DNA of 64,000 bases, from sequence record NC_061445.1; one strand, written 5' to 3'. Position 1 is the stretch's first letter. Every line of letters starts with the position of its first letter. Shown piece by piece: positions 1 through 64,000 of this stretch. The notes under the pieces were generated by a model. It was not told where the DNA came from and searched no databases. It saw only the letters and a list, made by a program, of their open reading frames with translations. Made by a program: the position numbers and the translations under genes.

Positions 1-196
1 CAACCGTCACGTTAGCCAGAAGACTAATCGGGTACACTGAACCTGAACTCGGTGCGATATCCTTTTCTGTGGTGGCATCAGCAAACGTACCGCCAACAAC
101 ACGGAACGATAGCGTGTCAGTATGACTAGCGATAGTGATATCGTTTTGCCACGACTGAGCACCAGTAGCTGATACAACAGGAATCATTTCAGCCAT
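1..196 (-). CDS. Partial CDS running off the left edge; hypothetical, probably virion protein (MAEMIPVVSATGAQSWQNDITIASHTDT...)
   Basis: ATG at 196 with GAGGTG RBS; open frame to window edge (65 codons); absent from the ORF track because it is truncated. Confidence 0.75.
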   Translation of the reverse strand, partial: MAEMIPVVSATGAQSWQNDITIASHTDTLSFRVVGGTFADATTEKDIAPSSGSVYPISLLANVTV

Positions 197-220
197 TGTT
201 CACCTCACGATGCGGAAACT

Positions 221-245
221 AAAAAGGGCGCCCGAAGGCACCCTG
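221..245 (-). terminator. Rho-independent terminator
   Basis: Minus strand AGGGTGCC-TTCG-GGCGCCCT followed by TTTT, just after the stop of the 252-1430 gene. Confidence 0.8.
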
Positions 246-251
246 TGAGGA

Positions 252-1430
252 TTAGGCTCCGGCGCCTTCTGGGGCTTTATAGCCTTTCAGGAAGAAGATA
301 CGCATACCAGTGTTGTTCGGACTGTTAGCAGTCAGAGCTTTATAGGTACGCTTCTTCGGCGTGCTGCCGTCATCTTCCATTTCGTTGTACACCTGCACGT
401 CAATTTCGGTGCCGTTAGAAATAACGTCAGCAGACGCATAACCAACGATATCCATTTCGTACGGGTAGCTGTAACGCTGAGTGTTAAAGCCCGCAGGCAG
501 ACGGAAATCGAAGTGGTTATCTTCGGAGAACGGAACCATCTGATACGGGTTGATAACAGCAGAGCTATCAGCACTGTGTACGTGTGCTGGTGCTGGGATA
601 GTTGGCGCGTTCACGTCAGATTCACGCACGGTGAAGCGCATGATCTGGAATGAACCAGGGCTGTACGTTACTGGGCGCACTTCGATATCGTTGTTGATTG
701 AACCGCCACCGTTCACGCTGAACATACAGAACAGCGGAGCTTTGCCGTCAACGACAACAGTACCATCGGAGTTGATAGCACGTTGAACAACGAGCCACGC
801 AGCACGGCAACCATCAGAGTCACGACCTTCAACACCGATATGCAGAGCGAAGCCGTGGTCAGTGAAGGACAGGTGATACGTGAACGGAGTAGCTTCCGGG
901 TCAGCCCAAATCAGACTGTCTGGGTTAGTCTGACCTGCGGTGGCGGTGGTGGCGTTCGTTGGGTAAGCCATAGTACCACCGTAATAAACGGAGGTGTTTG
1001 GGCCCACGACACCACGATGATAGAAGCACACATCGTTATCGCCAGCAGCACCTTGGTTGCCAGTGAAACGCGCACCAATCTGACCAGCGTACTCAGGTAC
1101 ACCAGAAGCGTTGATAGCAGCAGAACCGGTCTTAGCAACAGTGCCTGTGTCAGAAATCTGCTCAGGTGCAGCACAGAACAGGTTAGTACGCTTCTCTGTA
1201 CCCTTCATCGCTAAACGCCAGCGTTGTTTACCAACACCAGTACCAGCCAGTGGGTCGATAGTAGCGGTAGCTTCTACGACGAACGACGCAAGGTCAGTCG
1301 TTGGCAGAGAGGACGCGATAGTTCCGTTGTAGCTCACCAGCTGGAAGCCGTTAGCGATCATGTCCTCAAGGATTGAACGCCACATCTTCAAGTTGCTGGT
1401 GAAACCAGATTTAACAATCAGTTTGTTCAT
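252..1430 (-). CDS. Putative virion structural protein (392 aa), paralog of the adjacent 328-aa gene
   Basis: Long ORF in structural cluster; shares blocks with 1450-2436 (TDHGxALHI, W.VVQR, PLF..FS..GGG, INP.Q.V, NTQRY.Y, D..GY.SADV, GMR). Confidence 0.7.
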   Translation of the reverse strand: MNKLIVKSGFTSNLKMWRSILEDMIANGFQLVSYNGTIASSLPTTDLASFVVEATATIDPLAGTGVGKQRWRLAMKGTEKRTNLFCAAPEQISDTGTVAKTGSAAINASGVPEYAGQIGARFTGNQGAAGDNDVCFYHRGVVGPNTSVYYGGTMAYPTNATTATAGQTNPDSLIWADPEATPFTYHLSFTDHGFALHIGVEGRDSDGCRAAWLVVQRAINSDGTVVVDGKAPLFCMFSVNGGGSINNDIEVRPVTYSPGSFQIMRFTVRESDVNAPTIPAPAHVHSADSSAVINPYQMVPFSEDNHFDFRLPAGFNTQRYSYPYEMDIVGYASADVISNGTEIDVQVYNEMEDDGSTPKKRTYKALTANSPNNTGMRIFFLKGYKAPEGAGA

Positions 1431-1449
1431 GAGTTGTTGTCCCCTTTAA

Positions 1450-2436
1450 TTAAGCCGCGTCGCCAGTGCCGATAGGAAGCATCAGACGCATACCACGGTT
1501 GTCTTTACCGTTAGCGTTCATGCCCAGGTATTTGGTTTTGTTCGTCGCTTTCAGAGGGTTCAACTGAACTTCTGAGCCAGCAGAGAGAACATCAGCAGAG
1601 GTGTAACCCAGCATGTCCAGTGTAGCGAAGTACACATAGCGCTGAGTGTTGATCATCTGCGGGAACAGAACGATAGCACGGTTGCCCTCTGCGATCATAA
1701 CCTGCTGGAGCGGGTTAATGATAGGTGCAGTGTCCGGAGTAGGCTGCACAGCAGACTTAGGCTCGGTAGCAGCGAAGATACCCTCTTCGATTACAGTGTA
1801 GCGCAGAGCAGCTTCTGGCTTGAGCGTATCAGGGTCGCCAGCAAGGCCGCCACCGCAAGAGAAGATAGCAAACAGCGGGCTATGATCGCCTGGGGTAGTA
1901 TCGCCAGCTTGTACGCCACGCTGAACAACGAACCAGCTAAACGCTGTACCTTTGTTGTCGAAACCTTCTGCGTTGATATGCAGAGCGATGCCGTGGTCGG
2001 TTGTGATGAAGTCATACGTCAGCGGGTAAGCAGACATATCAGCAGCAGCGTCCATCTTCCAGTCATTGACCAGATCGATGAAGAAGCCAGTCAGCAGACC
2101 GCCTTTAGACATACGGCCAACTTCTTCCGTTGCAGAGCGTTTCGCTGCGGAGTAGTCAGTGCTGTTTACCTGATTGTCAGGCAGCACGTTAACCGTCAAA
2201 GTTTTGTCTGAGTTGCTGGCAGACAGAATGATGCCCCACTTCTGGTTCTGATACAGAGGGTCAACAGAAGCAGAGGCCAGCAGATAGAAGGACTTAGCAG
2301 TCGGTCCTACGGTAGTTCCCGCTGCGCCATCGACGGCAACAAGCGAGAAGCCCGCAGTAATCATTCTGCTAACGAGGTCGCGGGTCAGTGCTTCAAGACC
2401 AACGAGCTTGGTAGCGTTTACACGTTGAATAGCCAT
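1450..2436 (-). CDS. Putative virion structural protein (328 aa), paralog of 252-1430
   Basis: Collinear motif sharing with the neighbouring gene; AAGGGG-type RBS context. Confidence 0.7.
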   Translation of the reverse strand: MAIQRVNATKLVGLEALTRDLVSRMITAGFSLVAVDGAAGTTVGPTAKSFYLLASASVDPLYQNQKWGIILSASNSDKTLTVNVLPDNQVNSTDYSAAKRSATEEVGRMSKGGLLTGFFIDLVNDWKMDAAADMSAYPLTYDFITTDHGIALHINAEGFDNKGTAFSWFVVQRGVQAGDTTPGDHSPLFAIFSCGGGLAGDPDTLKPEAALRYTVIEEGIFAATEPKSAVQPTPDTAPIINPLQQVMIAEGNRAIVLFPQMINTQRYVYFATLDMLGYTSADVLSAGSEVQLNPLKATNKTKYLGMNANGKDNRGMRLMLPIGTGDAA

Positions 2437-2443
2437 ATGGTTA

Positions 2444-3229
2444 TCACTCCATTACCAGATAGGTTACAGTGAGTTTCGGTTTCGACGGTGATGTACCGAT
2501 ATTCTTCATACGCCACGAAATAGTAGGCGTGTTGTCTCTGTTAGACAAGAAGCTGTATCGGCGCAGCTTACGGATGATTGGATTGCCTTCGCTATCCTCA
2601 TCAGTGAACACACCATCATCTTCGAGAAAATTAGCAGTGGAACGGAATATATACGGGTTTCTGTCATCGCGCAGTGAACTTTGATACGCGGTCAATTCCA
2701 CGTCAAAGGCATTGAGCGTAACTGAAAGCAGCATAACCGTTTTATTCATTGCCAGATCGAAGTCGAGTTGCTGGCCAGGGGTGATGTAGTTCTGGGCTTC
2801 GTACTCAACTGTCTTACGAACACCAGCCTGTTCATTACCACTCATATCAACCCAGAACATTGTACCGTTAGGACCAGACATGAGGGTCATACCCGCATAC
2901 TCAGGTTCAGGCACTTGCTTACTTGGGTCGAGGCCTACAATCGTCAGACCTGTCTCATCCACAGCAGTAACGAAAGGCGACTCGAATTTATATTCCGAGC
3001 CACCGAGTTTCGCTTCTTTCCACGTTACGTTGTCTTTACTGAGCTGGTAGATCTTGTCAGTCTCAGTAACGTAACACAACATCCCAGGCTTTTTGTTGCC
3101 TACAGACATTGCATCACGATCAGCCATAGTAGCAAGACAACGCATACCCCCTCGAAGATACTTGTCTTCAAGGAGGTATGGAAGTGCTGCGGATGCTGGC
3201 AACAGGAACGAAGTCATGTTAACCGGCAT
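2444..3229 (-). CDS. Putative tail-fibre-associated/virion protein (261 aa)
   Basis: N-terminal GG...RDA....KPGMLCYVTETDKIYQL..W segment of a type often seen in phage fibre proteins; position in the fibre cluster. Confidence 0.5.
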   Translation of the reverse strand: MPVNMTSFLLPASAALPYLLEDKYLRGGMRCLATMADRDAMSVGNKKPGMLCYVTETDKIYQLSKDNVTWKEAKLGGSEYKFESPFVTAVDETGLTIVGLDPSKQVPEPEYAGMTLMSGPNGTMFWVDMSGNEQAGVRKTVEYEAQNYITPGQQLDFDLAMNKTVMLLSVTLNAFDVELTAYQSSLRDDRNPYIFRSTANFLEDDGVFTDEDSEGNPIIRKLRRYSFLSNRDNTPTISWRMKNIGTSPSKPKLTVTYLVME

Positions 3230-3239
3230 CTCTTTCTCC

Positions 3240-6200
3240 TTACGCGATACCTGAACCAGGGTTGCTAGAACCGTAGGTCAGTTTAAACGTATAAGCCAGA
3301 CTATCAAACGGGAAGTCGTTACGATAGATAACGTAATCGACACCGTTGATCTGAACTTCGGCAGGACCAGCAAAGTTGAAGTCATCGAACTCCAACGCAC
3401 CATCCCATGAACCAGCAAAGCCCTGCACTGACTCAACGAAGTAACCATAGCCCAGAGACTTAGGCCACGCAACGTAGAAGAACACGTTGTTCGTTGACGT
3501 ACTGGTATTGCCCGGACAGTTCAGGAGCTGTTGACCGCTCGTGGTCAATGCAGTTTGCAGACCCTGCACGAACGCTGCATCATAACCGCTAACAGACTTG
3601 ATCTTAGTGTGAGAGCCGAAGCGAGCACCCAAGTCAGAGGACTGTTGTGGTTTGAGCGTAACGTCTTTCGTCGCAGTGACAGTCTTACCATTCTTAACGA
3701 AGGTAACAGTGATAGTCACCACAGCGTCAGCAGTAACAGCGTCAGACTTCAACGAGCCACCAGTAACGCTCAGGCCGGTTGCTGTACCAGACTTCACAGC
3801 CACTGCCCACGTTGTACCGCTGTCAGCAGTCACGTCAGGCGTAGTGCCGTCGGACAGTGTAGCAGTCGCAGTGTATGCAGTTGTAACGCCACCGATAACA
3901 GAAGCTGGACCAGTGATAGTCACAGAATCAGGCGTCGGAGGAGCTGGCGTGTTTGTCACAGTCAGCGTTGCAGTCTGAGACTGACCGCCAAACGATGCAG
4001 TACCAGTGATGATTGCGGTCTGCGTAGTGCTCACAGTGTTACCCACAATCGTGTTGTTGCCTGGGTACGTAAACGCTGTAGTCGAACCAGAGCTACGTGT
4101 GATAACAGGCGTCAGGTCTGTCGTCGTGTTGTCAGAGAACGTCAGGCGAAGAATGTACGTACCAGTCTCACCTTTGTTCACAGCAGTCGGACCAATCAGC
4201 TCACGTTTAGTGATGGTTGCAGCCTGATTGATAATCTGGATGACTTTCTCTGGTGCATACGTCTGACCATCAACAACCACAGCAGCCGCGCGAAGCGTAG
4301 CAGTCTGGTTCTGCGTGATGGAGTTCGGTGCGGAAGTCAGCTTCACGCGAGTTGAAGTTGAACCCACAGACAACGTAACGTAAGCAGCGCCCTGAGGCAG
4401 TGACCACGTAGGCAGAGAAGCGTATTCGTTCACAGCACCCGAAAGGCGAGTAACGCGGACGAAGTAGTCGCCAGACACAGTACCCTCAGTGATGGATGAG
4501 TCGCCGATAATCTCGACAGTGCTCACATCATCAGTAGGACCAACAACGGTGAACTGCACGTTACCTGTCTTAGAGACAGAGTTAACAGTAGCAGCAACGT
4601 TAAGCTGGAACGTCAGAGTACCGAAGAAACCGCTGAGTGCTTTCTTAGTGCGAATGCGCCAGCCGGTCGTGCCGCCAGCAACGATCTCAAAGTATTCTTG
4701 AGCCGCAGTTGACAGCGTATAGGACAGTTCACTGCTTGTACCCTCACGAGTAGTAGAGTCAGAGAACGTCAGGATGCTATGCAGGTCACGCGTCACACCG
4801 ACAGCAGTGCCGAAGTCGTACACAGGCGATGGCGCTTGTGGTTGAACAGACAGCAGACTTATAACGATGATGTTCTTAACCAGCACGGACTTCTGAGCGC
4901 TACGCCCGTCGTAAGTCGCACGAATCAGAACGGTTGTGTCCTGAGTCACTTCACCAGCAGACAAGATACCGGTTTGTGCGATGCTTGCGATTGCGCTACC
5001 CTGAATCACAGACCACGTAGGCGCAGACACTTGACGCTCTGAACTATCAGAAAGAATTTCCCACGCAGTGAATTGTGCAGTGGTGTTTTCGTTCATCGAG
5101 TCTTGACCACGAACTTCCAGCGATACCACAGTCGGCGGGTTGCCAACAATAGACACAGCCTGAGTTGTAGTCTTCGTGATACCGTTCTCGGTATACGATG
5201 CGTAGATCGTCACGCTGGTGGTAGCGATAGGCACTGCACCAACAATCAGCTCTGAGTTGCTGAACGTCGCGTACTGAGAAGCCTGCTGCAAACGGAAGTC
5301 GTTCGGACTAATCGTTGCAGTGTGACCGTCAGAGTAAGTAGCCAGCACGGTGTAAGGCGTGGTGGTATTCTCTTGTACGGACGTCGGGCCGATGATCTTA
5401 ATGCTCGACAGGTCAACGACAGGTACAACGTTTACGATAGTGATATCGAGCGTTGCAGTCTTCGTGATACCGTTCTCCGTGTACGTTGCAGACAGCTTCA
5501 CAGGAATGTCAGAAGACACTTTACCTGCGTTAACAGTCTTGTTCACGATGGTTACGATATCAACCCGGTCAGAGGTAAACGTTGCAGGGTCAACCAGCTT
5601 CGTTGTACCGTCAGAGTAAGTAGCAAGGAAGGTGTAGTTAGCACTTTCTTCACTGCGAATTGTGTTCGCACCCTGAATGGCCAGAGAGGACAGAGTAACA
5701 GCAACGTTCTCTTTGAGAATCGTCACGTTCTTGCTGCCGGTAACTGTCTGGTCTGCCGTGATGTACGTTGCAGTCAGAACGATCTGACGGTCCTGCGTTG
5801 TCTCTTTACGCGCAGTCACCACGTTACCACTCACAGTGGTGTACGTTGTAGGCACAGCAACGAAAGAGTTCGGCGTGATCATTTCAGTGTCGCCGTTAGA
5901 CCAAGTGATCTTGAACGTATACGACTCGCTGGTCTGAGATGCGATGGTAGCAGAACCCAGCACTTCAAGCAGCGTGATCAACTGAGCCTTAACAGTGACG
6001 TTCTTCGTCGCAGTAAAGGTCAGGCCGTTGTAGACGTAGGTGGCAGTCAGTTTAACCACAGTGTCTGTAGCAACTTTCTTACCGGTACCTTGCAGACCCA
6101 CGAGGTCAAGTGCGTTTGCGTTATCAACCACGAAGTTCGTAGGCATGATAGTCGCAACGTTACCAGACTTGTAACGCGCTGTCACAGTGTAGGTTTCTTT

Positions 6201-7250
6201 CTGCTTGAAGAACAGCGAACCAGTACCAACGATAGCGATAGACACCAGCTCGTCGTCAGGAATGAATGCGTTCTTAATCAGCAGGTCGTAGGTGGCAGTC
6301 ACCCAGTTACCGTACACAGGGTCACGCTTACGTGCAGTCACACGCAGCACAACGTCAGCAGCGAGGTCAGGCGCAGACACAGTACCGTCTTGCGTGATAG
6401 TCACACCGATAACGTTCTCTTCGATGGACCATTCAACACCACTCGGGTCGTGCTCAATGCTGTTTGACCATTCAGCGTCGATGTTCAGTTTGACGCTACT
6501 GTTATCCGACATGTAGCTGGCATTGCCCGGAAGGCTGATGCGCAGATTCATCAGGTGAGGAGATTCCCACTCGACGTTATCAGCAGAAGGCTTAACCCAC
6601 TTGCCGATATACTTGTTCGGGTTAGCAGGGTCCTGATCGACGATTGCCAGAACATACCCAGGCTGAGGTTCGTTTGAGCTTGCGACTTCAACGAATGCCA
6701 GAGTGTTCAGACGAATCATGGTACGCGCATAATCAGGGTGATCGTGATTAGTCGGGTAACGCGCATCGCTCATACGTGGGTCAGAGCTTGACACAGCGAT
6801 AGGCAGATCAGGGTTAGCAGGTTCTGTCTTCGTAACGATGCTACCAAGACGGCTGGTGGTCGCGTGTGCGATTTCCAGATCACCTACATCAATACCCAGG
6901 TCAGCAGCGTTCTCTACAACGCGACGGAAGAACTGCTTCTGGCTAAACAACTGCGCGTAGTCAGTCACGGTTACCCATGAGCCACGGTGGTTGCCGTCAG
7001 ACACAGCAGAGGTACGACGCAGCACATACTGGTACTGAGGGCTACCAGTGTTAGCGTCAATCCAAATCAGGTTGTACGGCTTTTCAGAAAACGATGGCTC
7101 AGTCATCGACACAACAACCTGATGCACTTCCGTTTGATCGTTCGCGTTAGGACGGAACAAGAAAGTGATAGGGTTGCGTGGCGTCAGACCGCGAGTACGA
7201 GCCAGACCGATATACTGTTTAGCAAAGCCGTCGATCGTGGTTACGCTCAT
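3240..7250 (-). CDS. Ig-like-repeat tail fibre / virion surface protein (1336 aa)
   Basis: About ten ~95-aa Thr/Val-rich beta repeats starting L.SI.I.G..S......YT..ATYSDG; shared N- and C-terminal domains with neighbours. Confidence 0.8.
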   Translation of the reverse strand: MSVTTIDGFAKQYIGLARTRGLTPRNPITFLFRPNANDQTEVHQVVVSMTEPSFSEKPYNLIWIDANTGSPQYQYVLRRTSAVSDGNHRGSWVTVTDYAQLFSQKQFFRRVVENAADLGIDVGDLEIAHATTSRLGSIVTKTEPANPDLPIAVSSSDPRMSDARYPTNHDHPDYARTMIRLNTLAFVEVASSNEPQPGYVLAIVDQDPANPNKYIGKWVKPSADNVEWESPHLMNLRISLPGNASYMSDNSSVKLNIDAEWSNSIEHDPSGVEWSIEENVIGVTITQDGTVSAPDLAADVVLRVTARKRDPVYGNWVTATYDLLIKNAFIPDDELVSIAIVGTGSLFFKQKETYTVTARYKSGNVATIMPTNFVVDNANALDLVGLQGTGKKVATDTVVKLTATYVYNGLTFTATKNVTVKAQLITLLEVLGSATIASQTSESYTFKITWSNGDTEMITPNSFVAVPTTYTTVSGNVVTARKETTQDRQIVLTATYITADQTVTGSKNVTILKENVAVTLSSLAIQGANTIRSEESANYTFLATYSDGTTKLVDPATFTSDRVDIVTIVNKTVNAGKVSSDIPVKLSATYTENGITKTATLDITIVNVVPVVDLSSIKIIGPTSVQENTTTPYTVLATYSDGHTATISPNDFRLQQASQYATFSNSELIVGAVPIATTSVTIYASYTENGITKTTTQAVSIVGNPPTVVSLEVRGQDSMNENTTAQFTAWEILSDSSERQVSAPTWSVIQGSAIASIAQTGILSAGEVTQDTTVLIRATYDGRSAQKSVLVKNIIVISLLSVQPQAPSPVYDFGTAVGVTRDLHSILTFSDSTTREGTSSELSYTLSTAAQEYFEIVAGGTTGWRIRTKKALSGFFGTLTFQLNVAATVNSVSKTGNVQFTVVGPTDDVSTVEIIGDSSITEGTVSGDYFVRVTRLSGAVNEYASLPTWSLPQGAAYVTLSVGSTSTRVKLTSAPNSITQNQTATLRAAAVVVDGQTYAPEKVIQIINQAATITKRELIGPTAVNKGETGTYILRLTFSDNTTTDLTPVITRSSGSTTAFTYPGNNTIVGNTVSTTQTAIITGTASFGGQSQTATLTVTNTPAPPTPDSVTITGPASVIGGVTTAYTATATLSDGTTPDVTADSGTTWAVAVKSGTATGLSVTGGSLKSDAVTADAVVTITVTFVKNGKTVTATKDVTLKPQQSSDLGARFGSHTKIKSVSGYDAAFVQGLQTALTTSGQQLLNCPGNTSTSTNNVFFYVAWPKSLGYGYFVESVQGFAGSWDGALEFDDFNFAGPAEVQINGVDYVIYRNDFPFDSLAYTFKLTYGSSNPGSGIA

Positions 7251-7879
7251 TCATTATTCTCCAGAATGTCGGTCGCAATCAGATGGCCGTAAGACGCTTT
7301 CACTGACGTATCGGCAATGAAGGTAGAACCATTGTCGCCTACATCTGCGTCCATGTTCACTTTGTCCTGCACAGTCTTCACTTCCACCAGAGGTTTCTCT
7401 GGGTGCATTTCATCGTGAGGCAGCGGGGTACGCTTGTCAGTGTTACGTGGGTCAGATACAGACACGAACGTAGGACGACCGACAGTAGCGGGTTCAGTAG
7501 TCAGGCGAGCGATACCATACGTGTCCATAGACGCATTAGGAATCTCGTCACCGCCACTGATATCCGATGGATCGTAATACTGAGGCGCCCAGAGTGAGTT
7601 GAAGTTCTTCACTTCTTCCCATGTATTCTGGAATCCACCAGCAGGTGTTTTAGACTTACGTGCAAGGAAACGTCGATAGTAAACGCTGTTCACTTCCATG
7701 CAAAGCCACACAACGTTCATCGGTAACACGACACCTTCTGGTTCAGCAGAGGCAACGATGAACGTACAACTGATGTTGAGTGTAGGGTTAATCTGACGGG
7801 TGATTTGGTCTTTCGACGTATCATCCATAAAACCCGTAACAGCCAACAGAGCAGCAGCGATATCATTCAGTGTAGTCAT
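7247..7879 (-). CDS. Virion protein (210 aa; start corrected to MTTLND), paralog of the fibre N-terminal domain
   Basis: ACGGAG RBS before ATG 7879; upstream gene stops at 7890; shares EP...P.N..W, W..V, A.....G......EP, S.SDPR..D.R.P..H. Confidence 0.7.
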   Translation of the reverse strand: MTTLNDIAAALLAVTGFMDDTSKDQITRQINPTLNISCTFIVASAEPEGVVLPMNVVWLCMEVNSVYYRRFLARKSKTPAGGFQNTWEEVKNFNSLWAPQYYDPSDISGGDEIPNASMDTYGIARLTTEPATVGRPTFVSVSDPRNTDKRTPLPHDEMHPEKPLVEVKTVQDKVNMDADVGDNGSTFIADTSVKASYGHLIATDILENNE

Positions 7880-7889
7880 AACCGCTCCG

Positions 7890-8528
7890 TTAATCAGCAG
7901 GTTGGCCGAGTTCAGATTCACGCACCTTACGCCATTGAAGCGTATTGTCTTCAAGTACCATTACCTGATTCACAGCAGGAACCAGCTGGTCTTTGATTGG
8001 TACGTGTTCTTCACCGTAGCTACCGTTGATAGAAATCATAGTAGCAGGCTTCTCAGCGTGGGTGTGGTCTTTTGGATCACGGTTGTTTGTCAGCGTTTCA
8101 TCGCCTTCCATCACAGCGCGAGATTCAGCTTCTGGATATGACAGATAGCCTACACCACGAGTGATTGCAGTTGCCAATGGAGGCAGCGCACGGTTGATGA
8201 TCTGCAAATCGTTCGGGTCATACGTCTGTTCTTCCATAGCATCGTCATAGAAGTACAGCGCAGTCCAAACATCTTTGTACGGGTCAGCCAGGTCTTTCGT
8301 TGTGCGCTTGAACGCAGTGCGGAAAGTAGGCGACTCAGGGTTGTAATCAATCCAGATCGCATTGACCGGAAGGACTACATAACGCGGAGCTGCATACGAG
8401 CAGTAGAACAACAGACCCAACTGCGAACCATCTTTGGGTAGACGGAACGTGATTGGGTTTTTGTTCTGCTGGTGGATATTCGTAATCAACTCAACGTTAC
8501 TGATGAACTGTTCAAGTTTCAGTTCCAT
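7890..8528 (-). CDS. Virion protein (212 aa), paralog of the fibre N-terminal domain
   Basis: Shares NPITF, LP.N.IWID.N..SP, AT....G, R.P..H.H.EKP motifs with 3240-7250 and 7247-7879. Confidence 0.7.
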   Translation of the reverse strand: MELKLEQFISNVELITNIHQQNKNPITFRLPKDGSQLGLLFYCSYAAPRYVVLPVNAIWIDYNPESPTFRTAFKRTTKDLADPYKDVWTALYFYDDAMEEQTYDPNDLQIINRALPPLATAITRGVGYLSYPEAESRAVMEGDETLTNNRDPKDHTHAEKPATMISINGSYGEEHVPIKDQLVPAVNQVMVLEDNTLQWRKVRESELGQPAD

Positions 8529-8558
8529 TGTGTTCTCCGTTTACCAGAAGCGGTGATT

Positions 8559-8566
8559 AAAATTAT
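8559..8566 (-). promoter_or_regulatory. Class-L (late-type) motif variant ATAATTTT
   Basis: 31 nt upstream of the 8528 start; overlaps the upstream stop codon. Confidence 0.4.
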
Positions 8567-9258
8567 ACAGGGTCGCCTGACTTAGGACTGGTAGAGCCGT
8601 ATTTAATACGGAATACATAGTCGAGACTATCGAACGGGAAGTCATTGCGATAGACAACATAATCAAAGCCACCGAGACTTACCTCCGCAGCGCCTTCAAA
8701 GTTGAAGTCGTTAAACTCCATAGCGCCGTCCCATGAGCCAGAGAACCCTTGAGCTGTCTCTTGGAAATATCCATAGAGTAAACGCTTAGGCCAGGCCACA
8801 TAGAAGAAGCGATTGTTATCAGACGTTGATTCGTTTGGAGGACAAGTGATAAGCTGAGGACTCGACTCACCGAGAACGGTTGTCAGAGAACGGAAGAAGG
8901 TATCGTTGTAGTCCTGTAGCGATAGCACTTTATCGTGTACGCCAAATCGAGGACCGTATTCACCGCTGAATGGCACAGACACACGCACCTTGTTCGACGT
9001 GGCATTCAATGTCGTGCTGACGTTGTACGCCTTAGCAACGAGATCGTGTTCACCTGTATCGAAAGGCAGAGTGAAGTCGAAGTATGCGCTGGTGCCAGTA
9101 GTCGGCATGTCAAGCGTCTTGAGTACCACACCCGCAGCGTTCTCAATCTGGAGTGTGCCACGCAAAGGCGGGTTATCCATAGCGACCAAGAAGCGCAGTT
9201 GTTTGCTACGCAGCGAGAAGCAGTATTCCAAGTTACCTTGAATAGACAAAGTAAGCAT
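8563..9258 (-). CDS. Virion protein (231 aa) whose C-terminal domain is homologous to the fibre C-terminal domain
   Basis: FFYVAWPK.L.YGYF.E..QGF.GSWDGA.EF.DFNF...AEV...G.DYV.YRNDFPFDSL is shared with the end of 3240-7250. Confidence 0.75.
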   Translation of the reverse strand: MLTLSIQGNLEYCFSLRSKQLRFLVAMDNPPLRGTLQIENAAGVVLKTLDMPTTGTSAYFDFTLPFDTGEHDLVAKAYNVSTTLNATSNKVRVSVPFSGEYGPRFGVHDKVLSLQDYNDTFFRSLTTVLGESSPQLITCPPNESTSDNNRFFYVAWPKRLLYGYFQETAQGFSGSWDGAMEFNDFNFEGAAEVSLGGFDYVVYRNDFPFDSLDYVFRIKYGSTSPKSGDPV

Positions 9259-9274
9259 AGAACCTCACAATACG

Positions 9275-9300
9275 AAAAGAGGAGGACCGAAGCCCTCCTC
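9275..9300 (-). terminator. Rho-independent terminator after tail sheath gene
   Basis: GAGGAGGGC-TTCG-GTCCTCCTC-TTTT. Confidence 0.85.
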
Positions 9301-9305
9301 ATTGA

Positions 9306-10982
9306 TTACTGACTCAGCGTTGTGGAGGTGCTGCCTGTCGGGTTGATGTTGAAGCGATAGATCAGACGCTTGGTTGTACGCGTCGGGTCCAGCACGATAT
9401 CCAGAATCAGATCGCCGTTAGCGATAGTCTGGTTCGTGTTGTTTGTATCGTCACACACTACGACATAGCCCTGAGAGCCAGAGCTACCACTGCGCAGACC
9501 GCGAGCCAGTTTGATTTCTTCGAGGAACTTCTCAACGATTCCTTTGAGGAAACCGCGAAGAATATCATCGTTCGGATCAAACAGGCCGACTTTGCACGTT
9601 CTCTGGCAGACTTCGAGGACGTAGCCTACCATACGCTGGATCTGAATCTGCTGGAATGCAGAGTTCATATTGTACTGAGTGCTCGCTTCCCACACAGCGT
9701 AACCGCCACCCATGATAGCAGGCAGTTTACGAATGTAGTTCACTTGCTCACGCGTCATCGCATCACGGTCATCCTGATCGTACTTCTGAGCGATCTCTAA
9801 GATGTTCAGTGGGCTTGACGCAGTAATACCAGCAGGTGCAAACCAGCTACCACGGTTGTTGTCCGTGTACGCAAACACAGCACAGATCTGACCTACACAC
9901 GCAGTCCACAGGTAGCGACCGGTATCTTCATCGAAGATTTTAATGTCAGGCGTATACAGTGCCATGTTGCTATCGTTGACGTTCAGAGTCTGACGACGGT
10001 AGCGAATCGCTTTCGACACAGACTGCTCGGCAGATGGAACGCCGCAGATAACGAAGCAGTTGATGTGCGGTGCAGCAGCAGCTTTCATACCACGATGCAC
10101 GATGTAATCCTGAGTAGGACTAATCAGCAACGTTACACGCACTTCTTCCGGGTCACCGAAGTATTCCTGATACGCAGCAGCGATCTGGTCGGAACCAACA
10201 ACGTCACCATCAGAGCCACCTTGGAAGAAGATGAAGTCAGACGTGAAGAAGTCAATATCCGTAGTGAAGTACGGGTTGCGAATGAAACGGAAGTTGGAGC
10301 TTTCGTTTTCCATCGCGTGATCGATACGATACTGACGCTCGAACTCATCGGCGTAATCGAACAGGCTGCACTGGTAAGAGTTTACCGGGTTGCTGCCAGC
10401 TTGATAGTTCTCGTATTCGTCGATATAGAACAGTTTCGTGTTATATGACTTACGGTCATCGAATGGGTCAAGGCCGCGTGGCGTAGCAGGACGAATCTGC
10501 AATGCCATTTGGTTGTTCCAGTCGCCTGGGTTTTCCAGAATAACGTAACCGAGGATGTTGTCGTTCAACGGGTCAGTAGGCAGGAAGCCCAGCTGATCAG
10601 GAGAATCAACACCAACAACGTCGCCGTTATCATCGGTGTAAGGGGTAATGCGCACTACTGGTTGTACAGCAGACGCGTCATCGACAGTAACCACACCGAC
10701 CGCGTATTTTGCGTTCTTAGTGATACGGACGTATTTGAGCTGATTGGTCTGTTCTGACACAGGCAGCGCAAGGTACAAGCCGAGGCCATACTTGGGATCT
10801 TTTGCTCCGAAGATGTTTTTCAAATCATCTTTATTACGCACATCAACACGCTGGTTAACAGGACCGCGACGCGCCTGACCAACAATGCCTACTACTGCCG
10901 TAGATAAAGACGTTGCACCAACGGAGAGATCCCGTTTGCCAGTATAAACACCAGCAGAGGAATGCGTTGAGTTAACGGGCAT
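9306..10982 (-). CDS. Contractile tail sheath protein (558 aa; start corrected to MPVNST)
   Basis: AAGGAG RBS before ATG 10982; N-terminal GVY/GIVGQARRGP, SWFAPAG, QRMVGYV, FDPNDDILR and GDLILDIVLDP motifs typical of sheath proteins. Confidence 0.88.
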   Translation of the reverse strand: MPVNSTHSSAGVYTGKRDLSVGATSLSTAVVGIVGQARRGPVNQRVDVRNKDDLKNIFGAKDPKYGLGLYLALPVSEQTNQLKYVRITKNAKYAVGVVTVDDASAVQPVVRITPYTDDNGDVVGVDSPDQLGFLPTDPLNDNILGYVILENPGDWNNQMALQIRPATPRGLDPFDDRKSYNTKLFYIDEYENYQAGSNPVNSYQCSLFDYADEFERQYRIDHAMENESSNFRFIRNPYFTTDIDFFTSDFIFFQGGSDGDVVGSDQIAAAYQEYFGDPEEVRVTLLISPTQDYIVHRGMKAAAAPHINCFVICGVPSAEQSVSKAIRYRRQTLNVNDSNMALYTPDIKIFDEDTGRYLWTACVGQICAVFAYTDNNRGSWFAPAGITASSPLNILEIAQKYDQDDRDAMTREQVNYIRKLPAIMGGGYAVWEASTQYNMNSAFQQIQIQRMVGYVLEVCQRTCKVGLFDPNDDILRGFLKGIVEKFLEEIKLARGLRSGSSGSQGYVVVCDDTNNTNQTIANGDLILDIVLDPTRTTKRLIYRFNINPTGSTSTTLSQ

Positions 10983-11008
10983 GATTTGTCTCCTTATATG
11001 ACTGTGTG

Positions 11009-11015
11009 AAATTAT
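11009..11015 (-). promoter_or_regulatory. Class-L motif variant ATAATTT upstream of tail sheath
   Basis: Intergenic, 27 nt upstream of ATG, between terminator and gene. Confidence 0.5.
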
Positions 11016-11036
11016 CGTATAAGCGACAAGAAATGC

Positions 11037-11063
11037 AAAAGGGGCAGCCGAAGCCACCCCTTT
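11037..11063 (-). terminator. Repeated-family terminator GGGGTGGC-TTCG-GCTGCCCC-TTTT
   Basis: Hairpin plus U-tract directly after the stop of the DHH gene. Confidence 0.85.
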
Positions 11064-11065
11064 GT

Positions 11066-12121
11066 TTAGCAATCACAACCCACTGAATCAAAATCAAGTT
11101 TCAGGCCAGGATAGAGTTCATTGAACTCCGACAGCGCAACGTTGAAACCAGCAGCGTTAACGTGACCGTCACCACCTTGTGCGCGAGCAATGGCGCGAGC
11201 ACTACCTGCATCACCATCTGAGTAACCACGAGAGCGACAGCTAACGTAAACACGATCTGGGTCACGATGACCTTTACGCACTAACAGCACTGTCTGGAAG
11301 TGATGGTAGTTTTCGTAGACGTATGTGCCTGTTTCAGACGCGATACCCTTGTCGCACGGAACAACAGCGTGTTTCACCGGAACCAGATGATTGGGTTCAG
11401 AGAAGTAGCTGTTATCTGCGATCATCTGGCGAATCTTTTCGTCACGGATTTCAATGTTCTTGAATCCCTGCTCGATGATTTCTTCAACATTACCAGTCAG
11501 GATGATCTTGTGTGCAGCGCGAACGGTAGGAGGCATTTCAGTGTAGATATGACCACACTTCTCAACCTCTTTGAATACCGTGTCAACGTAACCTTCGTAG
11601 AATGCGAACGCACGTTTGTTTGTGCGAATCCACAGGTCACGGTCAGACACCAGCTGGGCGATGCGAATGATGTTGTCAGTGCAAGCGTACTGGTGTTGCT
11701 GGAAGTCAGACACATGCGCCATGTACGCAAGCAACGCACCACTGCCACCAGCGGCAAACGTTAACTGACTCGGGCTGACGTCAAGGGCAGCACACTCTTT
11801 CGCGTACAGAGCAGCATCGCGGCAGTCATGGTGGTCAAGCACCTTGAAGTTACCGTGATAGCGACTGGTGAACAGTGCCATTTGACGCTCGGATAAAGAG
11901 AAGTCAACTACAACAACGCGTTTATACAGCGCATCTTTACCGCCTTCGAGTCCGGGGATGTCTTCGATTCGGACATAATCAGCGGTAACTATATCCCCTT
12001 GGTCTTGTGCATAGACGGCAGGGAGGAAGTGGATCGTATCGTTGGGATACGCAAGTGCTGTAATGGCAGCGGCGAAACTACCATCAGCACATCCTTGATG
12101 ATAAACAACAAGTGTAGTCAT
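11066..12121 (-). CDS. DHH/DHHA1-family phosphoesterase (351 aa)
   Basis: YHQGCADG, VVVDFS, LDHH, D.DLW and C-terminal GDGHVNAAGF motifs. Confidence 0.85.
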   Translation of the reverse strand: MTTLVVYHQGCADGSFAAAITALAYPNDTIHFLPAVYAQDQGDIVTADYVRIEDIPGLEGGKDALYKRVVVVDFSLSERQMALFTSRYHGNFKVLDHHDCRDAALYAKECAALDVSPSQLTFAAGGSGALLAYMAHVSDFQQHQYACTDNIIRIAQLVSDRDLWIRTNKRAFAFYEGYVDTVFKEVEKCGHIYTEMPPTVRAAHKIILTGNVEEIIEQGFKNIEIRDEKIRQMIADNSYFSEPNHLVPVKHAVVPCDKGIASETGTYVYENYHHFQTVLLVRKGHRDPDRVYVSCRSRGYSDGDAGSARAIARAQGGDGHVNAAGFNVALSEFNELYPGLKLDFDSVGCDC

Positions 12122-12123
12122 GA

Positions 12124-12993
12124 CTAAACCCAGTGGTTATTAGAATTGTTTCCAGATTGGGCACCACGCGCATGAGCGATCATTTGGCGTAGCCCCTCCA
12201 ACGTCTGCTCCAGAGTCACTCGGTAGTTCTCGTCGGCAACGGTCTCACCGTAATGGAAAGCCATAGTGAATAGCTGCCACTCGTTTGATTGGCGCAAGGC
12301 TTGCATCTTACGGTAGAGGTTTTCACGGCGCTCACGAGCACGTAACAGGCGCTGAATTAAATTAAGAGGTTCGTGAGATTTTGCACACAATTCGATATGA
12401 ATTAGGTCAAGACCTTCGTAGTCCAGACGAGCAACAGCCTGCTTTGCATTCAGGAACAACTCACGGCGGCGAAGCTGTTCATCGTCGGACAGATTGCGGC
12501 ATTTATCAGGATGCGTCATACGCGCGATTGCTTTGTAGATCGCCTTGCATTTACGAATAAGTTCAGCGCGGGACCAGCGTTCGTGCTCTGCCTGTGTATC
12601 GGCATCAGCTTCGTTATCACGCGTTTCGTGGTCAGTGTCTTCCTGCTCGAAGTTATCGTCCAGCAGCTTCTGCAAATCTTCCGCATTGGCCTTATCTTCA
12701 AGGTCATCGGACTCTGCCATGTTGATGAGCAACGCTTGCAGTTCTGCGTTAGCTCGCTCAATCTCCATGATTAGAGGTTTGTTGTTTTTGTTCAGCTTGT
12801 CAACGATTTTGGTAACACGCTCGCAGTCAGCACTGTAGCGCAGTTCAAGCGCCGCTACTTCTTCCAGGATTTCTTCGAGTGTCTCACCGCCCTCAGATTC
12901 AAGGGCTTCAAACTCGGCTTCTTCGTCAAATGCGACATCCGAGATGATCAGTGCGGTTTGTTGAGGGATAACCATCAACTGAGTATTTGTCAT
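12124..12993 (-). CDS. Coiled-coil protein with J-domain-like (HPD) module (289 aa)
   Basis: KAIYKAIARMTHPDK helix-HPD signature after an acidic coiled coil. Confidence 0.7.
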   Translation of the reverse strand: MTNTQLMVIPQQTALIISDVAFDEEAEFEALESEGGETLEEILEEVAALELRYSADCERVTKIVDKLNKNNKPLIMEIERANAELQALLINMAESDDLEDKANAEDLQKLLDDNFEQEDTDHETRDNEADADTQAEHERWSRAELIRKCKAIYKAIARMTHPDKCRNLSDDEQLRRRELFLNAKQAVARLDYEGLDLIHIELCAKSHEPLNLIQRLLRARERRENLYRKMQALRQSNEWQLFTMAFHYGETVADENYRVTLEQTLEGLRQMIAHARGAQSGNNSNNHWV

Positions 12994-13184
12994 GGGCGAG
13001 TCAGCTCCGAAAGTGGTTTAGCTACCAGCTCTGCAATGCGCTGCGGGCACTGTGGGTTGCGCTTCAAGTTCTTGTGCAACCAATGCAAGTTGTTACCTGA
13101 CGCAGACACCTCAGCACGGAAGCTAGGCAGTTTAAGTGCGTCACGATGTTCGGCCAACAGTGCATTCAGTTCATTCAGTAACAT
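12990..13184 (-). CDS. Hypothetical protein (64 aa)
   Basis: Fits the operon packing (4-nt overlap); AAGG RBS. Confidence 0.6.
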   Translation of the reverse strand: MLLNELNALLAEHRDALKLPSFRAEVSASGNNLHWLHKNLKRNPQCPQRIAELVAKPLSELTRP

Positions 13185-13193
13185 TGTTTTTCC

Positions 13194-13814
13194 TTAAAGA
13201 GAAGAAGTCATGAGTTCGAGAACGTTTGAAACTACATGCGCAGGACCGATTGAAATTCCAGTGTGCGCTTGCAGATGAATACGTTTGGTGAAAAGCTCTA
13301 ACGGGTCAGGACCGCCACCAGTAACTACGATGCGAGGTATCTTAGGGAACATCTCAAGGATATCACGCAGTCGTTCAATCTTATAGCTTGTGCTGTCCAT
13401 CGTTACGTTGGTCAACACTAACAATGACGGTCGCTTGCTTTTGAGTTGTTCGTAGTCGAAGCGATCACCATACAGCGTTACCCAGCGAGGCTTGAGTGCA
13501 GTTGCCTCGCTGTCCTCTACAGCAGCATTGAAGATATTCAGCGCTGCCATTTTCGCACGGTAGTCATTCGGAAAACTACTAATCACCGTAATGCGTGGGT
13601 CCATTGCGAATGGGTTTGTAATCATCTTGGCTAAGTGTTGAAGTTGTTTTGTCTTCGAGAACACTCGGCCTTTAAAGTAAGGAGACAGCGGCTTATAGTC
13701 CTGCGCTGCCTCTACTACGTCGAAGGTTTCACGTTTGCCAAACAGCAGCTGGGGGTCTACACCAAGCGTCTGCATTTGCTTTGCCGCAGCAGGTTCAAAA
13801 TCGAATGTTAACAC
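13194..13814 (-). CDS. Hypothetical protein (206 aa), alpha/beta fold, possibly a degenerate P-loop/loader-like domain
   Basis: GTG start with GGAGGG RBS; alternating strand/helix pattern (RITVISS, SLLVLTN, RIVVTGG); no intact Walker A. Confidence 0.55.
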   Translation of the reverse strand: MLTFDFEPAAAKQMQTLGVDPQLLFGKRETFDVVEAAQDYKPLSPYFKGRVFSKTKQLQHLAKMITNPFAMDPRITVISSFPNDYRAKMAALNIFNAAVEDSEATALKPRWVTLYGDRFDYEQLKSKRPSLLVLTNVTMDSTSYKIERLRDILEMFPKIPRIVVTGGGPDPLELFTKRIHLQAHTGISIGPAHVVSNVLELMTSSL

Positions 13815-13831
13815 AATACCCTCCGTTATTC

Positions 13832-14170
13832 TTATTGGGTATTTACAGAAGCCAGAACTTCTTGTACTACCTTAAATTTGACTTCCATGCGCTTAAAATC
13901 AGGCAAAGAGCGATGCCCATATCCTGGGTACAGTTCAGCGAATTTCGAATCGACAGATTGTGGGACGATCTCGGCCTGAATAGACTCAAACAAGACTACG
14001 TTCGGTAAATGGAGAACACCAGCAACGACAAAATCCTCAATCACAGGTTTAGCCTTAGAGTCGCGTTCGTAGCGCTTGCACATATTGTTCATGTGCGCTT
14101 CGATAGCATCGACAACTCTGCGAGCCAAAACATCTGGCAGATTAAGATCATAGACAGTCGAATATTGCAT
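13832..14170 (-). CDS. Hypothetical protein (112 aa)
   Basis: AGGAG RBS; operon packing. Confidence 0.7.
   Translation of the reverse strand: MQYSTVYDLNLPDVLARRVVDAIEAHMNNMCKRYERDSKAKPVIEDFVVAGVLHLPNVVLFESIQAEIVPQSVDSKFAELYPGYGHRSLPDFKRMEVKFKVVQEVLASVNTQ
13840..13848 (-). promoter_or_regulatory. Class-M motif CTGTAAATA
   Basis: Exact copy 26 nt upstream of the 13814 start. Confidence 0.6.
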
Positions 14171-14186
14171 GGTGTTCTCCTAGTTA

Positions 14187-14555
14187 TTACATCAGTGGCA
14201 TTTGCGGATCGACATACGTGTATTCAAACACGATGTTCCAACCAGATGCAGTTTGTTTGTTTTCGTGGAAGCGGAATCCATAGAACATCAGAATACCGCG
14301 ATGACCAGCAAGCGTAGGCTCGTACTCAGTGTAAGCTGTTTCGAGTTTCATCTTGGCTGCGATGCTTTCTGACCAGGCATCGAAATCGAACGGACCCTCA
14401 GGAACTTCCCAAGAGACTGTATGCTTAGGCCAGTGAGAGGCTTGCATGTCAGTGTCTTTAGAAATCCAGTCAAGGTGATTCAGGTCCATGTGATACGCGA
14501 CAGCGCGAGGGATGCCGTGCTCGGTCATGTAACGCTGCAATTGATCAAGACGCAT
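14187..14555 (-). CDS. Hypothetical protein (122 aa)
   Basis: AAGGA RBS; operon packing. Confidence 0.7.
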   Translation of the reverse strand: MRLDQLQRYMTEHGIPRAVAYHMDLNHLDWISKDTDMQASHWPKHTVSWEVPEGPFDFDAWSESIAAKMKLETAYTEYEPTLAGHRGILMFYGFRFHENKQTASGWNIVFEYTYVDPQMPLM

Positions 14556-14892
14556 TGCATGTTTCCTTAATGTTGCGTGGGAATGCAGTCACATTGATGA
14601 GCGTTGTGTCTGCTTGGTGTTCGTGCGGCATACTTTCATGCGACACAATCCAAACATTTGTCACTTCAAGTTTGTTGCGCAGTGCAAGCAACAGGTGAGA
14701 AGCAATCGAAATAGGATGGACATAGTTGGACACAGTGATAGAGACAGCAACTGCCTCAGCCTCATGTGTCTTTTCTTTTCCATCCCATAGTTCAACGCTC
14801 ATGGACTGACGGGCGGCCTCACTCTTTAGCGTGTCCATATCGAGAGTGTGGTGTAAACGCTCTTTCATTTTAAACTCCGTATAGTCTGACAA
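14545..14892 (-). CDS. Hypothetical protein (115 aa, TTG start uncertain)
   Basis: Fills the gap between neighbours; start codon uncertain. Confidence 0.55.
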   Translation of the reverse strand: MSDYTEFKMKERLHHTLDMDTLKSEAARQSMSVELWDGKEKTHEAEAVAVSITVSNYVHPISIASHLLLALRNKLEVTNVWIVSHESMPHEHQADTTLINVTAFPRNIKETCNAS

Positions 14893-14908
14893 AGAGACAG
14901 TCTATAAA

Positions 14909-15400
14909 TTAGAGAGCGAGACCCTTCAGGAGCAGACGGGCAGCAGCCGTGAACTGTTTCTTTTTCAGATCAGGCAACTTGTTGTAACGGTCGATGATGT
15001 CAGCAAGACCGATATCGTTTTCATCATCGATCACGTTTTCTTCATCGTCCACATAGCGACCTTCTTGACCAGCAACACCAGTATCACCCTTCTGCCAGTT
15101 AGCTTTAGTAACAGTCAACAGGAAGCTGCCACGGCATTCTTCTTTATGGCCGCCGATAGTGACAGGCAAACGAACCATAGTGTGAGTGAGGTCTGCAATG
15201 CGCTGCACAGCAACGCCATCAGGATAGGAGGCAAACACATTAGACAGATCGATATCTGCCATATTGCCCGGCGCAGGTGACTTAAGGACGAAATTCACAC
15301 GGAATGTTTCGCCGCCATTAACATCATACTGTCCGTCCATGAGGACTTTCTCATTAGCACGGAGCGTATTGACAACAACTGTCTGAACAGGATCAAACAT
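14909..15400 (-). CDS. Hypothetical protein (163 aa)
   Basis: GAGG RBS; operon packing. Confidence 0.7.
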   Translation of the reverse strand: MFDPVQTVVVNTLRANEKVLMDGQYDVNGGETFRVNFVLKSPAPGNMADIDLSNVFASYPDGVAVQRIADLTHTMVRLPVTIGGHKEECRGSFLLTVTKANWQKGDTGVAGQEGRYVDDEENVIDDENDIGLADIIDRYNKLPDLKKKQFTAAARLLLKGLAL

Positions 15401-15402
15401 GA

Positions 15403-15885
15403 TTACTTCCTCAGGTAGTCCGCCAGCATAGCAATGTGATTGCTAATCATTTTCTTCTGGTCAGGGGTGAGTTGACTGTACGGCGGCAGGTCAGGATAGA
15501 CGCCCTGCATAGCCAGATAGGTTGTCTGTATGTCTGCCTCTGGGCGCTTGCCGACACAGAACACACAGTCTTTGAATATATACGAAGGCGGGCAACCGAA
15601 TGGCGCTTCGATAACTTCAACCCTATCGCAAGACACGAGCATCAAGCAGTTACCGAAAGTTTTGATCACGTCTTTCAGCCCAACAACTTTCAGCTTCTCG
15701 TAAGTAGCATCAATCAAGCTGGTGGCTGCACCCTCGATAGAAACGTTAACTGTCACGTCAAGTGTTGCTGTAGCAGCACCAAGAACAGATTGGTTAACGA
15801 GGACGATGCCCTCCTCCGTGAGGGCACGACGCAGTATAGCTTCGAAGCCACTCTGCGGTTTAGGTTTTACTTCATGAAGATTCAT
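15403..15885 (-). CDS. Hypothetical protein (160 aa)
   Basis: TGATG coupling to the helicase stop. Confidence 0.7.
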   Translation of the reverse strand: MNLHEVKPKPQSGFEAILRRALTEEGIVLVNQSVLGAATATLDVTVNVSIEGAATSLIDATYEKLKVVGLKDVIKTFGNCLMLVSCDRVEVIEAPFGCPPSYIFKDCVFCVGKRPEADIQTTYLAMQGVYPDLPPYSQLTPDQKKMISNHIAMLADYLRK

Positions 15886-17486
15886 CAGAATCGCCTCATG
15901 CCTAAGTTAGAAGGCTGGCCTTTGACTTTCGCTTCCGGTTCGAAGTAGTCAGGCAGCTCACTATCAAGCGCCTCACTTCTCGACACAACTCCCATCCAGT
16001 CACGCAGTTTCTTCGGTGTACGCTTCGCTTTCGCATACCCGAACTTCCAGCACATCTTGAGAACGGAACGAGCACACTGCATCGAGCGATCCATCTTCGG
16101 ATCAATGAACATACGAATAACAGGTGTGCGCTTGTTTTCCATCGGCGTCAGAATACGACACGATTCCTGTTTCCAGTTCGGTTCGTTATTCATCGGCATG
16201 ATGTAGTACAGCGTGTCCCACTTAGGAACGTTCAGGCCGCGCTGCATCAGCTTGCGCATACCCACAACGCAGCGTATCTTACCTGCTCGCGCTGCATCAA
16301 TGATAGGCTTACGCTTCTTCGCTTCTTTCGCACCGCCAAGGAACACAGCAGCAACTTCATCCATGTAATGCTCATTGATACGCTGCACAAGACGTCTGGC
16401 CTGATCAGTGAACATGATTGGGATTGCGATACTTCGACCAGCATCGAGGTCTTTGATAATCCATTCAAAGATCTTATCGTTACGGTCTGGATGGTTCGCA
16501 AGGAACTTACAGAATCGCACCCAACCACTTTTGTTGTTATAGTTCGCTTTCGACTGCACTCGGTTCGAAGTCTTATGCAACGTTACTTTCGGCACAAGCT
16601 CCTCAACGAACGCTTCGGCAATCACAGGCCCGAAGATAGATTCAATCAGGTAGTGACGACCGTCTTTACGCTTCGGTGTTGCAGTCAGACCAAAACGATA
16701 CTTCATTTTGAGCGATGCCAGTACGCGGCTATAACAGCTTGCGTTACCAGCATGACACTCATCGACGAACAGCGTACCGTAGTTCTCGTTCAGCAACTTG
16801 AGTCGCTTCTTCGAGTTCTTACTGTCAGAGATCAGAGACTGATAGGTCACGAGGATAATCTGGAAGTTTTTATAATCGTCCAGAGTCTTCGGGAACCCGT
16901 ACAGCTTCTTACCGTGCTTCTCTTCCAGCTCAGGCAAGTTCGTCATCGCTTCGATAGTCTCTAAGAAACCATCAAGGAAGTCTTTCTGGTCTGCCATAAT
17001 GACAGTGCGGAAACCAGAGTGACATGCACCAGCAGTACCGATAACAGTCTTACCAGAACGAGGCGGTGCTTTGAATACACCACACAGTTCGCCGAACATC
17101 TTCTCGAACGGTTCTTCCTGATACTCACGCAGCTTACCAGTGAACTTCACTTTATAATCATACGGCACACGGCTCGTACCGTTGACGAACTTCACTTCTT
17201 TCAGGCTTAGCCCTGCTGTCTTTTCGAAGCGGTGCATCTCACCATACGGGATTGACACATAACGCTTACCCTTAATCTCAGAGTATTTGGCCAGCACGGT
17301 TATATCAAGCAGACCGCCCTTAGAACATTGACGACATTCTTCGGACGGTCGTATAGAACGATACTCACAGTTCTTGCACACGGCATTTTCGAACTCATAG
17401 TGAGTCATCTTCTTGATGATGTTGTCAGCGTCTACAACCTTAACTGGAATGTGCAGACGGCTATCGACCAATACTTTGGCAGTCAC
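15885..17486 (-). CDS. SF2 DNA helicase, UvsW-like (533 aa)
   Basis: APPRSGKT (I), FVDECH (II), GLTATP (III), QRGLNVP (V); N-terminal CxxC...CxxC. Confidence 0.88.
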   Translation of the reverse strand: MTAKVLVDSRLHIPVKVVDADNIIKKMTHYEFENAVCKNCEYRSIRPSEECRQCSKGGLLDITVLAKYSEIKGKRYVSIPYGEMHRFEKTAGLSLKEVKFVNGTSRVPYDYKVKFTGKLREYQEEPFEKMFGELCGVFKAPPRSGKTVIGTAGACHSGFRTVIMADQKDFLDGFLETIEAMTNLPELEEKHGKKLYGFPKTLDDYKNFQIILVTYQSLISDSKNSKKRLKLLNENYGTLFVDECHAGNASCYSRVLASLKMKYRFGLTATPKRKDGRHYLIESIFGPVIAEAFVEELVPKVTLHKTSNRVQSKANYNNKSGWVRFCKFLANHPDRNDKIFEWIIKDLDAGRSIAIPIMFTDQARRLVQRINEHYMDEVAAVFLGGAKEAKKRKPIIDAARAGKIRCVVGMRKLMQRGLNVPKWDTLYYIMPMNNEPNWKQESCRILTPMENKRTPVIRMFIDPKMDRSMQCARSVLKMCWKFGYAKAKRTPKKLRDWMGVVSRSEALDSELPDYFEPEAKVKGQPSNLGMRRF

Positions 17487-17488
17487 AT

Positions 17489-18034
17489 CTATTTCCTTGA
17501 GTTCGGGAGACCGTATTCACGCTGATTGATAAGGCTCATCGTATCAACGAGTGCGCGGTAAGCAAACCCACACTTGTCAATGTCCTTGATATACAGGTCA
17601 AGCTCTTCCTTGAGCATCCCCAGCTGATCAGCGTAACGATAATACTCGGCCATAATGTTTCTGACACAGCGCTCACGTTCTTTCGCAGCGCCGACGGCTT
17701 TCAGATCTTTCGCATACGTGACCGAGGCGTAGTCCTGAAATCTCTCCAGCATATCATTTAACAGTTTTGAGGCTGTATGGATGTGCGTCAGGATCTCAGT
17801 CATACGGCTTCGGTACGATTGATCTTGAATTATCGACTCTGCAACCTTGTTCAGAGAGTTAGGGTCAGAGACATTGAGCGTTCTGACCTTACGCATCTTG
17901 AACAGCTTACGCGCTTCATCCTGCAACTCTGCCAAAGGCTGCTGGAAGATATCGTTGGTCTTATAGATATCGCGTAGCTTTTTGTAGCGCTTGTCGTTCT
18001 TGACCTTTAATCGGATTCGCTTTAGGTCGTCCAT
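17489..18034 (-). CDS. All-helical protein (181 aa), possible UvsY-like recombination mediator
   Basis: Adjacent to the UvsW-like helicase; C-terminal LYIKDIDKCGFAYRALVD resembles the UvsY C-terminus as I recall it. Confidence 0.4.
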   Translation of the reverse strand: MDDLKRIRLKVKNDKRYKKLRDIYKTNDIFQQPLAELQDEARKLFKMRKVRTLNVSDPNSLNKVAESIIQDQSYRSRMTEILTHIHTASKLLNDMLERFQDYASVTYAKDLKAVGAAKERERCVRNIMAEYYRYADQLGMLKEELDLYIKDIDKCGFAYRALVDTMSLINQREYGLPNSRK

Positions 18035-18468
18035 TAATCACCTTTATCAGTTACAAGCAGAGGGCTATCTGGCGTCTTGTTTGGCATTGCAAAGAAACTG
18101 CCGTGGTTGTCTTGATAGATCAACAGACCGCCAGAAGGACCTTCAATAGGGCAGGTGAAGTTGAATAACTTTTCGAGTGGCGGCATATAGCCTACAGACA
18201 CATCGTTAAACGTACACCACTTCGCGGAGATTTCAAGCAACGAACCAACGACTGTATCGGCAAGACGCAGATACGATTGCTTGAAGTGATAGCCGTGTTC
18301 GATTGGTGCGACGCTATCAATCTCAAGCGAGTCACCATACACAGCTTTATAAATCAGACAGAAACGACGACGCCCACGCGGGGCATTAGGTATTTCATAC
18401 AGTACATCATGTATGAGTGATGAAACGTCCCCAACGAGGACGTTTTTCTTTACTACCAGATCGATCAT
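18034..18468 (-). CDS. Hypothetical protein (144 aa)
   Basis: Translationally coupled to neighbours. Confidence 0.65.
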   Translation of the reverse strand: MIDLVVKKNVLVGDVSSLIHDVLYEIPNAPRGRRRFCLIYKAVYGDSLEIDSVAPIEHGYHFKQSYLRLADTVVGSLLEISAKWCTFNDVSVGYMPPLEKLFNFTCPIEGPSGGLLIYQDNHGSFFAMPNKTPDSPLLVTDKGD

Positions 18469-19643
18469 GCTGGCAGGTAACCGAAGTACAACAGCGTGTA
18501 GCCTTCGAACTTGTAGTTCAGACTAAACGCGTTCAGGCTATTGATGCTGCTACCGTGGAAGCCCATGTTGTGGCGTTCTTCACGACCGATGTTACGCAGC
18601 AACTCACGGAAGATACGCATGTCGAGAGAAGTAGTGAACTCTTTCTCAATCGGCTTCGCAAGTTTCAAGCTGTCTTGAACAGAACCGCTATCGTTGCCAA
18701 ACTTGAGTCGGAACTCCTGCTTCTTGATATGCAGCTTCGCGTTCGTGTTACCCTTCTTCTCGATCAGTGTCGAGATGTTAGCGAACGGTGCAGACAGATC
18801 GCCTTTAACAACACAACCCAACAGCGGCTTACCGAGTTGCGCAATCATGTTGTCCATGTAGCGATAGTCTTCGTCACTTGCCTGAATAGGCGGCAGCGTC
18901 AGAACGAACGATTCAGCTTCGGCAGCGAATGAACTGCTATCAACGTGGAACGTTACCTTCTCTTCACCGCAGAAGCGATACACGAGGTCGAACATCTCGC
19001 CGGTCATACTGAAACGGAACGGCTGCACTTTCTTTTTCAAGTCAGCACGATAACGAGAAGACGTCCAGTGTCCAGGGCTAACGAGGCTCAGACTTGAACC
19101 ATCGCAGATAACACGACACATCACGGTCTGGCCTGTGATTGTATCTTTCAGACGCGTCATCTTAACGCCCTGAGTCATCGCGTCGATTACTTCGCGTGTC
19201 ATCTCATGACCGCCGCTCAAGTGGTGACGCAGACCCTGTTCAACCATTGGGATTTGCTCGGCAGATACAGGGCGCAGTTTAACTTCGGACTTGTACTTGC
19301 CTTTCTGCTCGCTGATATGCAGCATCTTACCGTCGAACTCAACGTTCAGCTCTTTACGCTTGCTGATCAGGCCACCGAGTTGAATTGGGTCGATGTTCAT
19401 AATCGTATCTTCATCGGCAACTGCACCGGGAACGAGATACGCAACGAACGTATCAGGTGTACGACCGAGAATGAACACGTCGCCCTTATAGGTGACTAAC
19501 AGGTGGATGTGCGTCAGCTTGTCGTCCGACTCGGAGAAACGAGTTACGCTATCCACGCGTTTGAGAATGTCCGACAGGAAAGTACCGTTCAACGTGATAT
19601 TGCATTTCTTAGCGGGGTTCTTCGGTAATCGACAAGTCTTCAT
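18465..19643 (-). CDS. Putative sliding clamp, DnaN/beta-clamp-like (392 aa)
   Basis: Size and threefold beta-alpha pattern; N-terminal ITLNGTFLSDILKRVDSV...THIHLLV resembles the DnaN start; lies next to the DNA polymerase. Confidence 0.55.
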   Translation of the reverse strand: MKTCRLPKNPAKKCNITLNGTFLSDILKRVDSVTRFSESDDKLTHIHLLVTYKGDVFILGRTPDTFVAYLVPGAVADEDTIMNIDPIQLGGLISKRKELNVEFDGKMLHISEQKGKYKSEVKLRPVSAEQIPMVEQGLRHHLSGGHEMTREVIDAMTQGVKMTRLKDTITGQTVMCRVICDGSSLSLVSPGHWTSSRYRADLKKKVQPFRFSMTGEMFDLVYRFCGEEKVTFHVDSSSFAAEAESFVLTLPPIQASDEDYRYMDNMIAQLGKPLLGCVVKGDLSAPFANISTLIEKKGNTNAKLHIKKQEFRLKFGNDSGSVQDSLKLAKPIEKEFTTSLDMRIFRELLRNIGREERHNMGFHGSSINSLNAFSLNYKFEGYTLLYFGYLPA

Positions 19644-19902
19644 CTCTATCCTCTAAAACAAATTGTAGTGTGCCCTGTATATTTACAGCATTCAGGCGCT
19701 TACCTGTCTGTGCAATCAGGCCATTCAACACGCCGATAAGATCAGCGCTGTAGCAGTTCTCAGCAATCTTGTGGACGTACATATCGTCAGGCACATCGCC
19801 TGGGTTAAGCTGCCAAGCAGTACGCAAGGCAGCTCCCATGAAGGCCGGACGCTCCACCAGATGCTTGTTCAAAAACGAACATACATCTTCGGCAGTTATC
19901 AT
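19609..19902 (-). CDS. Hypothetical protein (97 aa)
   Basis: ATGA overlap with the polymerase stop. Confidence 0.6.
   Translation of the reverse strand: MITAEDVCSFLNKHLVERPAFMGAALRTAWQLNPGDVPDDMYVHKIAENCYSADLIGVLNGLIAQTGKRLNAVNIQGTLQFVLEDRDEDLSITEEPR
19680..19688 (-). promoter_or_regulatory. Class-M motif CTGTAAATA
   Basis: Exact copy 37 nt upstream of the clamp-like gene. Confidence 0.6.
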
Positions 19903-22900
19903 TTCTTCGTAATCCCCTTGAGCGCCAGTTTGAGCATCGACTTGCTGATTTTGATTTTCTTCTGAGGTGCAGCGCCACCAGCAGCGGCTGCCGCTTTCTT
20001 CGCTTTCTCCTCAGCTTCATACTTCTCGAACGTTTTAGTGTTCTCAGGAAGTTCAGCAAGCCACTCTTTGATGTTCTTCTTGTCTTTGTTGGTAAGAGGA
20101 TTGACTTTGTCCATAGAACGAATTTTGATATCGTTCGCCCAAAGCTGTTTCTTCATCCACTCAGACATAAGATGGTACTGGTCTTCCATGATAGAGTCCA
20201 GCGTCTTATCGACGTCGAGGTCTGTCTCACCGAGTTCATCACGTTTAATCTCAAGGCCATCTTTGATGATCTTCTTGAGCTGCACGTAAGAGAAGTTCCA
20301 GCTCTGCACATCTTTCTCGGACGCGCCGATTTCAAAGTCGATTTCAGGCACGGACGTGAACTCAAACCCTGCATGACGTTTCTGTACGACTTCGACCACT
20401 GCGCTGGTCATCGCACGTTCGATCATATCGAGCGCAAGGAAGATCCATTTGTAATCGCAGTCAACGGTCAAGGAGTCGTGTACCGATACGTTCATGTCGA
20501 AGTCTGGGTACTCGCCATTTGCTTTGAAGTATTCGTACTTCATGCGGTCAAGAATACGAATCGCACTCATCATCAGGTCAGAACCAAAACCCTGAACTGG
20601 ACTGTTTACCGCGCGACGATCACACGCAGCATGAACCATGTTGGCTTCTTTGTGTGACTCAGGCAGCATCAAGCCCCAGAGATGACGACGACGACCAACA
20701 GGCGATTCAACAAAGAAGTTCTCATGTGCAAACTTCTTAATCTTGTCGAACCACTTCAAGCCAACAGGGAATCGCGTAAGGAACTTGCCTTTGATTTCTG
20801 CAATCTCAGACACTTCACGACCTGTAGACTTCGCAAGACCTTTATCACCCTGCTGATAAATCAAGCCGAAGATAACTGTCTTAACCGCGTTACGTACGGA
20901 CTTGGTTACGTCCATTACGTTTGGAATGCCGAAGAAGTATGCGGCGTTGATTTTGTGAACGTCACCCTCTGCTTCGACGCGGTGTTCGATCCACGGGTCA
21001 GGCACTGTACGATAGCGATGACGCAACGCACGACCCTGTTCGAATACGTCTGCAACACCCTGGTCACCAGAGATGATTGACCAACCACGAACTTCGTGCG
21101 CTGAGTAGTCGACCTTGATAAGCAGGCGATTCTTACGCGCAATCAGAATACGTTTGATCAGTTTACCCATCTCACTACGCGACGGTACCTGTTGCAAGTT
21201 CGGGTCAGACGCAGAAGTACGACCCGTTACAACGCCGAGATAACCGTACGTTGGTCGAATAGATCTGTCGTGTTTGAAGTCTTCTGACTCGCCCCAGAGT
21301 TTAAGCAGACTGTTAACGTAGGCGTTCTTGAGCTTGTACGCTTTTCCGAGCTTCGAGTAGAGAGCAACAAGCGGTATATCTGCATACGCCGCTTGGAAGT
21401 CTTTGTCGAGCTTGCCCGTCTTCTTACCGTTCTCACGTAACTGCTCCCCTTCTTTCAGAGGCTTGAGTTTCATCACATCGAAGAACAGGATTTGTTTATG
21501 CTCCGACTTCGACATATCGAACTTGGTGACCTCGACTTTGCCCATAAGACCCATCTTAGGAACATTGTCGTCTTTGCAGATCATCTTGTTCGCAGCCTTA
21601 ACTTCAGGGCTGTTCATGAACTCACGCTCTACGTTTCGAATCTCCTCGTTGATTGGAGAGTTAGGAAGGTTGAGCTTAAACAGGTAGTCGATATCAGCGC
21701 CAGCACCTGTTGTCTCAAGTATCGAGAACGCATGAATCTGGTCTGAGATTTGCTCACTGACCATAGACTCATACTTACCGTACTTGATATCGTTCGCTCG
21801 AAGCATCTGCTTCTCTGCAATGCGGAACGGCACAATAACGTCGAGGCCAGCATACTCTTGCACGTTTTCATCAAGGTCAACGTCTGCAATCGTCGCTCGC
21901 ATCTCTTTACCGAACGATACTTCGTGATACACGGTACAACCGAACTGCATCGTCAGGTTCGCCAAGTTGTAGTAACCGTTACCGGTGACGTTCAACAACG
22001 ACTTGGCGTTTTCATCAAAGGCAAACTCACCCGCCTGAATATCCCAAACGTTTGCTGCGTAACTACGAATGCCGAAGTTAGAGCGCATTACGTTCAGGTC
22101 GAACTTCGCGTTGGTATAGATTTGATACTTGTTCGTGTTCTCCTCAAAGAAGTCACGGAACAGTTCTTTCACCTTACGCAGTTCTTTCGGACTGAATGGG
22201 CTGTCTCTGTGATAGACAGGTATGACATACGCTTTCTTACCGTTGTCCGATAACTGCACCGTCAGAATCTTGTTCTTGATACGGTTCAGGTTCTCGGTTT
22301 CGGTATCGACTGCAACCTTCTTGGAACGCTTCATACGCTTCAAGATTTTCTCAAGCTGCTTGACCTTCGTTACATACACGAGGTCCCAGTTACGCTTCTT
22401 ACCGCACGTAACTTCGTCGATCTTATAGCGCATTCCCTTGTTCAGCCACGGCAACATCCAACGTGCCATGTAACCCAGAGTGTACGATGAACCTGCAATG
22501 TGCATCGGGTTCAACACTGTGTGGTAGCTGACGTTCGGTAGATGAATGAAGCTGTGCTTCTTCCCATCGAACTTTAACTTCGTTGGGATTTCAACACCGT
22601 ACCAGTGCTCGTAGTGCTCTTTCGAGAACTGGATCTTCTCGTTGTTCAACGCTTTGAACGGCGCTTTACCAAACGTCAGGACGTAATCAGGTTTATAGTC
22701 TACGATGATTTCTCGCAGACGATTGGCGAACGCGGCATCAGCATCTTCCTTGAACTGCTCACCCTTGTCATACGTCTTGAACATGTTATACGAGATAACA
22801 AGGAAGCTCCAGTCATCGAGAGTAGTCTTTGTCGGGAAGACGTCCTCAAGATACTGCATCTGGTTCAAGAACAACTCACCTTCTGTCGAGGTAAAGATTC

Positions 22901-23072
22901 TACCACTACGCAGGTCTTCTGTCGGCATATGATCAAGGACGAGTAGCGCTTTACCGCCTTTAGCGCTTTTGCTTACGCTTTTTAATAATCGAACACCGTC
23001 ATAGGTCTGCATGTCTGCAAACTGCTCTGGCGGGTCGAAGTCGAGTGAAATAAACTTGGGTTTGTTCACCAT
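19899..23072 (-). CDS. polA: Family A DNA polymerase with N-terminal UDG-like domain and 3'-5' exonuclease (1057 aa)
   Basis: Exo: VAVDTETE, NAKFD, YAGLD. Pol: TGRTSASDPNLQQVP, DYSAHEVR, KTVIFGLIY, NSPVQG, VHDS. The first ~210 aa have UDG-family-4-like spacing (KPDYVLTFGKAPF). Confidence 0.93.
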   Translation of the reverse strand: MVNKPKFISLDFDPPEQFADMQTYDGVRLLKSVSKSAKGGKALLVLDHMPTEDLRSGRIFTSTEGELFLNQMQYLEDVFPTKTTLDDWSFLVISYNMFKTYDKGEQFKEDADAAFANRLREIIVDYKPDYVLTFGKAPFKALNNEKIQFSKEHYEHWYGVEIPTKLKFDGKKHSFIHLPNVSYHTVLNPMHIAGSSYTLGYMARWMLPWLNKGMRYKIDEVTCGKKRNWDLVYVTKVKQLEKILKRMKRSKKVAVDTETENLNRIKNKILTVQLSDNGKKAYVIPVYHRDSPFSPKELRKVKELFRDFFEENTNKYQIYTNAKFDLNVMRSNFGIRSYAANVWDIQAGEFAFDENAKSLLNVTGNGYYNLANLTMQFGCTVYHEVSFGKEMRATIADVDLDENVQEYAGLDVIVPFRIAEKQMLRANDIKYGKYESMVSEQISDQIHAFSILETTGAGADIDYLFKLNLPNSPINEEIRNVEREFMNSPEVKAANKMICKDDNVPKMGLMGKVEVTKFDMSKSEHKQILFFDVMKLKPLKEGEQLRENGKKTGKLDKDFQAAYADIPLVALYSKLGKAYKLKNAYVNSLLKLWGESEDFKHDRSIRPTYGYLGVVTGRTSASDPNLQQVPSRSEMGKLIKRILIARKNRLLIKVDYSAHEVRGWSIISGDQGVADVFEQGRALRHRYRTVPDPWIEHRVEAEGDVHKINAAYFFGIPNVMDVTKSVRNAVKTVIFGLIYQQGDKGLAKSTGREVSEIAEIKGKFLTRFPVGLKWFDKIKKFAHENFFVESPVGRRRHLWGLMLPESHKEANMVHAACDRRAVNSPVQGFGSDLMMSAIRILDRMKYEYFKANGEYPDFDMNVSVHDSLTVDCDYKWIFLALDMIERAMTSAVVEVVQKRHAGFEFTSVPEIDFEIGASEKDVQSWNFSYVQLKKIIKDGLEIKRDELGETDLDVDKTLDSIMEDQYHLMSEWMKKQLWANDIKIRSMDKVNPLTNKDKKNIKEWLAELPENTKTFEKYEAEEKAKKAAAAAGGAAPQKKIKISKSMLKLALKGITKK

Positions 23073-23107
23073 CTAGTCCTATCAGTGCGTCACATATTGA
23101 TGGCTGT

Positions 23108-23116
23108 TATTTACAG
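23108..23116 (-). promoter_or_regulatory. Class-M motif CTGTAAATA
   Basis: Intergenic, 36 nt upstream of the polymerase, just downstream of a terminator. Confidence 0.7.
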
Positions 23117-23128
23117 ATTCCGAAAAGC

Positions 23129-23155
23129 AAAAAGGGCAGCCGAAGCCACCCTTTT
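23129..23155 (-). terminator. Repeated-family terminator GGGTGGC-TTCG-GCTGCCC-TTTTT
   Basis: Hairpin plus U-tract after the 23165 stop. Confidence 0.85.
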
Positions 23156-23164
23156 GGATTAAAT

Positions 23165-24187
23165 TTACAGAGCTTTAACGGCGTCGTAGAACGCTGCGTA
23201 AGCATCGCTGTAGAGCGTAAAGTTGCCCAGCTGTTTGAATGCAGATTTAGGCAGATCGCTTGGAGCACCAGCAGTCGGATTGTACTTCGCAACAGTGAAT
23301 GCGCCACGGCCACGAGCTTGCTTAATCTCACCAATCATTCCACCGGACGGACCAAGAACAATACCAATCTTCTTGGTTTCGCTCATGACGAAGATACAAT
23401 CTTCTTCCCCGCCCATATTGGCAACAGAAGCAGTTACGCTCTTATTAGGTGCAGGCAGCTTCATCAGCTTGAATAGAGCCTTGACGTTTTCACCTTCTCC
23501 GCCACGCATGAGGGCATTGTAGAGATTGTCATAGGACTCAGAGCGAGCCTGATTACGCGCAACAGTCTTAGCGCCAGGAGTGCCGCCAGTCTGTTTCTGA
23601 TTCGGACTTTGCGTCCACGTCAGACCTTCATCCAGGCAGTTCTGGCCGGTCATCGCTTCCTGAATGATCACACGCTTGTCTTTGCCTGTCTCAATATTCT
23701 TATCAGCTTCGGCCTTAGTTTTGTACGGGCCTTTGATGATAGTGTCGTTGGCGTGACGAGTGTGATCGACAACGTACCACTTGTTGCGTTCGATCTTACC
23801 GTTCGCATCTACCGTTTTAGCACTTACCGGACGTGACGTTTTAGCAGGAGCGTCTTGTCGAATAGCTACAGGCTTGATCTTGATTGCACGAAGACCGTTG
23901 ATTGTAGCCACCAGCGTTTTGGCTTTGTACAGGTTCTTCATCGCAGTGACAAGATTCTTGCCTGCAGCTTTCTTGGCCAGTGCGGTAGTAGCATCGGCAT
24001 CGTTCAGCAGGTCGAGAACAGCGGCCAGCTTTGCAGTGTCCAGCTCTTTGATCTTAACCAGCTCATCGATCTTCTTAACGATAAGTTTTGCGTTCTTACC
24101 GAAGAGAATCTCGGCATTAGCCAGTTGCTTTTTGTTAGCAGCGGAGATTGATACCACCGTGCCTGAATCAAGGGTAATGTCGAACAT
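23165..24187 (-). CDS. Basic Lys/Ala-rich putative internal virion protein (340 aa)
   Basis: High K/A content; N-terminal VVSISA motif. Confidence 0.6.
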   Translation of the reverse strand: MFDITLDSGTVVSISAANKKQLANAEILFGKNAKLIVKKIDELVKIKELDTAKLAAVLDLLNDADATTALAKKAAGKNLVTAMKNLYKAKTLVATINGLRAIKIKPVAIRQDAPAKTSRPVSAKTVDANGKIERNKWYVVDHTRHANDTIIKGPYKTKAEADKNIETGKDKRVIIQEAMTGQNCLDEGLTWTQSPNQKQTGGTPGAKTVARNQARSESYDNLYNALMRGGEGENVKALFKLMKLPAPNKSVTASVANMGGEEDCIFVMSETKKIGIVLGPSGGMIGEIKQARGRGAFTVAKYNPTAGAPSDLPKSAFKQLGNFTLYSDAYAAFYDAVKAL

Positions 24188-24196
24188 TGTCGTTCC

Positions 24197-24742
24197 TTAT
24201 CGTTTCTTGGTCCAGTTGTTCTGCGGCTTAGGCTGCTCGACAGTCTCAGGCGAAGTGTTCTCCTCAGAGATTTCTTCTTCCTCGTCTTCGTCTTCAACCT
24301 CATCAGCCGCAGGCTCAGGAGCCTGATTGGTATTGAGTACGGACGCTGCGATAGGTGCTTGTGCTACAGTGTTTACAGTAGCGACAGGTTCAGCAGCAGC
24401 CGCTTCACGCGCTTTGGCGACTTCACCAACAGCGTGTTCGTGCACCTTATCAGTAGTAAGCAGAGCGCCTTTCTCTTTTAAAATAGCATCTGCTTTCTCT
24501 TGATCCCACTGGTCCCACAGGATATCAAGACCCTTGAATGCGTAGTTCATGCCTTTCGGCAGCTTGCCACGGCCATTGAAAGGCAGACCGTTTGAAGGAG
24601 TAGCTGGCTCGAACTCGTCCATCATCTCCCACTTACGTTTTGCTTCAATGCACTTCGGTCCCCACACACCGTCACACTGACCGTCGTACAGACCGAGCAG
24701 AGTCATGATGACTTGGAGCTTCTGATAGAATTTGTTCAGCAT
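24197..24742 (-). CDS. Peptidoglycan-binding-domain protein (181 aa) with acidic low-complexity tail
   Basis: LLGLYDGQCDGVWGPKCIEA matches the PG_binding_1 G.Y.G..DG.WGP pattern. Confidence 0.6.
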   Translation of the reverse strand: MLNKFYQKLQVIMTLLGLYDGQCDGVWGPKCIEAKRKWEMMDEFEPATPSNGLPFNGRGKLPKGMNYAFKGLDILWDQWDQEKADAILKEKGALLTTDKVHEHAVGEVAKAREAAAAEPVATVNTVAQAPIAASVLNTNQAPEPAADEVEDEDEEEEISEENTSPETVEQPKPQNNWTKKR

Positions 24743-24758
24743 AGCGAGTCCTCTTACG

Positions 24759-24780
24759 AAAGGAGGGGCCGAAGCCCCTT
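24759..24780 (-). terminator. UUCG hairpin with weak U-tract after the SNF2 gene
   Basis: AGGGGC-TTCG-GCCCCT then CCTTT. Confidence 0.5.
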
Positions 24781-24785
24781 ACCTT

Positions 24786-27700
24786 TTAGACTGATTTGTT
24801 TTTCGACATGGTGAGTTTCAGCTTGTCGAGCGCAGTGGTCACACGTTTGATATTCGTGATTGTGTAGCCAGCTTTCACGATCTTGTTGATGCGTGATTTC
24901 GCAGTAGCGACATTCTTCACGAACCCAATCCACATACCCGGCGCCTGGTCGAACGTACCGAACTTACGAGTGTTCGGAATCTTCGTGCCAACAAAGCGTT
25001 TCATTTTCGGGTTGGTCTTGAGGTCAAACATGATACGCAGTCGATCTTCCATAACCATTGGGTATGCCTTGATGTGGTTCTTATCAGAGGCAGACTTATG
25101 CTTAACGAGGAAGAACTTCGGCAACTGCTCTTGACCCTTCGTGGCCAGCTTAACGTTGAAGCCCATGCGCGGCGTTGACTCGTCGAAGAAGTCCAGAACA
25201 AACTCCAGACGCTTCTCGGACATACGGTCGAACGACAGCTTTTTCTTGACCTCGATGAAGTCAAGCAGTGCTTCGAAGTCAGCGTAGTAGGCGCAGTCGT
25301 AATAGACGTAATCGCCGAACTCCACGAAGTCGAACTCTTTGAGCGCCTTAGCATCAGGGTCAGTTGCATCAGCGTACAGAGCAACGAATCCGTTGTACAC
25401 TGTAGGCGTCAGCTCCAGAGCCATGTCACTACCAGTCGCCTCTGCCACGGCTTTCGCTCCAGGCTTCATGCGAGTAGTTGTGTTTGCCAGAGGCGGCAGG
25501 TCAGCGGCCTTACGACGGCGAACTTTCTTGGCAGCTTCTTCAACACCTTCGTTGATTGGCTTACCTTCTTCCTTGTTCTGCTTACGCTGGGCAACACGCG
25601 CAGCTTTACGCGCTTGCGCTTCGACCTTCTTCTCAGTCTCTTTGGTATCTGCTGTCTGCGTTTCGTCGAGAACGGTGTCTTCAACTTCAACACGGTTCGC
25701 TTCGGCATTAGCACGTTTGCGGTCTTTCTCATTCGCCCACGGCTTACGCTGTTCGAAGAAACGTTTCAGGTCAGCTTTATCCACCTTCGTTGCGATGTGA
25801 ACTTTCGTCGCAGGAATAGAGACAGTCTCACCAGTTCCGGCCAGACGTACACGCACAGTGCTGATTGGACTATCTGCACGGAGCTTACCGTCAACCATAC
25901 GAGCAGTGACAGACACGATCAGACCGTTACCGTATTCAGTAACTACTGGCGCACGATTCAGAGAGTCTTTCAGATTCTCACCGCTTGCGAAGTTGCGGTT
26001 ACGTGCCCAATCCAGAATACGCTCCAGACCCCAGCCATGACGATCAGGAATCTTCTGGTTCGCTACGAACGGAGTCTGCTCCATCACGCGGAAGTCATTC
26101 AGAGCAGGCGTAGACGGCAGCGCTTGCATTGCTGCAACCGTTGTGCGACGCATCTCTTGGAACTCCTGCGATTCGATTTCGTTCAGATCACGTTTCGCCA
26201 AGAAGTACGGCTCGAAGTCTTTCATCGTGTTGTTATCAAGCAGGAGCGATGGGCTCATCTTGATCGGGTCCAGCTTATACTGGTCGAGTGCTTCGTAACG
26301 CTTGTTGCCCTTCTCATCGAAGCGAGTCTTCTCAAGCGTCTTCCACATCAGACGAGCGACCTTACCAACTTCCAAGGTCTTATTCGTCATTACCCAGTCG
26401 ATGAAGACAACTTCACGAGCCATGTCGCCTGGCTTACCGTTCTCGTCCAGCTTCGCAGCAGCAACGTCAGGACGGAAGATACGCGCAGTAGACTGATCGT
26501 ATGTGCCCGGTGACCACGGAGTATCGCAGCGGATGATACGGCTACCCATCTGCATGTTGTGGCCTTCGGAGATCGCTTGTTCGTTCGCAATCAGAATCTG
26601 AACGTTCGGGTCAGTTTTGAATGCGTCGAGGTTAGCGTCTTTGTTCTGGCCGAGCTTACCGACTTCACCATGATACACTACAGCGACTTTCTTATAGTTC
26701 GCTGGCAGCGCATTGTAGATCGCGTTTGCAGCACGGACGTAGCGCGTGAACACAATCAGTTTGCCCTGCACTTCCGGCTTCCAGTAGTCTGGATCATCCG
26801 GCGGCGGAGTCATTGAAGGCGGCAGGTCTTGACGCTGGAACTCTTCGGACTGCTTACGCGCCAGATACTTCTGTCCGTTGTAGACAGCGATATCCAATTC
26901 ACGAGGCTGCACACCCGGTTTCCATTCGAAGATCTGTTGCTCTTTAACCATAATGTCACGTTCAGGTTGCACTTCGAAGTGCTTCTTGATACGGTCGATA
27001 ATGGTCAGCACTTTGGCCGAAACGAAGTTGTTAACGCCAGCAGCTTCAAACGTCAGACGAGCAACGTCATCACCCATTGGGTCAGTCAGCATCATCTCCA
27101 TACGCTGGAAGTACATGTTCAGGTCTGCGTTGCCCGCAAGCAGTGCGCCTAAATCATCGCCTTCTTCGATATCATCTTCGTCTATATCGGTCGCGTTCTC
27201 GTTGTCACCGCCACCAGTTTCATCGTCCTCGTCATCAGATGACTTAGACTTCTTGGCGTTTCGTGCGGCTTCGTCGAGTTTCTCCAGCACTTCTGCGTAC
27301 ATTGCGTTGTACACTTCTTGGTGCAGAGCAGAGTTCGGAACTGACGGGTCATCGATCTCAACCTGAATGAAGGTATCAATCGGGTTCGGCAGCATGAACG
27401 CCCAGTGCTTACGCTTGAACGAGATGAACGCTGTATGGTTTGCCATACGTGAGTGCGCACGACGAATCATTTCGATATCGTCTTTCGCGCCGTCATACGC
27501 AACATCCAGTGAGTCACCGAACATCGCAGGCGTCATCAGTGCAGCCTGACCAACGATATCACGCACACGGTCAGTTACCAGCGTACCAGTAGCGATACGA
27601 GCATAGCGAACAGACGGAGCAGTGAAGACCGCTTTGGTGTTGAAGTGAACCTGAGAGCCAGCCTGACCGCCAGAGAAGTTCTTCACTTTGTGAGACTCAT

Positions 27701-30632
27701 CGAGCAGCACGTAGCTGAAACGGAAGCGGTTAACGAACTCTACAGCACCACGCACACGAACACGCACACCGCCGATATCAACGTTGAACGTACCAGTTTG
27801 CAGGAAGCTCAGACCGACGATATAGATCGTGTTACGAGGAGCCTGAGAGATCACATCATACATGCGCTCCTCGCCCCAGGTGTTCACAGTGTCAGCAGTG
27901 ATTGGCACTGCGTTCCAACCGTCAACGATCTTATGCAGGTCGTCACACCAGTTCGCTACGAGGTTCGACGGACAGATGATCAGAGGACGAATAGTCTCTT
28001 CACCCAAGTCGTCAAGCTCTTTGATGAGAGCAGCGATATCGGACAGACCGATAATCGTCTTACCACCACCAGGCGCGATAAAGATTGTGGCAAAGCGTGG
28101 ACGACGACGGAGCGTCTTGTGCGCTTCAACCTGATGCGGCAGTAACGCTGCACCGTCTTTCAGGCCAGGGATACGGATATCGTCAATCGTGATACCGCTA
28201 TCTGGTTTCAGTCGCTCAATCTCATTCTCGGCCGATTCGAAAATCTCAAGAGACTTAGGAATCACATCGCTGTACATCGTAGCGAACGGCAGGATGATTT
28301 GTTGCAGACGTCCAGACCCAGGCGCTTGGTCGCTGTCAATCAGAGAGCTAAACAGCTTCTTACGATCAGCAGTCACCAGAGAGTTTGCCATTTCACGATA
28401 GAGCGCACCACCGAAGTAGTTGTTCAGTCGTGCCATGTCAGACAGCTTGGACTTCTCACCCATCACGAAGTAGTGCGTGTGGTTAGGCAGAGACTCGGTC
28501 GCAGCAGTGATGCTACCCATCTCATTCAGAGAAGTCATGATCAGGTTCGAACCACGCAGACCAGCAGCGTCATTCAGCACACGAAGCATGATGCGCAGCA
28601 TAGTCAGAGCAGGGCGCTCGTTCGACATATCAGGCACAGAGAAGTCGTTGCCGATCAGGTTCTCATACAGACCATTGTCCATAGAGCTTTCAGACAGGGA
28701 AGCATTCTCTGCATCCATGCCGACAGCTTTACGTGCGTTCTCTACCAGAGTTTTCAGATCAGGAACTTGTTTGCTCTTGAGCATAAACTCGTAGGTCTGA
28801 CACGTCTGGGCGATGATGTTAACCAGCTCAGGCAGATTAGAGCCTTCTGGGGAGTTGAACTTGATTGTGGATTCGCTCACACTCTCAACCAACTTGCCAC
28901 TGCCGGACTCTACCTTAGCAGCTTCGACCATCGTATCGAACGAGGTACGATACAGCGCCATACCGCCAGATGCCTGATTGTGATAGATGTTGCCAATCAC
29001 GTTCGACACAGAACGGAAGTTAGGTGCTTCACCCGGCTCTGCGAAGTCGTAACCCAGAGCATCTGCTACGTCCAGCGAAGTCGGTGCTTTCATACCAACA
29101 GTACGCGTTTCGTTAACAGACAGGCCACCGCCGTTTGACGTGTTAACCACCAGCGCAAAGTCAGGGTCGATGCCGATACACACATCACTGAAACGCGTCA
29201 GTGATTTAGCTTTCGCCTGCACTTCACGGTCGTAATCGAGATTACCGTTCTGGATAGCGAACATGTTGGTACGCAGGGTATCATGCTCGGTAGACAGCGG
29301 GATGCCTTTTTCGAACAGGTCTTCAAGCACACCGTTCAGGCTAGTCTCGTATGTCTTAACCATGTCAACGTCGATATCTTCACGACGAGGCAGCACAGCC
29401 ATAGTGCCGTTCGGCATGATGGTCATACCGTGCTCATCGGCCACAACATCGTTCACCACGTAGTTGAATTTCTCACGCAGCTTTTTCAGCTCAGGCAGAG
29501 AAGTGGCAGACGTGACGTAGCGCGGGATACGAGCAGCACGAGTGATACCGGTACGAGTAGAGTTAGCAACACGGAAGTAATAGCTCGCCCAACCCTGGAA
29601 CCAACGATACAGACACATGGTCTGAGTCGCAGCGCCCTGAGAGATGTACTCAACCATTTCTTTCTCGAAGTTAACGATCAGACCACCTTCGACGCGGACG
29701 TCAGTGGCAAGCGCTACTTCATTGAAATCAACAGGAGTGTCGTGGCTGATCTTCATCGCTTGAATCTTGCGGTCGATCATCGCTTTGCCCGGAATCGAGC
29801 GAATGCCGATGGTCATGAAGTCGCCCAGACCGTCTACTACCTGCTTGTCGAGATTGCGGAACAGGTCGATATCCAGATTGTGCATCGACGGGTGGATAGA
29901 GCGCAGTGCTGCGTTGTACACAGTCCAGTCTTTATCGAGTGGGATGCGAACCATCTTGGTATCGAACACGTTGCTGTTATTGCGCTCAACGCCGAAGATA
30001 TCTTTGTACATGGTCTTCGCCATGCGAATCGCGGCTTGTGCAATATCAGCGCTGTACGTTTGCAGGTTAGCGCGTTCGAACGTACCATCGTTGTCAACAC
30101 GAGGACGGTCGCTACCCTGATTGTTCAGGATGTTGAAGTTACCGTTTGAAGCCAGCGGGCTAGTCGGGCACGGAGTACCAGACATGATGATATCTTTACC
30201 GCCAGGGAAACGTGTGGAGTTTTCGACGATAGCGCCAGAAGATGCAGACAGATGCTCAGCCAGCGAGGACTTAATCTCACGCGTTAGCTTGCTATCGTTC
30301 AACATCACATTGATCTTCAACGTCGCGGCTTCGATGTTGTTCTTGATACGCTTGGTGAAGTCGTCAGGAGAGACTTCCAGCATGTCTTCGAACTCAGCAC
30401 CGTTAGTCACGATGTAGTTGATCAGGTCGAATGCGGCATAGATTCGAGCGACGGTAGATGCGGTGAACACTGCAAGGGTTTCGTAGTTGCGACGAGACTT
30501 CCCTGTAGCGTACATCTTCGACATTTTACCATCGAACTCGGGGGGCAACGGACGGATAGCAAGCGCCTGACTAAAGCTGTCGGCAATTTGCTGCGTCGCG
30601 GTGGCTGACGTACTGATCACTTGATTCATCAT
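24786..30632 (-). CDS. Giant SNF2-family helicase/ATPase (1948 aa)
   Basis: LLPHQ, APGGGKT, LIICPSNLVANW, LDESHKVKN, ATGT, SEGHNMQ, PWSP..YDQSTARIFR; ~800-aa unassigned N-terminus and ~450-aa C-terminus. Confidence 0.85.
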   Translation of the reverse strand: MMNQVISTSATATQQIADSFSQALAIRPLPPEFDGKMSKMYATGKSRRNYETLAVFTASTVARIYAAFDLINYIVTNGAEFEDMLEVSPDDFTKRIKNNIEAATLKINVMLNDSKLTREIKSSLAEHLSASSGAIVENSTRFPGGKDIIMSGTPCPTSPLASNGNFNILNNQGSDRPRVDNDGTFERANLQTYSADIAQAAIRMAKTMYKDIFGVERNNSNVFDTKMVRIPLDKDWTVYNAALRSIHPSMHNLDIDLFRNLDKQVVDGLGDFMTIGIRSIPGKAMIDRKIQAMKISHDTPVDFNEVALATDVRVEGGLIVNFEKEMVEYISQGAATQTMCLYRWFQGWASYYFRVANSTRTGITRAARIPRYVTSATSLPELKKLREKFNYVVNDVVADEHGMTIMPNGTMAVLPRREDIDVDMVKTYETSLNGVLEDLFEKGIPLSTEHDTLRTNMFAIQNGNLDYDREVQAKAKSLTRFSDVCIGIDPDFALVVNTSNGGGLSVNETRTVGMKAPTSLDVADALGYDFAEPGEAPNFRSVSNVIGNIYHNQASGGMALYRTSFDTMVEAAKVESGSGKLVESVSESTIKFNSPEGSNLPELVNIIAQTCQTYEFMLKSKQVPDLKTLVENARKAVGMDAENASLSESSMDNGLYENLIGNDFSVPDMSNERPALTMLRIMLRVLNDAAGLRGSNLIMTSLNEMGSITAATESLPNHTHYFVMGEKSKLSDMARLNNYFGGALYREMANSLVTADRKKLFSSLIDSDQAPGSGRLQQIILPFATMYSDVIPKSLEIFESAENEIERLKPDSGITIDDIRIPGLKDGAALLPHQVEAHKTLRRRPRFATIFIAPGGGKTIIGLSDIAALIKELDDLGEETIRPLIICPSNLVANWCDDLHKIVDGWNAVPITADTVNTWGEERMYDVISQAPRNTIYIVGLSFLQTGTFNVDIGGVRVRVRGAVEFVNRFRFSYVLLDESHKVKNFSGGQAGSQVHFNTKAVFTAPSVRYARIATGTLVTDRVRDIVGQAALMTPAMFGDSLDVAYDGAKDDIEMIRRAHSRMANHTAFISFKRKHWAFMLPNPIDTFIQVEIDDPSVPNSALHQEVYNAMYAEVLEKLDEAARNAKKSKSSDDEDDETGGGDNENATDIDEDDIEEGDDLGALLAGNADLNMYFQRMEMMLTDPMGDDVARLTFEAAGVNNFVSAKVLTIIDRIKKHFEVQPERDIMVKEQQIFEWKPGVQPRELDIAVYNGQKYLARKQSEEFQRQDLPPSMTPPPDDPDYWKPEVQGKLIVFTRYVRAANAIYNALPANYKKVAVVYHGEVGKLGQNKDANLDAFKTDPNVQILIANEQAISEGHNMQMGSRIIRCDTPWSPGTYDQSTARIFRPDVAAAKLDENGKPGDMAREVVFIDWVMTNKTLEVGKVARLMWKTLEKTRFDEKGNKRYEALDQYKLDPIKMSPSLLLDNNTMKDFEPYFLAKRDLNEIESQEFQEMRRTTVAAMQALPSTPALNDFRVMEQTPFVANQKIPDRHGWGLERILDWARNRNFASGENLKDSLNRAPVVTEYGNGLIVSVTARMVDGKLRADSPISTVRVRLAGTGETVSIPATKVHIATKVDKADLKRFFEQRKPWANEKDRKRANAEANRVEVEDTVLDETQTADTKETEKKVEAQARKAARVAQRKQNKEEGKPINEGVEEAAKKVRRRKAADLPPLANTTTRMKPGAKAVAEATGSDMALELTPTVYNGFVALYADATDPDAKALKEFDFVEFGDYVYYDCAYYADFEALLDFIEVKKKLSFDRMSEKRLEFVLDFFDESTPRMGFNVKLATKGQEQLPKFFLVKHKSASDKNHIKAYPMVMEDRLRIMFDLKTNPKMKRFVGTKIPNTRKFGTFDQAPGMWIGFVKNVATAKSRINKIVKAGYTITNIKRVTTALDKLKLTMSKNKSV

Positions 30633-31123
30633 TCACCCGATTTAATGTAGTTGTCAATCACGGACTGCCACACCGTTGGAACTGGTAGGCGACGGTCCGC
30701 AGCGATATCTGAAAGCACGACAGCCAGCGCATAAGCGCGAAGCGGAGCGAGACCCTCAAACTTATCACGCGTAAACACAGACATGAGTTGGTCATTAGTC
30801 AGTGTCTGGTATTGCGCACGATACTCTGAAAGGTACTGGCCATACTTGCCGTCGTCAACTGGCGTAGTGTCCGGAATGCTCTGGACATACAGCAGCGCTT
30901 TCCCAAGTGCATCCATAATCAGAAGCAAATCTGCTTGATCATACGGAGTGATATCAGGCACGTTGGAGCGACCCATCAATTCGAGAACTGATTGAGGCAA
31001 CTGGATAGGCTCTCGTTCAGCCGAGAGGGACTTCATTACACCACCAGCAGCTCCTGCGTATGACTTATCGCTACACGCAAGTTCCGACAGTAGAGTATGA
31101 AGACGCGTGTTTACGTCATTCAC
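30629..31123 (-). CDS. Hypothetical protein (164 aa)
   Basis: GTG start with AGGAG RBS; ATGA overlap with SNF2. Confidence 0.65.
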   Translation of the reverse strand: MNDVNTRLHTLLSELACSDKSYAGAAGGVMKSLSAEREPIQLPQSVLELMGRSNVPDITPYDQADLLLIMDALGKALLYVQSIPDTTPVDDGKYGQYLSEYRAQYQTLTNDQLMSVFTRDKFEGLAPLRAYALAVVLSDIAADRRLPVPTVWQSVIDNYIKSGE

Positions 31124-31133
31124 GGTTCTTCTC

Positions 31134-31916
31134 CTAAATAAAAATGCTCTTGACCAGAGTGTTCAGTTTCTTTTCCACCGCATGACGTTTATACGTGGTC
31201 AGGAAACAACACAGCCTGCGTGATTGAATGTGCAGTGCAATCGCATTGCCCCGAACGCGCATACAGTCAACACCAAGATCAATACTCCACGGATGCCACG
31301 CACGAGGCGCAAGCATACCCTGCTGAATTGTCGGATAAGTGTCCGGCACAACAGGTAGAGGAGACTTTTCCAATTTCTTGGTCAAATTATCAGTTTTGAA
31401 CAACGCTTTAGGCTGTTTGTTCGAAAACCAGTAAGGAACCTGCTTATGCAGTATCTCGCCAACTTTCGGTATACCACCGCGAGTTGTTTGAGGCACATAC
31501 ACGAGGTAGATATCGATCGTGGTATTGAGACAGTTAGCGACACGGTTGTAGTCGCTGTTTGTGCGCGACTGCACATCAGCCAGACGGAACTTATTGCTGA
31601 ACTCAATACGTTGCAGCCACTGCTTGAGGTCATTTTGTTGAATCTTCAACAATGCTTTCGCCTGATCGATAGAGTGCAACGTAACAGGCGGAATATGACG
31701 CAGCAGGAACTTAGTGCTTGTGCGAGACAGCGACGAGATGAACCCTTCGACTACTCGCTCCATGCCTAGAGGCTGAGGCAGTGAGTGAAACAGATCAACC
31801 GCAGTCTGCGTCGAAATGAATGCACCCCATGCTTCGATATACTCTGGGTCAACGCAATCAGGGAAGTTGCGAAGGTCCAGCCCTACATCTGAGCCATAAC
31901 GTTTCAAACGACTCAC
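31134..31916 (-). CDS. Hypothetical protein (260 aa)
   Basis: GGAGG RBS, GTG start overlapping the HNH stop. Confidence 0.7.
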   Translation of the reverse strand: MSRLKRYGSDVGLDLRNFPDCVDPEYIEAWGAFISTQTAVDLFHSLPQPLGMERVVEGFISSLSRTSTKFLLRHIPPVTLHSIDQAKALLKIQQNDLKQWLQRIEFSNKFRLADVQSRTNSDYNRVANCLNTTIDIYLVYVPQTTRGGIPKVGEILHKQVPYWFSNKQPKALFKTDNLTKKLEKSPLPVVPDTYPTIQQGMLAPRAWHPWSIDLGVDCMRVRGNAIALHIQSRRLCCFLTTYKRHAVEKKLNTLVKSIFI

Positions 31917-32278
31917 CGTTTACCTCCATGAAGCAATCGAGAGCCACGACGGTTGTTACTGCCTATCTGGTTGTTGTCGCATGAATAACACAACAGTTCA
32001 AGATTGTGCTTCATGTTCGAACCGCCTTTGGCGTGTCCAACTTTGTGGTTGAGAATAAGCTGGGCAGTAGGTACGCCACAGCGTTCGCAGAATTGACCAC
32101 GCTCGTCGATGATACTCATCTTGAGTCGAGTCCAGTCTGCTCTGTCCATACGAACGTGAGTACCTGCGCGAGCACGTTCAAAGCCTGTAACACCAGCAAG
32201 ACGTTGTGACGTGGACATGCTTCTGCCACGACCACCCATAGTTCTCGCTGCAATACCACCCTTAGGTCTGTATGCCAT
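31913..32278 (-). CDS. HNH endonuclease (121 aa) with Arg/Gly-rich termini
   Basis: CERCG...NHKVGHAKGGSN..HNLELLCYSCDN. Confidence 0.8.
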   Translation of the reverse strand: MAYRPKGGIAARTMGGRGRSMSTSQRLAGVTGFERARAGTHVRMDRADWTRLKMSIIDERGQFCERCGVPTAQLILNHKVGHAKGGSNMKHNLELLCYSCDNNQIGSNNRRGSRLLHGGKR

Positions 32279-32300
32279 GTCAATCTCCTAAATACAATGT

Positions 32301-32309
32301 TATTTACAG
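32301..32309 (-). promoter_or_regulatory. Class-M motif CTGTAAATA
   Basis: Intergenic, 23 nt upstream of the HNH gene. Confidence 0.65.
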
Positions 32310-32311
32310 AC

Positions 32312-33133
32312 TTAGGCGCTCGCACTGAATATCTGAACCGTCTTTGACAGACTGGCTTGATAGGATTGCTCTATGTCTTTCGCCGCGTTACGAACGATCT
32401 GGGTCACCTGATTCTGAGCACCAGCAATCATCTCAATAGGCAGATTCTTCTTGTTCCATGCGTTGAGCTTGTGGAACACGTCTACGAGGATTGTACCGGC
32501 AGACTCTGCGAATGGTGCAAGCACTTCGACGTTGAGTATCTCACCCAGCTGGCCAACGTCACGCAGCGCACGAAGGTCAGCAATGATCTCACGCATCTGG
32601 TTATACAGTTGCATGAGCGCGTAAATATCACGGCTCTGTTTGCCCGCTTTGTATTGCTTCTCGCAGATACGTGCCATATCCTGACACTGAGTAAACATGG
32701 TCATGTACTCTTGAATCTGCGCATTCTCTTGTTTGATAACGTCAGGGATTTCGTCCATCGCTTCGATGAACTGACCTTCGAGAACGGCAACATCGGTGCT
32801 CAAACTCTTTTTGTCTTTCTTCTTTTTCTTCTTGAGAGTATCAACCGCATTCTCTTTTTTCTTTTTCTTCTTCACCTTTTCAGGCTTAGGTTCGTTAAGA
32901 GACTGCATTGCCTTTTGTGACGCTGCGATATCCGAATAGAACGACTCGGGATCAATGTGTTTCGGCAGCTCGTCATTAACAGAGTCAGACTTCTTTTTCT
33001 TTTTGACCTTAACGCCTTTGCTAACTGTTTTAGCTTTCTTGACGGTGGTCTTAGCTTTAACTTTTGCTTTGCTCTTTTTCTTTGCAGGAGCTTGTGCAAA
33101 AGAGCCAATGTCATCCAAGCTTATGGCCGCCAT
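32312..33133 (-). CDS. Hypothetical protein (273 aa), Lys-rich N-half and helical C-half
   Basis: Several poly-K tracts; GAGG RBS. Confidence 0.7.
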   Translation of the reverse strand: MAAISLDDIGSFAQAPAKKKSKAKVKAKTTVKKAKTVSKGVKVKKKKKSDSVNDELPKHIDPESFYSDIAASQKAMQSLNEPKPEKVKKKKKKENAVDTLKKKKKKDKKSLSTDVAVLEGQFIEAMDEIPDVIKQENAQIQEYMTMFTQCQDMARICEKQYKAGKQSRDIYALMQLYNQMREIIADLRALRDVGQLGEILNVEVLAPFAESAGTILVDVFHKLNAWNKKNLPIEMIAGAQNQVTQIVRNAAKDIEQSYQASLSKTVQIFSASA

Positions 33134-33155
33134 ATGAAAATCCTCAGTAGAAACG

Positions 33156-33183
33156 AAAAAGGGAACCCCGCGAGGCTCCCTTT
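33156..33183 (-). terminator. Rho-independent terminator
   Basis: AAAGGGAGCC-TCGC-GGGGTTCCCTTTTT hairpin after the 33193 stop. Confidence 0.7.
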
Positions 33184-33192
33184 AGGGTTTGT

Positions 33193-33999
33193 TTAGAAGC
33201 TATGACCTTTGATGATCGTTGCCAGCTTGTCGTAGTATTCAGGGCTGTAGCGGAATACTTGTTTGTAGTAGTCCAGCAGCTTAGGAACGTCTACTCCAGC
33301 GGCAGCAGATACTGAATCAACCTGAGGGAAGTGCTTGTCGTCCAGCTCATCGCCAGACAGCACAGCTACCATGCTCATGGAGCTGATTTGCTCTTCCTGA
33401 CCCTGCTCGTCAACAACGAGGAAGGTGTTGTCGTCAGTCACGGCAGCAGCAACGAAACCAACTTTCAGTTCACCGCTGTTTGACACGAAGCTAATCATGT
33501 CGCCACCAGCAGCGCCCGCCAGTACGGCATTGTGACGTGCGATAGTCGCAGCCAGTTCAGGCATAGAAGTCTGAATGTTTGTAGCAGACGCGCCGGACAC
33601 GGAACGAATCATGTTGATCAGTTCAGAGTTATCGTTCGCATCGCTTTCGCGTACCAGAACATCTTCACCGCTTTCGCTGCGGCGAATAGCCCACATGCGC
33701 TCTGACTTGTCCATGTACATGTTCTTGGACAGCGCCTGGAACTCGTCACCCATCTGCGACACAGGAACGATATCCTGCATACGGTGCATGACAGTACGGA
33801 TGAAGCTGGTGGTTTTACCCGCGTCCAGAACAGTAGCAGCGCCAGCAACAGGAACGTATTCACGATTGCAGGAAGCGCTCACAACAGCACCGAAGTTGTC
33901 GGCAATGTTCTCGCCGTGAGCGTGTGTAACTTGCACGATGGCCACGCTCTGGTTGTCGTTGAGCTGGTCAATCTGTTTGATGAAAGCCTTCATTGTCAT
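33193..33999 (-). CDS. Putative virion protein (268 aa)
   Basis: AGGAG RBS; CTAATTT motif upstream; several internal S-x-S-A/G sites. Confidence 0.6.
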   Translation of the reverse strand: MTMKAFIKQIDQLNDNQSVAIVQVTHAHGENIADNFGAVVSASCNREYVPVAGAATVLDAGKTTSFIRTVMHRMQDIVPVSQMGDEFQALSKNMYMDKSERMWAIRRSESGEDVLVRESDANDNSELINMIRSVSGASATNIQTSMPELAATIARHNAVLAGAAGGDMISFVSNSGELKVGFVAAAVTDDNTFLVVDEQGQEEQISSMSMVAVLSGDELDDKHFPQVDSVSAAAGVDVPKLLDYYKQVFRYSPEYYDKLATIIKGHSF

Positions 34000-34022
34000 C
34001 TCCTGAATGTTTCGACAATATG

Positions 34023-34029
34023 AAATTAG
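34023..34029 (-). promoter_or_regulatory. Class-L motif CTAATTT
   Basis: Intergenic, 24 nt upstream of 33999. Confidence 0.55.
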
Positions 34030-34040
34030 TAAACTTAGGG

Positions 34041-35204
34041 TTAGCCAGTCACGCGATAACGCGCATTGACCCAGATACTACGGTTACCAACAGTAGCCCA
34101 TTTGGTTGTTGGGCTATTTGTGATGCCGAGCTTGCCAAGTGCGCGAGCACCGTCAATCGCACCAGCACCCTGAGAACCATCACCGTCGTTGATTCCGGCT
34201 TTAGACAGTTTGTTCTTCAAGTTCGTAACAGGACCTTGAATCTGTGTTTCGAGTCGACCTAAAGCAGACTCAATAGCAGGCGTACGGTCCATGTTTAAGT
34301 TGACGACTTGACCTGTGAAGTCAAACGCCATTTGCCCTTCTGCTTGAAGTTGTGCAGACAGCGCATAATAGCAGCTACAGGTAATCCAGCCGTCTAAGAT
34401 TGTGCCCTGCATGTTCGTACCGTTAAAGCCGGTGACACGCGGACCAATCATATTGAACAGCGCAAGGCCACGATACAGATAACCAACAAGGTCAGCCTGA
34501 GTGTATTCAAGCTCAGGGATAACGTTGTATGCTCTCGCTTTGTTGATGTGGTCTTCAACCATCGACGCTGCAATGAGAACTTGCGGCGTGATTGCCCACA
34601 ACTTAAACGTGAACATCTTGGTTGTCTTACGTGTCGCCGAAGTGTAATGCACGATCAAGCTAATCGGCTCAAGGCGACGAGTAGCAACCCATACAGGAAC
34701 TTGGAACACGCAGGTCTTTGCGCGGTTCACAATCATCTTCACACCAGCATCGCCGGAGTCGATATCAGATGCAACGATTTGGTTGTTGAGTGCGAGTTGG
34801 AATTTCAGCTTATCGCCACGCGTGTCGAAGTGAAACGGCAACGTTATCTCAAACGTTTCGTTATCCCCAAACAGCGTAACGATATCAGTCACACGGTTTT
34901 CAGTCAGTGGCTCAACGATGAGTTCCTGACGCGACTGCATGACACCTTCTTCCGACTCGTACCGCCATGTGACTACAAGACGTTTATCGTCCACCAGCCC
35001 CATGTTAGGAACAGCAACGTCAGCAGTCCACGAGCCGGGAATCTCACCCGGCGTAGCGACCACTTGAGCCAGCACTGATTTATCATCAGGGTCAATGAGG
35101 CTTACGACAGGCCCCATATCATCTGACTGCGGATAGACTGGCTGGTCGAGGTCATTAAAGAATGTTTCCTCAATGACCAACACATTACCTTCTGTTGTGC
35201 GCAT
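34041..35204 (-). CDS. Putative head-tail/neck structural protein (start corrected to MRTTEG, 387 aa)
   Basis: Ig-like beta N-half; C-half (ELEYTQADLVGYL...F.FTGQ..N...DR) is reminiscent of neck adaptors; weak assignment. Confidence 0.45.
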   Translation of the reverse strand: MRTTEGNVLVIEETFFNDLDQPVYPQSDDMGPVVSLIDPDDKSVLAQVVATPGEIPGSWTADVAVPNMGLVDDKRLVVTWRYESEEGVMQSRQELIVEPLTENRVTDIVTLFGDNETFEITLPFHFDTRGDKLKFQLALNNQIVASDIDSGDAGVKMIVNRAKTCVFQVPVWVATRRLEPISLIVHYTSATRKTTKMFTFKLWAITPQVLIAASMVEDHINKARAYNVIPELEYTQADLVGYLYRGLALFNMIGPRVTGFNGTNMQGTILDGWITCSCYYALSAQLQAEGQMAFDFTGQVVNLNMDRTPAIESALGRLETQIQGPVTNLKNKLSKAGINDGDGSQGAGAIDGARALGKLGITNSPTTKWATVGNRSIWVNARYRVTG

Positions 35205-35205
35205 A

Positions 35206-36312
35206 TCAGTCCGCCTTAGTGAGTCCCAGATACTCAATCAGATTGCGTAGCTGGTCGTTATACCCACCTTCGATTAGCGCTCGTGCCATTGCAACGTGGT
35301 TCGAGTTCGCAGTGCGCACTACCTTAGCCTGATACTCAGGAACGTTCTGCATGTTCTGGCTCAGGTTGTAGAAGTAACTGCGCACGAAGTTGGTTCGCTC
35401 CACGTTACTCGCTTCCATATCGCTTGTGTCCTGTGTAGGAGTCAGCAGCAGATAGAGAGCAGCAAGCAGTTCAGGACTTTGGTCAACGACAGGCGAGGCA
35501 AGCGAAGCAGCAATCTTCGTCATGCCTTTAGCAATGAAGTCAACCACAGTCTTCTCAATGTACGCTGTCCCCGCCTTGCCAACATTCGGCAGATACAGAT
35601 TAGGCAGGATATAGATACAGAAGTACAGAGGGAAATCTTTACGCATCACATCGGTGATGAGCATCTCGGAGTAATCTTTCCAGATGTTCAGGTTGAAGTG
35701 CCACTCATCGTAAGGCACAGTGCGCATCAGGTTAGATACCGTCAGGTCGCGCACCAGATTCGCCTGCGATGCAAGATCGCGAGCGCTCTGAGAAGGGCCG
35801 AGAGTAGAACTCGACACCAGTTGAACGTAGTTGCGAGTGACAGCACCCACAGTGTTATACACAACGTTCAACATCTCTACCCCGTTACCGTTGAGTCCGA
35901 AGATAACAGAACGAGGCAGGCCGATTGTGATGTACTCGTTATTATTGTCAACGCCCCACAAGCGCCAGTAACGCCCGCGACCAAGCTGAGTCATAGGCTG
36001 CGGGAGAATACGATTAGCGCGAGGTTTCAGGCAGAACGTGAAGCAGATACCGCTATCAATCATGATCACTGAATCATCAGGACGATTCGAGTAACCCATC
36101 GACATATCGTTATCCGTCGAGTACACGTTCACCAGAGTGAAGTTCAGAGACTTGGTGAAAGGCATCTGAGCTTCAATCAAATAGGCGAGGACTTGACGAA
36201 CGATAGTATCAAGCACATACGGACTAGCAGAACGCATTTGTTGCGGACGGTATTGCCCGCTGAATGTGTTCTCTTTGAATGTGCGATCTACCTTGAAGTG
36301 CGTCAACGCCAT
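35206..36312 (-). CDS. Hypothetical protein (368 aa), likely structural
   Basis: TAATG coupling within the late operon. Confidence 0.65.
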   Translation of the reverse strand: MALTHFKVDRTFKENTFSGQYRPQQMRSASPYVLDTIVRQVLAYLIEAQMPFTKSLNFTLVNVYSTDNDMSMGYSNRPDDSVIMIDSGICFTFCLKPRANRILPQPMTQLGRGRYWRLWGVDNNNEYITIGLPRSVIFGLNGNGVEMLNVVYNTVGAVTRNYVQLVSSSTLGPSQSARDLASQANLVRDLTVSNLMRTVPYDEWHFNLNIWKDYSEMLITDVMRKDFPLYFCIYILPNLYLPNVGKAGTAYIEKTVVDFIAKGMTKIAASLASPVVDQSPELLAALYLLLTPTQDTSDMEASNVERTNFVRSYFYNLSQNMQNVPEYQAKVVRTANSNHVAMARALIEGGYNDQLRNLIEYLGLTKAD

Positions 36313-37595
36313 TACTTAACCGATTGCTTGAGCAGTCGTTTCTGCGCAGGGCTGAGACCCATGACTTCGGCAATGTCGTCGATTTTCTTCAACGTCAGTA
36401 CGCCTTTCGCAGTGCCGCCGCTACCGGTCAGGGAGACCTTAACGAACTCACGTCCGCTACGACCATTGACCATCTGGTGAACGATGCTGTTCTTACCGCC
36501 GCGGCCAGCACGAAGCGCAGTCGATGCCATGCCCAGGATTTCGGTAACAGCTTCTTTCTTCTCGGTAGGGCTGAGGCCCGGAGCAAGACGAACATACAGG
36601 CTGTCATTCTGGACACGCACGTTGTCGAAGATTTCTTTCTTACGACCGCGAATGGTGTGCTGTGCATTACCCAGCTGAGTGGTGTCACGCAGGTTCTGAG
36701 TAGAGCGGTTGATTGGCTTACGCTCACTGTAGTTCAGGAAGCCGTCGAGAGCCATCAGGTGGTTGATGGTACGCTTCATCTCAGGAGCAGTTTTAATCTG
36801 ACGACCCATAGGGAAGCTGCCCGGAACTTTCTCGTCAACGAGTGACGTCAGGAAGTTCTCACTGATACCGCTTGCCACTGCGATAGTGGTAGACAGCACC
36901 AGAGCATAGTTCGGGTAGTGCAGACCATCAGAGTTTACGAAGTTGTCGATAAACACATAGGTCTGGAAGCAGATAGGGTCGGTGCCTGACGCGATGAATG
37001 TACGAGTACGAATCTTCGAATAGTCTTCTTTATTCAGAATCTTCGACAGGTAGTTAGCGATAGTCGCAGCCAGCTTGGTGTGTTCTTTCGGAGCGCCGTT
37101 CTTAACGTCGATGCTCATCAGTTTAACCAATTTGGTCTGCTGGTCTTTCGCTTGCGTGATGACGTTCAGCAGGGACTTTGCAGCAGTGCTCTGATCTTTA
37201 AATGCGCTGAAAGTCTTGCTGCTAAGAATCTGATAGGCGACAGACAGTTCACCAATTGCTTGTGACAGTTGGCTAACCTGCTGGTTATACTGCGCCTTGT
37301 TCTTAACGTCAGTGATATCAATCTTCGACAGGTCGATTACCTGATTCAGGTCGATAGCTTTTGCCTGTTTGCCTTTGATTGAACCTTCAATATCAGACAG
37401 TTCAATCGCTTTGGCACTCATCGACAGGAGTTTTTTCGGGATGACGACAGACGTGGCTTGTGCGATAACTTTATCGAGTACGTTGCGGAACTCTTTCGCT
37501 GTACGCGCACCGCGTAGGGCAGTCATGTTCCCAGAGCTATAGTCAACAGATGCGCTGATACTGCTAACTTCATTGTTTTTGGCAGTCTTAGCCAT
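36312..37595 (-). CDS. Putative internal virion protein (start MAKTAK, 427 aa)
   Basis: GAGG RBS spacing favours ATG 37595; N-terminal VSSISA; CTAATTT upstream. Confidence 0.65.
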   Translation of the reverse strand: MAKTAKNNEVSSISASVDYSSGNMTALRGARTAKEFRNVLDKVIAQATSVVIPKKLLSMSAKAIELSDIEGSIKGKQAKAIDLNQVIDLSKIDITDVKNKAQYNQQVSQLSQAIGELSVAYQILSSKTFSAFKDQSTAAKSLLNVITQAKDQQTKLVKLMSIDVKNGAPKEHTKLAATIANYLSKILNKEDYSKIRTRTFIASGTDPICFQTYVFIDNFVNSDGLHYPNYALVLSTTIAVASGISENFLTSLVDEKVPGSFPMGRQIKTAPEMKRTINHLMALDGFLNYSERKPINRSTQNLRDTTQLGNAQHTIRGRKKEIFDNVRVQNDSLYVRLAPGLSPTEKKEAVTEILGMASTALRAGRGGKNSIVHQMVNGRSGREFVKVSLTGSGGTAKGVLTLKKIDDIAEVMGLSPAQKRLLKQSVK

Positions 37596-37633
37596 GATCA
37601 TCCTCTACTGGGTCTAGTAATCATATCGAATAA

Positions 37634-37640
37634 AAATTAG
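37634..37640 (-). promoter_or_regulatory. Class-L motif CTAATTT
   Basis: Intergenic, cGCTAATTTTT, ~35 nt upstream of the start. Confidence 0.6.
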
Positions 37641-37707
37641 CGACTAAGGGCTGATTTGTCCGATATAGTGTTCGCATAGACTTTACAAATTTCAGGCGCA
37701 TGAATGC

Positions 37708-37737
37708 AAAAAGGGGCAGCCGAAGCCACCCCTTTTT
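37708..37737 (-). terminator. Repeated-family terminator GGGGTGGC-TTCG-GCTGCCCC-TTTTT
   Basis: Downstream of the histone-like gene. Confidence 0.85.
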
Positions 37738-37769
37738 GTTTCGTAGTAGTGTCGAATCGACCAGGCCGA

Positions 37770-38420
37770 TTAAACTTCTACTTTACCTTTTTTCTTGGTC
37801 TTCGCAGCTTTACGCGCGCCGGCTTTCTGAGCAGCAGTGCCTTTATGAGTTACGGCTTTTTGCGTAGTCTCTTTGCCTTTTTTCAGGCGTGGCATTGGTT
37901 TCAGTTTTGGCTTCTTCAGGGTAACAGCTTTAGGCTGTACTTTTGGAGTTACCAGTTTGCCGTTCTTGATCGCAGGCTTACGAGCTTTACGCGCGGCCAG
38001 ACGAGCTTTCTGTTTCGCGATCAGGTTGCTGTAACCAGCTTTCTGTTTCGCGGCCAGGTTGGAACGAGCGATTGCCTGACGTTTCAGCAGCAGCTTGCGG
38101 ATCTGAGCCTGGGATTTCTGAGTGGTTTTCAGACCGGCCTGGTATTTAGCCAGACGCTCTTTCAGGCGCTGTTCGATGCTTTTGCCTTTCGCTTTCTTAG
38201 CCTGCTTGCGCAGGTGAGTAGCACGTTCGTTGTCGAACTTTTTCTCAGAAGCGGTACGCGCTGGCTTTTTAGCTTTAGCGGCCTTAGGTGCTTTGGTCGC
38301 TTTAGGCGCCTTAGCAGCTTTCGGTGCTTTTGCTTTTTTAGCTTTAGGCGCTTTCGCAGCCGCAGGCTTTTTGGTCATCTTTGGATCTTTGGTGCTTTTC
38401 AGTTTGCGTTTTACGGCCAT
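37770..38420 (-). CDS. Histone H1-like Lys/Ala-rich DNA-binding protein (216 aa)
   Basis: KAPKA repeats; extremely basic composition; GAGG RBS. Confidence 0.75.
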   Translation of the reverse strand: MAVKRKLKSTKDPKMTKKPAAAKAPKAKKAKAPKAAKAPKATKAPKAAKAKKPARTASEKKFDNERATHLRKQAKKAKGKSIEQRLKERLAKYQAGLKTTQKSQAQIRKLLLKRQAIARSNLAAKQKAGYSNLIAKQKARLAARKARKPAIKNGKLVTPKVQPKAVTLKKPKLKPMPRLKKGKETTQKAVTHKGTAAQKAGARKAAKTKKKGKVEV

Positions 38421-38489
38421 GATTATATCCTCAAGTTACAATTGAACTTTCGTCCTGTAGGACATTAAGTTTTTGAAATCAGCATGTAA

Positions 38490-38496
38490 AAATTAG
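38490..38496 (-). promoter_or_regulatory. Class-L motif CTAATTT
   Basis: Intergenic, 70 nt upstream of the histone-like gene. Confidence 0.55.
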
Positions 38497-38539
38497 TATA
38501 ATCCCTGAGACTTTTATCAGGAAATTTCCTAAATCTTTT

Positions 38540-39619
38540 TTACATAGCAGTATACCCTATTTCAGATAACACCGCGTCAAGTTCCTTGCGAGCGCGAACC
38601 CGCAAGGACTTTTTAATTCCCGAAGCCTTTAGGTAATCCTTAAGGCCATCGCGTGGGTCAATATCCGCGAGCGTTAACTCACTAACATCAACTGTATCTA
38701 TATTATCGAGATCGACGCGTTTATTCGTGGAATTTAATTGGGAAATATTAGGGACACGAGTACGAATATCTGCTGGGATTGACACGGTATCTTTGACGAT
38801 AACACGGTATCGAATCGCAGGGTTTACCACAAGGCGAGACCAGTCTTTCTGATTTTCAATTGCAACGGTTTCTAATCTAAACCCAGGCTTGCTGTCAACG
38901 AACTTCCGTTGAACCACCAGCTCACCTTTCTTGTAGAAGGCGCGAATGTGGATGAACCCTTTAGGCAGCGCTTCACCAAACGTTTTCTGGTAAGGTGAAC
39001 CACAATACTCAAAGCGCTTCTTCTCAAGTACCTGAGCAAGGTGGATGTGACCACTAATCGTATAGTCACGCGGGTCTACCTTGATATCCTGTTTCGCTTT
39101 AAGCGGACGACCGTTATCACCAAGCGCACCAATAGCTTCAACGTGACAGAAGTTCAGACACGGCTTCTTGTGCTTGATACTCTCACGCGCAGGGTGTGGC
39201 AGGAAGTTTACGATAACGCCATCAATCTCTACCTGCTCAGGTCTGAGGTAGATGTGCAGCGACTTGAGGAAGTCCCACTCACAGAACGTCTTAATCAAGT
39301 CCATGCTGGTGGACGTCATATCCGCCCAGTCGTGGTTGCCACCACAGTACCAAGTGTCGATAACACCTTCGTACTTGAGGAAGAACTGCATCAGCTTGCG
39401 CTTCGTGTCATCTTCCATGCGGAACTTATCAGTAATGTCGCCCGGAACAAAGATGTGACGAATACCGTGCTCTAACGCGTACTGATAGATACGGTTGAGC
39501 GTTTCGAGTTGGCGGTCAATGTGATCAGTAGGGAAGTGATTCGACAACCCTTCGAGATGCCAGTCGGACGTTACCAGTGCTTCCAACATCTCTGCTACTT
39601 TCTTCTTCTTTTTCATCAC
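38540..39619 (-). CDS. sbcD: SbcD/Mre11 (T4 gp47-like) nuclease (359 aa; alternative start 39589)
   Basis: TSDWH, PGDITD, GGNHD, CHV, SGHIH, YCGSPYQ..FGE metallophosphoesterase motifs. Confidence 0.9.
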   Translation of the reverse strand: MMKKKKKVAEMLEALVTSDWHLEGLSNHFPTDHIDRQLETLNRIYQYALEHGIRHIFVPGDITDKFRMEDDTKRKLMQFFLKYEGVIDTWYCGGNHDWADMTSTSMDLIKTFCEWDFLKSLHIYLRPEQVEIDGVIVNFLPHPARESIKHKKPCLNFCHVEAIGALGDNGRPLKAKQDIKVDPRDYTISGHIHLAQVLEKKRFEYCGSPYQKTFGEALPKGFIHIRAFYKKGELVVQRKFVDSKPGFRLETVAIENQKDWSRLVVNPAIRYRVIVKDTVSIPADIRTRVPNISQLNSTNKRVDLDNIDTVDVSELTLADIDPRDGLKDYLKASGIKKSLRVRARKELDAVLSEIGYTAM

Positions 39620-39645
39620 TACAATCCACAGGTTTCTTTGTAGGC

Positions 39646-39654
39646 TATTTACAG
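39646..39654 (-). promoter_or_regulatory. Class-M motif CTGTAAATA
   Basis: Intergenic, 27 nt upstream of sbcD, downstream of a terminator. Confidence 0.7.
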
Positions 39655-39693
39655 ATCATAGGTGACTGTAAGGTAGGTTTGTGATCAGAAATG

Positions 39694-39720
39694 AAAAGAG
39701 GCAGCCGAAGCCACCTCTTT
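39694..39720 (-). terminator. Repeated-family terminator GAGGTGGC-TTCG-GCTGCCTC-TTTT
   Basis: After the 39724 stop; compensatory A-T pair relative to other copies. Confidence 0.85.
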
Positions 39721-39723
39721 GAT

Positions 39724-41610
39724 TTACTTCATTGCCGCAAGACGTTTACGGCGCGCTTTGGCTTCTTCGCGCATGTAGACGACTTCTTCCTTTGCTTGGG
39801 CAAGAGCAAGTTCAAGCGCACGATCACAAATGGCCTCAATGACCTGCTCAGGCGTTTCAGTGGTCTGCACGATCAGGTTGCCGCTACGTGAAAGCATCTC
39901 AGCATTAGGATAGAGTTCCTCTCTAGCCTGTCCGATACACAGTTCGTCGTCAATATCAATACGGTAGATCAGTGTGTGAATCTCCGTCTTCTTGAACTTG
40001 TGTTCCTTACGCTCAAGCATAGCACGTAACTTAGAACGGAAATCTCGGCGTGGGTCAATCGCCACATACTTCCAACCGTCGAATACTTTCTTCGCACACT
40101 CGTAGTAACGATCGTCCACACTGTTCTTGTTGCGCTCAAGACTCACAAGAGTCGCAGCAGGACAGAACGGTGACATGTTGGCGAGTGAACCTATAGCAGG
40201 TGCAAGCACATACTCAGCGCGGTAACTATCGCCAAGTTCGTATTCTTCATCAACATACTTGGTCTGCACGTCACCTGTATTGATACGAGATGCGTTGTAC
40301 CAGAATGCGCTCTCAGGGTTGTTGGTGTATTTGACGAACGACCAAATCTGAGACAGAGCAGCAGGGTACGACCAATTGTGAAGACTGTCTTCTCGGTTGC
40401 TGTAGAAGTCTACGTCACCCAGATTCGCATCAAGGAAGTTCTGACGTCTATCACGCGGTAACTTGTCGATGAAGATAGCCATAGCTCTAGGTCTACTGGA
40501 CATCTTCTCCCACAGCATGAGCGTAGTTGGATCGTCAACACCAAGAGTACCGAAGACGATATCAATGAAGTCACCGAACTCTCGATAGTGTTTGTTGACT
40601 AACAGCTCGGTAGCGCTGCGCACATAGAACTTAGGCTGACCCCACTTCTCACGCGCAAGCGTGACTGCAATGCTCGGGTAGCGCTCGATATAGCTCAGGG
40701 CAACGTCTTCCGCTTCTTTGTTCTTCGTAGTAGTCAGGCGTTTGATGAACGCGTTAACATCACCATGCAGCATCGGGCTTTCGAGGTCATAGTCAAACTC
40801 TTCCCAGCGACGATCAGGATAGAGCTTGCTACTCAGTTCGTACATGCCCTTGCGTTCGGTAGTTGCAATGAACGGATTGATGTGTTCGTCCAACCACTCT
40901 TGCAGCACATGGACAAAAGGCATCTTAGAGTCAGGATAGGCGAACTCCACCAGATACAGAGCATTCACTTTCTCAGACCCGACAAACTTATCAGCAGCTT
41001 TCACCTTTGTGCGTTCGAAGTAAGGCTTGGCAAGACAGCGACCGATAGGCTTGTTAATGTTCTTGTCAGCAGGGTCAATCAGGTACGCAATCAGAGTACC
41101 ACCAGCAATATCCTGTTTGACATACTTCTTGTTCGAACCTGTCTTCACGTTCATGCAGCTAACCCATCCACGGTCTGTGGACATGCCCGCAATATCATAC
41201 GGGTGCATCGAGATGCAGATGAGTTGGCGGTTGCGCGTAGCATTCACAATAGACTTGCGATTCGGATCAGAGTCGAACATCTTTTTCAGTTCGGCATTCT
41301 TCGAAAGCACACGGCCGATTTTAACGATACGACCATGAGAGTCTTTCGCAGTACCTGTCAGGTAATCGACAAGCACCATATCTTTTTCCATCAAAGCGTC
41401 TACGATCTGAATTGGAGGCTTGACGTTCTGCGCAACGTTTTTGATCACGTTGTCGCTCTTTGCGTCGATGTAGATACGCATGGCCTTGTGGCCTTTCTTG
41501 CCGCTAATCTTTTCGAAAAGACTAAGCAACGTGGGATTTGGTTTCCATCCCTTTCTATACTTACGATAGATAGAAGGAGGTAACGCAGAGAGACTTACTT
41601 GAATTTCCAT
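39724..41610 (-). CDS. Hypothetical protein (628 aa) with N-terminal MEIQVSLS; putative internal virion protein
   Basis: Shared N-terminal peptide; ACGCTAATTTT upstream. Confidence 0.7.
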   Translation of the reverse strand: MEIQVSLSALPPSIYRKYRKGWKPNPTLLSLFEKISGKKGHKAMRIYIDAKSDNVIKNVAQNVKPPIQIVDALMEKDMVLVDYLTGTAKDSHGRIVKIGRVLSKNAELKKMFDSDPNRKSIVNATRNRQLICISMHPYDIAGMSTDRGWVSCMNVKTGSNKKYVKQDIAGGTLIAYLIDPADKNINKPIGRCLAKPYFERTKVKAADKFVGSEKVNALYLVEFAYPDSKMPFVHVLQEWLDEHINPFIATTERKGMYELSSKLYPDRRWEEFDYDLESPMLHGDVNAFIKRLTTTKNKEAEDVALSYIERYPSIAVTLAREKWGQPKFYVRSATELLVNKHYREFGDFIDIVFGTLGVDDPTTLMLWEKMSSRPRAMAIFIDKLPRDRRQNFLDANLGDVDFYSNREDSLHNWSYPAALSQIWSFVKYTNNPESAFWYNASRINTGDVQTKYVDEEYELGDSYRAEYVLAPAIGSLANMSPFCPAATLVSLERNKNSVDDRYYECAKKVFDGWKYVAIDPRRDFRSKLRAMLERKEHKFKKTEIHTLIYRIDIDDELCIGQAREELYPNAEMLSRSGNLIVQTTETPEQVIEAICDRALELALAQAKEEVVYMREEAKARRKRLAAMK

Positions 41611-41640
41611 TAGCGTTTCTCAGTGTTCGAATGGTGCAAA

Positions 41641-41647
41641 AAATTAG
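41641..41647 (-). promoter_or_regulatory. Class-L motif (ACG)CTAATTT(T)
   Basis: Intergenic, 31 nt upstream of 41610. Confidence 0.6.
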
Positions 41648-41669
41648 CGTAGAAATGACAAACGCCCCG

Positions 41670-42179
41670 TTAGGAGCGTCTATTGAATTTGAGCCAGTCA
41701 TTCCACCAGTAGGCAACAGGCTTGTTTTGTTTGAGTGCGTAGTCGATGCAGTTCTGCGTACCAGAAGGAGCACCGCAGCACAGGGAGATCAATCTGTCTG
41801 TCTCATCGACCATGTAGTGATTTCGTTTGTTCAGAGCAAATCCTGCTTGACCATCCATGTGCTCCCAATCTTCTTTCGAAGTGACTATGCGCACCTCATG
41901 ACTTTTGTTGAGCAGACCATCAAGTTCAAACACGCTACTGATTGTCCATCTGGAATTGAACCCAGGATAAGGCAGACATGAAACAACTTTGTGGCCTAGG
42001 TCGATTGCAGCAGTCGCTACTGCCATATCGAAACCTAGAGCACACCCCACATAGATGATAGCATCGTCCTCTATCGCAAGGACTTTTCTACGAGCGAACG
42101 TATAGAGGCGGCGTTTCGCCTCAGGGCTAAAGCCTCCAAGATACTGAGGACGATGGCCAGTGAAGGATATCTTTTCCAT
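41670..42179 (-). CDS. SLOG-superfamily protein, YspA/DUF1273-like (169 aa)
   Basis: ISFTGHRP, GCALGFD, LPYPG, RNHYMVD, SGTQNCIDYA. Confidence 0.85.
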   Translation of the reverse strand: MEKISFTGHRPQYLGGFSPEAKRRLYTFARRKVLAIEDDAIIYVGCALGFDMAVATAAIDLGHKVVSCLPYPGFNSRWTISSVFELDGLLNKSHEVRIVTSKEDWEHMDGQAGFALNKRNHYMVDETDRLISLCCGAPSGTQNCIDYALKQNKPVAYWWNDWLKFNRRS

Positions 42180-42185
42180 GTAGGG

Positions 42186-42194
42186 TATTTACAG
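42186..42194 (-). promoter_or_regulatory. Class-M motif CTGTAAATA
   Basis: Only 6 nt separate it from the SLOG ATG; no RBS. Confidence 0.6.
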
Positions 42195-42219
42195 AAGCAC
42201 TTCCCTGTGCGTGGTCTGC

Positions 42220-42585
42220 TTAGACGACTACTTCAAGCTGGTGGTCACCTGAGTTCCACACCATCTCACGAATGTTGCGTGGCATGATGATGCAGCCGCT
42301 TGATGCAGTGCCTGGCGCTTTAATGCTGTCACCATGCATCTGGAATGCAGAGCGACCGAACATCACGTTGTCAGCAGCAGGAGTCAAGTCCATTGCGTAT
42401 GGTCCTGTCTTTGCGCTGGTGCGTGGTGCGTTCAACGTATAGTGACCGACAGGCAGTGGTCCCATGCCAACAACTGCTTGCGACTCGTGCTTGTTCTTGT
42501 GCTGGCCTTTACCTGCATAGCCGGTAGCGACAACTTTACCTGCTGCGTTATACAGGCGGCCTGTAGTTTGCTCATATTTCCACAT
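42220..42585 (-). CDS. Tlde1/DUF2778-like L,D-transpeptidase-fold protein (start corrected to MWKYEQ, 121 aa)
   Basis: GGAG RBS; W.Y.Q.TG.L, GY.G.G, GPLP.G.Y, GRS.F..HGDS.....ASSGC. Confidence 0.85.
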   Translation of the reverse strand: MWKYEQTTGRLYNAAGKVVATGYAGKGQHKNKHESQAVVGMGPLPVGHYTLNAPRTSAKTGPYAMDLTPAADNVMFGRSAFQMHGDSIKAPGTASSGCIIMPRNIREMVWNSGDHQLEVVV

Positions 42586-42610
42586 AGGTACTCCAATATG
42601 TGTATAATGG

Positions 42611-42641
42611 AAAAAGGGCCTACACCTTTCGATGCAAGCCC
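42611..42641 (-). terminator. Rho-independent terminator
   Basis: GGGCTTGCATC-GAAA-GGTGTAGGCCC-TTTTT with G:U pairs on the minus strand. Confidence 0.75.
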
Positions 42642-42646
42642 CAGTA

Positions 42647-42784
42647 TTAGACGATGATCGTCTTAACAACGTTACGGTTCTTCTTTGGGTCGAACCACAC
42701 TTCTTCAATAATCTTGCCCATGCCAAAGTTTATCATCTGCACAGTGCGTCGGCTGACGAGTTGCAGACGTTTAGACTGGAACAT
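42647..42784 (-). CDS. Small hypothetical protein (45 aa, MFQSKRLQLVSRRTVQMINFGMGKIIEEVWFDPKKNRNVVKTIIV), not in ORF track
   Basis: GGAG RBS; fills the space exactly between the 42787 stop and the terminator. Confidence 0.65.
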   Translation of the reverse strand: MFQSKRLQLVSRRTVQMINFGMGKIIEEVWFDPKKNRNVVKTIIV

Positions 42785-42786
42785 GA

Positions 42787-43296
42787 TTACTCCTTAATCA
42801 TTTTGACACGCGTGTGGTCGAAGATACCAAACGTTGGTACGTCATGGTGTTCGCCCTCGTTACCCTTGATCGAGTCATATCCCGCGAGACGCAGAATCTT
42901 ACTGATCTCAGTGTATTCATCCCACCACATATACACACGCTTGTGCATACCTTCTGGGATTACTTTTGCCAACGTGTCTAATCGTTTGACAAGGGTCATC
43001 GCCTCATCTTTGCCCACCAGCTTTAACTGAAAGGCTTCCATGATGAGTTGCTTCACTCGTCTATGAATCTCAGCGAACTTTACTTCCGTCCACAGAGAAC
43101 GGAATTTCAGGCTAGCGTACCTGCCTGGGTCCGCATGAAATCGGTAGAGTCTCCCACCTTCTGCATACTTCTCAGCATACGCACGATCTGGTGTTACCCA
43201 AGTCATGTGTTGCTTCTTAGCATGATCGTCAGACCAATCTTCGGCCAGACCGCGATAGTAGATGGTGGGAGAACTCAGACTGACAAAGATCTGCAT
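42787..43296 (-). CDS. ADP-ribosyltransferase-fold-like protein (169 aa) with N-terminal MQIFVSLS
   Basis: IYYRGL, WVTPDRAYAEKYA, GRLYRF, AGYDSIKG, FGIFDHTRVK resemble the ART-PolyVal pattern. Confidence 0.5.
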   Translation of the reverse strand: MQIFVSLSSPTIYYRGLAEDWSDDHAKKQHMTWVTPDRAYAEKYAEGGRLYRFHADPGRYASLKFRSLWTEVKFAEIHRRVKQLIMEAFQLKLVGKDEAMTLVKRLDTLAKVIPEGMHKRVYMWWDEYTEISKILRLAGYDSIKGNEGEHHDVPTFGIFDHTRVKMIKE

Positions 43297-44318
43297 TACG
43301 CGTTATACTGAGTCAGGGGCTTAGGCTTACGCGCTACACGCTTAGTCTTTGCCTCAGGGATTTTCAGATCACGCAACTGCTGTTCGATCTTGTCAACAGT
43401 TGTACCATTACGTTTAGCCATATCAGGCGTAATGCTACCAGCCATAAGCTGACCAGGATTGTCTAAAACGATCTTGCTACCGACACGTCGGAAGTTCCAG
43501 TTATCACGCGCCCACTTCGCACTAAACTGAGTAGTGGTGGCATGTTTGAACACATCCTTAAAAGACTTGTCTACAATAGCAGAGACCGTTTTAGGCTTTT
43601 TTCCGGTAAGCATCTCCTCTCGCTGTTTCTTCAACGCTTTCTTCTTAGCAGGGGAGTACGCGCCTGTGATAGCGTTTTTGTTTTTAGGGAAGAGCTTGGC
43701 TTTCTCACGCTCAATCTGCGCCTTAGTGACAGTCTTTTTCTTCTGACCGGGTTTCACTTTACGATCAGAAGGAGAGCTGCCAGTACCACCAGCCATTTTC
43801 TCCGCCTTAACAAACTTAGGCTTGAACATACCGCGCTTACCGGTGACACCAAACTCAGTCAGCTTGATCGCACGAACGGCTTTCAATGCTTTGGCAAGAC
43901 CTGGGCCTGACAGCACAAGGTCAGATGCAGACAGAGGAAGATTCAAACCACCCAGGTGATGTTTCTTAGCGTGGGCATTTGCTTCTTTGATCAGAGCTTT
44001 CGCCTGCTTAATGTCAGCAGAAGATTTTGCTTTTTCTGTTTTGTAGGTTTCACGCAGAGCAGTCTTACGTGGTCCTTTAGGTGTCTGGCCAGCTTTGGTG
44101 AAAGCAGTAGCTGCTTTAATGCGAGCAGACATACCGCTAATAGCCGCAGTCTTGGCTTTCTTCAAAAGGCCAACAACAGCTTGCAGTTCAGGCTTGGACT
44201 CGGTCGCTACAACCAGAGTAGTAGCCCCGCCAACACGCGCAACTTTGTACGCCTGCGGTTTAATACGCGCAGACTCAGACAGAAGATTGTCTGCGAGATT
44301 GATTTTAATTAGTGCCAT
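43296..44318 (-). CDS. Basic Lys/Ala-rich putative internal virion protein (start corrected to MALIKI, 340 aa)
   Basis: GAGG RBS; K/A-rich; N-terminal LLSESA. Confidence 0.65.
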   Translation of the reverse strand: MALIKINLADNLLSESARIKPQAYKVARVGGATTLVVATESKPELQAVVGLLKKAKTAAISGMSARIKAATAFTKAGQTPKGPRKTALRETYKTEKAKSSADIKQAKALIKEANAHAKKHHLGGLNLPLSASDLVLSGPGLAKALKAVRAIKLTEFGVTGKRGMFKPKFVKAEKMAGGTGSSPSDRKVKPGQKKKTVTKAQIEREKAKLFPKNKNAITGAYSPAKKKALKKQREEMLTGKKPKTVSAIVDKSFKDVFKHATTTQFSAKWARDNWNFRRVGSKIVLDNPGQLMAGSITPDMAKRNGTTVDKIEQQLRDLKIPEAKTKRVARKPKPLTQYNA

Positions 44319-44329
44319 TTTTGAGTTCC

Positions 44330-44935
44330 TCAAATCAAGGCATGACCGGGAAGGTCGAAGTTTTTACCTGCGGCATAATCACCAAGCGCCTGATACAGCG
44401 AGTTACGCAGCATCTGACCGATGATATCTGAGTTGTGTGCTGACGGGTCCTTGAAAGCAACCTCGATCGCATCAGTGCGCGGATTAACTACGGCATAACG
44501 CAGAGGACAAATCGTCTGCACTTTACACCAAGTGTCCACACGATCTTGTAGTTCAGGCGTCATCTGAATTTTGAAGTCAGACAACTGAAACACAAGACTC
44601 TGAATAGGCGGAGGAGCCGATAAGGAGATGAACTTACCGTTAGCGTTCAGTCTCTCCATAGCCATAGCCGCGTCGTAGATCGACTGATAACCTTCACTGA
44701 CAGTAGTGAGGCCACTCAGTTTAAAGCTATGCGTTGTCAATCCTTTGCGAATCAACTTGGCGATTTTGAGTTCGTAATCACCAGAATCATCTCGCATGAA
44801 AGTGACGAACGCGTAGAAGGCGAAGCCATCGTCTTCACGTAAAAGTCTGTGATCTAATACGCGAAAGCCCACGACACTTTGCAGTGCCTGGGCTGTGATT
44901 TGCGTCGCCTTAGAAAGGGAAACGTAGATTTCCAT
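44330..44935 (-). CDS. Hypothetical protein (201 aa) with N-terminal MEIYVSLS
   Basis: Shared N-terminal peptide; internal FISLSA; TAATG coupling. Confidence 0.7.
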   Translation of the reverse strand: MEIYVSLSKATQITAQALQSVVGFRVLDHRLLREDDGFAFYAFVTFMRDDSGDYELKIAKLIRKGLTTHSFKLSGLTTVSEGYQSIYDAAMAMERLNANGKFISLSAPPPIQSLVFQLSDFKIQMTPELQDRVDTWCKVQTICPLRYAVVNPRTDAIEVAFKDPSAHNSDIIGQMLRNSLYQALGDYAAGKNFDLPGHALI

Positions 44936-45270
44936 TAACGCAGACGAGCGAGAGCCTTTTTAGCTTCTGCCAGAGAAGGCTGAATATCACCTTCATCGTC
45001 GAACTCACCTTCGTAGCGCAGATCGATGCCTGTCACGTTGAAGCCTTCGTCTTCGTCTTTGGTGATGATGCCGAAGCGAGCAGTGTCACCGTTAACGCCG
45101 ATAAAGCGCATGTCGAGAATGTCGTTCGGACCGCTCAGGTCAGACGGCATACCGTCGTCGATGATTGCGAACAGTGCTTTCTTGTCCAGACCCTTAAAGA
45201 AAGCAGCCAGTGCAGGTGCAGCAGATTGGGATTTAACAGCATCGTTCAGTTTCAGTTTGATCAGAGACAT
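44935..45270 (-). CDS. Hypothetical protein (111 aa), putative virion protein
   Basis: GGAG RBS; N-terminal VKSQSA. Confidence 0.65.
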   Translation of the reverse strand: MSLIKLKLNDAVKSQSAAPALAAFFKGLDKKALFAIIDDGMPSDLSGPNDILDMRFIGVNGDTARFGIITKDEDEGFNVTGIDLRYEGEFDDEGDIQPSLAEAKKALARLR

Positions 45271-45272
45271 GG

Positions 45273-45845
45273 TCAGTTTACTCCAACTTGTTTAGTGATT
45301 GTGATAACACGCTGGTACCAACCATAAATGTTATCTTCCTGAGTTTCGTCTGCCTTGGCGATGTTCTTCAACTTCGCAATACGACAGCCATTATAGGCAT
45401 AAGCCAGAACTTTGATATCACGCACTTTGCAGTACGCAGCAAGAGCAGCGAGCGTCTTCGGTCCAACATTTGCAGCAGGTGCAAAGTCAGGGTAGAGCCT
45501 GCCGCGACCGTTGAGAATATTCAACTGGTCTTGCAATTCAGCGATTGCTGCTGGTGGCCCTGAGTTAACGGCGTAGTCAAACACCCACAGTGCCAGCTCC
45601 TGAGAAAACTTGGCGATCTCATCGCACTTGCAGAAGTCCCAGAAGTTCTTGCTGTAGATAGCGTAAGCGATCTCATACGGCAAGTTTTGCATATCGCCAG
45701 TGTAACCGTAAGCGCGAGCATTCTTTTGAGTAACGCCCCAACGAGTCGGACCACCACGGTCTGCTGATCGATTCGTATAGGTAGAGCCGCCCTCACGGTC
45801 AATCACTTCGGCAATAGCGTTCTTACGAAACGTTAATGCGTCCAT
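45273..45845 (-). CDS. Glycoside hydrolase family 108 lysozyme with C-terminal PG-binding domain (190 aa); putative endolysin
   Basis: REGG...N..ADRGGPTRWGVT, FD.AVNSG, GPKTL.A, GW..RV motifs. Confidence 0.9.
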   Translation of the reverse strand: MDALTFRKNAIAEVIDREGGSTYTNRSADRGGPTRWGVTQKNARAYGYTGDMQNLPYEIAYAIYSKNFWDFCKCDEIAKFSQELALWVFDYAVNSGPPAAIAELQDQLNILNGRGRLYPDFAPAANVGPKTLAALAAYCKVRDIKVLAYAYNGCRIAKLKNIAKADETQEDNIYGWYQRVITITKQVGVN

Positions 45846-45871
45846 AATAGATTCCTCTTTTAGACGAACTA

Positions 45872-45878
45872 AAATTAG
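45872..45878 (-). promoter_or_regulatory. Class-L motif (ACG)CTAATTT(T)
   Basis: 27 nt upstream of the lysozyme. Confidence 0.6.
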
Positions 45879-45880
45879 CG

Positions 45881-46756
45881 TTAAACGGTTAACTTTTTAT
45901 ACTTAAAGCTGATCTTAGGTTGAGTGCCCGGATCAGCAGAGACAGGAACAAAATCATCACTAGACAGACTGATAAATGCCTTTAGTGCAGCGTGATAGCA
46001 AAATGCCTTGTCGAGAATAACTGATTCGTCTGCGAGATCTGCCTGACGTTGATACATGCGAGCATCAGTAGTCGATGCAGCGGAGAGCGCAGGCGTACCG
46101 TAACCGCTGTTAGCCACAACACCAGCACTGACAGCAGCTTGCAGCAGTTTAAACTCGGTAGATATTGAGGCACTTGTAGGTATCGCTATGGTTTTATCAC
46201 AGGCCGAAACGTTCGTGGTAATCGAAGCAGTGTATGTAAACTGATTACCCTGATCGTGAACATAACGAAAACCTATATTGACTGTACCAGACTGACCGTA
46301 AGGACAGTTAGTACCTGCAAGCTGCACAGGAGGAAGGACAATTGTCGGGTCAGTCAAGTCTGCCATGCTCTTAACGCCGTACGTCAGGAACAGGGTTGTG
46401 TTGATACCGACACCCATACCATAACTTTGTTCTTCGGCGAATGTAGTTAGGCCCGAGATAGTCCCAGCACCTGAGTATGACACGATATCAGTCGTTGCTT
46501 CGATGAGAGCAGATCTAAGTCGTGTGTACTTTAGAGGGCAGAAGTAATAGCGCCCAGCTTTGCGCCCACGAACAGTATTACAAAAGCCATTAAAGCCTAA
46601 AACGCTACGAGCACGTTTCGCCAAGAGGTTGGCATCTGTAAGGTTGGTTGCAGATACGGTTGGTTCTTCTCGACTGTCAAACAAGAATACATTTGGGTGA
46701 GCATCAGTCGGTCCTGATAGTCCAGAAAAAGATGATATATACTGCATGGTTTCCAC
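45881..46756 (-). CDS. Hypothetical protein (291 aa), possibly structural
   Basis: GAGG RBS; ATAATTT variant upstream. Confidence 0.65.
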   Translation of the reverse strand: METMQYISSFSGLSGPTDAHPNVFLFDSREEPTVSATNLTDANLLAKRARSVLGFNGFCNTVRGRKAGRYYFCPLKYTRLRSALIEATTDIVSYSGAGTISGLTTFAEEQSYGMGVGINTTLFLTYGVKSMADLTDPTIVLPPVQLAGTNCPYGQSGTVNIGFRYVHDQGNQFTYTASITTNVSACDKTIAIPTSASISTEFKLLQAAVSAGVVANSGYGTPALSAASTTDARMYQRQADLADESVILDKAFCYHAALKAFISLSSDDFVPVSADPGTQPKISFKYKKLTV

Positions 46757-46795
46757 CTCAGAATATTGAGTAAAGGTGCTACGTACTTGACATAA

Positions 46796-46802
46796 AAATT
46801 AT
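46796..46802 (-). promoter_or_regulatory. Class-L motif variant ATAATTT
   Basis: Intergenic, 40 nt upstream of 46756, downstream of a terminator. Confidence 0.45.
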
Positions 46803-46815
46803 CTGTAGGAACGAC

Positions 46816-46835
46816 AAAAGGGGCCGAAGCCCCTT
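46816..46835 (-). terminator. Rho-independent terminator
   Basis: AAGGGGC-TTCG-GCCCC-TTTT overlapping the 46834 stop. Confidence 0.8.
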
Positions 46836-47151
46836 AGAATGTCCAACGTGTCAACCAAACGATCACTACAGGCCAGATGCCTATATGAGCCAAATAAGCA
46901 AAGCGCATCAGCTTACCTTTGATGTACTTACCGATAACGATCTCATTCAATGCTCCGTACACGCCAGCAAAAGCAGAGAACAACAGAACGAGAAATGCAA
47001 TCTGGTCTGTACTCATTTCAAAGATGCGATAGCCTGCTACGACGAATACCACACAGGAGAAACCGAGAGTCCCGTAGATAGACGATGAGGAAGCGTTCGG
47101 CTTGAACACGATATCGTACAGGCCAAAGCTCAACAGAATCGACAGCAGCAT
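46834..47151 (-). CDS. Small membrane protein (105 aa, 3-4 predicted TM helices)
   Basis: Four hydrophobic stretches; TAATG coupling supports start 47151. Confidence 0.65.
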   Translation of the reverse strand: MLLSILLSFGLYDIVFKPNASSSSIYGTLGFSCVVFVVAGYRIFEMSTDQIAFLVLLFSAFAGVYGALNEIVIGKYIKGKLMRFAYLAHIGIWPVVIVWLTRWTF

Positions 47152-47468
47152 TAACGCTTGGTAATCGGCTGACATGCGCACTCCACATCTTCTACACTGA
47201 TAGGTTTCTTGCGGCGCATATCAAGTGCGAGTTGTGCCTTACGTCCGATACGTGCCATAGACTCAAGGTCTTCGTCAGAGTAACCGCTCATGCTTTCTGT
47301 GACGATAGCCATCTTTGTCATCTGGCTAGGAGTCAGATCGTACTGGTCGATGCCGTCAACAAGACCAACACCGAACCCTGCAATCTTGTTCCAGACGTCA
47401 GGCACGTTGTCATCGACTTTAACCATCAACGTTCCGTGACGCGCTACATCGTGAATATTACGAGTCAT
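47151..47468 (-). CDS. Hypothetical protein (start corrected to MTRNIH, 105 aa)
   Basis: GGGAG RBS before ATG 47468. Confidence 0.65.
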   Translation of the reverse strand: MTRNIHDVARHGTLMVKVDDNVPDVWNKIAGFGVGLVDGIDQYDLTPSQMTKMAIVTESMSGYSDEDLESMARIGRKAQLALDMRRKKPISVEDVECACQPITKR

Positions 47469-47469
47469 A

Positions 47470-48189
47470 CTAAACTCCCTGATTGGCGAGATAAGTATCG
47501 GTGATGTTCGAGGTCTTCTCAACGTTACCGCGAATATAACCAATTTCGAATACCTGAACGTTGTGTTTGACAACAGCTTCACCCACTGTCTCACACGTAC
47601 CGTTATTCAGATCAATAAACGCCTGACACAAACGGTCTGCGACAGGCTTGGCTAAGATCTTCATCAGCGTATGCTTCTGCACTGCGGACAGTTTGATTGG
47701 CAGTGCGTCAATCTCACGCTCGATGTTCTTCTTACCGCCATCATAAATCCAACGACAGATGGTTGCAGTCAAAGGCTTCTGGTGAGTCTTCGACGGCAAC
47801 GTATAGATGTAGGTCATCAGTCGGTAGAACAGGCTGCCGTCAATCGCACGACGTTTGAGATCGTCCAGATACTTGCCAACAGGTTGCAGCTTGGCTTTCT
47901 GTGGAACCATCTCGTCGAGTTTGAGATCAACGTCGAGGCCGTAGCGCTTCAACGTTTCACTGTGACCAAACACGTAGACGATATGATCAGGCATGTCACG
48001 AATCGCAACAGCGTTACGCGAATACTCACGCGAGCCAACAACGAAAATGTACTTACGATATTTCTTCGAAGGATCAAGCGTACCACCAGCAGGAACAAAC
48101 GTCACGCGGTCAGCATGTCCTTTCTTTTTAAGCCAGCCCATGACTTGCTCTGGGCTTTGGCGTGTTACAGCGATTACAGGCATTGTCAC
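47470..48189 (-). CDS. Hypothetical protein (239 aa)
   Basis: Operon packing downstream of sbcC. Confidence 0.7.
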   Translation of the reverse strand: MTMPVIAVTRQSPEQVMGWLKKKGHADRVTFVPAGGTLDPSKKYRKYIFVVGSREYSRNAVAIRDMPDHIVYVFGHSETLKRYGLDVDLKLDEMVPQKAKLQPVGKYLDDLKRRAIDGSLFYRLMTYIYTLPSKTHQKPLTATICRWIYDGGKKNIEREIDALPIKLSAVQKHTLMKILAKPVADRLCQAFIDLNNGTCETVGEAVVKHNVQVFEIGYIRGNVEKTSNITDTYLANQGV

Positions 48190-48509
48190 TCCACCGTATC
48201 GAGAAGTTGTGATGTGAACTCACGCAGGCGCGCTTCGAGAAACTTACCAGTCTCTGGATGACAGATGAGCTGGTCGTTTTTCAGATAGACACGATTCGAC
48301 GGTCTAAGCACTTTGCGCTTTTTAGGATTCATGCGCAGCGCTTGATGCACCGGTGTTGCGTAGAAGTCTTCTTCGACTTCATCCATGCAGTTCACATTGA
48401 ACACCACTTCGTACTTCGCAAACAAATGCAGGTTACGCGTGATAGTGCCCATGTCTATTGGTACGCTGTGCTTCTCATGATCGCGATTAAGCTGTCCGAA
48501 GATCATCAC
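48186..48509 (-). CDS. Hypothetical protein (107 aa)
   Basis: Overlaps sbcC stop; AAGG RBS. Confidence 0.65.
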   Translation of the reverse strand: MMIFGQLNRDHEKHSVPIDMGTITRNLHLFAKYEVVFNVNCMDEVEEDFYATPVHQALRMNPKKRKVLRPSNRVYLKNDQLICHPETGKFLEARLREFTSQLLDTVE

Positions 48510-50836
48510 ATCACCTTACGTGTTAATACGGACGTGCCGTTCTTCTTGGTCACTGTCCATTGATTATCTGAGAAGTGCTCGACACCGTTAGGCGTTATCC
48601 AGTAAACGTTCGGGATAATCTGCTTGAGTATCGGCAGGAAGTTATTGACGATGTGCTCACTTACTGCTGGGCTGCAACTGTTATCAGGTTCGTCCAGAAC
48701 GATGAAGTTAGTACGACGACCAGCTGGTATGAACGGCATGATCGCAACAGCAAACAACAGGCGGAAGCAGTTAGTCTCTGCGCCACTCATGATTGCAATG
48801 TCTGTGGTCTTCTTAGAAGTCACACGCGTAACAGTCGCACCAACACCCTGCTTGGTAGTAAACAGTTGGAAGCGCATAGGCTCAGGGAACACAAGGCCGC
48901 TGTACTCATTCAGCTTCGCTTCAATCTGCTGCAATCGACCTTCAACTGCTTTCAGCTTGAGTGCGTTGTTGCTGTATGCTTTGTACAGGACTTCGAATAC
49001 CTTACGCTTATCGATCATCGGCTGGAGCTTGGCCAACTTGGTACGCAGTTCACGCAGCGTTTCCTCGTAGTGCTCATGCTCCTGAATACGCATCTGAATG
49101 CCCTGAGCTTTGCGGTCTTTCTTCTCGATATCCGTGATGAGTTTGTTGAGTTCCTTCTCAATCTTTTTGTATCGACCATCGAGAACGTAGAACGGGTCTT
49201 CAGGTTCGCCTACAGCTTTCAGTGCAGAAGTCAGGTCTTTCAGAATCTCAAGATCCTTGATACGGTTCTTGATCGTCTTACGCGCTTTCTTCGGCTGCTT
49301 AACCGCTTTAGGTTTCTTGAGAGCGTCACGCTTCGCCACCAGCTTCTCGTACTTCTTAGCGGCCTCGAATTGTTCTTCCATCGTATCGAGTTTCTTCCCG
49401 ATAGACTTCAACTGCTTCTCAAGTTCTTTGCGGTCATGCTTAGGCTTCTTCACCTTGTTGTCTTTCAACGCGGTGAGTTCTGCATTCAGCTTGTGGTAGT
49501 CAATCGCTTCGATACACTCATCAATGATTGCCTGAGCTTTCGTTGCAGCGCGTGACATAGCTTTCAGGTCAACGTCTTGTCCGCAGGTAGGGCAAGAGTT
49601 ACCGTCATGGTCGTGCTCCTCAAACGCACGATACGCCTGAACTATCGCTTTGGATTCTGCTCGGGCATCTTGTGCCTCTTCCTGAGTTCGTTTAGGAGCT
49701 TTGAGCTTAGACAGCTTTTTACTGAGCTTGTCAACTGCTTCTCGCCAGTCGTCGTATTCTTCTTGTTGCTCATCAACTTTCTCCAACAGCTCCTGCAGGC
49801 TTTCTTCTTCCTTGACCAAAGCGCTGTGCTTCTTACGCAGCTTTTTGTTGTCGAGGTCAGCAACATCGCCGAGAGCTTTGATTTTCTTTTTGACCGATGC
49901 GAGTTCTGCTTCGTATTCTTCGAGGTCAGACACGTACTCATCGTAACGGTCAAACTCCACCAGCATACCACGAAGGTTATTCAGTTCACCTTTCGGATCG
50001 TCAGACTCAATGCCGAGCGTATCGAGCTGGTGCTTGAGCTTTTCGTACTTACGCGCAGACGAACGAGCAGAGCCGAGATCAATCAACTCTTCACCTAAAC
50101 GGTTACGGCGTTTCTTCAACTTGTCCGACTGTTCGATGATGGCTGCAAGCGTATTCTTTTCCTGAGCGTGAATGTCCAGCGCGTTCTGTTTACGCTGCGT
50201 CACGTCAAGCATATCAGCCAAGCCTTTAGATTCTGTCTCTGCTTCTTTCGCAAGGTCCAGTTTCTTTTTCAGCGCGATACGGATGTTATCGAACACATCA
50301 AGGCCGAATAGGTTTGTCAGATACTTGAGTCGATCAGCAGGTGACGAACGCTGGAACGGATGTTCAATCTGCGACTGAATGTAGCAGTAGCTATAGAACT
50401 CCTCACGCGTTAATGGCCAGTGCTTAGTCACCCAAGAACGTGCAACGTCCTGACGATCTACTTTCTGGTCTTCACCGTTGTAGTAAACTTTGTACTTGGT
50501 CTTCGTCTGCACGATGCGAACGATGCCACCAAGAGGTGAGTGCCACGACAGGTCAATCGAGCTATCCTTGCCGAGCATGTTACCCTTGTCTTTCTTTTTC
50601 AGAGCAAGCGGGTCTGCTTCATACAGCAATGTTGGGATAGCACCGAACAGGAGGCTTTTGCCTACACCATTCGTGTTGTCTTTGACGTTTGGACTATCGA
50701 GGTTCTTACCACAAATAGTTGCGAAGCCTTCACTGTCCAGTGTGTCGATATCAAGCTCTTTGTACACGCCAACATCGCGGAGATGAATCTCTTTCAGGCC
50801 GATGCCGTGGTTATGTTTCTGCTTCGCTTTGCCCAT
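48506..50836 (-). CDS. sbcC: SbcC/Rad50 (T4 gp46-like) ABC ATPase (776 aa)
   Basis: Walker A GKN...NGVGKS, long coiled coil with CPTCGQ zinc hook, MSGAE signature, VLDEPD Walker B. Confidence 0.92.
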   Translation of the reverse strand: MGKAKQKHNHGIGLKEIHLRDVGVYKELDIDTLDSEGFATICGKNLDSPNVKDNTNGVGKSLLFGAIPTLLYEADPLALKKKDKGNMLGKDSSIDLSWHSPLGGIVRIVQTKTKYKVYYNGEDQKVDRQDVARSWVTKHWPLTREEFYSYCYIQSQIEHPFQRSSPADRLKYLTNLFGLDVFDNIRIALKKKLDLAKEAETESKGLADMLDVTQRKQNALDIHAQEKNTLAAIIEQSDKLKKRRNRLGEELIDLGSARSSARKYEKLKHQLDTLGIESDDPKGELNNLRGMLVEFDRYDEYVSDLEEYEAELASVKKKIKALGDVADLDNKKLRKKHSALVKEEESLQELLEKVDEQQEEYDDWREAVDKLSKKLSKLKAPKRTQEEAQDARAESKAIVQAYRAFEEHDHDGNSCPTCGQDVDLKAMSRAATKAQAIIDECIEAIDYHKLNAELTALKDNKVKKPKHDRKELEKQLKSIGKKLDTMEEQFEAAKKYEKLVAKRDALKKPKAVKQPKKARKTIKNRIKDLEILKDLTSALKAVGEPEDPFYVLDGRYKKIEKELNKLITDIEKKDRKAQGIQMRIQEHEHYEETLRELRTKLAKLQPMIDKRKVFEVLYKAYSNNALKLKAVEGRLQQIEAKLNEYSGLVFPEPMRFQLFTTKQGVGATVTRVTSKKTTDIAIMSGAETNCFRLLFAVAIMPFIPAGRRTNFIVLDEPDNSCSPAVSEHIVNNFLPILKQIIPNVYWITPNGVEHFSDNQWTVTKKNGTSVLTRKVM

Positions 50837-51024
50837 TAGATGTACTCGCAGGTCTGTTCTTGAATCAGGCCTTTACCGTGAGTCTGTTCGAACACTTCGA
50901 TCTCATCATCGGTATAAGGCTCACCTGCTTCTGCGATAACGTCATACGAAATTGATTCGTCACGCGTATCTGACACAACAGGTTTGATGAGTCGCCACAG
51001 AGGTAATGCAGTTTTAGTAGTCAT
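50836..51024 (-). CDS. Hypothetical protein (62 aa)
   Basis: TAATG coupling on both sides. Confidence 0.6.
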   Translation of the reverse strand: MTTKTALPLWRLIKPVVSDTRDESISYDVIAEAGEPYTDDEIEVFEQTHGKGLIQEQTCEYI

Positions 51025-51233
51025 TAGTGAAATACCTTCTGGCGTTCAACCCAAAGATCAGCAGCACGATACACCTTACGCAGTTCTTCCAGCTTTGCTT
51101 CTGGAACAGGTGTTGGTGAAGAGAAGATGCACTGCGGTGTCTTCTCCTCTTTGCCTGTTACTGGATTGATATCGGTATCGTGACGCATTACGTTCCAGCA
51201 CCCGTTAGTGCGGATATTGATAGTCTGTTCCAC
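51024..51233 (-). CDS. Hypothetical protein (69 aa)
   Basis: GTG start, AGGT RBS; class-M motif upstream. Confidence 0.6.
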   Translation of the reverse strand: MEQTINIRTNGCWNVMRHDTDINPVTGKEEKTPQCIFSSPTPVPEAKLEELRKVYRAADLWVERQKVFH

Positions 51234-51269
51234 TGCAATGTACCTATATTTGGTCTAAATGATATATGC

Positions 51270-51278
51270 TATTTACAG
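51270..51278 (-). promoter_or_regulatory. Class-M motif CTGTAAATA
   Basis: Intergenic; heads the operon containing sbcC. Confidence 0.7.
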
Positions 51279-51296
51279 TTTTAAGGTGTATAGACG

Positions 51297-51328
51297 AAAA
51301 GAAGGGCCACCCTTAGGCAGCCCCTTCG
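51297..51328 (-). terminator. Rho-independent terminator
   Basis: GGGGCTGCC-TAAG-GGTGGCCC-TTCTTTT overlapping the 51313 stop. Confidence 0.65.
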
Positions 51329-51831
51329 TACACTTTGCGTTTGCCACCGTCCATGTAGTGGTCTGCATAGAACGGACCGCTAACACCTTTGAGGCCTAGT
51401 TTATTTTTAAGGGTATTCTTACGCGCGAACACATACTTCAAATGCTCGTTGCGTTTTCTTCTGCGCTCTGGCGACCAACCCTTCATCTCGTTTTCAATCT
51501 TACGCACTGAGGCATCGAGAGAAACGAGGTTCTGATAATCGTTGGTTGCTTTGCTGCACGATGAGAATACCTTACGCACACCGTTGTCGAGATAGTGGTC
51601 TTCGTAGAAAGGACCGCTAACATCGTCTAAGCCTATTCGACGTCTAAGCTGACGGTGCAGACGCTTCGGCCACACCAGCTCGTCATCAATCAGGTAGATT
51701 ACTGCGGGCATTGCTTCGCGCTGATCGTTAAGCAGAGAATTGATCTTCGCGTCGATGCGACACAACTCTTTGTAGTCGTCATGAGGCGAAGGACATTGCG
51801 CTTTGGATAAATCGACAGTGAGTTCCATCAA
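51313..51831 (-). CDS. Hypothetical protein (172 aa) with internal duplication; N-terminus MELTVDLSK
   Basis: GLDDVSGPFYEDHYLDNGVRKVF / GLKGVSGPFYADHYMDGGKRKVY repeat. Confidence 0.7.
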   Translation of the reverse strand: MMELTVDLSKAQCPSPHDDYKELCRIDAKINSLLNDQREAMPAVIYLIDDELVWPKRLHRQLRRRIGLDDVSGPFYEDHYLDNGVRKVFSSCSKATNDYQNLVSLDASVRKIENEMKGWSPERRRKRNEHLKYVFARKNTLKNKLGLKGVSGPFYADHYMDGGKRKVYEGAA

Positions 51832-52274
51832 TACCTCCGAGGCTTTTTAGGCTTCTTGATAGCTGACTTAGGTCGCTTGATACGTTGCAGTGCCTTACGC
51901 GCTTCGACAATCTGCTTGGCGACAGTAGCACGACGCTCTTTGATTTGCGCAGTGTCCTGTTCAGTACCTTTCAGTTTATCAAGACGGTTCCACTCTTTGA
52001 CCAAGCGATCAACTACAGCAGCACGGGAAACGCGTTGCTGATTGACACGCACAATGTCCTGCTGGGTCTTAACTGAGTTGCGCGTAGCATTGACTTCATC
52101 ACGCGCTGACGTTACGCCTTTGGTATCGCCCTCAGATTGCTTGTCGTTGAGTTTCTTACGAGCAACAGCAGCACGGCGTTGTGCTCCCTTGAGATCGTCT
52201 TTCGAGTTCTCTAAGGAAACTTTTGTGTCTTCAAGTGGGCTGGTGCGCACACTCAAACTAACTTGAATTTCCAT
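51828..52274 (-). CDS. Basic coiled-coil protein (start corrected to MEIQVSLS, 148 aa)
   Basis: GGAG RBS; the extension in the ORF track runs through a terminator. Confidence 0.7.
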   Translation of the reverse strand: MEIQVSLSVRTSPLEDTKVSLENSKDDLKGAQRRAAVARKKLNDKQSEGDTKGVTSARDEVNATRNSVKTQQDIVRVNQQRVSRAAVVDRLVKEWNRLDKLKGTEQDTAQIKERRATVAKQIVEARKALQRIKRPKSAIKKPKKPRRY

Positions 52275-52290
52275 GACGGCTCCAGAAATG

Positions 52291-52317
52291 AAAAAGGGCA
52301 GCCGAAGCCACCCTTTT
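52291..52317 (-). terminator. Repeated-family terminator GGGTGGC-TTCG-GCTGCCC-TTTTT
   Basis: Identical core to the 23129 copy; lies only 17 nt upstream of the next ATG. Confidence 0.75.
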
Positions 52318-52404
52318 GTAGATGGCGCGCTATGCACCCGACTGTTAAGTCTACTACGATTATTTTACCTCGCAGTAGTGGGCGAGGAGATTAGGATCAC
52401 CTCC

Positions 52405-52941
52405 TCATGCTGATTGAAGATCGAGAAGTTCCTCGTCTTCGATATCAGCGGCAGACCACGAACGAAGCACGGAAGCATTGCCGCGATTGCCTGTCAACAT
52501 CATTTTGATTGACGGCTTAGCATCGCGCTCTGCATAGTGATCGATAAGAGCTTTCTCTGTACCGAACCACAGAATGGAGTGACCACCTTTAGGGCAGATT
52601 AAGAACTGCGCCGGACGCTGAGGTACGTTCAACGTCATGTAGAAATCGCCAGCACCTGTAGGGCCCATCATAGGCATAGGCTTCATGACAGCCATGAAGT
52701 CGTTAGCATCTTTCAGACGCTTATCGCCGAGCAACCACAGTGCGCCTTCTTCACCTTCACGCACGGCAGACAATGTGCCTTTACGAGTAGTGATAGATCC
52801 GAATGTGTCTTGATCGAAGCGGGCCAGACCAAAGATAAGTGATGCAAGTTTCTTCAGGTCAGGGGTCGTGCATGGGCTGTCAATTTTCGCCATGCCCTCA
52901 GACCCAAGTGTAATCTTCGAGAGTGAAACAAAGATTTCCAT
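52405..52941 (-). CDS. Hypothetical protein (178 aa) with N-terminal MEIFVSLS
   Basis: Shared N-terminal peptide; ACGCTAATTTT upstream. Confidence 0.7.
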   Translation of the reverse strand: MEIFVSLSKITLGSEGMAKIDSPCTTPDLKKLASLIFGLARFDQDTFGSITTRKGTLSAVREGEEGALWLLGDKRLKDANDFMAVMKPMPMMGPTGAGDFYMTLNVPQRPAQFLICPKGGHSILWFGTEKALIDHYAERDAKPSIKMMLTGNRGNASVLRSWSAADIEDEELLDLQSA

Positions 52942-52977
52942 TGTTTGTCTTCCAGCGCTATTGTGAATTGTAGTCTA

Positions 52978-52984
52978 AAATTAG
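52978..52984 (-). promoter_or_regulatory. Class-L motif (ACG)CTAATTT(T)
   Basis: Intergenic, 37 nt upstream of 52941. Confidence 0.6.
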
Positions 52985-53008
52985 CGTCCCATCAGACATT
53001 TCTGAAAT

Positions 53009-53040
53009 AAAAATGGGCAGCTAAATAGCCACCCATTTTT
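53009..53040 (-). terminator. Repeated-family terminator with altered loop: ATGGGTGGC-TATTTA-GCTGCCCAT-TTTT
   Basis: Same stem as the UUCG family; follows the dnaX stop. Confidence 0.8.
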
Positions 53041-53047
53041 CACTTAT

Positions 53048-54322
53048 TTACTTTTTCTTCTTTTTCTTTTTAGGCTTTTCGTCTTCATCGTCGTTGCCTA
53101 AATCAACCACCAGCTTGCCGCTATAGATATCAGACATGGTTCTGGTGATGCAGGTTTCGAGCATGATATCTGCCGGTACAGAAGTTGAGTTGAATGCAAC
53201 CTCTGCGTCGGCTAATGCTGATTGCAGATACACCAGACTGACCAGATTGACTTTGATGTTGTCTTTCTTGGTCATGTTCATGAACATCTTGAGGCCAGCA
53301 GACTGCCACTTGTTCGTCTCGGCGTAATGCCCCAGCACACCGTGAATAATCCAACGAGCTTTCGCTACGATGCCGCGCGGGTTGTTTGCTTCACGCAGGA
53401 ACTGAATCACACCAATCAGGTCCATCGAGAGATAAGCACCAATCGTCTGAACCGCTTTCGCTTCCATGTCGATTTCTGGATCAGCAGCAGCGAGTTCGGC
53501 AACGAGGTTCTTATCGAAGTCTTCGCCACCTTTAACAGACGAGTAGATGTTTTGCAGCATGGTGATTGCACCACGCATCTGACCACCAGCATACTCTGCA
53601 ACCTGATGCAGTGCCGCTTCTGCTTTATCACGAGCCTTGTCTTTCTTCGGCAGGATATCCAGCTTGCCGCTAATCTCTACCAGACGTTTGTGAATCACGT
53701 CAGTAGGAATAGGTCTGATTGGCAATTGGGTCATGCGACTGATCATGGTGTTCTTCATCTTCTCAGGGTTCGTCGTTACGAAGATGAAGACAACGTGCGC
53801 TGGTGGCTGTTCGGTAATCTTGAGTAGCTTAGATTCAGCAGCACTGGACATGAGGTGCGATTCATCGAAGATGAAGATGCGGCGTTTGAACATCGGGCTT
53901 AACGGTGCACTGTCCACGATCTTCTGTGAGCCGTCAACTTTACCTGCATCGCCACCCATGTCAAACTCTTGCACGTCCATGTGTGAACCCAAGTCCATCA
54001 GTTCACACGAACGACATTTACCACACGCGTTGAACGTGTCGCAGTTGATGTACTTCGCCACCAGACGTGCGAACGTTGTTTTACCGCTGCCGAGGTGGCC
54101 GGTGATAATCATCGTTGACGGAATCGTCTTCGACTTCTGCCAGCCTTTCATGATCTTGACGATGTGGTCTTGGCCAACATAGTCTTCGATACGCTTCGGT
54201 CGGAACTGGTCTGCGAAGTTAACTGTGGTTAGCTCTACAGACTCGGAAGAACCGCTTTTCTTCTTCGACGGTTTCCCATCGTCAAAGCTACGCTTCTTCT
54301 TTTTCTTTTCTTCTTTAGCCAT
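53048..54322 (-). CDS. dnaX: Clamp-loader subunit, DnaX (gamma/tau)-like AAA+ ATPase (424 aa)
   Basis: FRPKRIEDYVGQDHIV, GHLGSGKTTFARL, C....CGKCRSC zinc module, IFDESHLM, ISRM (SRC-like), GQMRGAI. Confidence 0.88.
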   Translation of the reverse strand: MAKEEKKKKKRSFDDGKPSKKKSGSSESVELTTVNFADQFRPKRIEDYVGQDHIVKIMKGWQKSKTIPSTMIITGHLGSGKTTFARLVAKYINCDTFNACGKCRSCELMDLGSHMDVQEFDMGGDAGKVDGSQKIVDSAPLSPMFKRRIFIFDESHLMSSAAESKLLKITEQPPAHVVFIFVTTNPEKMKNTMISRMTQLPIRPIPTDVIHKRLVEISGKLDILPKKDKARDKAEAALHQVAEYAGGQMRGAITMLQNIYSSVKGGEDFDKNLVAELAAADPEIDMEAKAVQTIGAYLSMDLIGVIQFLREANNPRGIVAKARWIIHGVLGHYAETNKWQSAGLKMFMNMTKKDNIKVNLVSLVYLQSALADAEVAFNSTSVPADIMLETCITRTMSDIYSGKLVVDLGNDDEDEKPKKKKKKK

Positions 54323-54358
54323 TGTACTTTGCCCTTTAGTCTAATGCGTTACATCAGG

Positions 54359-54367
54359 TATTTACAG
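54359..54367 (-). promoter_or_regulatory. Class-M motif CTGTAAATA
   Basis: Intergenic, 37 nt upstream of dnaX. Confidence 0.7.
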
Positions 54368-54376
54368 ATTTTAGAC

Positions 54377-54412
54377 AAAAAGAAAGGACCACATCCAAAA
54401 TGGAGGGTCCTT
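54377..54412 (-). terminator. Rho-independent terminator
   Basis: AAGGACC...TCCA-TTT-TGGA...GGTCCTT followed by TCTTTTT. Confidence 0.65.
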
Positions 54413-54465
54413 ATGGTGTTACAATAAGTTTGGGATGGTAACGCATCGGCAGTGGGCGCTGTCGA

Positions 54466-54663
54466 TTAGGCAAAGCACATTTCCCAGCGCGGTACAACGC
54501 GGAAGAAGTGCTTAAAGTTGGACGGTGGATTCTTCTTGATTGACTCAAGTTTCTGTTCCACTACGTCATAATCTTTTATGCCACTCTCAACGGTGTGAGT
54601 GGTGAACGTACCGTCAGCCTGAATCAAATCGGCGACAACACGGTAGCTTGGTCTACGAAGCAT
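54466..54663 (-). CDS. Hypothetical protein (65 aa)
   Basis: AGGAG RBS; CTGTAAACA variant at 54703-54711. Confidence 0.65.
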   Translation of the reverse strand: MLRRPSYRVVADLIQADGTFTTHTVESGIKDYDVVEQKLESIKKNPPSNFKHFFRVVPRWEMCFA

Positions 54664-54757
54664 CTATTCTCCTGTGCTAAAATTTCTCGTTCTTCTGAAT
54701 TATGTTTACAGTTTACCGCGAGTAGTCACATAAGAATAAAGTCAGACAAATCTTAAA

Positions 54758-55087
54758 ACTCCAATAGGCTCTCAGTAGAAAACTTATTGGAGTCCACCCT
54801 GACAAGATGACGGTCCTGTCAAGGTTTTCTCCCCGTGCTATTCAATGCACCAGCACGGTAGCGCTCGCGGTCTTACGCCCTTTGTGGCAGCGAACATTTC
54901 GGCAGGTAGCGTGGTTCGCAGCCCTAGGCAGCCGCTTTCGGCCATTAGCGATAACGCGGTGTTACGCTACTTGGCCTAGGGTGACTCTGGGCCGAGTCTG
55001 TACAAAAAAGAGTTCGGCCTATCCCCAAATTCGGCAAAAGAAATAAGCCGAACTAAACAGTCAGCGCAAACTCCGTATGCACTGTTT
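54758..55087 (-). ncRNA. Candidate structured non-coding RNA (~330 nt), family not recognised
   Basis: Gene-free gap with seven consecutive stems, several with minus-strand G:U pairs; CTAATTT motif just upstream; last stem followed by TTTT. Confidence 0.6.
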
Positions 55088-55098
55088 TGTACTGTCAT

Positions 55099-55105
55099 AA
55101 ATTAG
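55099..55105 (-). promoter_or_regulatory. Class-L motif CTAATTT heading the candidate ncRNA
   Basis: Between the HAD gene stop and the first hairpin; no RBS-bearing ORF follows. Confidence 0.55.
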
Positions 55106-55132
55106 AAACATCCTGTAATATTCAGACAATTC

Positions 55133-55720
55133 TTAGTTCAACATTGGCGTTAGATTTTCTAAGAAGTGTTTGCGATCAAACGACGAAATTCTGTGAGGGT
55201 GATCGACGTGCATGTTCCAGCCTTTGTTGAACAGCAGGATATTGCGCGGCAACGATACGACCGTACCGACACGGGTGAACGAATCACGCACGGCAGTTAC
55301 CGGATTGTCATCGACGAGAATCCAAGTACCTTCACCGTAAAGCTCGTTCAGGAAATCAATCTTGTTCGGATGCTCACGGCTATCGAGGCAGTGAATGTGA
55401 TCGAACAATGAGAGATGCTTGGACAGAGACTTGCGTGTGTAGCGTTCACCTTTTTCGTGATAGCCACGATGCGTACAAATGCCAGCACTGAATCCATCAC
55501 GCACCAGCATCGCTACTGTCTGGATGAAGTAGTCACGCATGTTGGCTTTGAGCATGAAGCTACCATCAGCCAGCATATCGACAAACGGTTGCTTGCCGTT
55601 CTCTGGAGTGATGTACGTGTCGGTGCCTGGGTAGATTCCGAAGTTCATCAGATAACACAACATGAAATTGTGGGTATCGAATGCTGTGTCATCCATGTCA
55701 AAGAAAATGTGTTTGATCAT
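55133..55720 (-). CDS. HAD-superfamily phosphatase / nucleotidase-like (195 aa)
   Basis: IFFDMDDT (motif I), ICTHRG (II), K..F, LVDDNP (IV). Confidence 0.8.
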   Translation of the reverse strand: MIKHIFFDMDDTAFDTHNFMLCYLMNFGIYPGTDTYITPENGKQPFVDMLADGSFMLKANMRDYFIQTVAMLVRDGFSAGICTHRGYHEKGERYTRKSLSKHLSLFDHIHCLDSREHPNKIDFLNELYGEGTWILVDDNPVTAVRDSFTRVGTVVSLPRNILLFNKGWNMHVDHPHRISSFDRKHFLENLTPMLN

Positions 55721-56052
55721 TAATGCCTCGTGCTATTGCACACAAAAGGAATGTTGTTGATATGTCCGAGATTCAGATCGCGGTTACAGTATTGCAGGCG
55801 CATCTCGTCTGCGTTGGCGACAGCCATAATCTCATCGAAGGGATCGATGCGGAACACAGGCCACTCAAGCAGCTCGGTGTTGCTATCATCCGTTTCATCA
55901 ATGAAGTAGGCACCAAGCATCCACTTAGTGCCTACGCTGTCTTGTACGAGGTGACCGATGATGCACTCTCCGTCCTGAACCACAAGATGAAGAGGATGAT
56001 CTAAGCAAAGTTCTTCCTCGTCAAAATCAAAATGGAAATCATCATCGTTCAT
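55720..56052 (-). CDS. Acidic hypothetical protein (110 aa)
   Basis: Operon packing; TAATG coupling. Confidence 0.65.
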   Translation of the reverse strand: MNDDDFHFDFDEEELCLDHPLHLVVQDGECIIGHLVQDSVGTKWMLGAYFIDETDDSNTELLEWPVFRIDPFDEIMAVANADEMRLQYCNRDLNLGHINNIPFVCNSTRH

Positions 56053-56054
56053 AA

Positions 56055-56627
56055 CTATGCCCTCAGATCAACCAAAATAGATGCAGCCAAATCTCGGAGC
56101 ATATCACGACCAAGAGAAGTATACATCGTTTGTGCTACGACTATGCGCTCTAAGAACAGGCGAGAACTGATAACGTCCTGACCTGTCTTCTGGCGAACGA
56201 ACTCGATGATTGAAGATGGCGGTTGAATGAGGAATGTGAGTATCTCTGCGTCATGCAATACGTTGCCCATCTCAGTAACAGGTTGCATCTCTGTTTCCTG
56301 ATCAAGGATGTATGCGATGACTCGATCCTCATTACCTATATTGCGGTGTAACTTAAAGAACTTTCTAACAGCACTCACGGTGTGCATAAAATCGTATTCC
56401 GGAGAAGTCGGCATACGAAGAAAGAGGGAAGCGAGCAACAGATTTATTTCTAACTGTGGGCCTTGCTCAATGTTCAACATGGCGTGAGAGGTAAGCACGA
56501 CATGCAGCGAGAAGTCACGAGTGTAGAGCGGGTGAGAGGTCGCTGTCTGATCAAAGTAGTCAAGGGCGCGATACAACCCTTGACGCTTCAACAGGTGCTC
56601 TGCTTTGATACGATTGAGGCGGTGCAT
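56055..56627 (-). CDS. Hypothetical protein (190 aa)
   Basis: Helical; faint degenerate HD-like pattern (LHDAEIL). Confidence 0.65.
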   Translation of the reverse strand: MHRLNRIKAEHLLKRQGLYRALDYFDQTATSHPLYTRDFSLHVVLTSHAMLNIEQGPQLEINLLLASLFLRMPTSPEYDFMHTVSAVRKFFKLHRNIGNEDRVIAYILDQETEMQPVTEMGNVLHDAEILTFLIQPPSSIIEFVRQKTGQDVISSRLFLERIVVAQTMYTSLGRDMLRDLAASILVDLRA

Positions 56628-57601
56628 TACTCTGCGCCACGAATCTCTTTCAGGCTGTTCTTGATTGCCTTACGCAATGTCTTGCCTGTGTCAATGCCGT
56701 CGATGTGACGAGCGAACACATTGGCAAACAGCGTAGTCGGGTTTTTCATGATCGCTTTATCGAGGTCAGGACGACCCTCAGCAATCTGCATTTCCCCAGG
56801 CCACAGTTCAGCAACAGCAGCGCTATCGTTCGCAGCAATCAGCTCCAGCTCTCGGACCGAGATACTGTTTTGGCGAGCGATGTTGCGGAAGATAACATCG
56901 ACGAATGGCAGCAGGTCTTCGGACACAACGTTCTTCACGTCTTTCGCGTCACCAGCTCGTTGGAAATCTTCAAGCAGACCTTCAAGATGCGTTTGCGTGA
57001 TCTTCTGGACGTTACGCAGTTTCTTAAACAGCATCATCCATCTGACCTTGCGCTTCGAACTCAGGAGATGAGTCCAGACGCTTTCACCGAGTGCAATCAT
57101 CAGTCGGTTATAAACGTCAACGCTAACGCAGTCACGATCAACAAAGACCGTGATCTCGTCTTGCCATTCGTCTTTCTTAAACTTGCTGCGGAACGCGTGT
57201 GTCTTCGAACCTGACTGCTGGACAAAGTTGATACGCGCACAACGACGCAGCGCCTCTTGCAGATGATACTTCGCAACGATCTTCGGAAGTTTCTTTAGAC
57301 CGATGCGACAGGCTTTAGCCACTTCTGCTTCACGCCCATAGAGCGAGAGTCGAGGCAGTCCACCGATAACAGGCATTGATGCGTACGGTCTGACTGTCAC
57401 ACCACACACTGACATTCCCGGCTCAGGGTCTGATCCAAGAATTGCGAGCACGTCACCAGCTTTGGGGCTGAACTTAATTGTCTCAGGGTCTGACGAACCG
57501 AGAGTGTTAGCGAGAATGCCAACAGTGTTTCCGGTTGCCAGAACGAGATGGTTTTTATTTCCCTGCCTTACGACAAGGTAATCATTTTCACTGTGTTTCA
57601 T
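56627..57601 (-). CDS. Hypothetical protein (324 aa)
   Basis: Long ORF, TAATG coupling. Confidence 0.7.
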   Translation of the reverse strand: MKHSENDYLVVRQGNKNHLVLATGNTVGILANTLGSSDPETIKFSPKAGDVLAILGSDPEPGMSVCGVTVRPYASMPVIGGLPRLSLYGREAEVAKACRIGLKKLPKIVAKYHLQEALRRCARINFVQQSGSKTHAFRSKFKKDEWQDEITVFVDRDCVSVDVYNRLMIALGESVWTHLLSSKRKVRWMMLFKKLRNVQKITQTHLEGLLEDFQRAGDAKDVKNVVSEDLLPFVDVIFRNIARQNSISVRELELIAANDSAAVAELWPGEMQIAEGRPDLDKAIMKNPTTLFANVFARHIDGIDTGKTLRKAIKNSLKEIRGAE

Positions 57602-57607
57602 AACGGC

Positions 57608-58126
57608 CTATTCTGCAATTGGTTCAGAGTAATGAACATGAACTTCCGCAGTACGTTCACGACGAATGCGACCGAAGGTTTGCTCAGTAGTAGCTGGTGC
57701 CCAATTCATGGACGCCTCTACTGACACAAGCACCTGCTCATCCCACATGTCACCGTCTTCGAGATAGTCGGCAATCATGTTCAACGCAACAGGACGGTCG
57801 AGACCCAGATGCGCAAGATCAGCGATAACGAGTCTTGGCTTGGTACCGTCTTTCATTTCGTCGAGTTCGTATTGCAACTCGGACAGGGTACTGACTTGTC
57901 GAGCATCTGCGCCCGTCATGCCTTTGTACTCATCTTGTCCGAAATAAGCAATATCAAAATCAGGAATGTCGGTATGCGACAAAAAGAAATGAGGTGCGTC
58001 CACCAGAATAGAAGGTGAGGCGCACATCTGGAGCAAACCCATATACGGATGTTTAGTCTCATGGGCAGCTACCGAACAAGACGTCCCAGCAAGAGATTGA
58101 CAAATGCTGTGTGCGAGATTATTCAT
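57608..58126 (-). CDS. Hypothetical protein (172 aa)
   Basis: GAGG RBS. Confidence 0.65.
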   Translation of the reverse strand: MNNLAHSICQSLAGTSCSVAAHETKHPYMGLLQMCASPSILVDAPHFFLSHTDIPDFDIAYFGQDEYKGMTGADARQVSTLSELQYELDEMKDGTKPRLVIADLAHLGLDRPVALNMIADYLEDGDMWDEQVLVSVEASMNWAPATTEQTFGRIRRERTAEVHVHYSEPIAE

Positions 58127-58164
58127 AGTAACCTCAATTCTCAGGAGTAGGTTATCGCAGCGAG

Positions 58165-58824
58165 CTACGAGGAGAAGTGTATGAACATTTGAACAGGTCG
58201 CGCATACGGATTATGGATAGTGCGGAGCAGTTGCTCGAAATGCACATCACGGCCACGCAGGTAATTGCAGTTATCGAAAATGATCAAACTGTACGGCTGT
58301 GTGTTCTTCACAACGTATCGCTTGTCTGTGGCGAGCCGAGGCTTTATCTCAAAGCTCTCTTTGATCTGCTGGCACATGCGACCATAACCAGAGCTATCGC
58401 TGTAGACGAACGCATCGCACTTAGTGGGGCGAACATCAAACAGATCAGGCTCTCTCGTACCGATATACAGGCATCTGGCTTCTGGGTTCTTTTCCATGAA
58501 GTCCATGAGCAGCCACTGCGCAAAAACAGTAGCGCCGCTGCGTTGAGGCAGATGGAAACCAACAGTGTTGTAATCACGGAGGATTTCGTATGACACTTCT
58601 ACCTTTGAAGCAGCCTCAGCGATTTGCTCTGCTGTCGGTATGACACGGCGTCGGGCGTACTCTTCGGCTGAGATTTTACCAAACGCGTAGTCGTCATCAA
58701 CTTCGGAATTAAGTTTGTAGTTAGCGCTGGCGAGAGCAGAATGCTGGACGGAATCGAATGCGCGTTTACGCACGGACTCGACTAACGTGAGCATTGCTTG
58801 CTGTTCGGCATTAAGTTCAAACAT
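58165..58824 (-). CDS. Hypothetical protein (219 aa) with degenerate P-loop-like motifs
   Basis: FHLPQRSGAT (Walker A-like, K to A) and SLIIFDN (Walker B-like). Confidence 0.55.
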   Translation of the reverse strand: MFELNAEQQAMLTLVESVRKRAFDSVQHSALASANYKLNSEVDDDYAFGKISAEEYARRRVIPTAEQIAEAASKVEVSYEILRDYNTVGFHLPQRSGATVFAQWLLMDFMEKNPEARCLYIGTREPDLFDVRPTKCDAFVYSDSSGYGRMCQQIKESFEIKPRLATDKRYVVKNTQPYSLIIFDNCNYLRGRDVHFEQLLRTIHNPYARPVQMFIHFSS

Positions 58825-58833
58825 AATGGTTCC

Positions 58834-59046
58834 TTATTTATCAGGGGTTGGTGGAGACGGTCTTTTCACCATGCTCGTTTTATCGACATAGTGAAAACCA
58901 AAGGCATTCGCCTTGTACTGCTGACGCGCTTTGTTATCGCGGTGCTTTTTCAAATTAGCCTCACGATCCATATCGTCAAAGATACCCGTTCGACGATGGT
59001 ACTTAAAATCAGGGTGTACTGAGATATGTTTGACGATAGCGGTCAT
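58834..59046 (-). CDS. Hypothetical protein (70 aa)
   Basis: GAGG RBS. Confidence 0.6.
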   Translation of the reverse strand: MTAIVKHISVHPDFKYHRRTGIFDDMDREANLKKHRDNKARQQYKANAFGFHYVDKTSMVKRPSPPTPDK

Positions 59047-59057
59047 AGGTTATTCCT

Positions 59058-59555
59058 CTATACGGGTTTGAGTTTCAGATGCGCCCACGGAAAATCTGCT
59101 TTCTCCAGCAACTCGTTTGCAGTTCCCATCTCGGCGAATTTGTCAAACACATGACCGTACATCGCAGCGAACTCGGCATTCTCCAAGTCTGCTTGCCAAT
59201 CATCATTATCGGTCACATGCTTCTGCCAGATCTCATCGTGCAACTTAGAGAAGGCTTCGACACGCTTAGGGTAAAGCAGCGAAAACAGGTCACGGGCGAA
59301 ACAGATTTTATACTTGTCCTCAGAAGCAAGTTTCTGCAAAGAGGTCAATGGGTATTTACAGTCAAAAGCAGACAGCACCTCGCTATACTGACGAAACAGA
59401 CGCTTATTCTTTACAGCAATCAATTCCATCGGGCAGTCTTTGATTAGACGCATCACCAACTTCTTGGAGCGCAGTTCAGGCCATTCAGATGGAGGCAACA
59501 CAGCGCTTTGGGACAACTTAAACTCAAGTCGAAACAGAACTTCAATAGGGCTCAT
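59058..59555 (-). CDS. Hypothetical protein (165 aa)
   Basis: ATGA overlap with the upstream gene. Confidence 0.65.
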   Translation of the reverse strand: MSPIEVLFRLEFKLSQSAVLPPSEWPELRSKKLVMRLIKDCPMELIAVKNKRLFRQYSEVLSAFDCKYPLTSLQKLASEDKYKICFARDLFSLLYPKRVEAFSKLHDEIWQKHVTDNDDWQADLENAEFAAMYGHVFDKFAEMGTANELLEKADFPWAHLKLKPV

Positions 59556-61129
59556 TCTGCGTCCTCTAAATATGTGATATGGTCAGAGAATGGTTTTTGA
59601 ATAAACAGTGCTTCGTCATAATGAATCTCACCATTGACCGTATCAATCAACGCACCATCGTGCTCCAGCGAGTAAATACATTTGACCTGCGTGTCGTCCA
59701 CAAGAAGTTTCATCAGCCTGTACGATTCAATGCCTGAGAAAATATGATTGAGGATTTTTCGTTTCCTGCGTTCATTGATTTTCAATTTCTTGAGATCATA
59801 TTTAACACCAGACTGACAAGCAAGGGTTCGCTCTCCGAATTTCGTTTCACGTATGCGCTCGATATAAATATCAGTTAACGCAGACAGCGCGACAGACAAC
59901 GGGATTGAATCGTTATTCCACTTTCGGATAAAATCGAAAGTCTGCTTTGTCTCCATAAGCCTACGCAATTGAGCAAACACTCTACCGCGCATTGAATAAG
60001 ACAACTGACCCATTGAGAAGATCGTCGCATAGAAACAAATCTTCGTTTCTGCTTTCGGTAGATTGTTGCGATGAGCAATATCGTCAACGGAAGTCACGCC
60101 TTCAAGGAACGAACATGCGATGCCATTAACTCGAAGCTCCTCAAGTAAAATGTTGAGCTGGCTGCTGGACATATCCCAGTTGGTTCCTATAGCACTGCAC
60201 ATCTGTTTGAGTTCCGATGGGAACGATTGGAAGCCACCACCCTTCTCAAACAAACGACCTCCAATCTTTGCTAGCCGATACACAGGCATATAGCGAATAA
60301 TCAGCGGAGACTCCTGAACTATCTGCACAGGCCCGCTAAGTATTGACTGGAGAGATGCAAGGACATGATGATACTGCCCTTGTGCCCGCTGCGACTTCAT
60401 GTATGACCGTTGTTCGAGATAAGTTAGAATGGGATCAATTCGAATCTCATTCGGAGCCAACTTAGCAAGAACGGCCGTGTATAACTTTTTAGCCTCTCTG
60501 TCCCTGTTTGAGCATAACGCTTTGAGATCATGTCGTGGCCACTTGAATGGTTTTTTCACAGCAACATCTAACATGTCTTTTATCGTTTGCCCGTGCTGCT
60601 CGTTTACCAAGCGCAAAGGACTATACAGACGAGTAACCTTCAAAAGGTCATCGCCCGTCTTAGGCTTCTCAGGGTACATGCACTCTAACACTTCGGCCCT
60701 TATGCGGAAGCGACGACACACTCCAGGTTTGCCCTTCTTGAAGATATGTCGTTTATGTTCGAAGACGTTATCGAGTAACCATTCTAGTGCTCGACTAAAA
60801 TGTTTCTCTGTCTTAGCAAACTTAGGCGCTACTGGTCCCCAACACTGCGAATTTACTCCGAATACCATCGGCAGAACTTTTCGCCCGAACTTAGAGGGGA
60901 ACGGTGTCCAAACCTCTCCGAACTTAGCGTTTCTCTGCTGGCTCTTAACAGGCGTATACAGCGATAGCTGCAACACATGCCAAAAGAACAGATTAATCTG
61001 TTTTCGGTATTCAGCTTCATGTTTCTTCGGCCCATCGTACGGACAGGCGAATACTATGTTATTCTGAACCCACTTGATAGGAAACATCTCCTGGTACGTG
61101 GGATTCTTCACCAAATACGGAGAAGCCAT
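59552..61129 (-). CDS. Compact family-A-polymerase-fold protein (525 aa) lacking an exonuclease domain
   Basis: GGRLFEKGGGFQSFP, NWDMSSSQLNIL, KICFYATIF, NHIFSGIE, LEHDGALI occur in Pol A motif order. Confidence 0.55.
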   Translation of the reverse strand: MASPYLVKNPTYQEMFPIKWVQNNIVFACPYDGPKKHEAEYRKQINLFFWHVLQLSLYTPVKSQQRNAKFGEVWTPFPSKFGRKVLPMVFGVNSQCWGPVAPKFAKTEKHFSRALEWLLDNVFEHKRHIFKKGKPGVCRRFRIRAEVLECMYPEKPKTGDDLLKVTRLYSPLRLVNEQHGQTIKDMLDVAVKKPFKWPRHDLKALCSNRDREAKKLYTAVLAKLAPNEIRIDPILTYLEQRSYMKSQRAQGQYHHVLASLQSILSGPVQIVQESPLIIRYMPVYRLAKIGGRLFEKGGGFQSFPSELKQMCSAIGTNWDMSSSQLNILLEELRVNGIACSFLEGVTSVDDIAHRNNLPKAETKICFYATIFSMGQLSYSMRGRVFAQLRRLMETKQTFDFIRKWNNDSIPLSVALSALTDIYIERIRETKFGERTLACQSGVKYDLKKLKINERRKRKILNHIFSGIESYRLMKLLVDDTQVKCIYSLEHDGALIDTVNGEIHYDEALFIQKPFSDHITYLEDAE

Positions 61130-61162
61130 TGCATACTCCAGAAAAAGTGCTTCTTGCTCTTA

Positions 61163-61171
61163 TTTTTACAG
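61163..61171 (-). promoter_or_regulatory. Class-M motif variant CTGTAAAAA
   Basis: 34 nt upstream of the Pol-A-like gene. Confidence 0.45.
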
Positions 61172-61199
61172 TTTTTGGTGCTTTTCGATCTTTTTCTTG

Positions 61200-61480
61200 T
61201 TTTAGGTACAAAACAGAGTCACATCTTAACCCTCACTTCAACACCCCTACCTAAACCTCATGCGGACAAGCGAACCTCAGCCGCCCGCCAGCCGACAAGC
61301 TAATCAACTGGCTTCGCTAGGACAGCTAACAAGCTAGGGCTAAATAGCTGGCTAGATAGGCTTATATTCATCATAGATGCTAGGGCTTTAATGGGTATCT
61401 AAGTGCTAAAAATGAGCCAAGCGCGGATAGTCGTATGACGCTCGCTACGCATGTGAAATCAGCCGTAGACAGCTTAAAAG
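61200..61480. repeat. Non-coding tract with clustered GCTA/AGCT short repeats and a C-rich run; candidate origin
   Basis: About eight GCTA in ~61299-61409, preceded by a G-free C/A-rich run; within a ~490-nt gene-free gap. Confidence 0.45.
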
Positions 61481-61623
61481 CGAAAAATCACCTAACTGAT
61501 TTCGGTCAAAAATACCATGTAACTTTTTTCGAAAATCGCACTCGAAACTGTACGAATCGTGAGATTTTTCTGAAAATAGAGGAAAAACCCGAATAAAATC
61601 AAGGACTTTTCCCCCTTTTTCAG

Positions 61624-62283
61624 TTACTTTTTCTGCGAAACACGCTTCCCGAGCTTGACGCCGATTTGAGTCATGATGCGTTTGACAGTCTCCCCGTCGT
61701 GTTCAGCCATTGCACTCGCTAAACGTTCGCCCTGTTCACGCGATAGCTCTGGCATAATCATTTTCAGCATCTGTGAGCGCATCTTAGCTGATTTAGAGCG
61801 TCCTTTCGAGACAGACACGCCTTCATTCACCTTGAGCGCATTGCTAATCGCTTTCTGCACACGACGATCACCGAAGATATCGCCGAATACGTCACCGAAC
61901 AGGTCTTTGAACGATAGACCACCGCTCATAATGTCGTTTTTCGTGAAACGCACAGGCTGTCCGAGAGCGTTTGTCTTCGTGCAGTGCGTGGATTCAACTT
62001 CGTTCGTTGTGCGTCCACCAGCACGGAAGTTCTCGTCAGGACGTGACGCTTTGCCCTCTGCGCCTGGCTTCGTGTTGCCATTACGCAGATCTGCATCACC
62101 TTCAACAGCTTTATCCGGGTCGAACATGTCGTCCGCTTTTGCGCTTTGATTCGCATCAAACGGAATCTTACCTGTCAGCTTGTTTGGATCTGGCCAACTG
62201 TCCGGGATATCAGACGCAGGTTGTGGTTTGTTCGTCATATCACCGTTAGCTTCGCTGCTCAAGCTGATCTTAATACGTGCCAT
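61624..62283 (-). CDS. Hypothetical protein (219 aa), N-terminus MARIKISLSS; putative internal virion/scaffold protein
   Basis: AGGAG RBS; ISLSS motif; disordered N-half. Confidence 0.7.
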   Translation of the reverse strand: MARIKISLSSEANGDMTNKPQPASDIPDSWPDPNKLTGKIPFDANQSAKADDMFDPDKAVEGDADLRNGNTKPGAEGKASRPDENFRAGGRTTNEVESTHCTKTNALGQPVRFTKNDIMSGGLSFKDLFGDVFGDIFGDRRVQKAISNALKVNEGVSVSKGRSKSAKMRSQMLKMIMPELSREQGERLASAMAEHDGETVKRIMTQIGVKLGKRVSQKK

Positions 62284-62294
62284 TGTCTTTTCTC

Positions 62295-63404
62295 CTATCG
62301 GATCTTAAAGCCATTGAAAATGTTGTACGCAACTTCTTTGCGCTGTACGGGACGCGTGGTACACACCCATTCCCATTGTTCGTTTCGTGCTGTGCGCTTC
62401 TTAGGCGCTTCCATAACTTTCAGCACATAGTTTTTGAACGGCAGAACGAGAATGTCTTCTGGTTCTAACGGACCTGATCGAGCGGGCAGCACGACCGTGA
62501 TGTTACCAACAGTCAGCTCCTGATCGTAGTTCAACACGTTCGCTTCTTCGCTGATGTTGCCCTTAACAGGAGGCACACCCAAATCGAAGACGAGCGTACA
62601 ATGCGTGAATGCCTCAACGCCTTTCACGCGCAGCGTAACGTGTTTGCCGCGCCACGGTTCAAGGTTCGCTGCTGTTAGTTCGACTTCAACGCCGTTCAGC
62701 ACAAGCATAGGGCGTGGAAACGCAGGTAGCATTGATTCGTTCAGACGTACCGAATATGTCGCCTGAGTAAAGTATTTTGGGATAAGCTGATCGAAATCCA
62801 CGTAACTGTCTTTGCGCTGCTGTCTGAAAGTTGCAGGGCTGGTGGATTGATCGAGCGTGTAGCCTGATGCGTTTTGAATGTGATGGTGAGTCACCACGTT
62901 GTAGATATAGCCTGTGCTAATAAACCCAGGCACAACGCCCTGCCGATAGCAGATGCCGCAGTTCGCAACGTTACCACCATCCCACTTGACGTCGAACTCT
63001 TCGCCTGTGTCGATACCCATCAGGTCGGCAGCGTCCATTGCAGCGTTCATACCGTCGTCGATATCATCGAGGGTAACTACTTGGCGTCCACCACCAAACA
63101 TACCTTTCGAGACAGTGCCGATCTTAACGCCGCCGTCCATAGAACTGGATTCGCGTCCGAGTGATTTGAGCGCACCGTCTTGGTTATCGAAGATATCGTT
63201 TTCAACTTTGTTGCAGCTACAGGTGAGGCCCATCTTCGCCTTTTTAAAGATGACGATATCGGTGGCGTCCACCTCAAGGGCCTGTTCGACTTTCGACTTC
63301 ACAACCTCTTGGATTGAGTTCAGGCGTTTCTGCACTCGCTCCGTTTCGTAGGTTTTGTGCCTGTCGTATTTATTTCGCTGTTTTCCGCGTTCGATCCAGC
63401 TCAT
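62295..63404 (-). CDS. Putative head-completion/neck protein (369 aa) with CxC and CxxC motifs
   Basis: GAGGAG RBS; TCSCNK and CGICYRQG; beta-rich C-terminus (TVVLP...EDILV); CTAATTT upstream; weak assignment. Confidence 0.45.
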   Translation of the reverse strand: MSWIERGKQRNKYDRHKTYETERVQKRLNSIQEVVKSKVEQALEVDATDIVIFKKAKMGLTCSCNKVENDIFDNQDGALKSLGRESSSMDGGVKIGTVSKGMFGGGRQVVTLDDIDDGMNAAMDAADLMGIDTGEEFDVKWDGGNVANCGICYRQGVVPGFISTGYIYNVVTHHHIQNASGYTLDQSTSPATFRQQRKDSYVDFDQLIPKYFTQATYSVRLNESMLPAFPRPMLVLNGVEVELTAANLEPWRGKHVTLRVKGVEAFTHCTLVFDLGVPPVKGNISEEANVLNYDQELTVGNITVVLPARSGPLEPEDILVLPFKNYVLKVMEAPKKRTARNEQWEWVCTTRPVQRKEVAYNIFNGFKIR

Positions 63405-63426
63405 AATCTTCTCCTCTGTGTGGTTG

Positions 63427-63433
63427 AAATTAG
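63427..63433 (-). promoter_or_regulatory. Class-L motif CTAATTT
   Basis: 23 nt upstream of 63404 in the divergent intergenic region. Confidence 0.55.
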
Positions 63434-63460
63434 TGACTAAAAATTTCTACCTTCGACCTA

Positions 63461-63467
63461 GTAAATA
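63461..63467 (+). promoter_or_regulatory. Class-M motif core GTAAATA on the plus strand
   Basis: 36 nt upstream of the only plus-strand gene. Confidence 0.55.
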
Positions 63468-63502
63468 CTTATTTATACGCATGTCAAGACACGGAGCCTT
63501 TT

Positions 63503-64000
63503 ATGCGTATTCTCTCAGGCGACCCGGGCAAGGTTAACTTCGCGTTGTCTGTTCAAGAGTTTAAGGACAAACGCATTACCGTGCTGGGTACGCGGATGTT
63601 TCAACATCCTATCCAGAACCTGCATTACGATATGCGCCAACCAGTCAAAGAGTTCATGAAAGAGCTTGAAGACATTTGGAAGCGCTATGGACCGTTCGAT
63701 GCAATGTGCTTTGAACGTTTTCAGTCACGCGGATTAGGCGGCAACACCATTGAAGCAATCAGTCTCATGCTAGGTGTTATCTCGCTGTTCGCGCTGAAAA
63801 AGAATTGTCCAATTGATTTGATTACGGCTAGTCAGTGGAAGAACGCGTTTAACCGCTCGATGGATCTCAAGGGGTACTACGCGCAGCACAATCTGACTTC
63901 GAAAAAGAGTCGTAAAGCAATTCACGAATTTGATGCCAGCCTTATCGGCGTCTACACCTTCTACCGTCACTCAGGAATCAAACCATTTGCTGGCTTCCAT
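63503..64000 (+). CDS. ruvC: RuvC-like Holliday junction resolvase (partial, runs off the right edge)
   Basis: ACGGAG RBS; MRILSGDPG, CFERF, ITASQWK, HEFDA acidic RNase H-fold motifs; 166 open codons; absent from the ORF track. Confidence 0.8.
   Translation, partial: MRILSGDPGKVNFALSVQEFKDKRITVLGTRMFQHPIQNLHYDMRQPVKEFMKELEDIWKRYGPFDAMCFERFQSRGLGGNTIEAISLMLGVISLFALKKNCPIDLITASQWKNAFNRSMDLKGYYAQHNLTSKKSRKAIHEFDASLIGVYTFYRHSGIKPFAGFH

Follow-up and report, generated by a model that had tools for sequence, protein, structure and literature searches.

What is specified by the gene-free gap that precedes the clamp-loader genes in a jumbo phage of Erwinia? The window (the whole stretch of DNA analysed here, 64,000 nucleotides of record NC_061445.1) carries at 54664-55132 an intergenic interval of 469 nt, bounded by the minus-strand open reading frames 54466-54663 and 55133-55720, which an earlier note (made from the letters alone) had taken to be free of genes and to encode a novel structured RNA of about 330 nt, read from the minus strand and equipped with a late-type promoter of its own. 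The interval is indeed without annotation, both in the deposited record of Erwinia phage pEa_SNUABM_3 (genus Alexandravirus, a 266-kb jumbo phage that is 100% identical over 54600-55200) and in all the related records that we examined, and the matches to 54600-55200 (46 phage records, 72-100% identity) all belong to jumbo phages of Erwinia and Dickeya. The listed open reading frames of more than 110 codons in this part of the window lie without exception on the minus strand. The 195-aa protein encoded upstream of the gap weakly matches a polynucleotide kinase/phosphatase family (phrog_415, E = 1.2e-13) and its counterpart is labelled phosphatase in the record of pEa_SNUABM_5; neither a Pfam match nor a solved relative was found for it.

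The reading frames within the gap are not conserved. The 40-codon minus-strand frame starting at ATG 55098, which the earlier note had named as the feature that might prove to be conserved and translated in place of an RNA, possesses its ATG in this phage only (ATA, GTA, GTT, TTA or TCC occupying the position in relatives); in seven relatives the length of the stretch cannot be divided by three, and the frame is broken in many of them. The 79-codon plus-strand frame is interrupted by early stops or by frameshifting length changes in most relatives, and the longest frame of the gap shifts in strand and position from phage to phage. We accordingly rejected the reading of the gap as a small protein-coding gene.

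The RNA read from the minus strand folds at -167 kcal/mol, as compared to -128 +/- 5.7 for its shuffled versions (z = -6.78, with none of 100 shuffles as good), and the plus strand of the same region reaches a z-score of -5.41. Low z-scores of the fold recur in three clades (-6.8 in the window, -8.0 in pEa_SNUABM_5 and -5.2 in Salmondvirus). An alignment of 18 homologous gaps (from Alexandravirus, Sasquatchvirus Y3 and the unclassified pEa_SNUABM_25 group) displays a mosaic of variable stems set between invariant blocks, and RNAalifold derived from it 107 pairs, 32 of which carry compensatory double changes. A refined model of 100 pairs (526 columns; with a never-varying outer helix removed and a pseudoknot added) has 96.2% of its cells paired and, by our own count over the 18 relatives, double changes in 34 of its 100 pairs; when the 3' partners were slid by 1-3 columns as a control, only 33-43% of the cells were paired and 4-12 pairs showed double changes. 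The strand had been argued for in the earlier note from imperfect positions that are G:U on the minus strand but A:C on the plus strand, and this argument gains strength in the alignment: on the covariation-supported model we counted 222 G:U cells versus 8 A:C cells, and the alignment fold energy amounts to -111.8 for the minus-strand RNA versus -73.9 for the opposite strand, from which we conclude that the functional strand is the minus one. Taken together with the absence of any Rfam match (see below), the fold scores and the covariation bear out the proposal of a novel structured minus-strand RNA of 330-340 nt, and we regard it as highly probable that the gap encodes a real, new and structured noncoding RNA (Table 1).

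Table 1. Coordinates of the predicted RNA, its elements and its neighbours in the window, with the pseudoknot helices (X and Y) of five phages
Feature	Position	Strand	Remarks
Upstream neighbour (195 aa)	55133-55720	-	Phosphatase-like
CTAATTTA box	55098-55105	-	CTAATTW in all genera; 6-8 nt before the first helix
Noncoding RNA body (~338 nt)	54755-55092	-	Predicted ends, from the first helix and the U-run after the last hairpin
5' domain	55000-55092	-	P1 (55085-55092 with 55000-55007) encloses hairpins A and B
Hairpin A	55062-55084	-	Helix 55062-68/55078-84; 100% paired; double changes in 3/7 pairs
Hairpin B and U-run	55004-55054	-	Hairpin 55011-55054, long and G+C-rich; compensatory changes at several pairs
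Hairpin C	54983-54998	-	GACUC / GAGUC with GGCC-containing loop; fold and alignment
Hairpin with 14-nt loop	54946-54969	-	Loop holds invariant GUAACACCGCG; stem covaries
Short hairpin	54930-54943	-	GGCCG-AAAG-CGGCU; fold and RNAalifold
Three-helix domain	54877-54929	-	Closed by 54925-54929 with 54877-54881; inner helices stacked
UAAGAC	54870-54875	-	Just 5' of the pseudoknot; invariant in all genera
H-type pseudoknot	54833-54864	-	Helix X 54859-54864/54847-54852; helix Y 54853-54858/54833-54838
Pseudoknot, this phage			X GCGCUA / UGGUGC; Y CCGUGC / GCACGG
Pseudoknot, Y3			X ACGUU / GACGU; Y CCUGCACU / AGUGCAGG
Pseudoknot, pEa_SNUABM_5			X GGGCGCC / GGCGCCU; Y CCCUC / GAGGG
Pseudoknot, JA11			X GGUGCG / CGCACU; Y CCCGC / GCGGG
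Pseudoknot, L049			X GGUGUG / CGCACC; Y CCCAC / GUGGG
GGAG	54829-54832	-	Directly 3' of the pseudoknot; all genera, GGGA in Y3
Hairpin Z	54796-54825	-	Variable, covarying stem; double changes in 8/11 pairs
Terminal hairpin	54756-54795	-	Invariant arms ACUCCAA / UUGGAGU; loop ends in AG
Recurrent-box variant ACTGTAAAC	54699-54712	-	Outside the RNA, before the 65-codon gene
Downstream neighbour (65 aa)	54466-54663	-	No assigned function
Clamp loader (424 aa)	53048-54322	-	Profile matches; preceded by the 65-codon gene

The 3' part of the RNA constitutes a core whose elements succeed each other in the same order in all five genera: UAAGAC, an H-type pseudoknot, GGAG, a hairpin with a variable stem and an invariant terminal hairpin. 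The pseudoknot (11-13 bp, at the same anchored place) was recovered by our own script in 18 of 18 distinct versions, with at most 2% of shuffles matching its score; we resorted to a script because both the MAFFT and the covariance-model alignments place the Rivs- and Salmondvirus-like pseudoknot rows two columns out of register. Its helix order, its short loops 1 and 2 (0-6 and 0-3 nt across the 18 versions) and its longer, A/U-rich loop 3 (6-9 nt; 54839-54846 in the window) are those of the H-type, and both helices differ in sequence between clades yet remain complementary, with double changes in 5 of the 6 pairs of helix Y. The variable stem is that of hairpin Z, whose loop (54808-54813) reads CCGUCA without exception in the Alexandra/Sasquatch clade and CCGACA in the Salmondvirus-like clade; Rivsvirus and Yoloswag have a hairpin with the loop ACCGUCAU at another place. 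The terminal helix is 100% paired, and 7 of its 11 pairs never vary among 23 sequences from the five genera. The run of TTTT that had been reported after this last stem is present in this phage (UUUU in the RNA), but most relatives have UUUAAG (TTTAAG in DNA) there. In a model-guided alignment of the core (the same 23 sequences), double changes affect 16 of the 28 nested pairs, and none of 500 shuffles reached any of the five measures that we computed.

The 5' domain is closed by P1, in which the first eight bases of the RNA can pair with the U-run and the GUAC that follow hairpin B; this helix is invariant within the Alexandravirus clade, and judged by eye it is formed by different, complementary sequences in Rivsvirus and Yoloswag. 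The loop of hairpin A (55069-55077) exhibits a conserved A-N-GGAGU, resembling a ribosome-binding site, that is kept in the latter two as well. The U-run behind hairpin B varies from 6 to 12 in relatives and, in spite of its terminator-like look, is able to take part in P1; the prediction tool did not call hairpin B a terminator (its loop exceeds 8 nt). Further downstream, the longest invariant block of the RNA, UUUUUUGUAC-N-GACUCGGC, contains hairpin C, and the stem of the following hairpin changes from AGC/GCU to AGU/ACU in Y3. The invariant GUAACACCGCG motif of its 14-nt loop reappears with one mismatch at 54866-54876, and the 11-mer GUAA(C/G)ACCGCG occurs twice in the RNA. The helices of the three-helix domain (alignment columns 233-237/297-301, 239-241/288-290 and 243-248/280-285) include several pairs with double changes in 7 to 9 sequences, and the loop of the domain contains an invariant GCUACCUG, which is found in Rivsvirus and Yoloswag as well.

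This comparative model modifies the structure first proposed. The seven stems listed in the earlier note are all canonical pairings in the window sequence, but four of them (55055-61/55081-87, 55029-35/55047-53, 54990-95/55014-19 and 54922-29/54974-81) are not kept as pairings in relatives, or are kept without covariation: the first overlaps and competes with the covarying helix of hairpin A (55062-68/55078-84), and the last is only 53% paired in relatives. The stem 54833-40/54851-58 corresponds to one helix of the pseudoknot, the knot itself having been missed for want of its second helix (54859-64/54847-52).

The CTAATTT that the earlier note had placed upstream of the RNA is present, as CTAATTT(A), and a CTAATTW box precedes the RNA with constant spacing in the Alexandra-, Sasquatch-, Rivs-, Yoloswag- and Salmondvirus-like phages alike (overlapping the last codons of the upstream gene in the Salmondvirus-like clade). 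Its retention in all five genera speaks for a signal at this place, and CTAATTW probably represents a functional, -10-like start signal, as judged from its conservation in sequence; a sigma-70 promoter scan of the minus strand of the region found nothing. Its designation as a late-type promoter did not survive a count of boxes across the window: CTAATTWA is not recurrent (3 sites versus 2.2 expected), and the recurrent box is instead WCTGTAAA, mostly in the form TCTGTAAATA (12 sites versus 4.6 expected, a number reached by none of 100 shuffles). All WCTGTAAA sites lie on the minus (coding) strand, with a start codon 20-60 nt downstream, and a hairpin and a T-run often precede them. Phages of this group are reported to possess one or more sigma-70-like factors of their own and to use the core polymerase of the host (PMC7412058).

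The same kind of box is met with on the 3' side of the RNA. In the window, about 85 nt that include a promoter-like box separate the RNA from the 65-codon gene, and in JA11 and L049 the recurrent box likewise follows the RNA: in L049 a canonical intrinsic terminator was called at 1024-1049 and is succeeded by TCTGTAAATA and then by the clamp loader, and JA11 has the same layout by eye (its loop being too long for the terminator tool). From this succession of terminator and promoter box behind the RNA in the Salmondvirus-like clade, we take the RNA to be most probably a unit of its own and not the leader of a riboswitch. In Rivsvirus there is no promoter box between the RNA and the next open reading frame, for which reason co-transcription is possible there.

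Distant counterparts of the locus were sought in syntenic regions, with the clamp loader as guide. Divergent homologues were identified in pEa_SNUABM_5 (Rivsvirus; nhmmer E = 5e-13 over model positions 213-378) and in Yoloswag, and the Dickeya phages JA11 and JA29 (Salmondvirus) harbor a shorter version of about 215 nt; the Salmondvirus-like version is devoid of hairpins A and B. PaBG has neither a gap at the syntenic place nor a homologue, and the syntenic gap of Alcaligenes phage Afa-NA1 yielded no homologue with nhmmer or with the covariance model. About eight iteron-like repeats occupy that gap in Afa-NA1 instead. When genomes were scored with a covariance model of the 3' core, every phage of the group had a single copy (75-145 bits), PaBG and Afa-NA1 had none, and an identity search agreed in finding the RNA once per genome. 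Moreover, a search pattern composed of the motifs common to all clades was run on IMG/VR, on metagenome contigs and on prokaryote genomes. In IMG/VR it retrieved this phage group and two uncultivated relatives (of the Rivs- and Salmondvirus types), the remainder being chance matches; among the matches listed for metagenome contigs, the relatives were the two already found in IMG/VR; and the prokaryote genomes, with each bacterial or archaeal species represented by one, gave no real match. So far, then, the RNA family appears to be restricted to a single group of jumbo phages of Erwinia and Dickeya.

Does the RNA belong to a known kind? Rfam 15 (4227 models, including RNase P, 6S, SRP, tmRNA, group I and II introns, riboswitches, GOLLD, ROOL and pRNA) gave no match at gathering score in the whole window and none even at E<=10 in 54500-55300; on five divergent loci it returned one noise match only, located outside the RNA. 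ARAGORN found no tRNA or tmRNA genes in the window, in agreement with the earlier reading that signatures of tRNA, tmRNA, RNase P and group I/II introns are missing. For a group I intron, furthermore, the flanking frames would have to be halves of one gene, and in all relatives each of them is a complete gene by itself, from start to stop. The literature yielded no account of this RNA in these phages; a bulk catalogue built from IMG/VR (PMC10690425) comprises 8495 short candidate RNAs of 29-151 nt, and may list unnamed fragments of it. Since it matches no Rfam family, has no counterpart in the literature and has no relatives outside one phage group, we rate it, on sequence grounds, as a new RNA family of no assignable known kind.

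Several well-known RNAs invite comparison. As with GOLLD and ROOL, we are dealing with a phage-borne, multi-domain, covarying noncoding RNA of several hundred nucleotides and no assigned function; it differs from them in being smaller (~340 nt), in its architecture, in not lying beside tRNA genes, in its very narrow distribution and in matching neither Rfam family. Palindromes within its invariant loops (GGCC, CGCG) might permit self-association. The CsrB/RsmB sponges of Erwinia and related hosts fall in the same size range and also combine GGA-containing motifs with the repetition of short motifs in one RNA, but they carry many GGA hairpins and are without a pseudoknot core, whereas here only one of three conserved GGA motifs sits in a hairpin loop (hairpin A), the other two being a single-stranded and a paired GGAG, and no Rfam match connects the two; we therefore rejected a sponge of this type. 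The pRNA of phi29 is, like this one, a phage-encoded structured RNA with its own (here putative) promoter, and it works within a machine, as this one might; on the other hand, the sole candidate loop pair (ACGG/CCGU, between the hairpin A loop and the CCGUCA loop) loses its complementarity in Yoloswag, there is no Rfam match, and the RNA lies in the replication module and not at the genome end. Mimicry of 16S rRNA was discarded as well. The conserved motifs UUGUACA, ACACCGC and CCGUCA coincide with neighbouring segments of the E. coli 16S rRNA (rrsH, positions 1390-1408), yet overall no more 7-mers are shared than expected by chance, the window coverage is equalled in 491 of 500 shuffles, the invariant unpaired positions taken by themselves give no signal, and the matches are not kept in pEa_SNUABM_5 or L049.

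What the RNA does can be approached through the distribution of its conservation: invariant nucleotides cluster in loops and junctions, and the stems vary. The explanation that we favour overall, tentatively and at somewhat less than an even chance, is that of a stand-alone, structured minus-strand RNA of about 340 nt that acts in trans. Transcription would start just after the conserved CTAATTW box, the product would act in trans as a folded molecule, and its invariant unpaired motifs (GUAA(C/G)ACCGCG, twice, GCUACC, UAAGAC, GGAG and the CCGNCA loop) would serve as contact surfaces for a conserved macromolecular partner, the RNA being either a component of a ribonucleoprotein or a decoy for a phage or host protein. 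This partner-binding mechanism, which we put forward still more guardedly, is favoured by the variable stems with their invariant loops and junctions, by the repeated 11-mer and by a terminal stem that is paired but invariant, a pattern typical of RNAs that a conserved partner recognises. The earlier note had named a packaging RNA, a sponge and a decoy as candidate roles, among which sequence data do not discriminate.

Among the alternatives, a processive antiterminator acting in cis would modify the transcribing polymerase, as do the HK022 put RNA and the EAR element of Bacillus: the RNA, transcribed where the replication cluster begins, would stay on its polymerase and carry it past the terminators that precede the promoter boxes. 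We judge this to be unlikely. In all five genera the RNA has its place immediately upstream of the clamp-loader cluster, it contains a terminator-like hairpin (B) and is followed by terminators (with hairpin-plus-T-run elements before TCTGTAAATA boxes), the genes of the window are all co-oriented, and the phage group relies on the host core polymerase with its own sigma factors (PMC7412058). The put RNA supplies a phage precedent (PMC9378689), and shares with our RNA the situation of a structured RNA near a promoter at the head of a co-oriented, terminator-containing block of phage genes, a context compatible with a putative action on polymerase. Our RNA is, however, 3 to 5 times larger than put RNA and bears no likeness to it in sequence or in Rfam models, and every downstream unit has its own promoter-like box. 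Moreover, the gene order is conserved also in PaBG, which is without the RNA, so that position constitutes weak evidence for antitermination. Position likewise underlies the idea of a leader of the riboswitch or attenuator type, which would respond to a ligand or protein and govern in cis the replication genes behind it. An H-type pseudoknot immediately before GGAG does recall small pseudoknot aptamers, and in Rivsvirus no promoter box intervenes before the next frame. This reading was nevertheless rejected as very improbable: a terminator and a new promoter box stand between RNA and gene in the Salmondvirus-like phages (L049, JA11), and ~85 nt with a promoter-like box do so in the window; the next gene is not the same one in every clade (65 aa, 119 aa or at once the clamp loader); no Rfam riboswitch matches; and by eye no start codon is found at working distance from GGAG, the short frame there not being kept.

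A different objection concerns the unity of the RNA. Hairpin B with U6-12, which in the Alexandravirus clade is the sole strong element of terminator-like appearance, lies inside it, and because of this the region could consist of two units, namely a small RNA or upstream-operon 3' end of ~90 nt (hairpins A and B) and an RNA of ~245 nt starting from about 54998. To this we assign a small probability. The anatomy of hairpin B and its U-run is that of an intrinsic terminator with a freely varying U-run, the Salmondvirus-like version dispenses entirely with hairpins A and B, and the invariant block after the U-run partly resembles (by eye) the recurrent promoter box; yet no exact copy of the box occurs there, the 5' end is able to form P1 with the U-run and the bases behind it in three clades whose sequences differ, and CTAATTW stands before hairpin A in one clade but immediately before the core in another, which fits one promoter and one RNA. 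We find it scarcely probable that the locus serves replication, whether through a structured pre-primer transcript at an origin (on the pattern of ColE1 RNA II or of the R-loop origins of T4) or through a structure in single-stranded DNA. The RNA does lie inside the replication module, a conserved A+T-rich block comes after it, and the same gap in Afa-NA1 holds the iteron-like repeats; the long structured transcript predicted here would thereby resemble RNA II, which also adjoins replication functions and an A+T-rich stretch. On the other side, the cumulative GC skew has no turning point near 55 kb that would betray an origin, an antisense partner was not observed, the pseudoknot core does not resemble RNA II, R-loop priming needs neither a pseudoknot nor invariant loops, and Afa-NA1 is without a homologue of the RNA.

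RNA-only particles have been reported for other large phage RNAs. We consider it improbable that the present one is a dedicated RNA subunit of the phage replication or transcription machinery (a cis-acting reprogrammer of polymerase, an origin pre-primer or an RNA-only particle self-assembling through the palindromic loops); should the machinery-subunit or particle reading be true, a new functional class of phage RNA would result. Irrespective of the role, large, well-folded and covarying RNAs without relatives are rare, and most of those that have been studied carry out basic functions. Here the comparative evidence, drawn from five genera, is exceptionally clean, and the defined pseudoknot core offers a small and concrete target for expression and structure work. 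The host phages are under development against fire blight and soft rot and carry the RNA in their replication module; the covariance model, for a family that is narrow so far, can be used for annotating their genomes.

Two minor observations concern the remainder of the window. Complements of the invariant loops occur in it (a quarter of the genome) at chance level. Furthermore, a look-alike at 14873-14912 shares the box and ATACGGAGTTT with the RNA locus; it lies in an intercistronic ribosome-binding region, where its TAA is a stop codon, and we treat it as a coincidence or a distant likeness.

The inventory of promoter-like elements in the window revealed that a recurrent box (WCTGTAAA / TCTGTAAATA) is found at 12 sites (as compared to 4.6 expected), all of them on the minus strand, which is the coding one. 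Start codons are located 20-60 nt downstream of these boxes, and a hairpin with a T-run is often situated on their 5' side. The clamp loader of the Salmondvirus-like phages JA11 and L049, and that of Alcaligenes phage Afa-NA1, is likewise preceded by such a box. We consider that the box is probably a promoter for a phage-encoded sigma factor. Since the stretch that separates the 65-codon gene from the clamp loader (54323-54465) carries a hairpin plus T-run and then TCTGTAAATA, the 65-codon gene appears to form a separate unit of its own (i.e. a single-gene one).

Recurrent boxes in the window and small proteins annotated inside the RNA region
Feature	Coordinates	Strand	Annotation
WCTGTAAA / TCTGTAAATA box	13842, 23110, 23164, 24372, 32303, 39648, 42188, 51272, 54361, 54705, 59355, 61165	minus	
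Yoloswag gp204	L039:560-724		small hypothetical protein, inside RNA region
pEaSNUABM5_00214 (pEa_SNUABM_5)	L035:1743-1868	opposite	small hypothetical protein, inside RNA region

As the two small proteins annotated inside the region of the structured RNA (gp204 and pEaSNUABM5_00214) overlap covarying helices and are without counterpart in relatives, they are probably spurious gene calls. In the syntenic gap of Afa-NA1 (L036:2440-2923), the counterpart of the RNA-bearing gap in the Erwinia phages, a homologue of the RNA was not found; in its place, a 15-nt unit (CAACTGATACATGAG, with variants) is repeated approximately 8 times at intervals, an arrangement that resembles iterons or a series of promoters.

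An intercistronic site on the minus strand (14873-14912) contains TCTAATTTAT and, 23 nt further on, ATACGGAGTTT, both of them common to the start of the RNA. At this site the TAA serves as a stop codon, and the gene that comes next uses GGAG for ribosome binding; the loop of hairpin A (in the 5' domain of the RNA) thus copies a genuine ribosome-binding region, a match that we regard as coincidence or a distant likeness. The GC skew changes sign at ~12000-18000 (cumulative maximum near 14-16 kb), which could reflect a replication landmark or a shift in gene content, and no comparable feature was observed at the RNA.

Within the RNA of pEp_SNUABM_52, the 10-nt motif GTAACACCGC is tandemly duplicated inside a hairpin loop (columns 186-200 of the alignment of 18 homologous gaps), and therefore this loop tolerates a second copy of the invariant motif. 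The T-run 3' of hairpin B (columns 134-145; window 55004-55009) ranges from 6 to 12 T among phages that are near-identical elsewhere, a length variation that looks like homopolymer slippage.

What the first reader, a model, noticed from the sequence alone, without database searches (positions are those of the whole stretch)
59552..61129. A second, minimal Pol-A-superfamily polymerase-like gene
Seen in correct order and plausible spacing: GGRLFEKGGGFQSFP (cf. TGRLSS..PNLQNIP), NWDMSSSQLNIL (motif A Asp), ETKICFYATIF (motif B Lys/aromatic), NHIFSGIE (cf. N..QG) and LEHDG (motif C). Both catalytic Asp positions appear present. There is no exonuclease domain, and the ~270-aa N-terminus is unassigned. 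A full replicative Pol A already exists at 19899. Established: this fold includes DNA polymerases and single-subunit RNA polymerases. Inference: a specialised primase/initiator, repair polymerase or mini RNA polymerase, notably adjacent to the repeat-rich gap.
Basis: partly seen in the sequence, partly recalled or inferred. Interest (0 to 1): 0.72.

Follow-up and report, generated by a model that had tools for sequence, protein, structure and literature searches.

The report
Minimal TV-Pol polymerase in jumbo phage
The gene is real and encodes a stripped-down relative of family A DNA polymerases belonging to the little-studied 'TV-Pol' family of viruses and mobile elements, sitting in an unusually fast-diverging slot of an Erwinia jumbo phage that already has a full replication machine; its exact job (most likely priming or starting DNA synthesis) is still untested.

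Summary
They are the most conserved positions in 26 close and 132 distant homologues: R292 and K363 are invariant, and D319, H490-D491-G492, Q301 and G466/E468 are at least 90% conserved. A confident AlphaFold2 model (pLDDT 86.8) matches only family A DNA polymerases, then T7-like RNA polymerases, in the PDB. Profile searches and gene neighbourhoods place the protein in the TV-Pol family (Iyer, Abhiman, Aravind 2008), in the branch carrying the N-terminal 'TV-PolN' domain. Pfam, NCBIfam and PADLOC have no model for it, so every phage record calls it 'hypothetical'. There is no exonuclease domain. The N-terminal 272 residues fold confidently but match no solved structure. The phage (pEa_SNUABM_3, Alexandravirus) also has a replicative Pol A, clamp, clamp loader and DnaG primase. 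The gene, its 494-nt upstream gap and the overlapping downstream ORF form a sharply bounded hypervariable cassette: 45% identity within the genus against 84-93% for flanking genes. The closest non-phage relatives occupy the replicase slot of int-alpA islands. Most likely it is an active primase-polymerase or initiator; function is inferred, not shown.

The parts
59552..61129 (-). TV-Pol-family polymerase-like gene, 525 aa (pEaSNUABM3_00219)
   Evidence: ORF; 100% match to QZE56416.1; Pol A fold; TV-Pol family membership; purifying selection, pN/pS 0.2
60530..61129 (-). N-terminal domain, residues 1-200 ('TV-PolN'-type), with conserved LFFWH and GxCRxFRI signatures
   Evidence: Shared with the Ma-LMM01 TV-Pol (RRLFIH, GICFRYRI; profile positions 6-376 matched at E=1.5e-38). 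AF2 pLDDT 91.2. No significant PDB fold match: best E=0.85, with only non-significant winged-helix regulators recurring. No Pfam or PDB sequence match
60335..60517 (-). Probable thumb, residues ~205-265: helices 211-223, 231-243, 247-265
   Evidence: DSSP of both AF2 models. Its position just before the Arg hairpin is the same as in Pol A and TV-Pol (PMC2579912). The assignment is inferred
60206..60280 (-). Motif 2 beta-hairpin YRLAKIGGRLFEKGGGFQSFPSELK, with invariant R292, plus Q301 and K308
   Evidence: R292 in 132/132 and Q301 in 129/132 sequences. hhalign pairs R292 with the Pol A TGR Arg and Q301 with the LQQIP Gln. Bridge to Taq TGRLSSSDPNLQNIP
60146..60187 (-). Motif A GTNWDMSSSQLNIL, with catalytic D319 (N317 also near-invariant)
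   Evidence: D319 in 131/132 and N317 in 130/132 sequences; it lies at a strand end followed by a helix. There is no conserved Glu at the steric-gate position (position 326 is N/Y/T/S/R)
60011..60049 (-). Motif B (O-helix-like) ETKICFYATIFSM, with invariant K363, Y367 (K+4) and F371 (K+8)
   Evidence: K363 in 132/132 sequences. hhalign pairs it with the Pol A motif B Lys. The Arg at K-4 (RxxxK) is not conserved
59714..59755 (-). Pre-motif-C ILNHIFSGIESYRL (family consensus LQGxEA; cf. Pol A NxxxQGxAAD)
   Evidence: G466 in 130/132 and E468 in 131/132 sequences. Q465 occurs in 115/132 but is Ser in the Alexandravirus clade. hhalign pairs QG with QG
59645..59677 (-). Motif C IYSLEHDGALI, with H490, catalytic D491 and G492
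   Evidence: H in 121/132, D in 130/132 and G in 130/132 sequences. It sits in a beta-hairpin turn. hhalign with relaxed MAC pairs HDG with the window Pol A's HDS
61130..61623 (-). 494-nt upstream non-coding gap: own transcription unit, leader and possible cis-site
   Evidence: A gap of 390-500 nt is present in all 17 related phage loci. Long gaps also precede the other clade-II members examined
61570..61623 (-). Terminator-like hairpin plus T-run ending the preceding operon; also the upstream boundary of the variable cassette
   Evidence: Inverted repeat I2. It is the only conserved structure in the gap: 10 pairs, 5 with compensatory changes. Nucleotide homology to same-genus phages stops at about 61570
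61515..61525 (-). Conserved box AAGTTACATGG (family AAAWTTACAYGG), promoter-like
   Evidence: Invariant columns in A4. It is not significantly recurrent in the window. Function is inferred
61302..61450 (-). Cluster of nine TAGC-containing words (8 YTAGC)
   Evidence: Densest such cluster in the 64-kb window. 8 observed against 1.74 expected; 0 of 2000 local shuffles reach it. The AD1-type alleles carry TGTAGC x3-5 and L006 carries CCTGCC x5, but several lineages show no enrichment
61165..61171 (-). CTGTAAA box about 35-40 nt before the ATG, followed by an A-rich stretch and a GGAG ribosome-binding site
   Evidence: Read. A conserved CTGTAAA lies at a similar distance from the start codon in relatives. 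Function is inferred
59058..59555 (-). Downstream 165-aa ORF overlapping the polymerase gene by 4 nt (ATGA); a possible partner
   Evidence: Always abutting and 156-174 aa in Alexandravirus-like loci, but unalignable between alleles and with no homologue beside distant family members. Only a sub-threshold AbiJ_NTD3 hit
59070..61570 (.). Hypervariable cassette (gap + polymerase-like gene + downstream ORF) bounded by conserved flanks
   Evidence: blastn against AD1, L005, L014 and Y3: about 80% identity outside the cassette, and only short 65-72% patches inside it. Amino-acid identities: 45-51% for the gene against 80-93% for the flanks

Best explanation
The gene encodes a TV-Pol-family enzyme. 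It has an N-terminal TV-PolN-type domain with no solved structural relative, followed by the minimal thumb-palm-fingers core of the family A polymerase / T7-like RNA polymerase superfamily, and it has no nuclease domain. Shown: the fold, the family and the conservation of the metal-binding Asp pair (D319, D491), the primer/template-contacting Arg (R292), the O-helix Lys (K363) and the QG and HD motifs. This indicates an active, template-dependent nucleotidyl transferase. Inferred: it acts as a specialised primase-polymerase or replication initiator (or restart enzyme) for the phage, working alongside the replicative UDG-exo-Pol A, clamp, clamp loader and DnaG primase. It is expressed from its own transcription unit, which begins after a terminator and includes a long leader carrying clustered short words. 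The N-terminal domain and/or the translationally coupled downstream ORF may supply template or site binding. The gap, the gene and the partner ORF diversify together as a cassette. My confidence is about 0.9 that it is an active TV-Pol-family polymerase and about 0.4 that its role is priming or initiation. The overall figure given is a blend of the two.
For: Fold: all top PDB matches of the full-length model are Pol I, Taq, apicoplast Pol, Pol theta, Bst, DpoZ and T7 DNAP (E 2e-5 to 4e-3, probability ~1.0), followed by POLRMT and T7 RNAP. BFVD returns virophage and giant-virus replication proteins and phage Pol A. Motifs; collinear hhalign to the window's Pol A with P=0.0078 on the catalytic halves; bridge to Taq. 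Family: the Alexandravirus-only profile finds 417 cluster representatives. Members lie next to a serine recombinase, an integrase plus ParA and Rha/AntA-KilA-C proteins, which are the neighbourhoods that defined TV-Pol (PMC2579912). The Ma-LMM01 ORF beside transposases is hit at E=1.5e-38, N-terminal domain included. Function: the closest non-phage relatives sit after int-alpA, in the slot that P4-like satellites and PICIs use for their primase/replicase (the architecture is from my own knowledge). Distant phage members sit among replication genes: UvrD helicase, RNase H, 5'-3' exonuclease. The window gene lies in a replication/recombination region with a clamp loader, SbcC, an HJ resolvase and a DnaG primase nearby. 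The only tested TV-Pol, CcPol-MP, is a primase-polymerase (PMC7581432). Selection: pN/pS 0.2, and the gene is syntenic in more than 57 phage records across genera.
Against: No biochemistry exists for any TV-PolN-type protein (PMC7581432 says so). The phage already encodes a DnaG-type primase, so a primase is not obviously needed. TV-Pol's hallmark partners are not adjacent: no D5-like helicase and no recombinase. A CcPol-style conserved OB-fold partner is not supported, because the downstream ORF is not conserved across the family. The Arg of RxxxK, the steric-gate Glu and the Glu of HDE are all missing, so substrate choice and even catalytic efficiency are uncertain. Sequence-level similarity to Pol A is weak (hhalign E 0.008-0.12; no Pfam or PDB-sequence hit). 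Extreme divergence between alleles is unusual for a core replication enzyme. Word clusters in the gap are heterogeneous among relatives.
Confidence: 0.55

Rival explanations
1. It is an exonuclease-less repair, translesion or end-joining polymerase (functionally like Pol theta or Pol nu). It would fill gaps or join broken ends during recombination-dependent replication, or after the host cuts the phage genome.
For: There is no proofreading domain. Pol theta is among the best fold matches. CcPol-MP shows terminal transferase and microhomology-type extension. SbcC-like nuclease, HJ resolvase and helicase genes lie in the same region. The phage already has a DnaG primase.
Against: Island relatives occupy a replicase slot, not a repair context. 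The family's defining contexts are self-replicating elements (PMC2579912). The conserved N-terminal domain and the private long leader are not explained by this role.
Confidence: 0.18
2. It is a miniature single-subunit RNA polymerase. It would make either an origin primer transcript or transcripts of a few phage genes.
For: POLRMT and T7 RNAP are significant fold matches, with the highest query-normalised TM scores (0.35-0.40). HDG resembles the RNAP-type HD[S/C] more than HDE, and there is no Glu steric gate. Iyer et al. proposed that the ancestral TV-Pol-like enzyme had RNA-polymerising primase activity. No phage RNAP is reported for this phage group, only a sigma-like factor (PMC7412058).
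Against: DNA polymerases give better E-values than RNAPs. Position K+8, which is Tyr in T7 RNAP, is Phe/Met here. The N-terminal domain does not match the T7 RNAP or POLRMT N-terminal domains. No specificity-loop-like insertion is evident. CcPol strongly prefers dNTPs.
Confidence: 0.12
3. It is a conflict (counter-defence or exclusion) factor. The polymerase chemistry would be used against host defence systems, satellites or competing phages, which would drive the cassette's hypervariability.
For: The cassette is sharply bounded and hypervariable while the flanks are conserved. An adjacent slot shows non-homologous replacement. The closest relatives lie in islands that carry defence cargo such as type I R-M and AAA_15 ATPases. 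The downstream ORF has a sub-threshold AbiJ N-terminal domain hit.
Against: No PADLOC model hits the protein or its relatives. In the islands the gene sits in the replication slot, not among the cargo. The catalytic motifs and the primer/template-binding residues are those of a templated polymerase.
Confidence: 0.1
4. It is a domesticated or decaying remnant of a TV-Pol transposon with no role in the phage.
For: TV-Pols are typically carried by mobile elements, and one such element is integrated in cyanophage Ma-LMM01 (PMC2579912).
Against: No recombinase or transposase is nearby. The gene holds the same syntenic position in Alexandravirus, Rivsvirus and JA-type phages. The phage clade is monophyletic. 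Catalytic residues are retained and the gene is under purifying selection.
Confidence: 0.04

Closest known systems
TV-Pol family (Transposon-Virus polymerases; Iyer, Abhiman, Aravind 2008, Biol Direct 3:39), branch with the N-terminal TV-PolN domain
   Same: Minimal thumb, Arg-bearing beta-hairpin, palm with two Asp, and fingers with a conserved Lys. No nuclease domain. About 400-600 aa. A shared N-terminal domain. Profile-level homology to members in resolvase, KilA-C, integrase and transposase neighbourhoods and to the Ma-LMM01 protein. Coexists with the genome's normal replication enzymes, as the paper noted for other hosts.
   Different: Here it is a vertically inherited, syntenic gene of a jumbo-phage lineage, with no recombinase and no D5-like helicase beside it. 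It lies in a hypervariable cassette. The Arg of the RxxxK motif is not conserved in this branch, and motif C is HDG.
CcPol-MP (PolA-SSB) primase of staphylococcal SCCmec (Bebel et al. 2020, PMC7581432; Rice 2022 preprint)
   Same: An exonuclease-deficient A-family-type polymerase encoded by a non-cellular element. It is followed by a small, tightly coupled ORF. It is the only member of the proposed TV-Pol group with biochemistry (a dNTP-using primase-polymerase).
   Different: CcPol is recognisably Pol I-like. It sits next to the CHEAP subfamily (PMC10201439), keeps a remnant of the exonuclease domain, keeps the ribonucleotide-discriminating residues and lacks TV-PolN. Its partner MP is an OB-fold SSB and a helicase follows in the operon. 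Here the N-terminus is unrelated to the exonuclease domain, the downstream ORF is not conserved across the family and no helicase follows.
Canonical family A DNA polymerases (Pol I, Taq, T7 DNAP, Pol theta; Pfam PF00476)
   Same: Overall fold and the order and chemistry of motifs 2, A, B, pre-C and C. Residue equivalences via the window's Pol A and textbook numbering from memory: R292~Klenow R668, D319~D705, K363~K758, Y367~F762, Q/S465-G466~Q849-G850, H490-D491~H881-D882.
   Different: No Pfam hit and no exonuclease domain. Lacks the R754, E710 and E883 equivalents. The motif 2-to-A linker is shorter. The fingers are much smaller. The N-terminal domain is novel.
T7-like single-subunit RNA polymerases (T7 RNAP, POLRMT)
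   Same: Same superfamily fold (E ~3e-3 to 1e-2). HD followed by a small residue in motif C. No Glu steric gate.
   Different: About half the size. The N-terminal domain shows no match to the RNAP promoter-binding domains. No Tyr at K+8. No evidence of a specificity loop.

Membership tests
TV-Pol family (PMC2579912) | Profile-level sequence homology to recognised TV-Pols | tested here: met
   The A1 profile finds 417 representatives. The Ma-LMM01 ORF 22746-24266, beside transposases, scores E=1.5e-38 with A2, 3e-26 with A5 and 1.3e-3 with the A1-only profile at Z=1e6. Caveat: that this ORF is the paper's Ma-LMM01 TV-Pol is my inference from context, because the supplement text was not available.
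TV-Pol family (PMC2579912) | [quoted passage not shown] | tested here: met
   R292 is invariant in 132/132 sequences. It lies in strands 284-286 and 293-295.
TV-Pol family (PMC2579912) | RRM-like palm with two conserved metal-chelating Asp | tested here: met
   D319 in 131/132 and D491 in 130/132 sequences. Pol A palm fold by Foldseek. The Asp-Asp distance was not measurable.
TV-Pol family (PMC2579912) | Fingers module with an RxxxK motif | tested here: inconclusive
   K363 is invariant, but position K-4 is V/K/R in the family and Ala in the window protein. A different register for the Arg cannot be excluded.
TV-Pol family (PMC2579912) | Bi-helical thumb preceding the hairpin | tested here: inconclusive
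   Helices 231-243 and 247-265 precede the hairpin in both AF2 models. Their antiparallel packing could not be inspected.
TV-Pol family (PMC2579912) | No fusion or linkage to nuclease domains; occurs in viruses and mobile elements | tested here: met
   No exonuclease signature by Pfam, PDB sequence or fold. Members are found in phages, islands and transposon-like loci.
TV-Pol family (PMC2579912) | Either a D5-like helicase (fused or adjacent) or the N-terminal TV-PolN domain with recombinase/transposase neighbours | tested here: met
   The N-terminal domain is homologous to that of the Ma-LMM01 protein. Family members sit beside resolvase, integrase and KilA-C genes. In the window itself no recombinase or D5 helicase is adjacent.
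Family A DNA polymerase (Pfam PF00476 DNA_pol_A) | Reaches the Pfam gathering score | tested here: not met
   0 Pfam families even at E<=10. The profile against PDB sequences finds no Pol A.
Family A DNA polymerase (Pfam PF00476 DNA_pol_A) | Right-hand Pol A fold with motifs A, B and C in order | tested here: met
   Foldseek probability 1.0 to Pol I, Taq, Pol theta and others. Collinear hhalign.
Family A DNA polymerase (Pfam PF00476 DNA_pol_A) | Steric-gate Glu (Klenow E710), motif B Arg (R754) and motif C Glu (E883) | tested here: not met
   No conserved Glu at 324-328. Position K-4 is not Arg. Motif C is HDG. The residue numbering is from memory.
PolA-SSB (CcPol-MP) primases | Small OB-fold SSB partner encoded immediately downstream, followed by a helicase | tested here: not met
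   A coupled downstream ORF exists, but it is not conserved across the family, has no SSB/OB Pfam or PHROG hit and is not followed by a helicase.
T7-like single-subunit RNA polymerases | Promoter-binding N-terminal domain, specificity loop, and Tyr at K+8 | tested here: not met
   The N-terminal model has no RNAP match. Position K+8 is F/M. RNAP fold hits are weaker than DNAP hits.
Known anti-phage defence proteins (PADLOC) | Match to a defence-system model | tested here: not met
   0 hits for the protein, its downstream ORF and four relatives.

The most novel reading that the evidence does not exclude
The gap, the polymerase and the coupled ORF form a type-specific, self-contained initiation module. 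In this reading, a polymerase whose novel-fold N-terminal domain recognises short words in its own upstream DNA starts synthesis there de novo. That would make it an origin-specific initiator-polymerase with no separate initiator, diversifying in allelic 'specificity types' much as lambdoid O/ori pairs do. It would also be the first handle on the TV-PolN-type enzymes proposed to resemble the ancestor of Pol A and T7-like RNA polymerases.
Probability: 0.12. Interest if true: 0.8.

Novelty: new member of a known kind. Interest (0 to 1): 0.5.

Why it matters
[quoted passage not shown] Only the atypical, Pol I-like CcPol has ever been assayed, and no curated library has a model for the family. As a result these genes are invisible in annotation: more than 57 jumbo-phage records call this one 'hypothetical', one calls it a helicase, and AD1's copy is annotated without its first ~177 codons. 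A culturable Erwinia phage with a compact, confidently modelled TV-PolN-type enzyme, natural allelic series and a complete conventional replisome offers a practical system. It could be used to test what these enzymes do, which nucleotide they use, and why a phage with Pol A and DnaG keeps one.

Tried and rejected
1. Sequence searches of the single protein and of the A1 and A2 profiles against Pfam, NCBIfam, PADLOC and PDB sequences gave nothing meaningful. A 'CAP repeat' hit is a repeat artefact over a helix-turn-helix-like stretch.

2. hhalign of the full alignments was weak (E=0.12-0.22). It improved only on the catalytic halves, and motif A is mis-registered by the aligner.

3. The CcPol-MP-like partner hypothesis was rejected at the family level. 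An HMM of the downstream ORFs finds no counterpart beside distant members.

4. The 381-aa ORF upstream of the island TV-Pols is not homologous to the phage's 369-aa upstream gene or to TV-PolN.

5. A structured RNA in the gap was rejected. There is no Rfam hit, and RNAalifold finds only the terminator.

6. Generic 'iterons in every gap' was rejected. Exact k-mer enrichment is significant only in some lineages.

7. The AAWTTACAYGG box is not a recurrent promoter motif in the window.

8. tblastn from a Nostoc member did not reach Ma-LMM01, so the genome was fetched and searched by HMM instead.

9. Island relatives are not present in complete E. coli genomes, and only fragments occur in Proteus and two plasmids.

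10. The first genome-contig scan with A2 failed because no stretch was conserved enough. It was repeated with the tighter A5 alignment.

11. Pfam on all of A2 exceeded the size limit.

Full report
**What is there.** The window matches Erwinia amylovora jumbo phage pEa_SNUABM_3 (Alexandravirus, 266 kb) at 100% protein identity for this ORF. Window coordinate plus 124,000 gives the record coordinate. The finding's ORF is real: 59552-61129 on the minus strand, ATG start, 525 aa, annotated only as 'hypothetical protein'.

**Is it more than chance?** In an alignment of 26 homologues down to 36% identity, the quoted motifs are the invariant blocks: G290-G291-R292-L293, E295, G298-G299-F300-Q301, N317, D319, S323-Q324, N326, K363, Y367, H462, G466, E468, and S487 with E489-H490-D491-G492-A493-L494.

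An exhaustive HMM search of 1.84 billion cluster representatives with that profile found 417 proteins at E<=1e-3 and 165 at E<=1e-10. Most are 450-600 aa and share the C-terminal ~250 residues. In a 132-sequence alignment, where many rows are only 17-22% identical to the window protein, R292 and K363 are invariant. Y284, G291, G299, Q301, K308, N317, D319, N438, G466, E468, H490, D491, G492 and K512 are at least 90% conserved.

The family consensus compares with Pol A as follows (Pol A consensus and residue numbering are textbook knowledge, checked against Taq):
- Motif 2: [STG]GR[LI]xExGGG[FL]Q[SN]x[SP][RK] against TGRLSSxxPNLQNIPxR.
- Motif A: NYD[LI]xSSQxxIL against DYSQIELRIL.
- Motif B: WKxC[LF]YAxx[MF]G against AKxxNFGxxYG.
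- Pre-C: LQGxEA against IQGxAAD.
- Motif C: NEHDG[LV][IV] against QVHDE[LI][VL].

**Fold.** A template-free AlphaFold2 model built from the 26-sequence alignment has mean pLDDT 86.8 and pTM 0.83. Foldseek against the PDB returns only family A DNA polymerases at the top: E. coli Pol I 8oo6 at E=2e-5, then Taq, apicoplast Pol, Pol theta, Bst, DpoZ and T7 DNAP, all with probability ~1.0 over about 300 aligned columns. Single-subunit RNA polymerases follow (POLRMT and T7 RNAP, E 3e-3 to 3e-2).

Against predicted viral structures, the best non-self matches are uncharacterised jumbo-phage proteins, virophage and giant-virus 'DNA replication / helicase-primase-polymerase' proteins, and phage Pol A.

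The secondary-structure context of the two Asp residues is that of the Pol A palm. D319 ends a strand and is followed by a helix, and H490-D491 lie in a beta-hairpin turn. I could not measure the Asp-Asp distance because coordinates are not exposed.

Sequence-only bridges to Pol A are weak. There is no Pfam hit even at E<=10 and no PDB-sequence hit for the protein or its profiles. Profile-profile comparison against an alignment seeded on the window's own Pol A gives E=0.12, or P=0.0078 on the catalytic halves. That alignment is collinear: R292 with the TGR Arg, Q301 with the LQQIP Gln, K363 with the motif B Lys, QG with QG, and, with a relaxed threshold, HDG with the phage Pol A's HDS. Motif A is mis-registered by the aligner because the motif 2-to-A linker is about 9 residues shorter.

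**What family.** The virophage hits suggested TV-Pol, the 'Transposon-Virus polymerase' family defined computationally by Iyer, Abhiman and Aravind (PMC2579912). I tested this in four ways:

1. P0062, hit by the Alexandravirus profile at 8e-19, lies 11 nt downstream of a serine recombinase in a mobile-element context. P0144 lies beside an integrase and ParA.
2. A scan of reference genomes found members in Nostoc, Calothrix, Rhodothermales, Bacteroidota, SAR324 and myxobacterial genomes. In five cyanobacterial loci the gene is immediately preceded by a Rha/AntA-KilA-C protein. The 2008 paper describes TV-Pol + gamma-delta resolvase + Bro-N/KilA-C elements.
3. In Microcystis phage Ma-LMM01, which the paper names as carrying a TV-Pol element, the 506-aa ORF next to two transposase genes is hit by my broad profile at E=1.5e-38 (Z=1e6) over profile positions 6-376. 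That span includes the N-terminal domain, with shared signatures (RRLFIH against LFFWH, and GICFRYRI against GVCRRFRI) and the R, NYD, K and HDG motifs.
4. The features the paper lists are present, except that the Arg of RxxxK is not conserved.

I therefore file the protein as a TV-Pol of the TV-PolN-bearing branch. One caveat is that equating the Ma-LMM01 ORF with the paper's entry rests on context, because the supplement was not readable. No curated library has a model for the family, and the 2023 reclassification of family A polymerases does not cover it.

**The N-terminus.** Residues 1-272 were modelled separately from a 41-sequence alignment, giving pLDDT 91.2 and pTM 0.86. Foldseek finds no significant PDB match. 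The best E is 0.85 with probability <=0.09, and the only recurring, non-significant hits are winged-helix regulators such as PadR bound to its operator. Profiles find nothing in Pfam or PDB sequences. So the domain is neither a vestigial 3'-5' exonuclease (unlike CcPol) nor a T7 RNAP-type N-terminal domain. Residues ~205-265 (three helices) are probably the thumb.

**Genomic setting.** The window holds a full replisome:
- a 1057-aa Pol A with an exonuclease domain at 19899-23072,
- a processivity factor at 18465-19643,
- a clamp loader at 53048-54322,
- helicases at 15885-17486 and 24786-30632,
- an SbcC-like protein at 48506-50836.

A DnaG-type primase (CHC2 Zn-ribbon + Toprim) lies about 6.7 kb beyond the window's end. 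The phage group ('Lupandier': Lu11, PaBG, AD1, Y3, Alexandra) is described as having a UDG-exo-Pol A, clamp, clamp loader and a sigma-70-like factor, with no RNA polymerase reported (PMC7412058).

The candidate gene is syntenic in all related phages: a 369-aa gene, a ~219-aa gene, a 390-500-nt gap, the TV-Pol gene, then an abutting ORF. The phage clade is monophyletic (98/97 support). It lies within one of two major family clades, together with other large-phage members and int-alpA island members. The resolvase-type members form the other clade.

**The upstream gap (61130-61623).** It begins with a terminator-like hairpin plus T-run, which is the only conserved structure (10 pairs, 5 with compensatory changes). 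So the gene starts its own transcription unit. After the terminator come:
- a conserved AAAWTTACAYGG box,
- a variable stretch with nine TAGC words (8 YTAGC against 1.7 expected, reached by 0 of 2000 local shuffles; the densest cluster in the window),
- a CTGTAAA box about 35-40 nt before the ATG.

Related alleles carry other repeated words (TGTAGC, CCTGCC), but several lineages show no enrichment. 'Repeat-rich' is therefore an overstatement, and an iteron interpretation is only a possibility.

**A hypervariable cassette.** Within the genus the flanking genes are 80-93% identical at the protein level, but this gene is only 45-51% identical. The syntenic Rivsvirus ortholog is 22% identical, while that genus's replicative Pol A is 84% identical. 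The Rivsvirus copy still keeps the R, NYD, K and QGxE motifs and the motif C Asp.

Nucleotide homology to same-genus phages stops at about 61570, at the terminator, and returns only at 58958-59069. A second slot of non-homologous replacement follows at 58152-58958. Between SNUABM3 and Alexandra, which share the same allele, pN/pS is 0.2, so each allele is under purifying selection (dS is saturated). Divergence is spread along the protein. The fingers are the most variable part, and the motif 2/A palm segment is the most conserved.

The downstream ORF (59058-59555, overlapping by 4 nt) is conserved in position but unalignable between alleles, and it has no counterpart beside distant members.

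**How it probably works.**

Shown:
- It is a TV-Pol-family protein with a Pol A-type catalytic core.
- The residues that in Pol A bind the two metals, the primer/template minor groove (Arg of motif 2; Gln of QG, which is Ser in this clade), the incoming triphosphate (motif B Lys) and the primer terminus (His of HD) are conserved.

Inferred:
- It is an active templated polymerase.
- Its role is priming or initiation.

The support for priming or initiation is contextual:
- The nearest non-phage relatives (E 4e-64 and 8e-51, full length) sit after int-alpA in islands with defence cargo. That is the slot P4-like satellites and PICIs use for their primase/replicase (the architecture is from my own knowledge).
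- Distant phage members lie among replication genes.
- TV-Pols displace prim-pol domains next to D5 helicases.
- CcPol-MP is a primase-polymerase.

Against this reading:
- The phage has a DnaG primase.
- No helicase or recombinase is adjacent.
- There is no conserved SSB-type partner.
- Allelic divergence is extreme.
- The steric-gate Glu, the RxxxK Arg and the HDE Glu are absent, which leaves sugar selectivity open.

The rivals are a repair or end-joining polymerase, a mini RNA polymerase, a conflict factor and a selfish remnant. They are weighed in the report sections.

**Verdict.** The protein is a new, unannotated member of a known but essentially uncharacterised family, so it is not categorically new. 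Interest is moderate. The hypervariable cassette, the novel-fold N-terminal domain and the experimentally tractable phage make it a good entry point to a prediction that has stood since 2008.

Noticed in passing
window 58152-58958 (ORFs 58165-58824 and 58834-59046, minus strand): A second variable slot lies right next to the cassette. The 219-aa ORF has no homologue at the same position in Alexandra, AD1, L005, L014 or Y3 (blastp E>0.1), but it is 55% identical to the counterpart in metagenomic phage L006. This points to non-homologous replacement between conserved flanks.
   Followed up: partly
window 61435-61596 (+ strand), GenBank CDS pEaSNUABM3_00220: The 53-aa CDS annotated inside the upstream gap has an ORF counterpart only in Alexandra, which carries the same allele. 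It overlaps the terminator and conserved box. It is probably not a gene.
   Followed up: yes
L002:8001-9584 (Dickeya phage AD1, AD1_214) and L062:2809-4476 (pEa_SNUABM_5 gp225): Annotation problems in relatives. AD1's ortholog is annotated from an internal start (350 aa instead of ~527-538), losing most of the N-terminal domain. The pEa_SNUABM_5 ortholog is labelled 'putative helicase' with no support from my searches.
   Followed up: partly
window 19899-23072 (minus strand): The replicative Pol A has motif C HDS instead of the usual HDE (invariant H865-D866, S867 >=90%), and about 230 residues precede its exonuclease domain. PMC7412058 describes a UDG domain there in this phage group. Pfam reported only the exonuclease and polymerase domains at E<=0.01.
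   Followed up: no
window 38272-38330 (and 38126-38400, + strand): A tandem repeat of period 18/27, rich in GCTTTAGC, explains the window's second-densest YTAGC cluster. It lies within overlapping ORFs 37704-38468(+) and 37770-38420(-), and which strand is coding there was not resolved.
   Followed up: no
window 54323-55132, 50837-51312 and 63405-64000: These are other long stretches free of ORFs >=100 aa (810, 476 and 596 nt) in a densely packed, mostly minus-strand genome. No tRNA and no Rfam family at the gathering score occurs anywhere in the window.
   Followed up: no
L060:1-14951 and L061 (metagenomic islands): These are compact int-alpA islands carrying a TV-Pol in the replicase position plus type I R-M (HsdM/HsdS), an AAA_15/SMC-like ATPase and RadC. 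They look like a satellite or defence-island type whose replicase is a TV-Pol rather than an AEP/DnaG primase-helicase. L059 has a 2101-aa protein with no Pfam or PHROG match directly downstream of the TV-Pol.
   Followed up: partly
window 24786-30632 (minus strand): A 1948-aa protein matches a dedicated PHROG 'DNA helicase' family end to end (phrog_21391). That is unusually large for a phage helicase.
   Followed up: no
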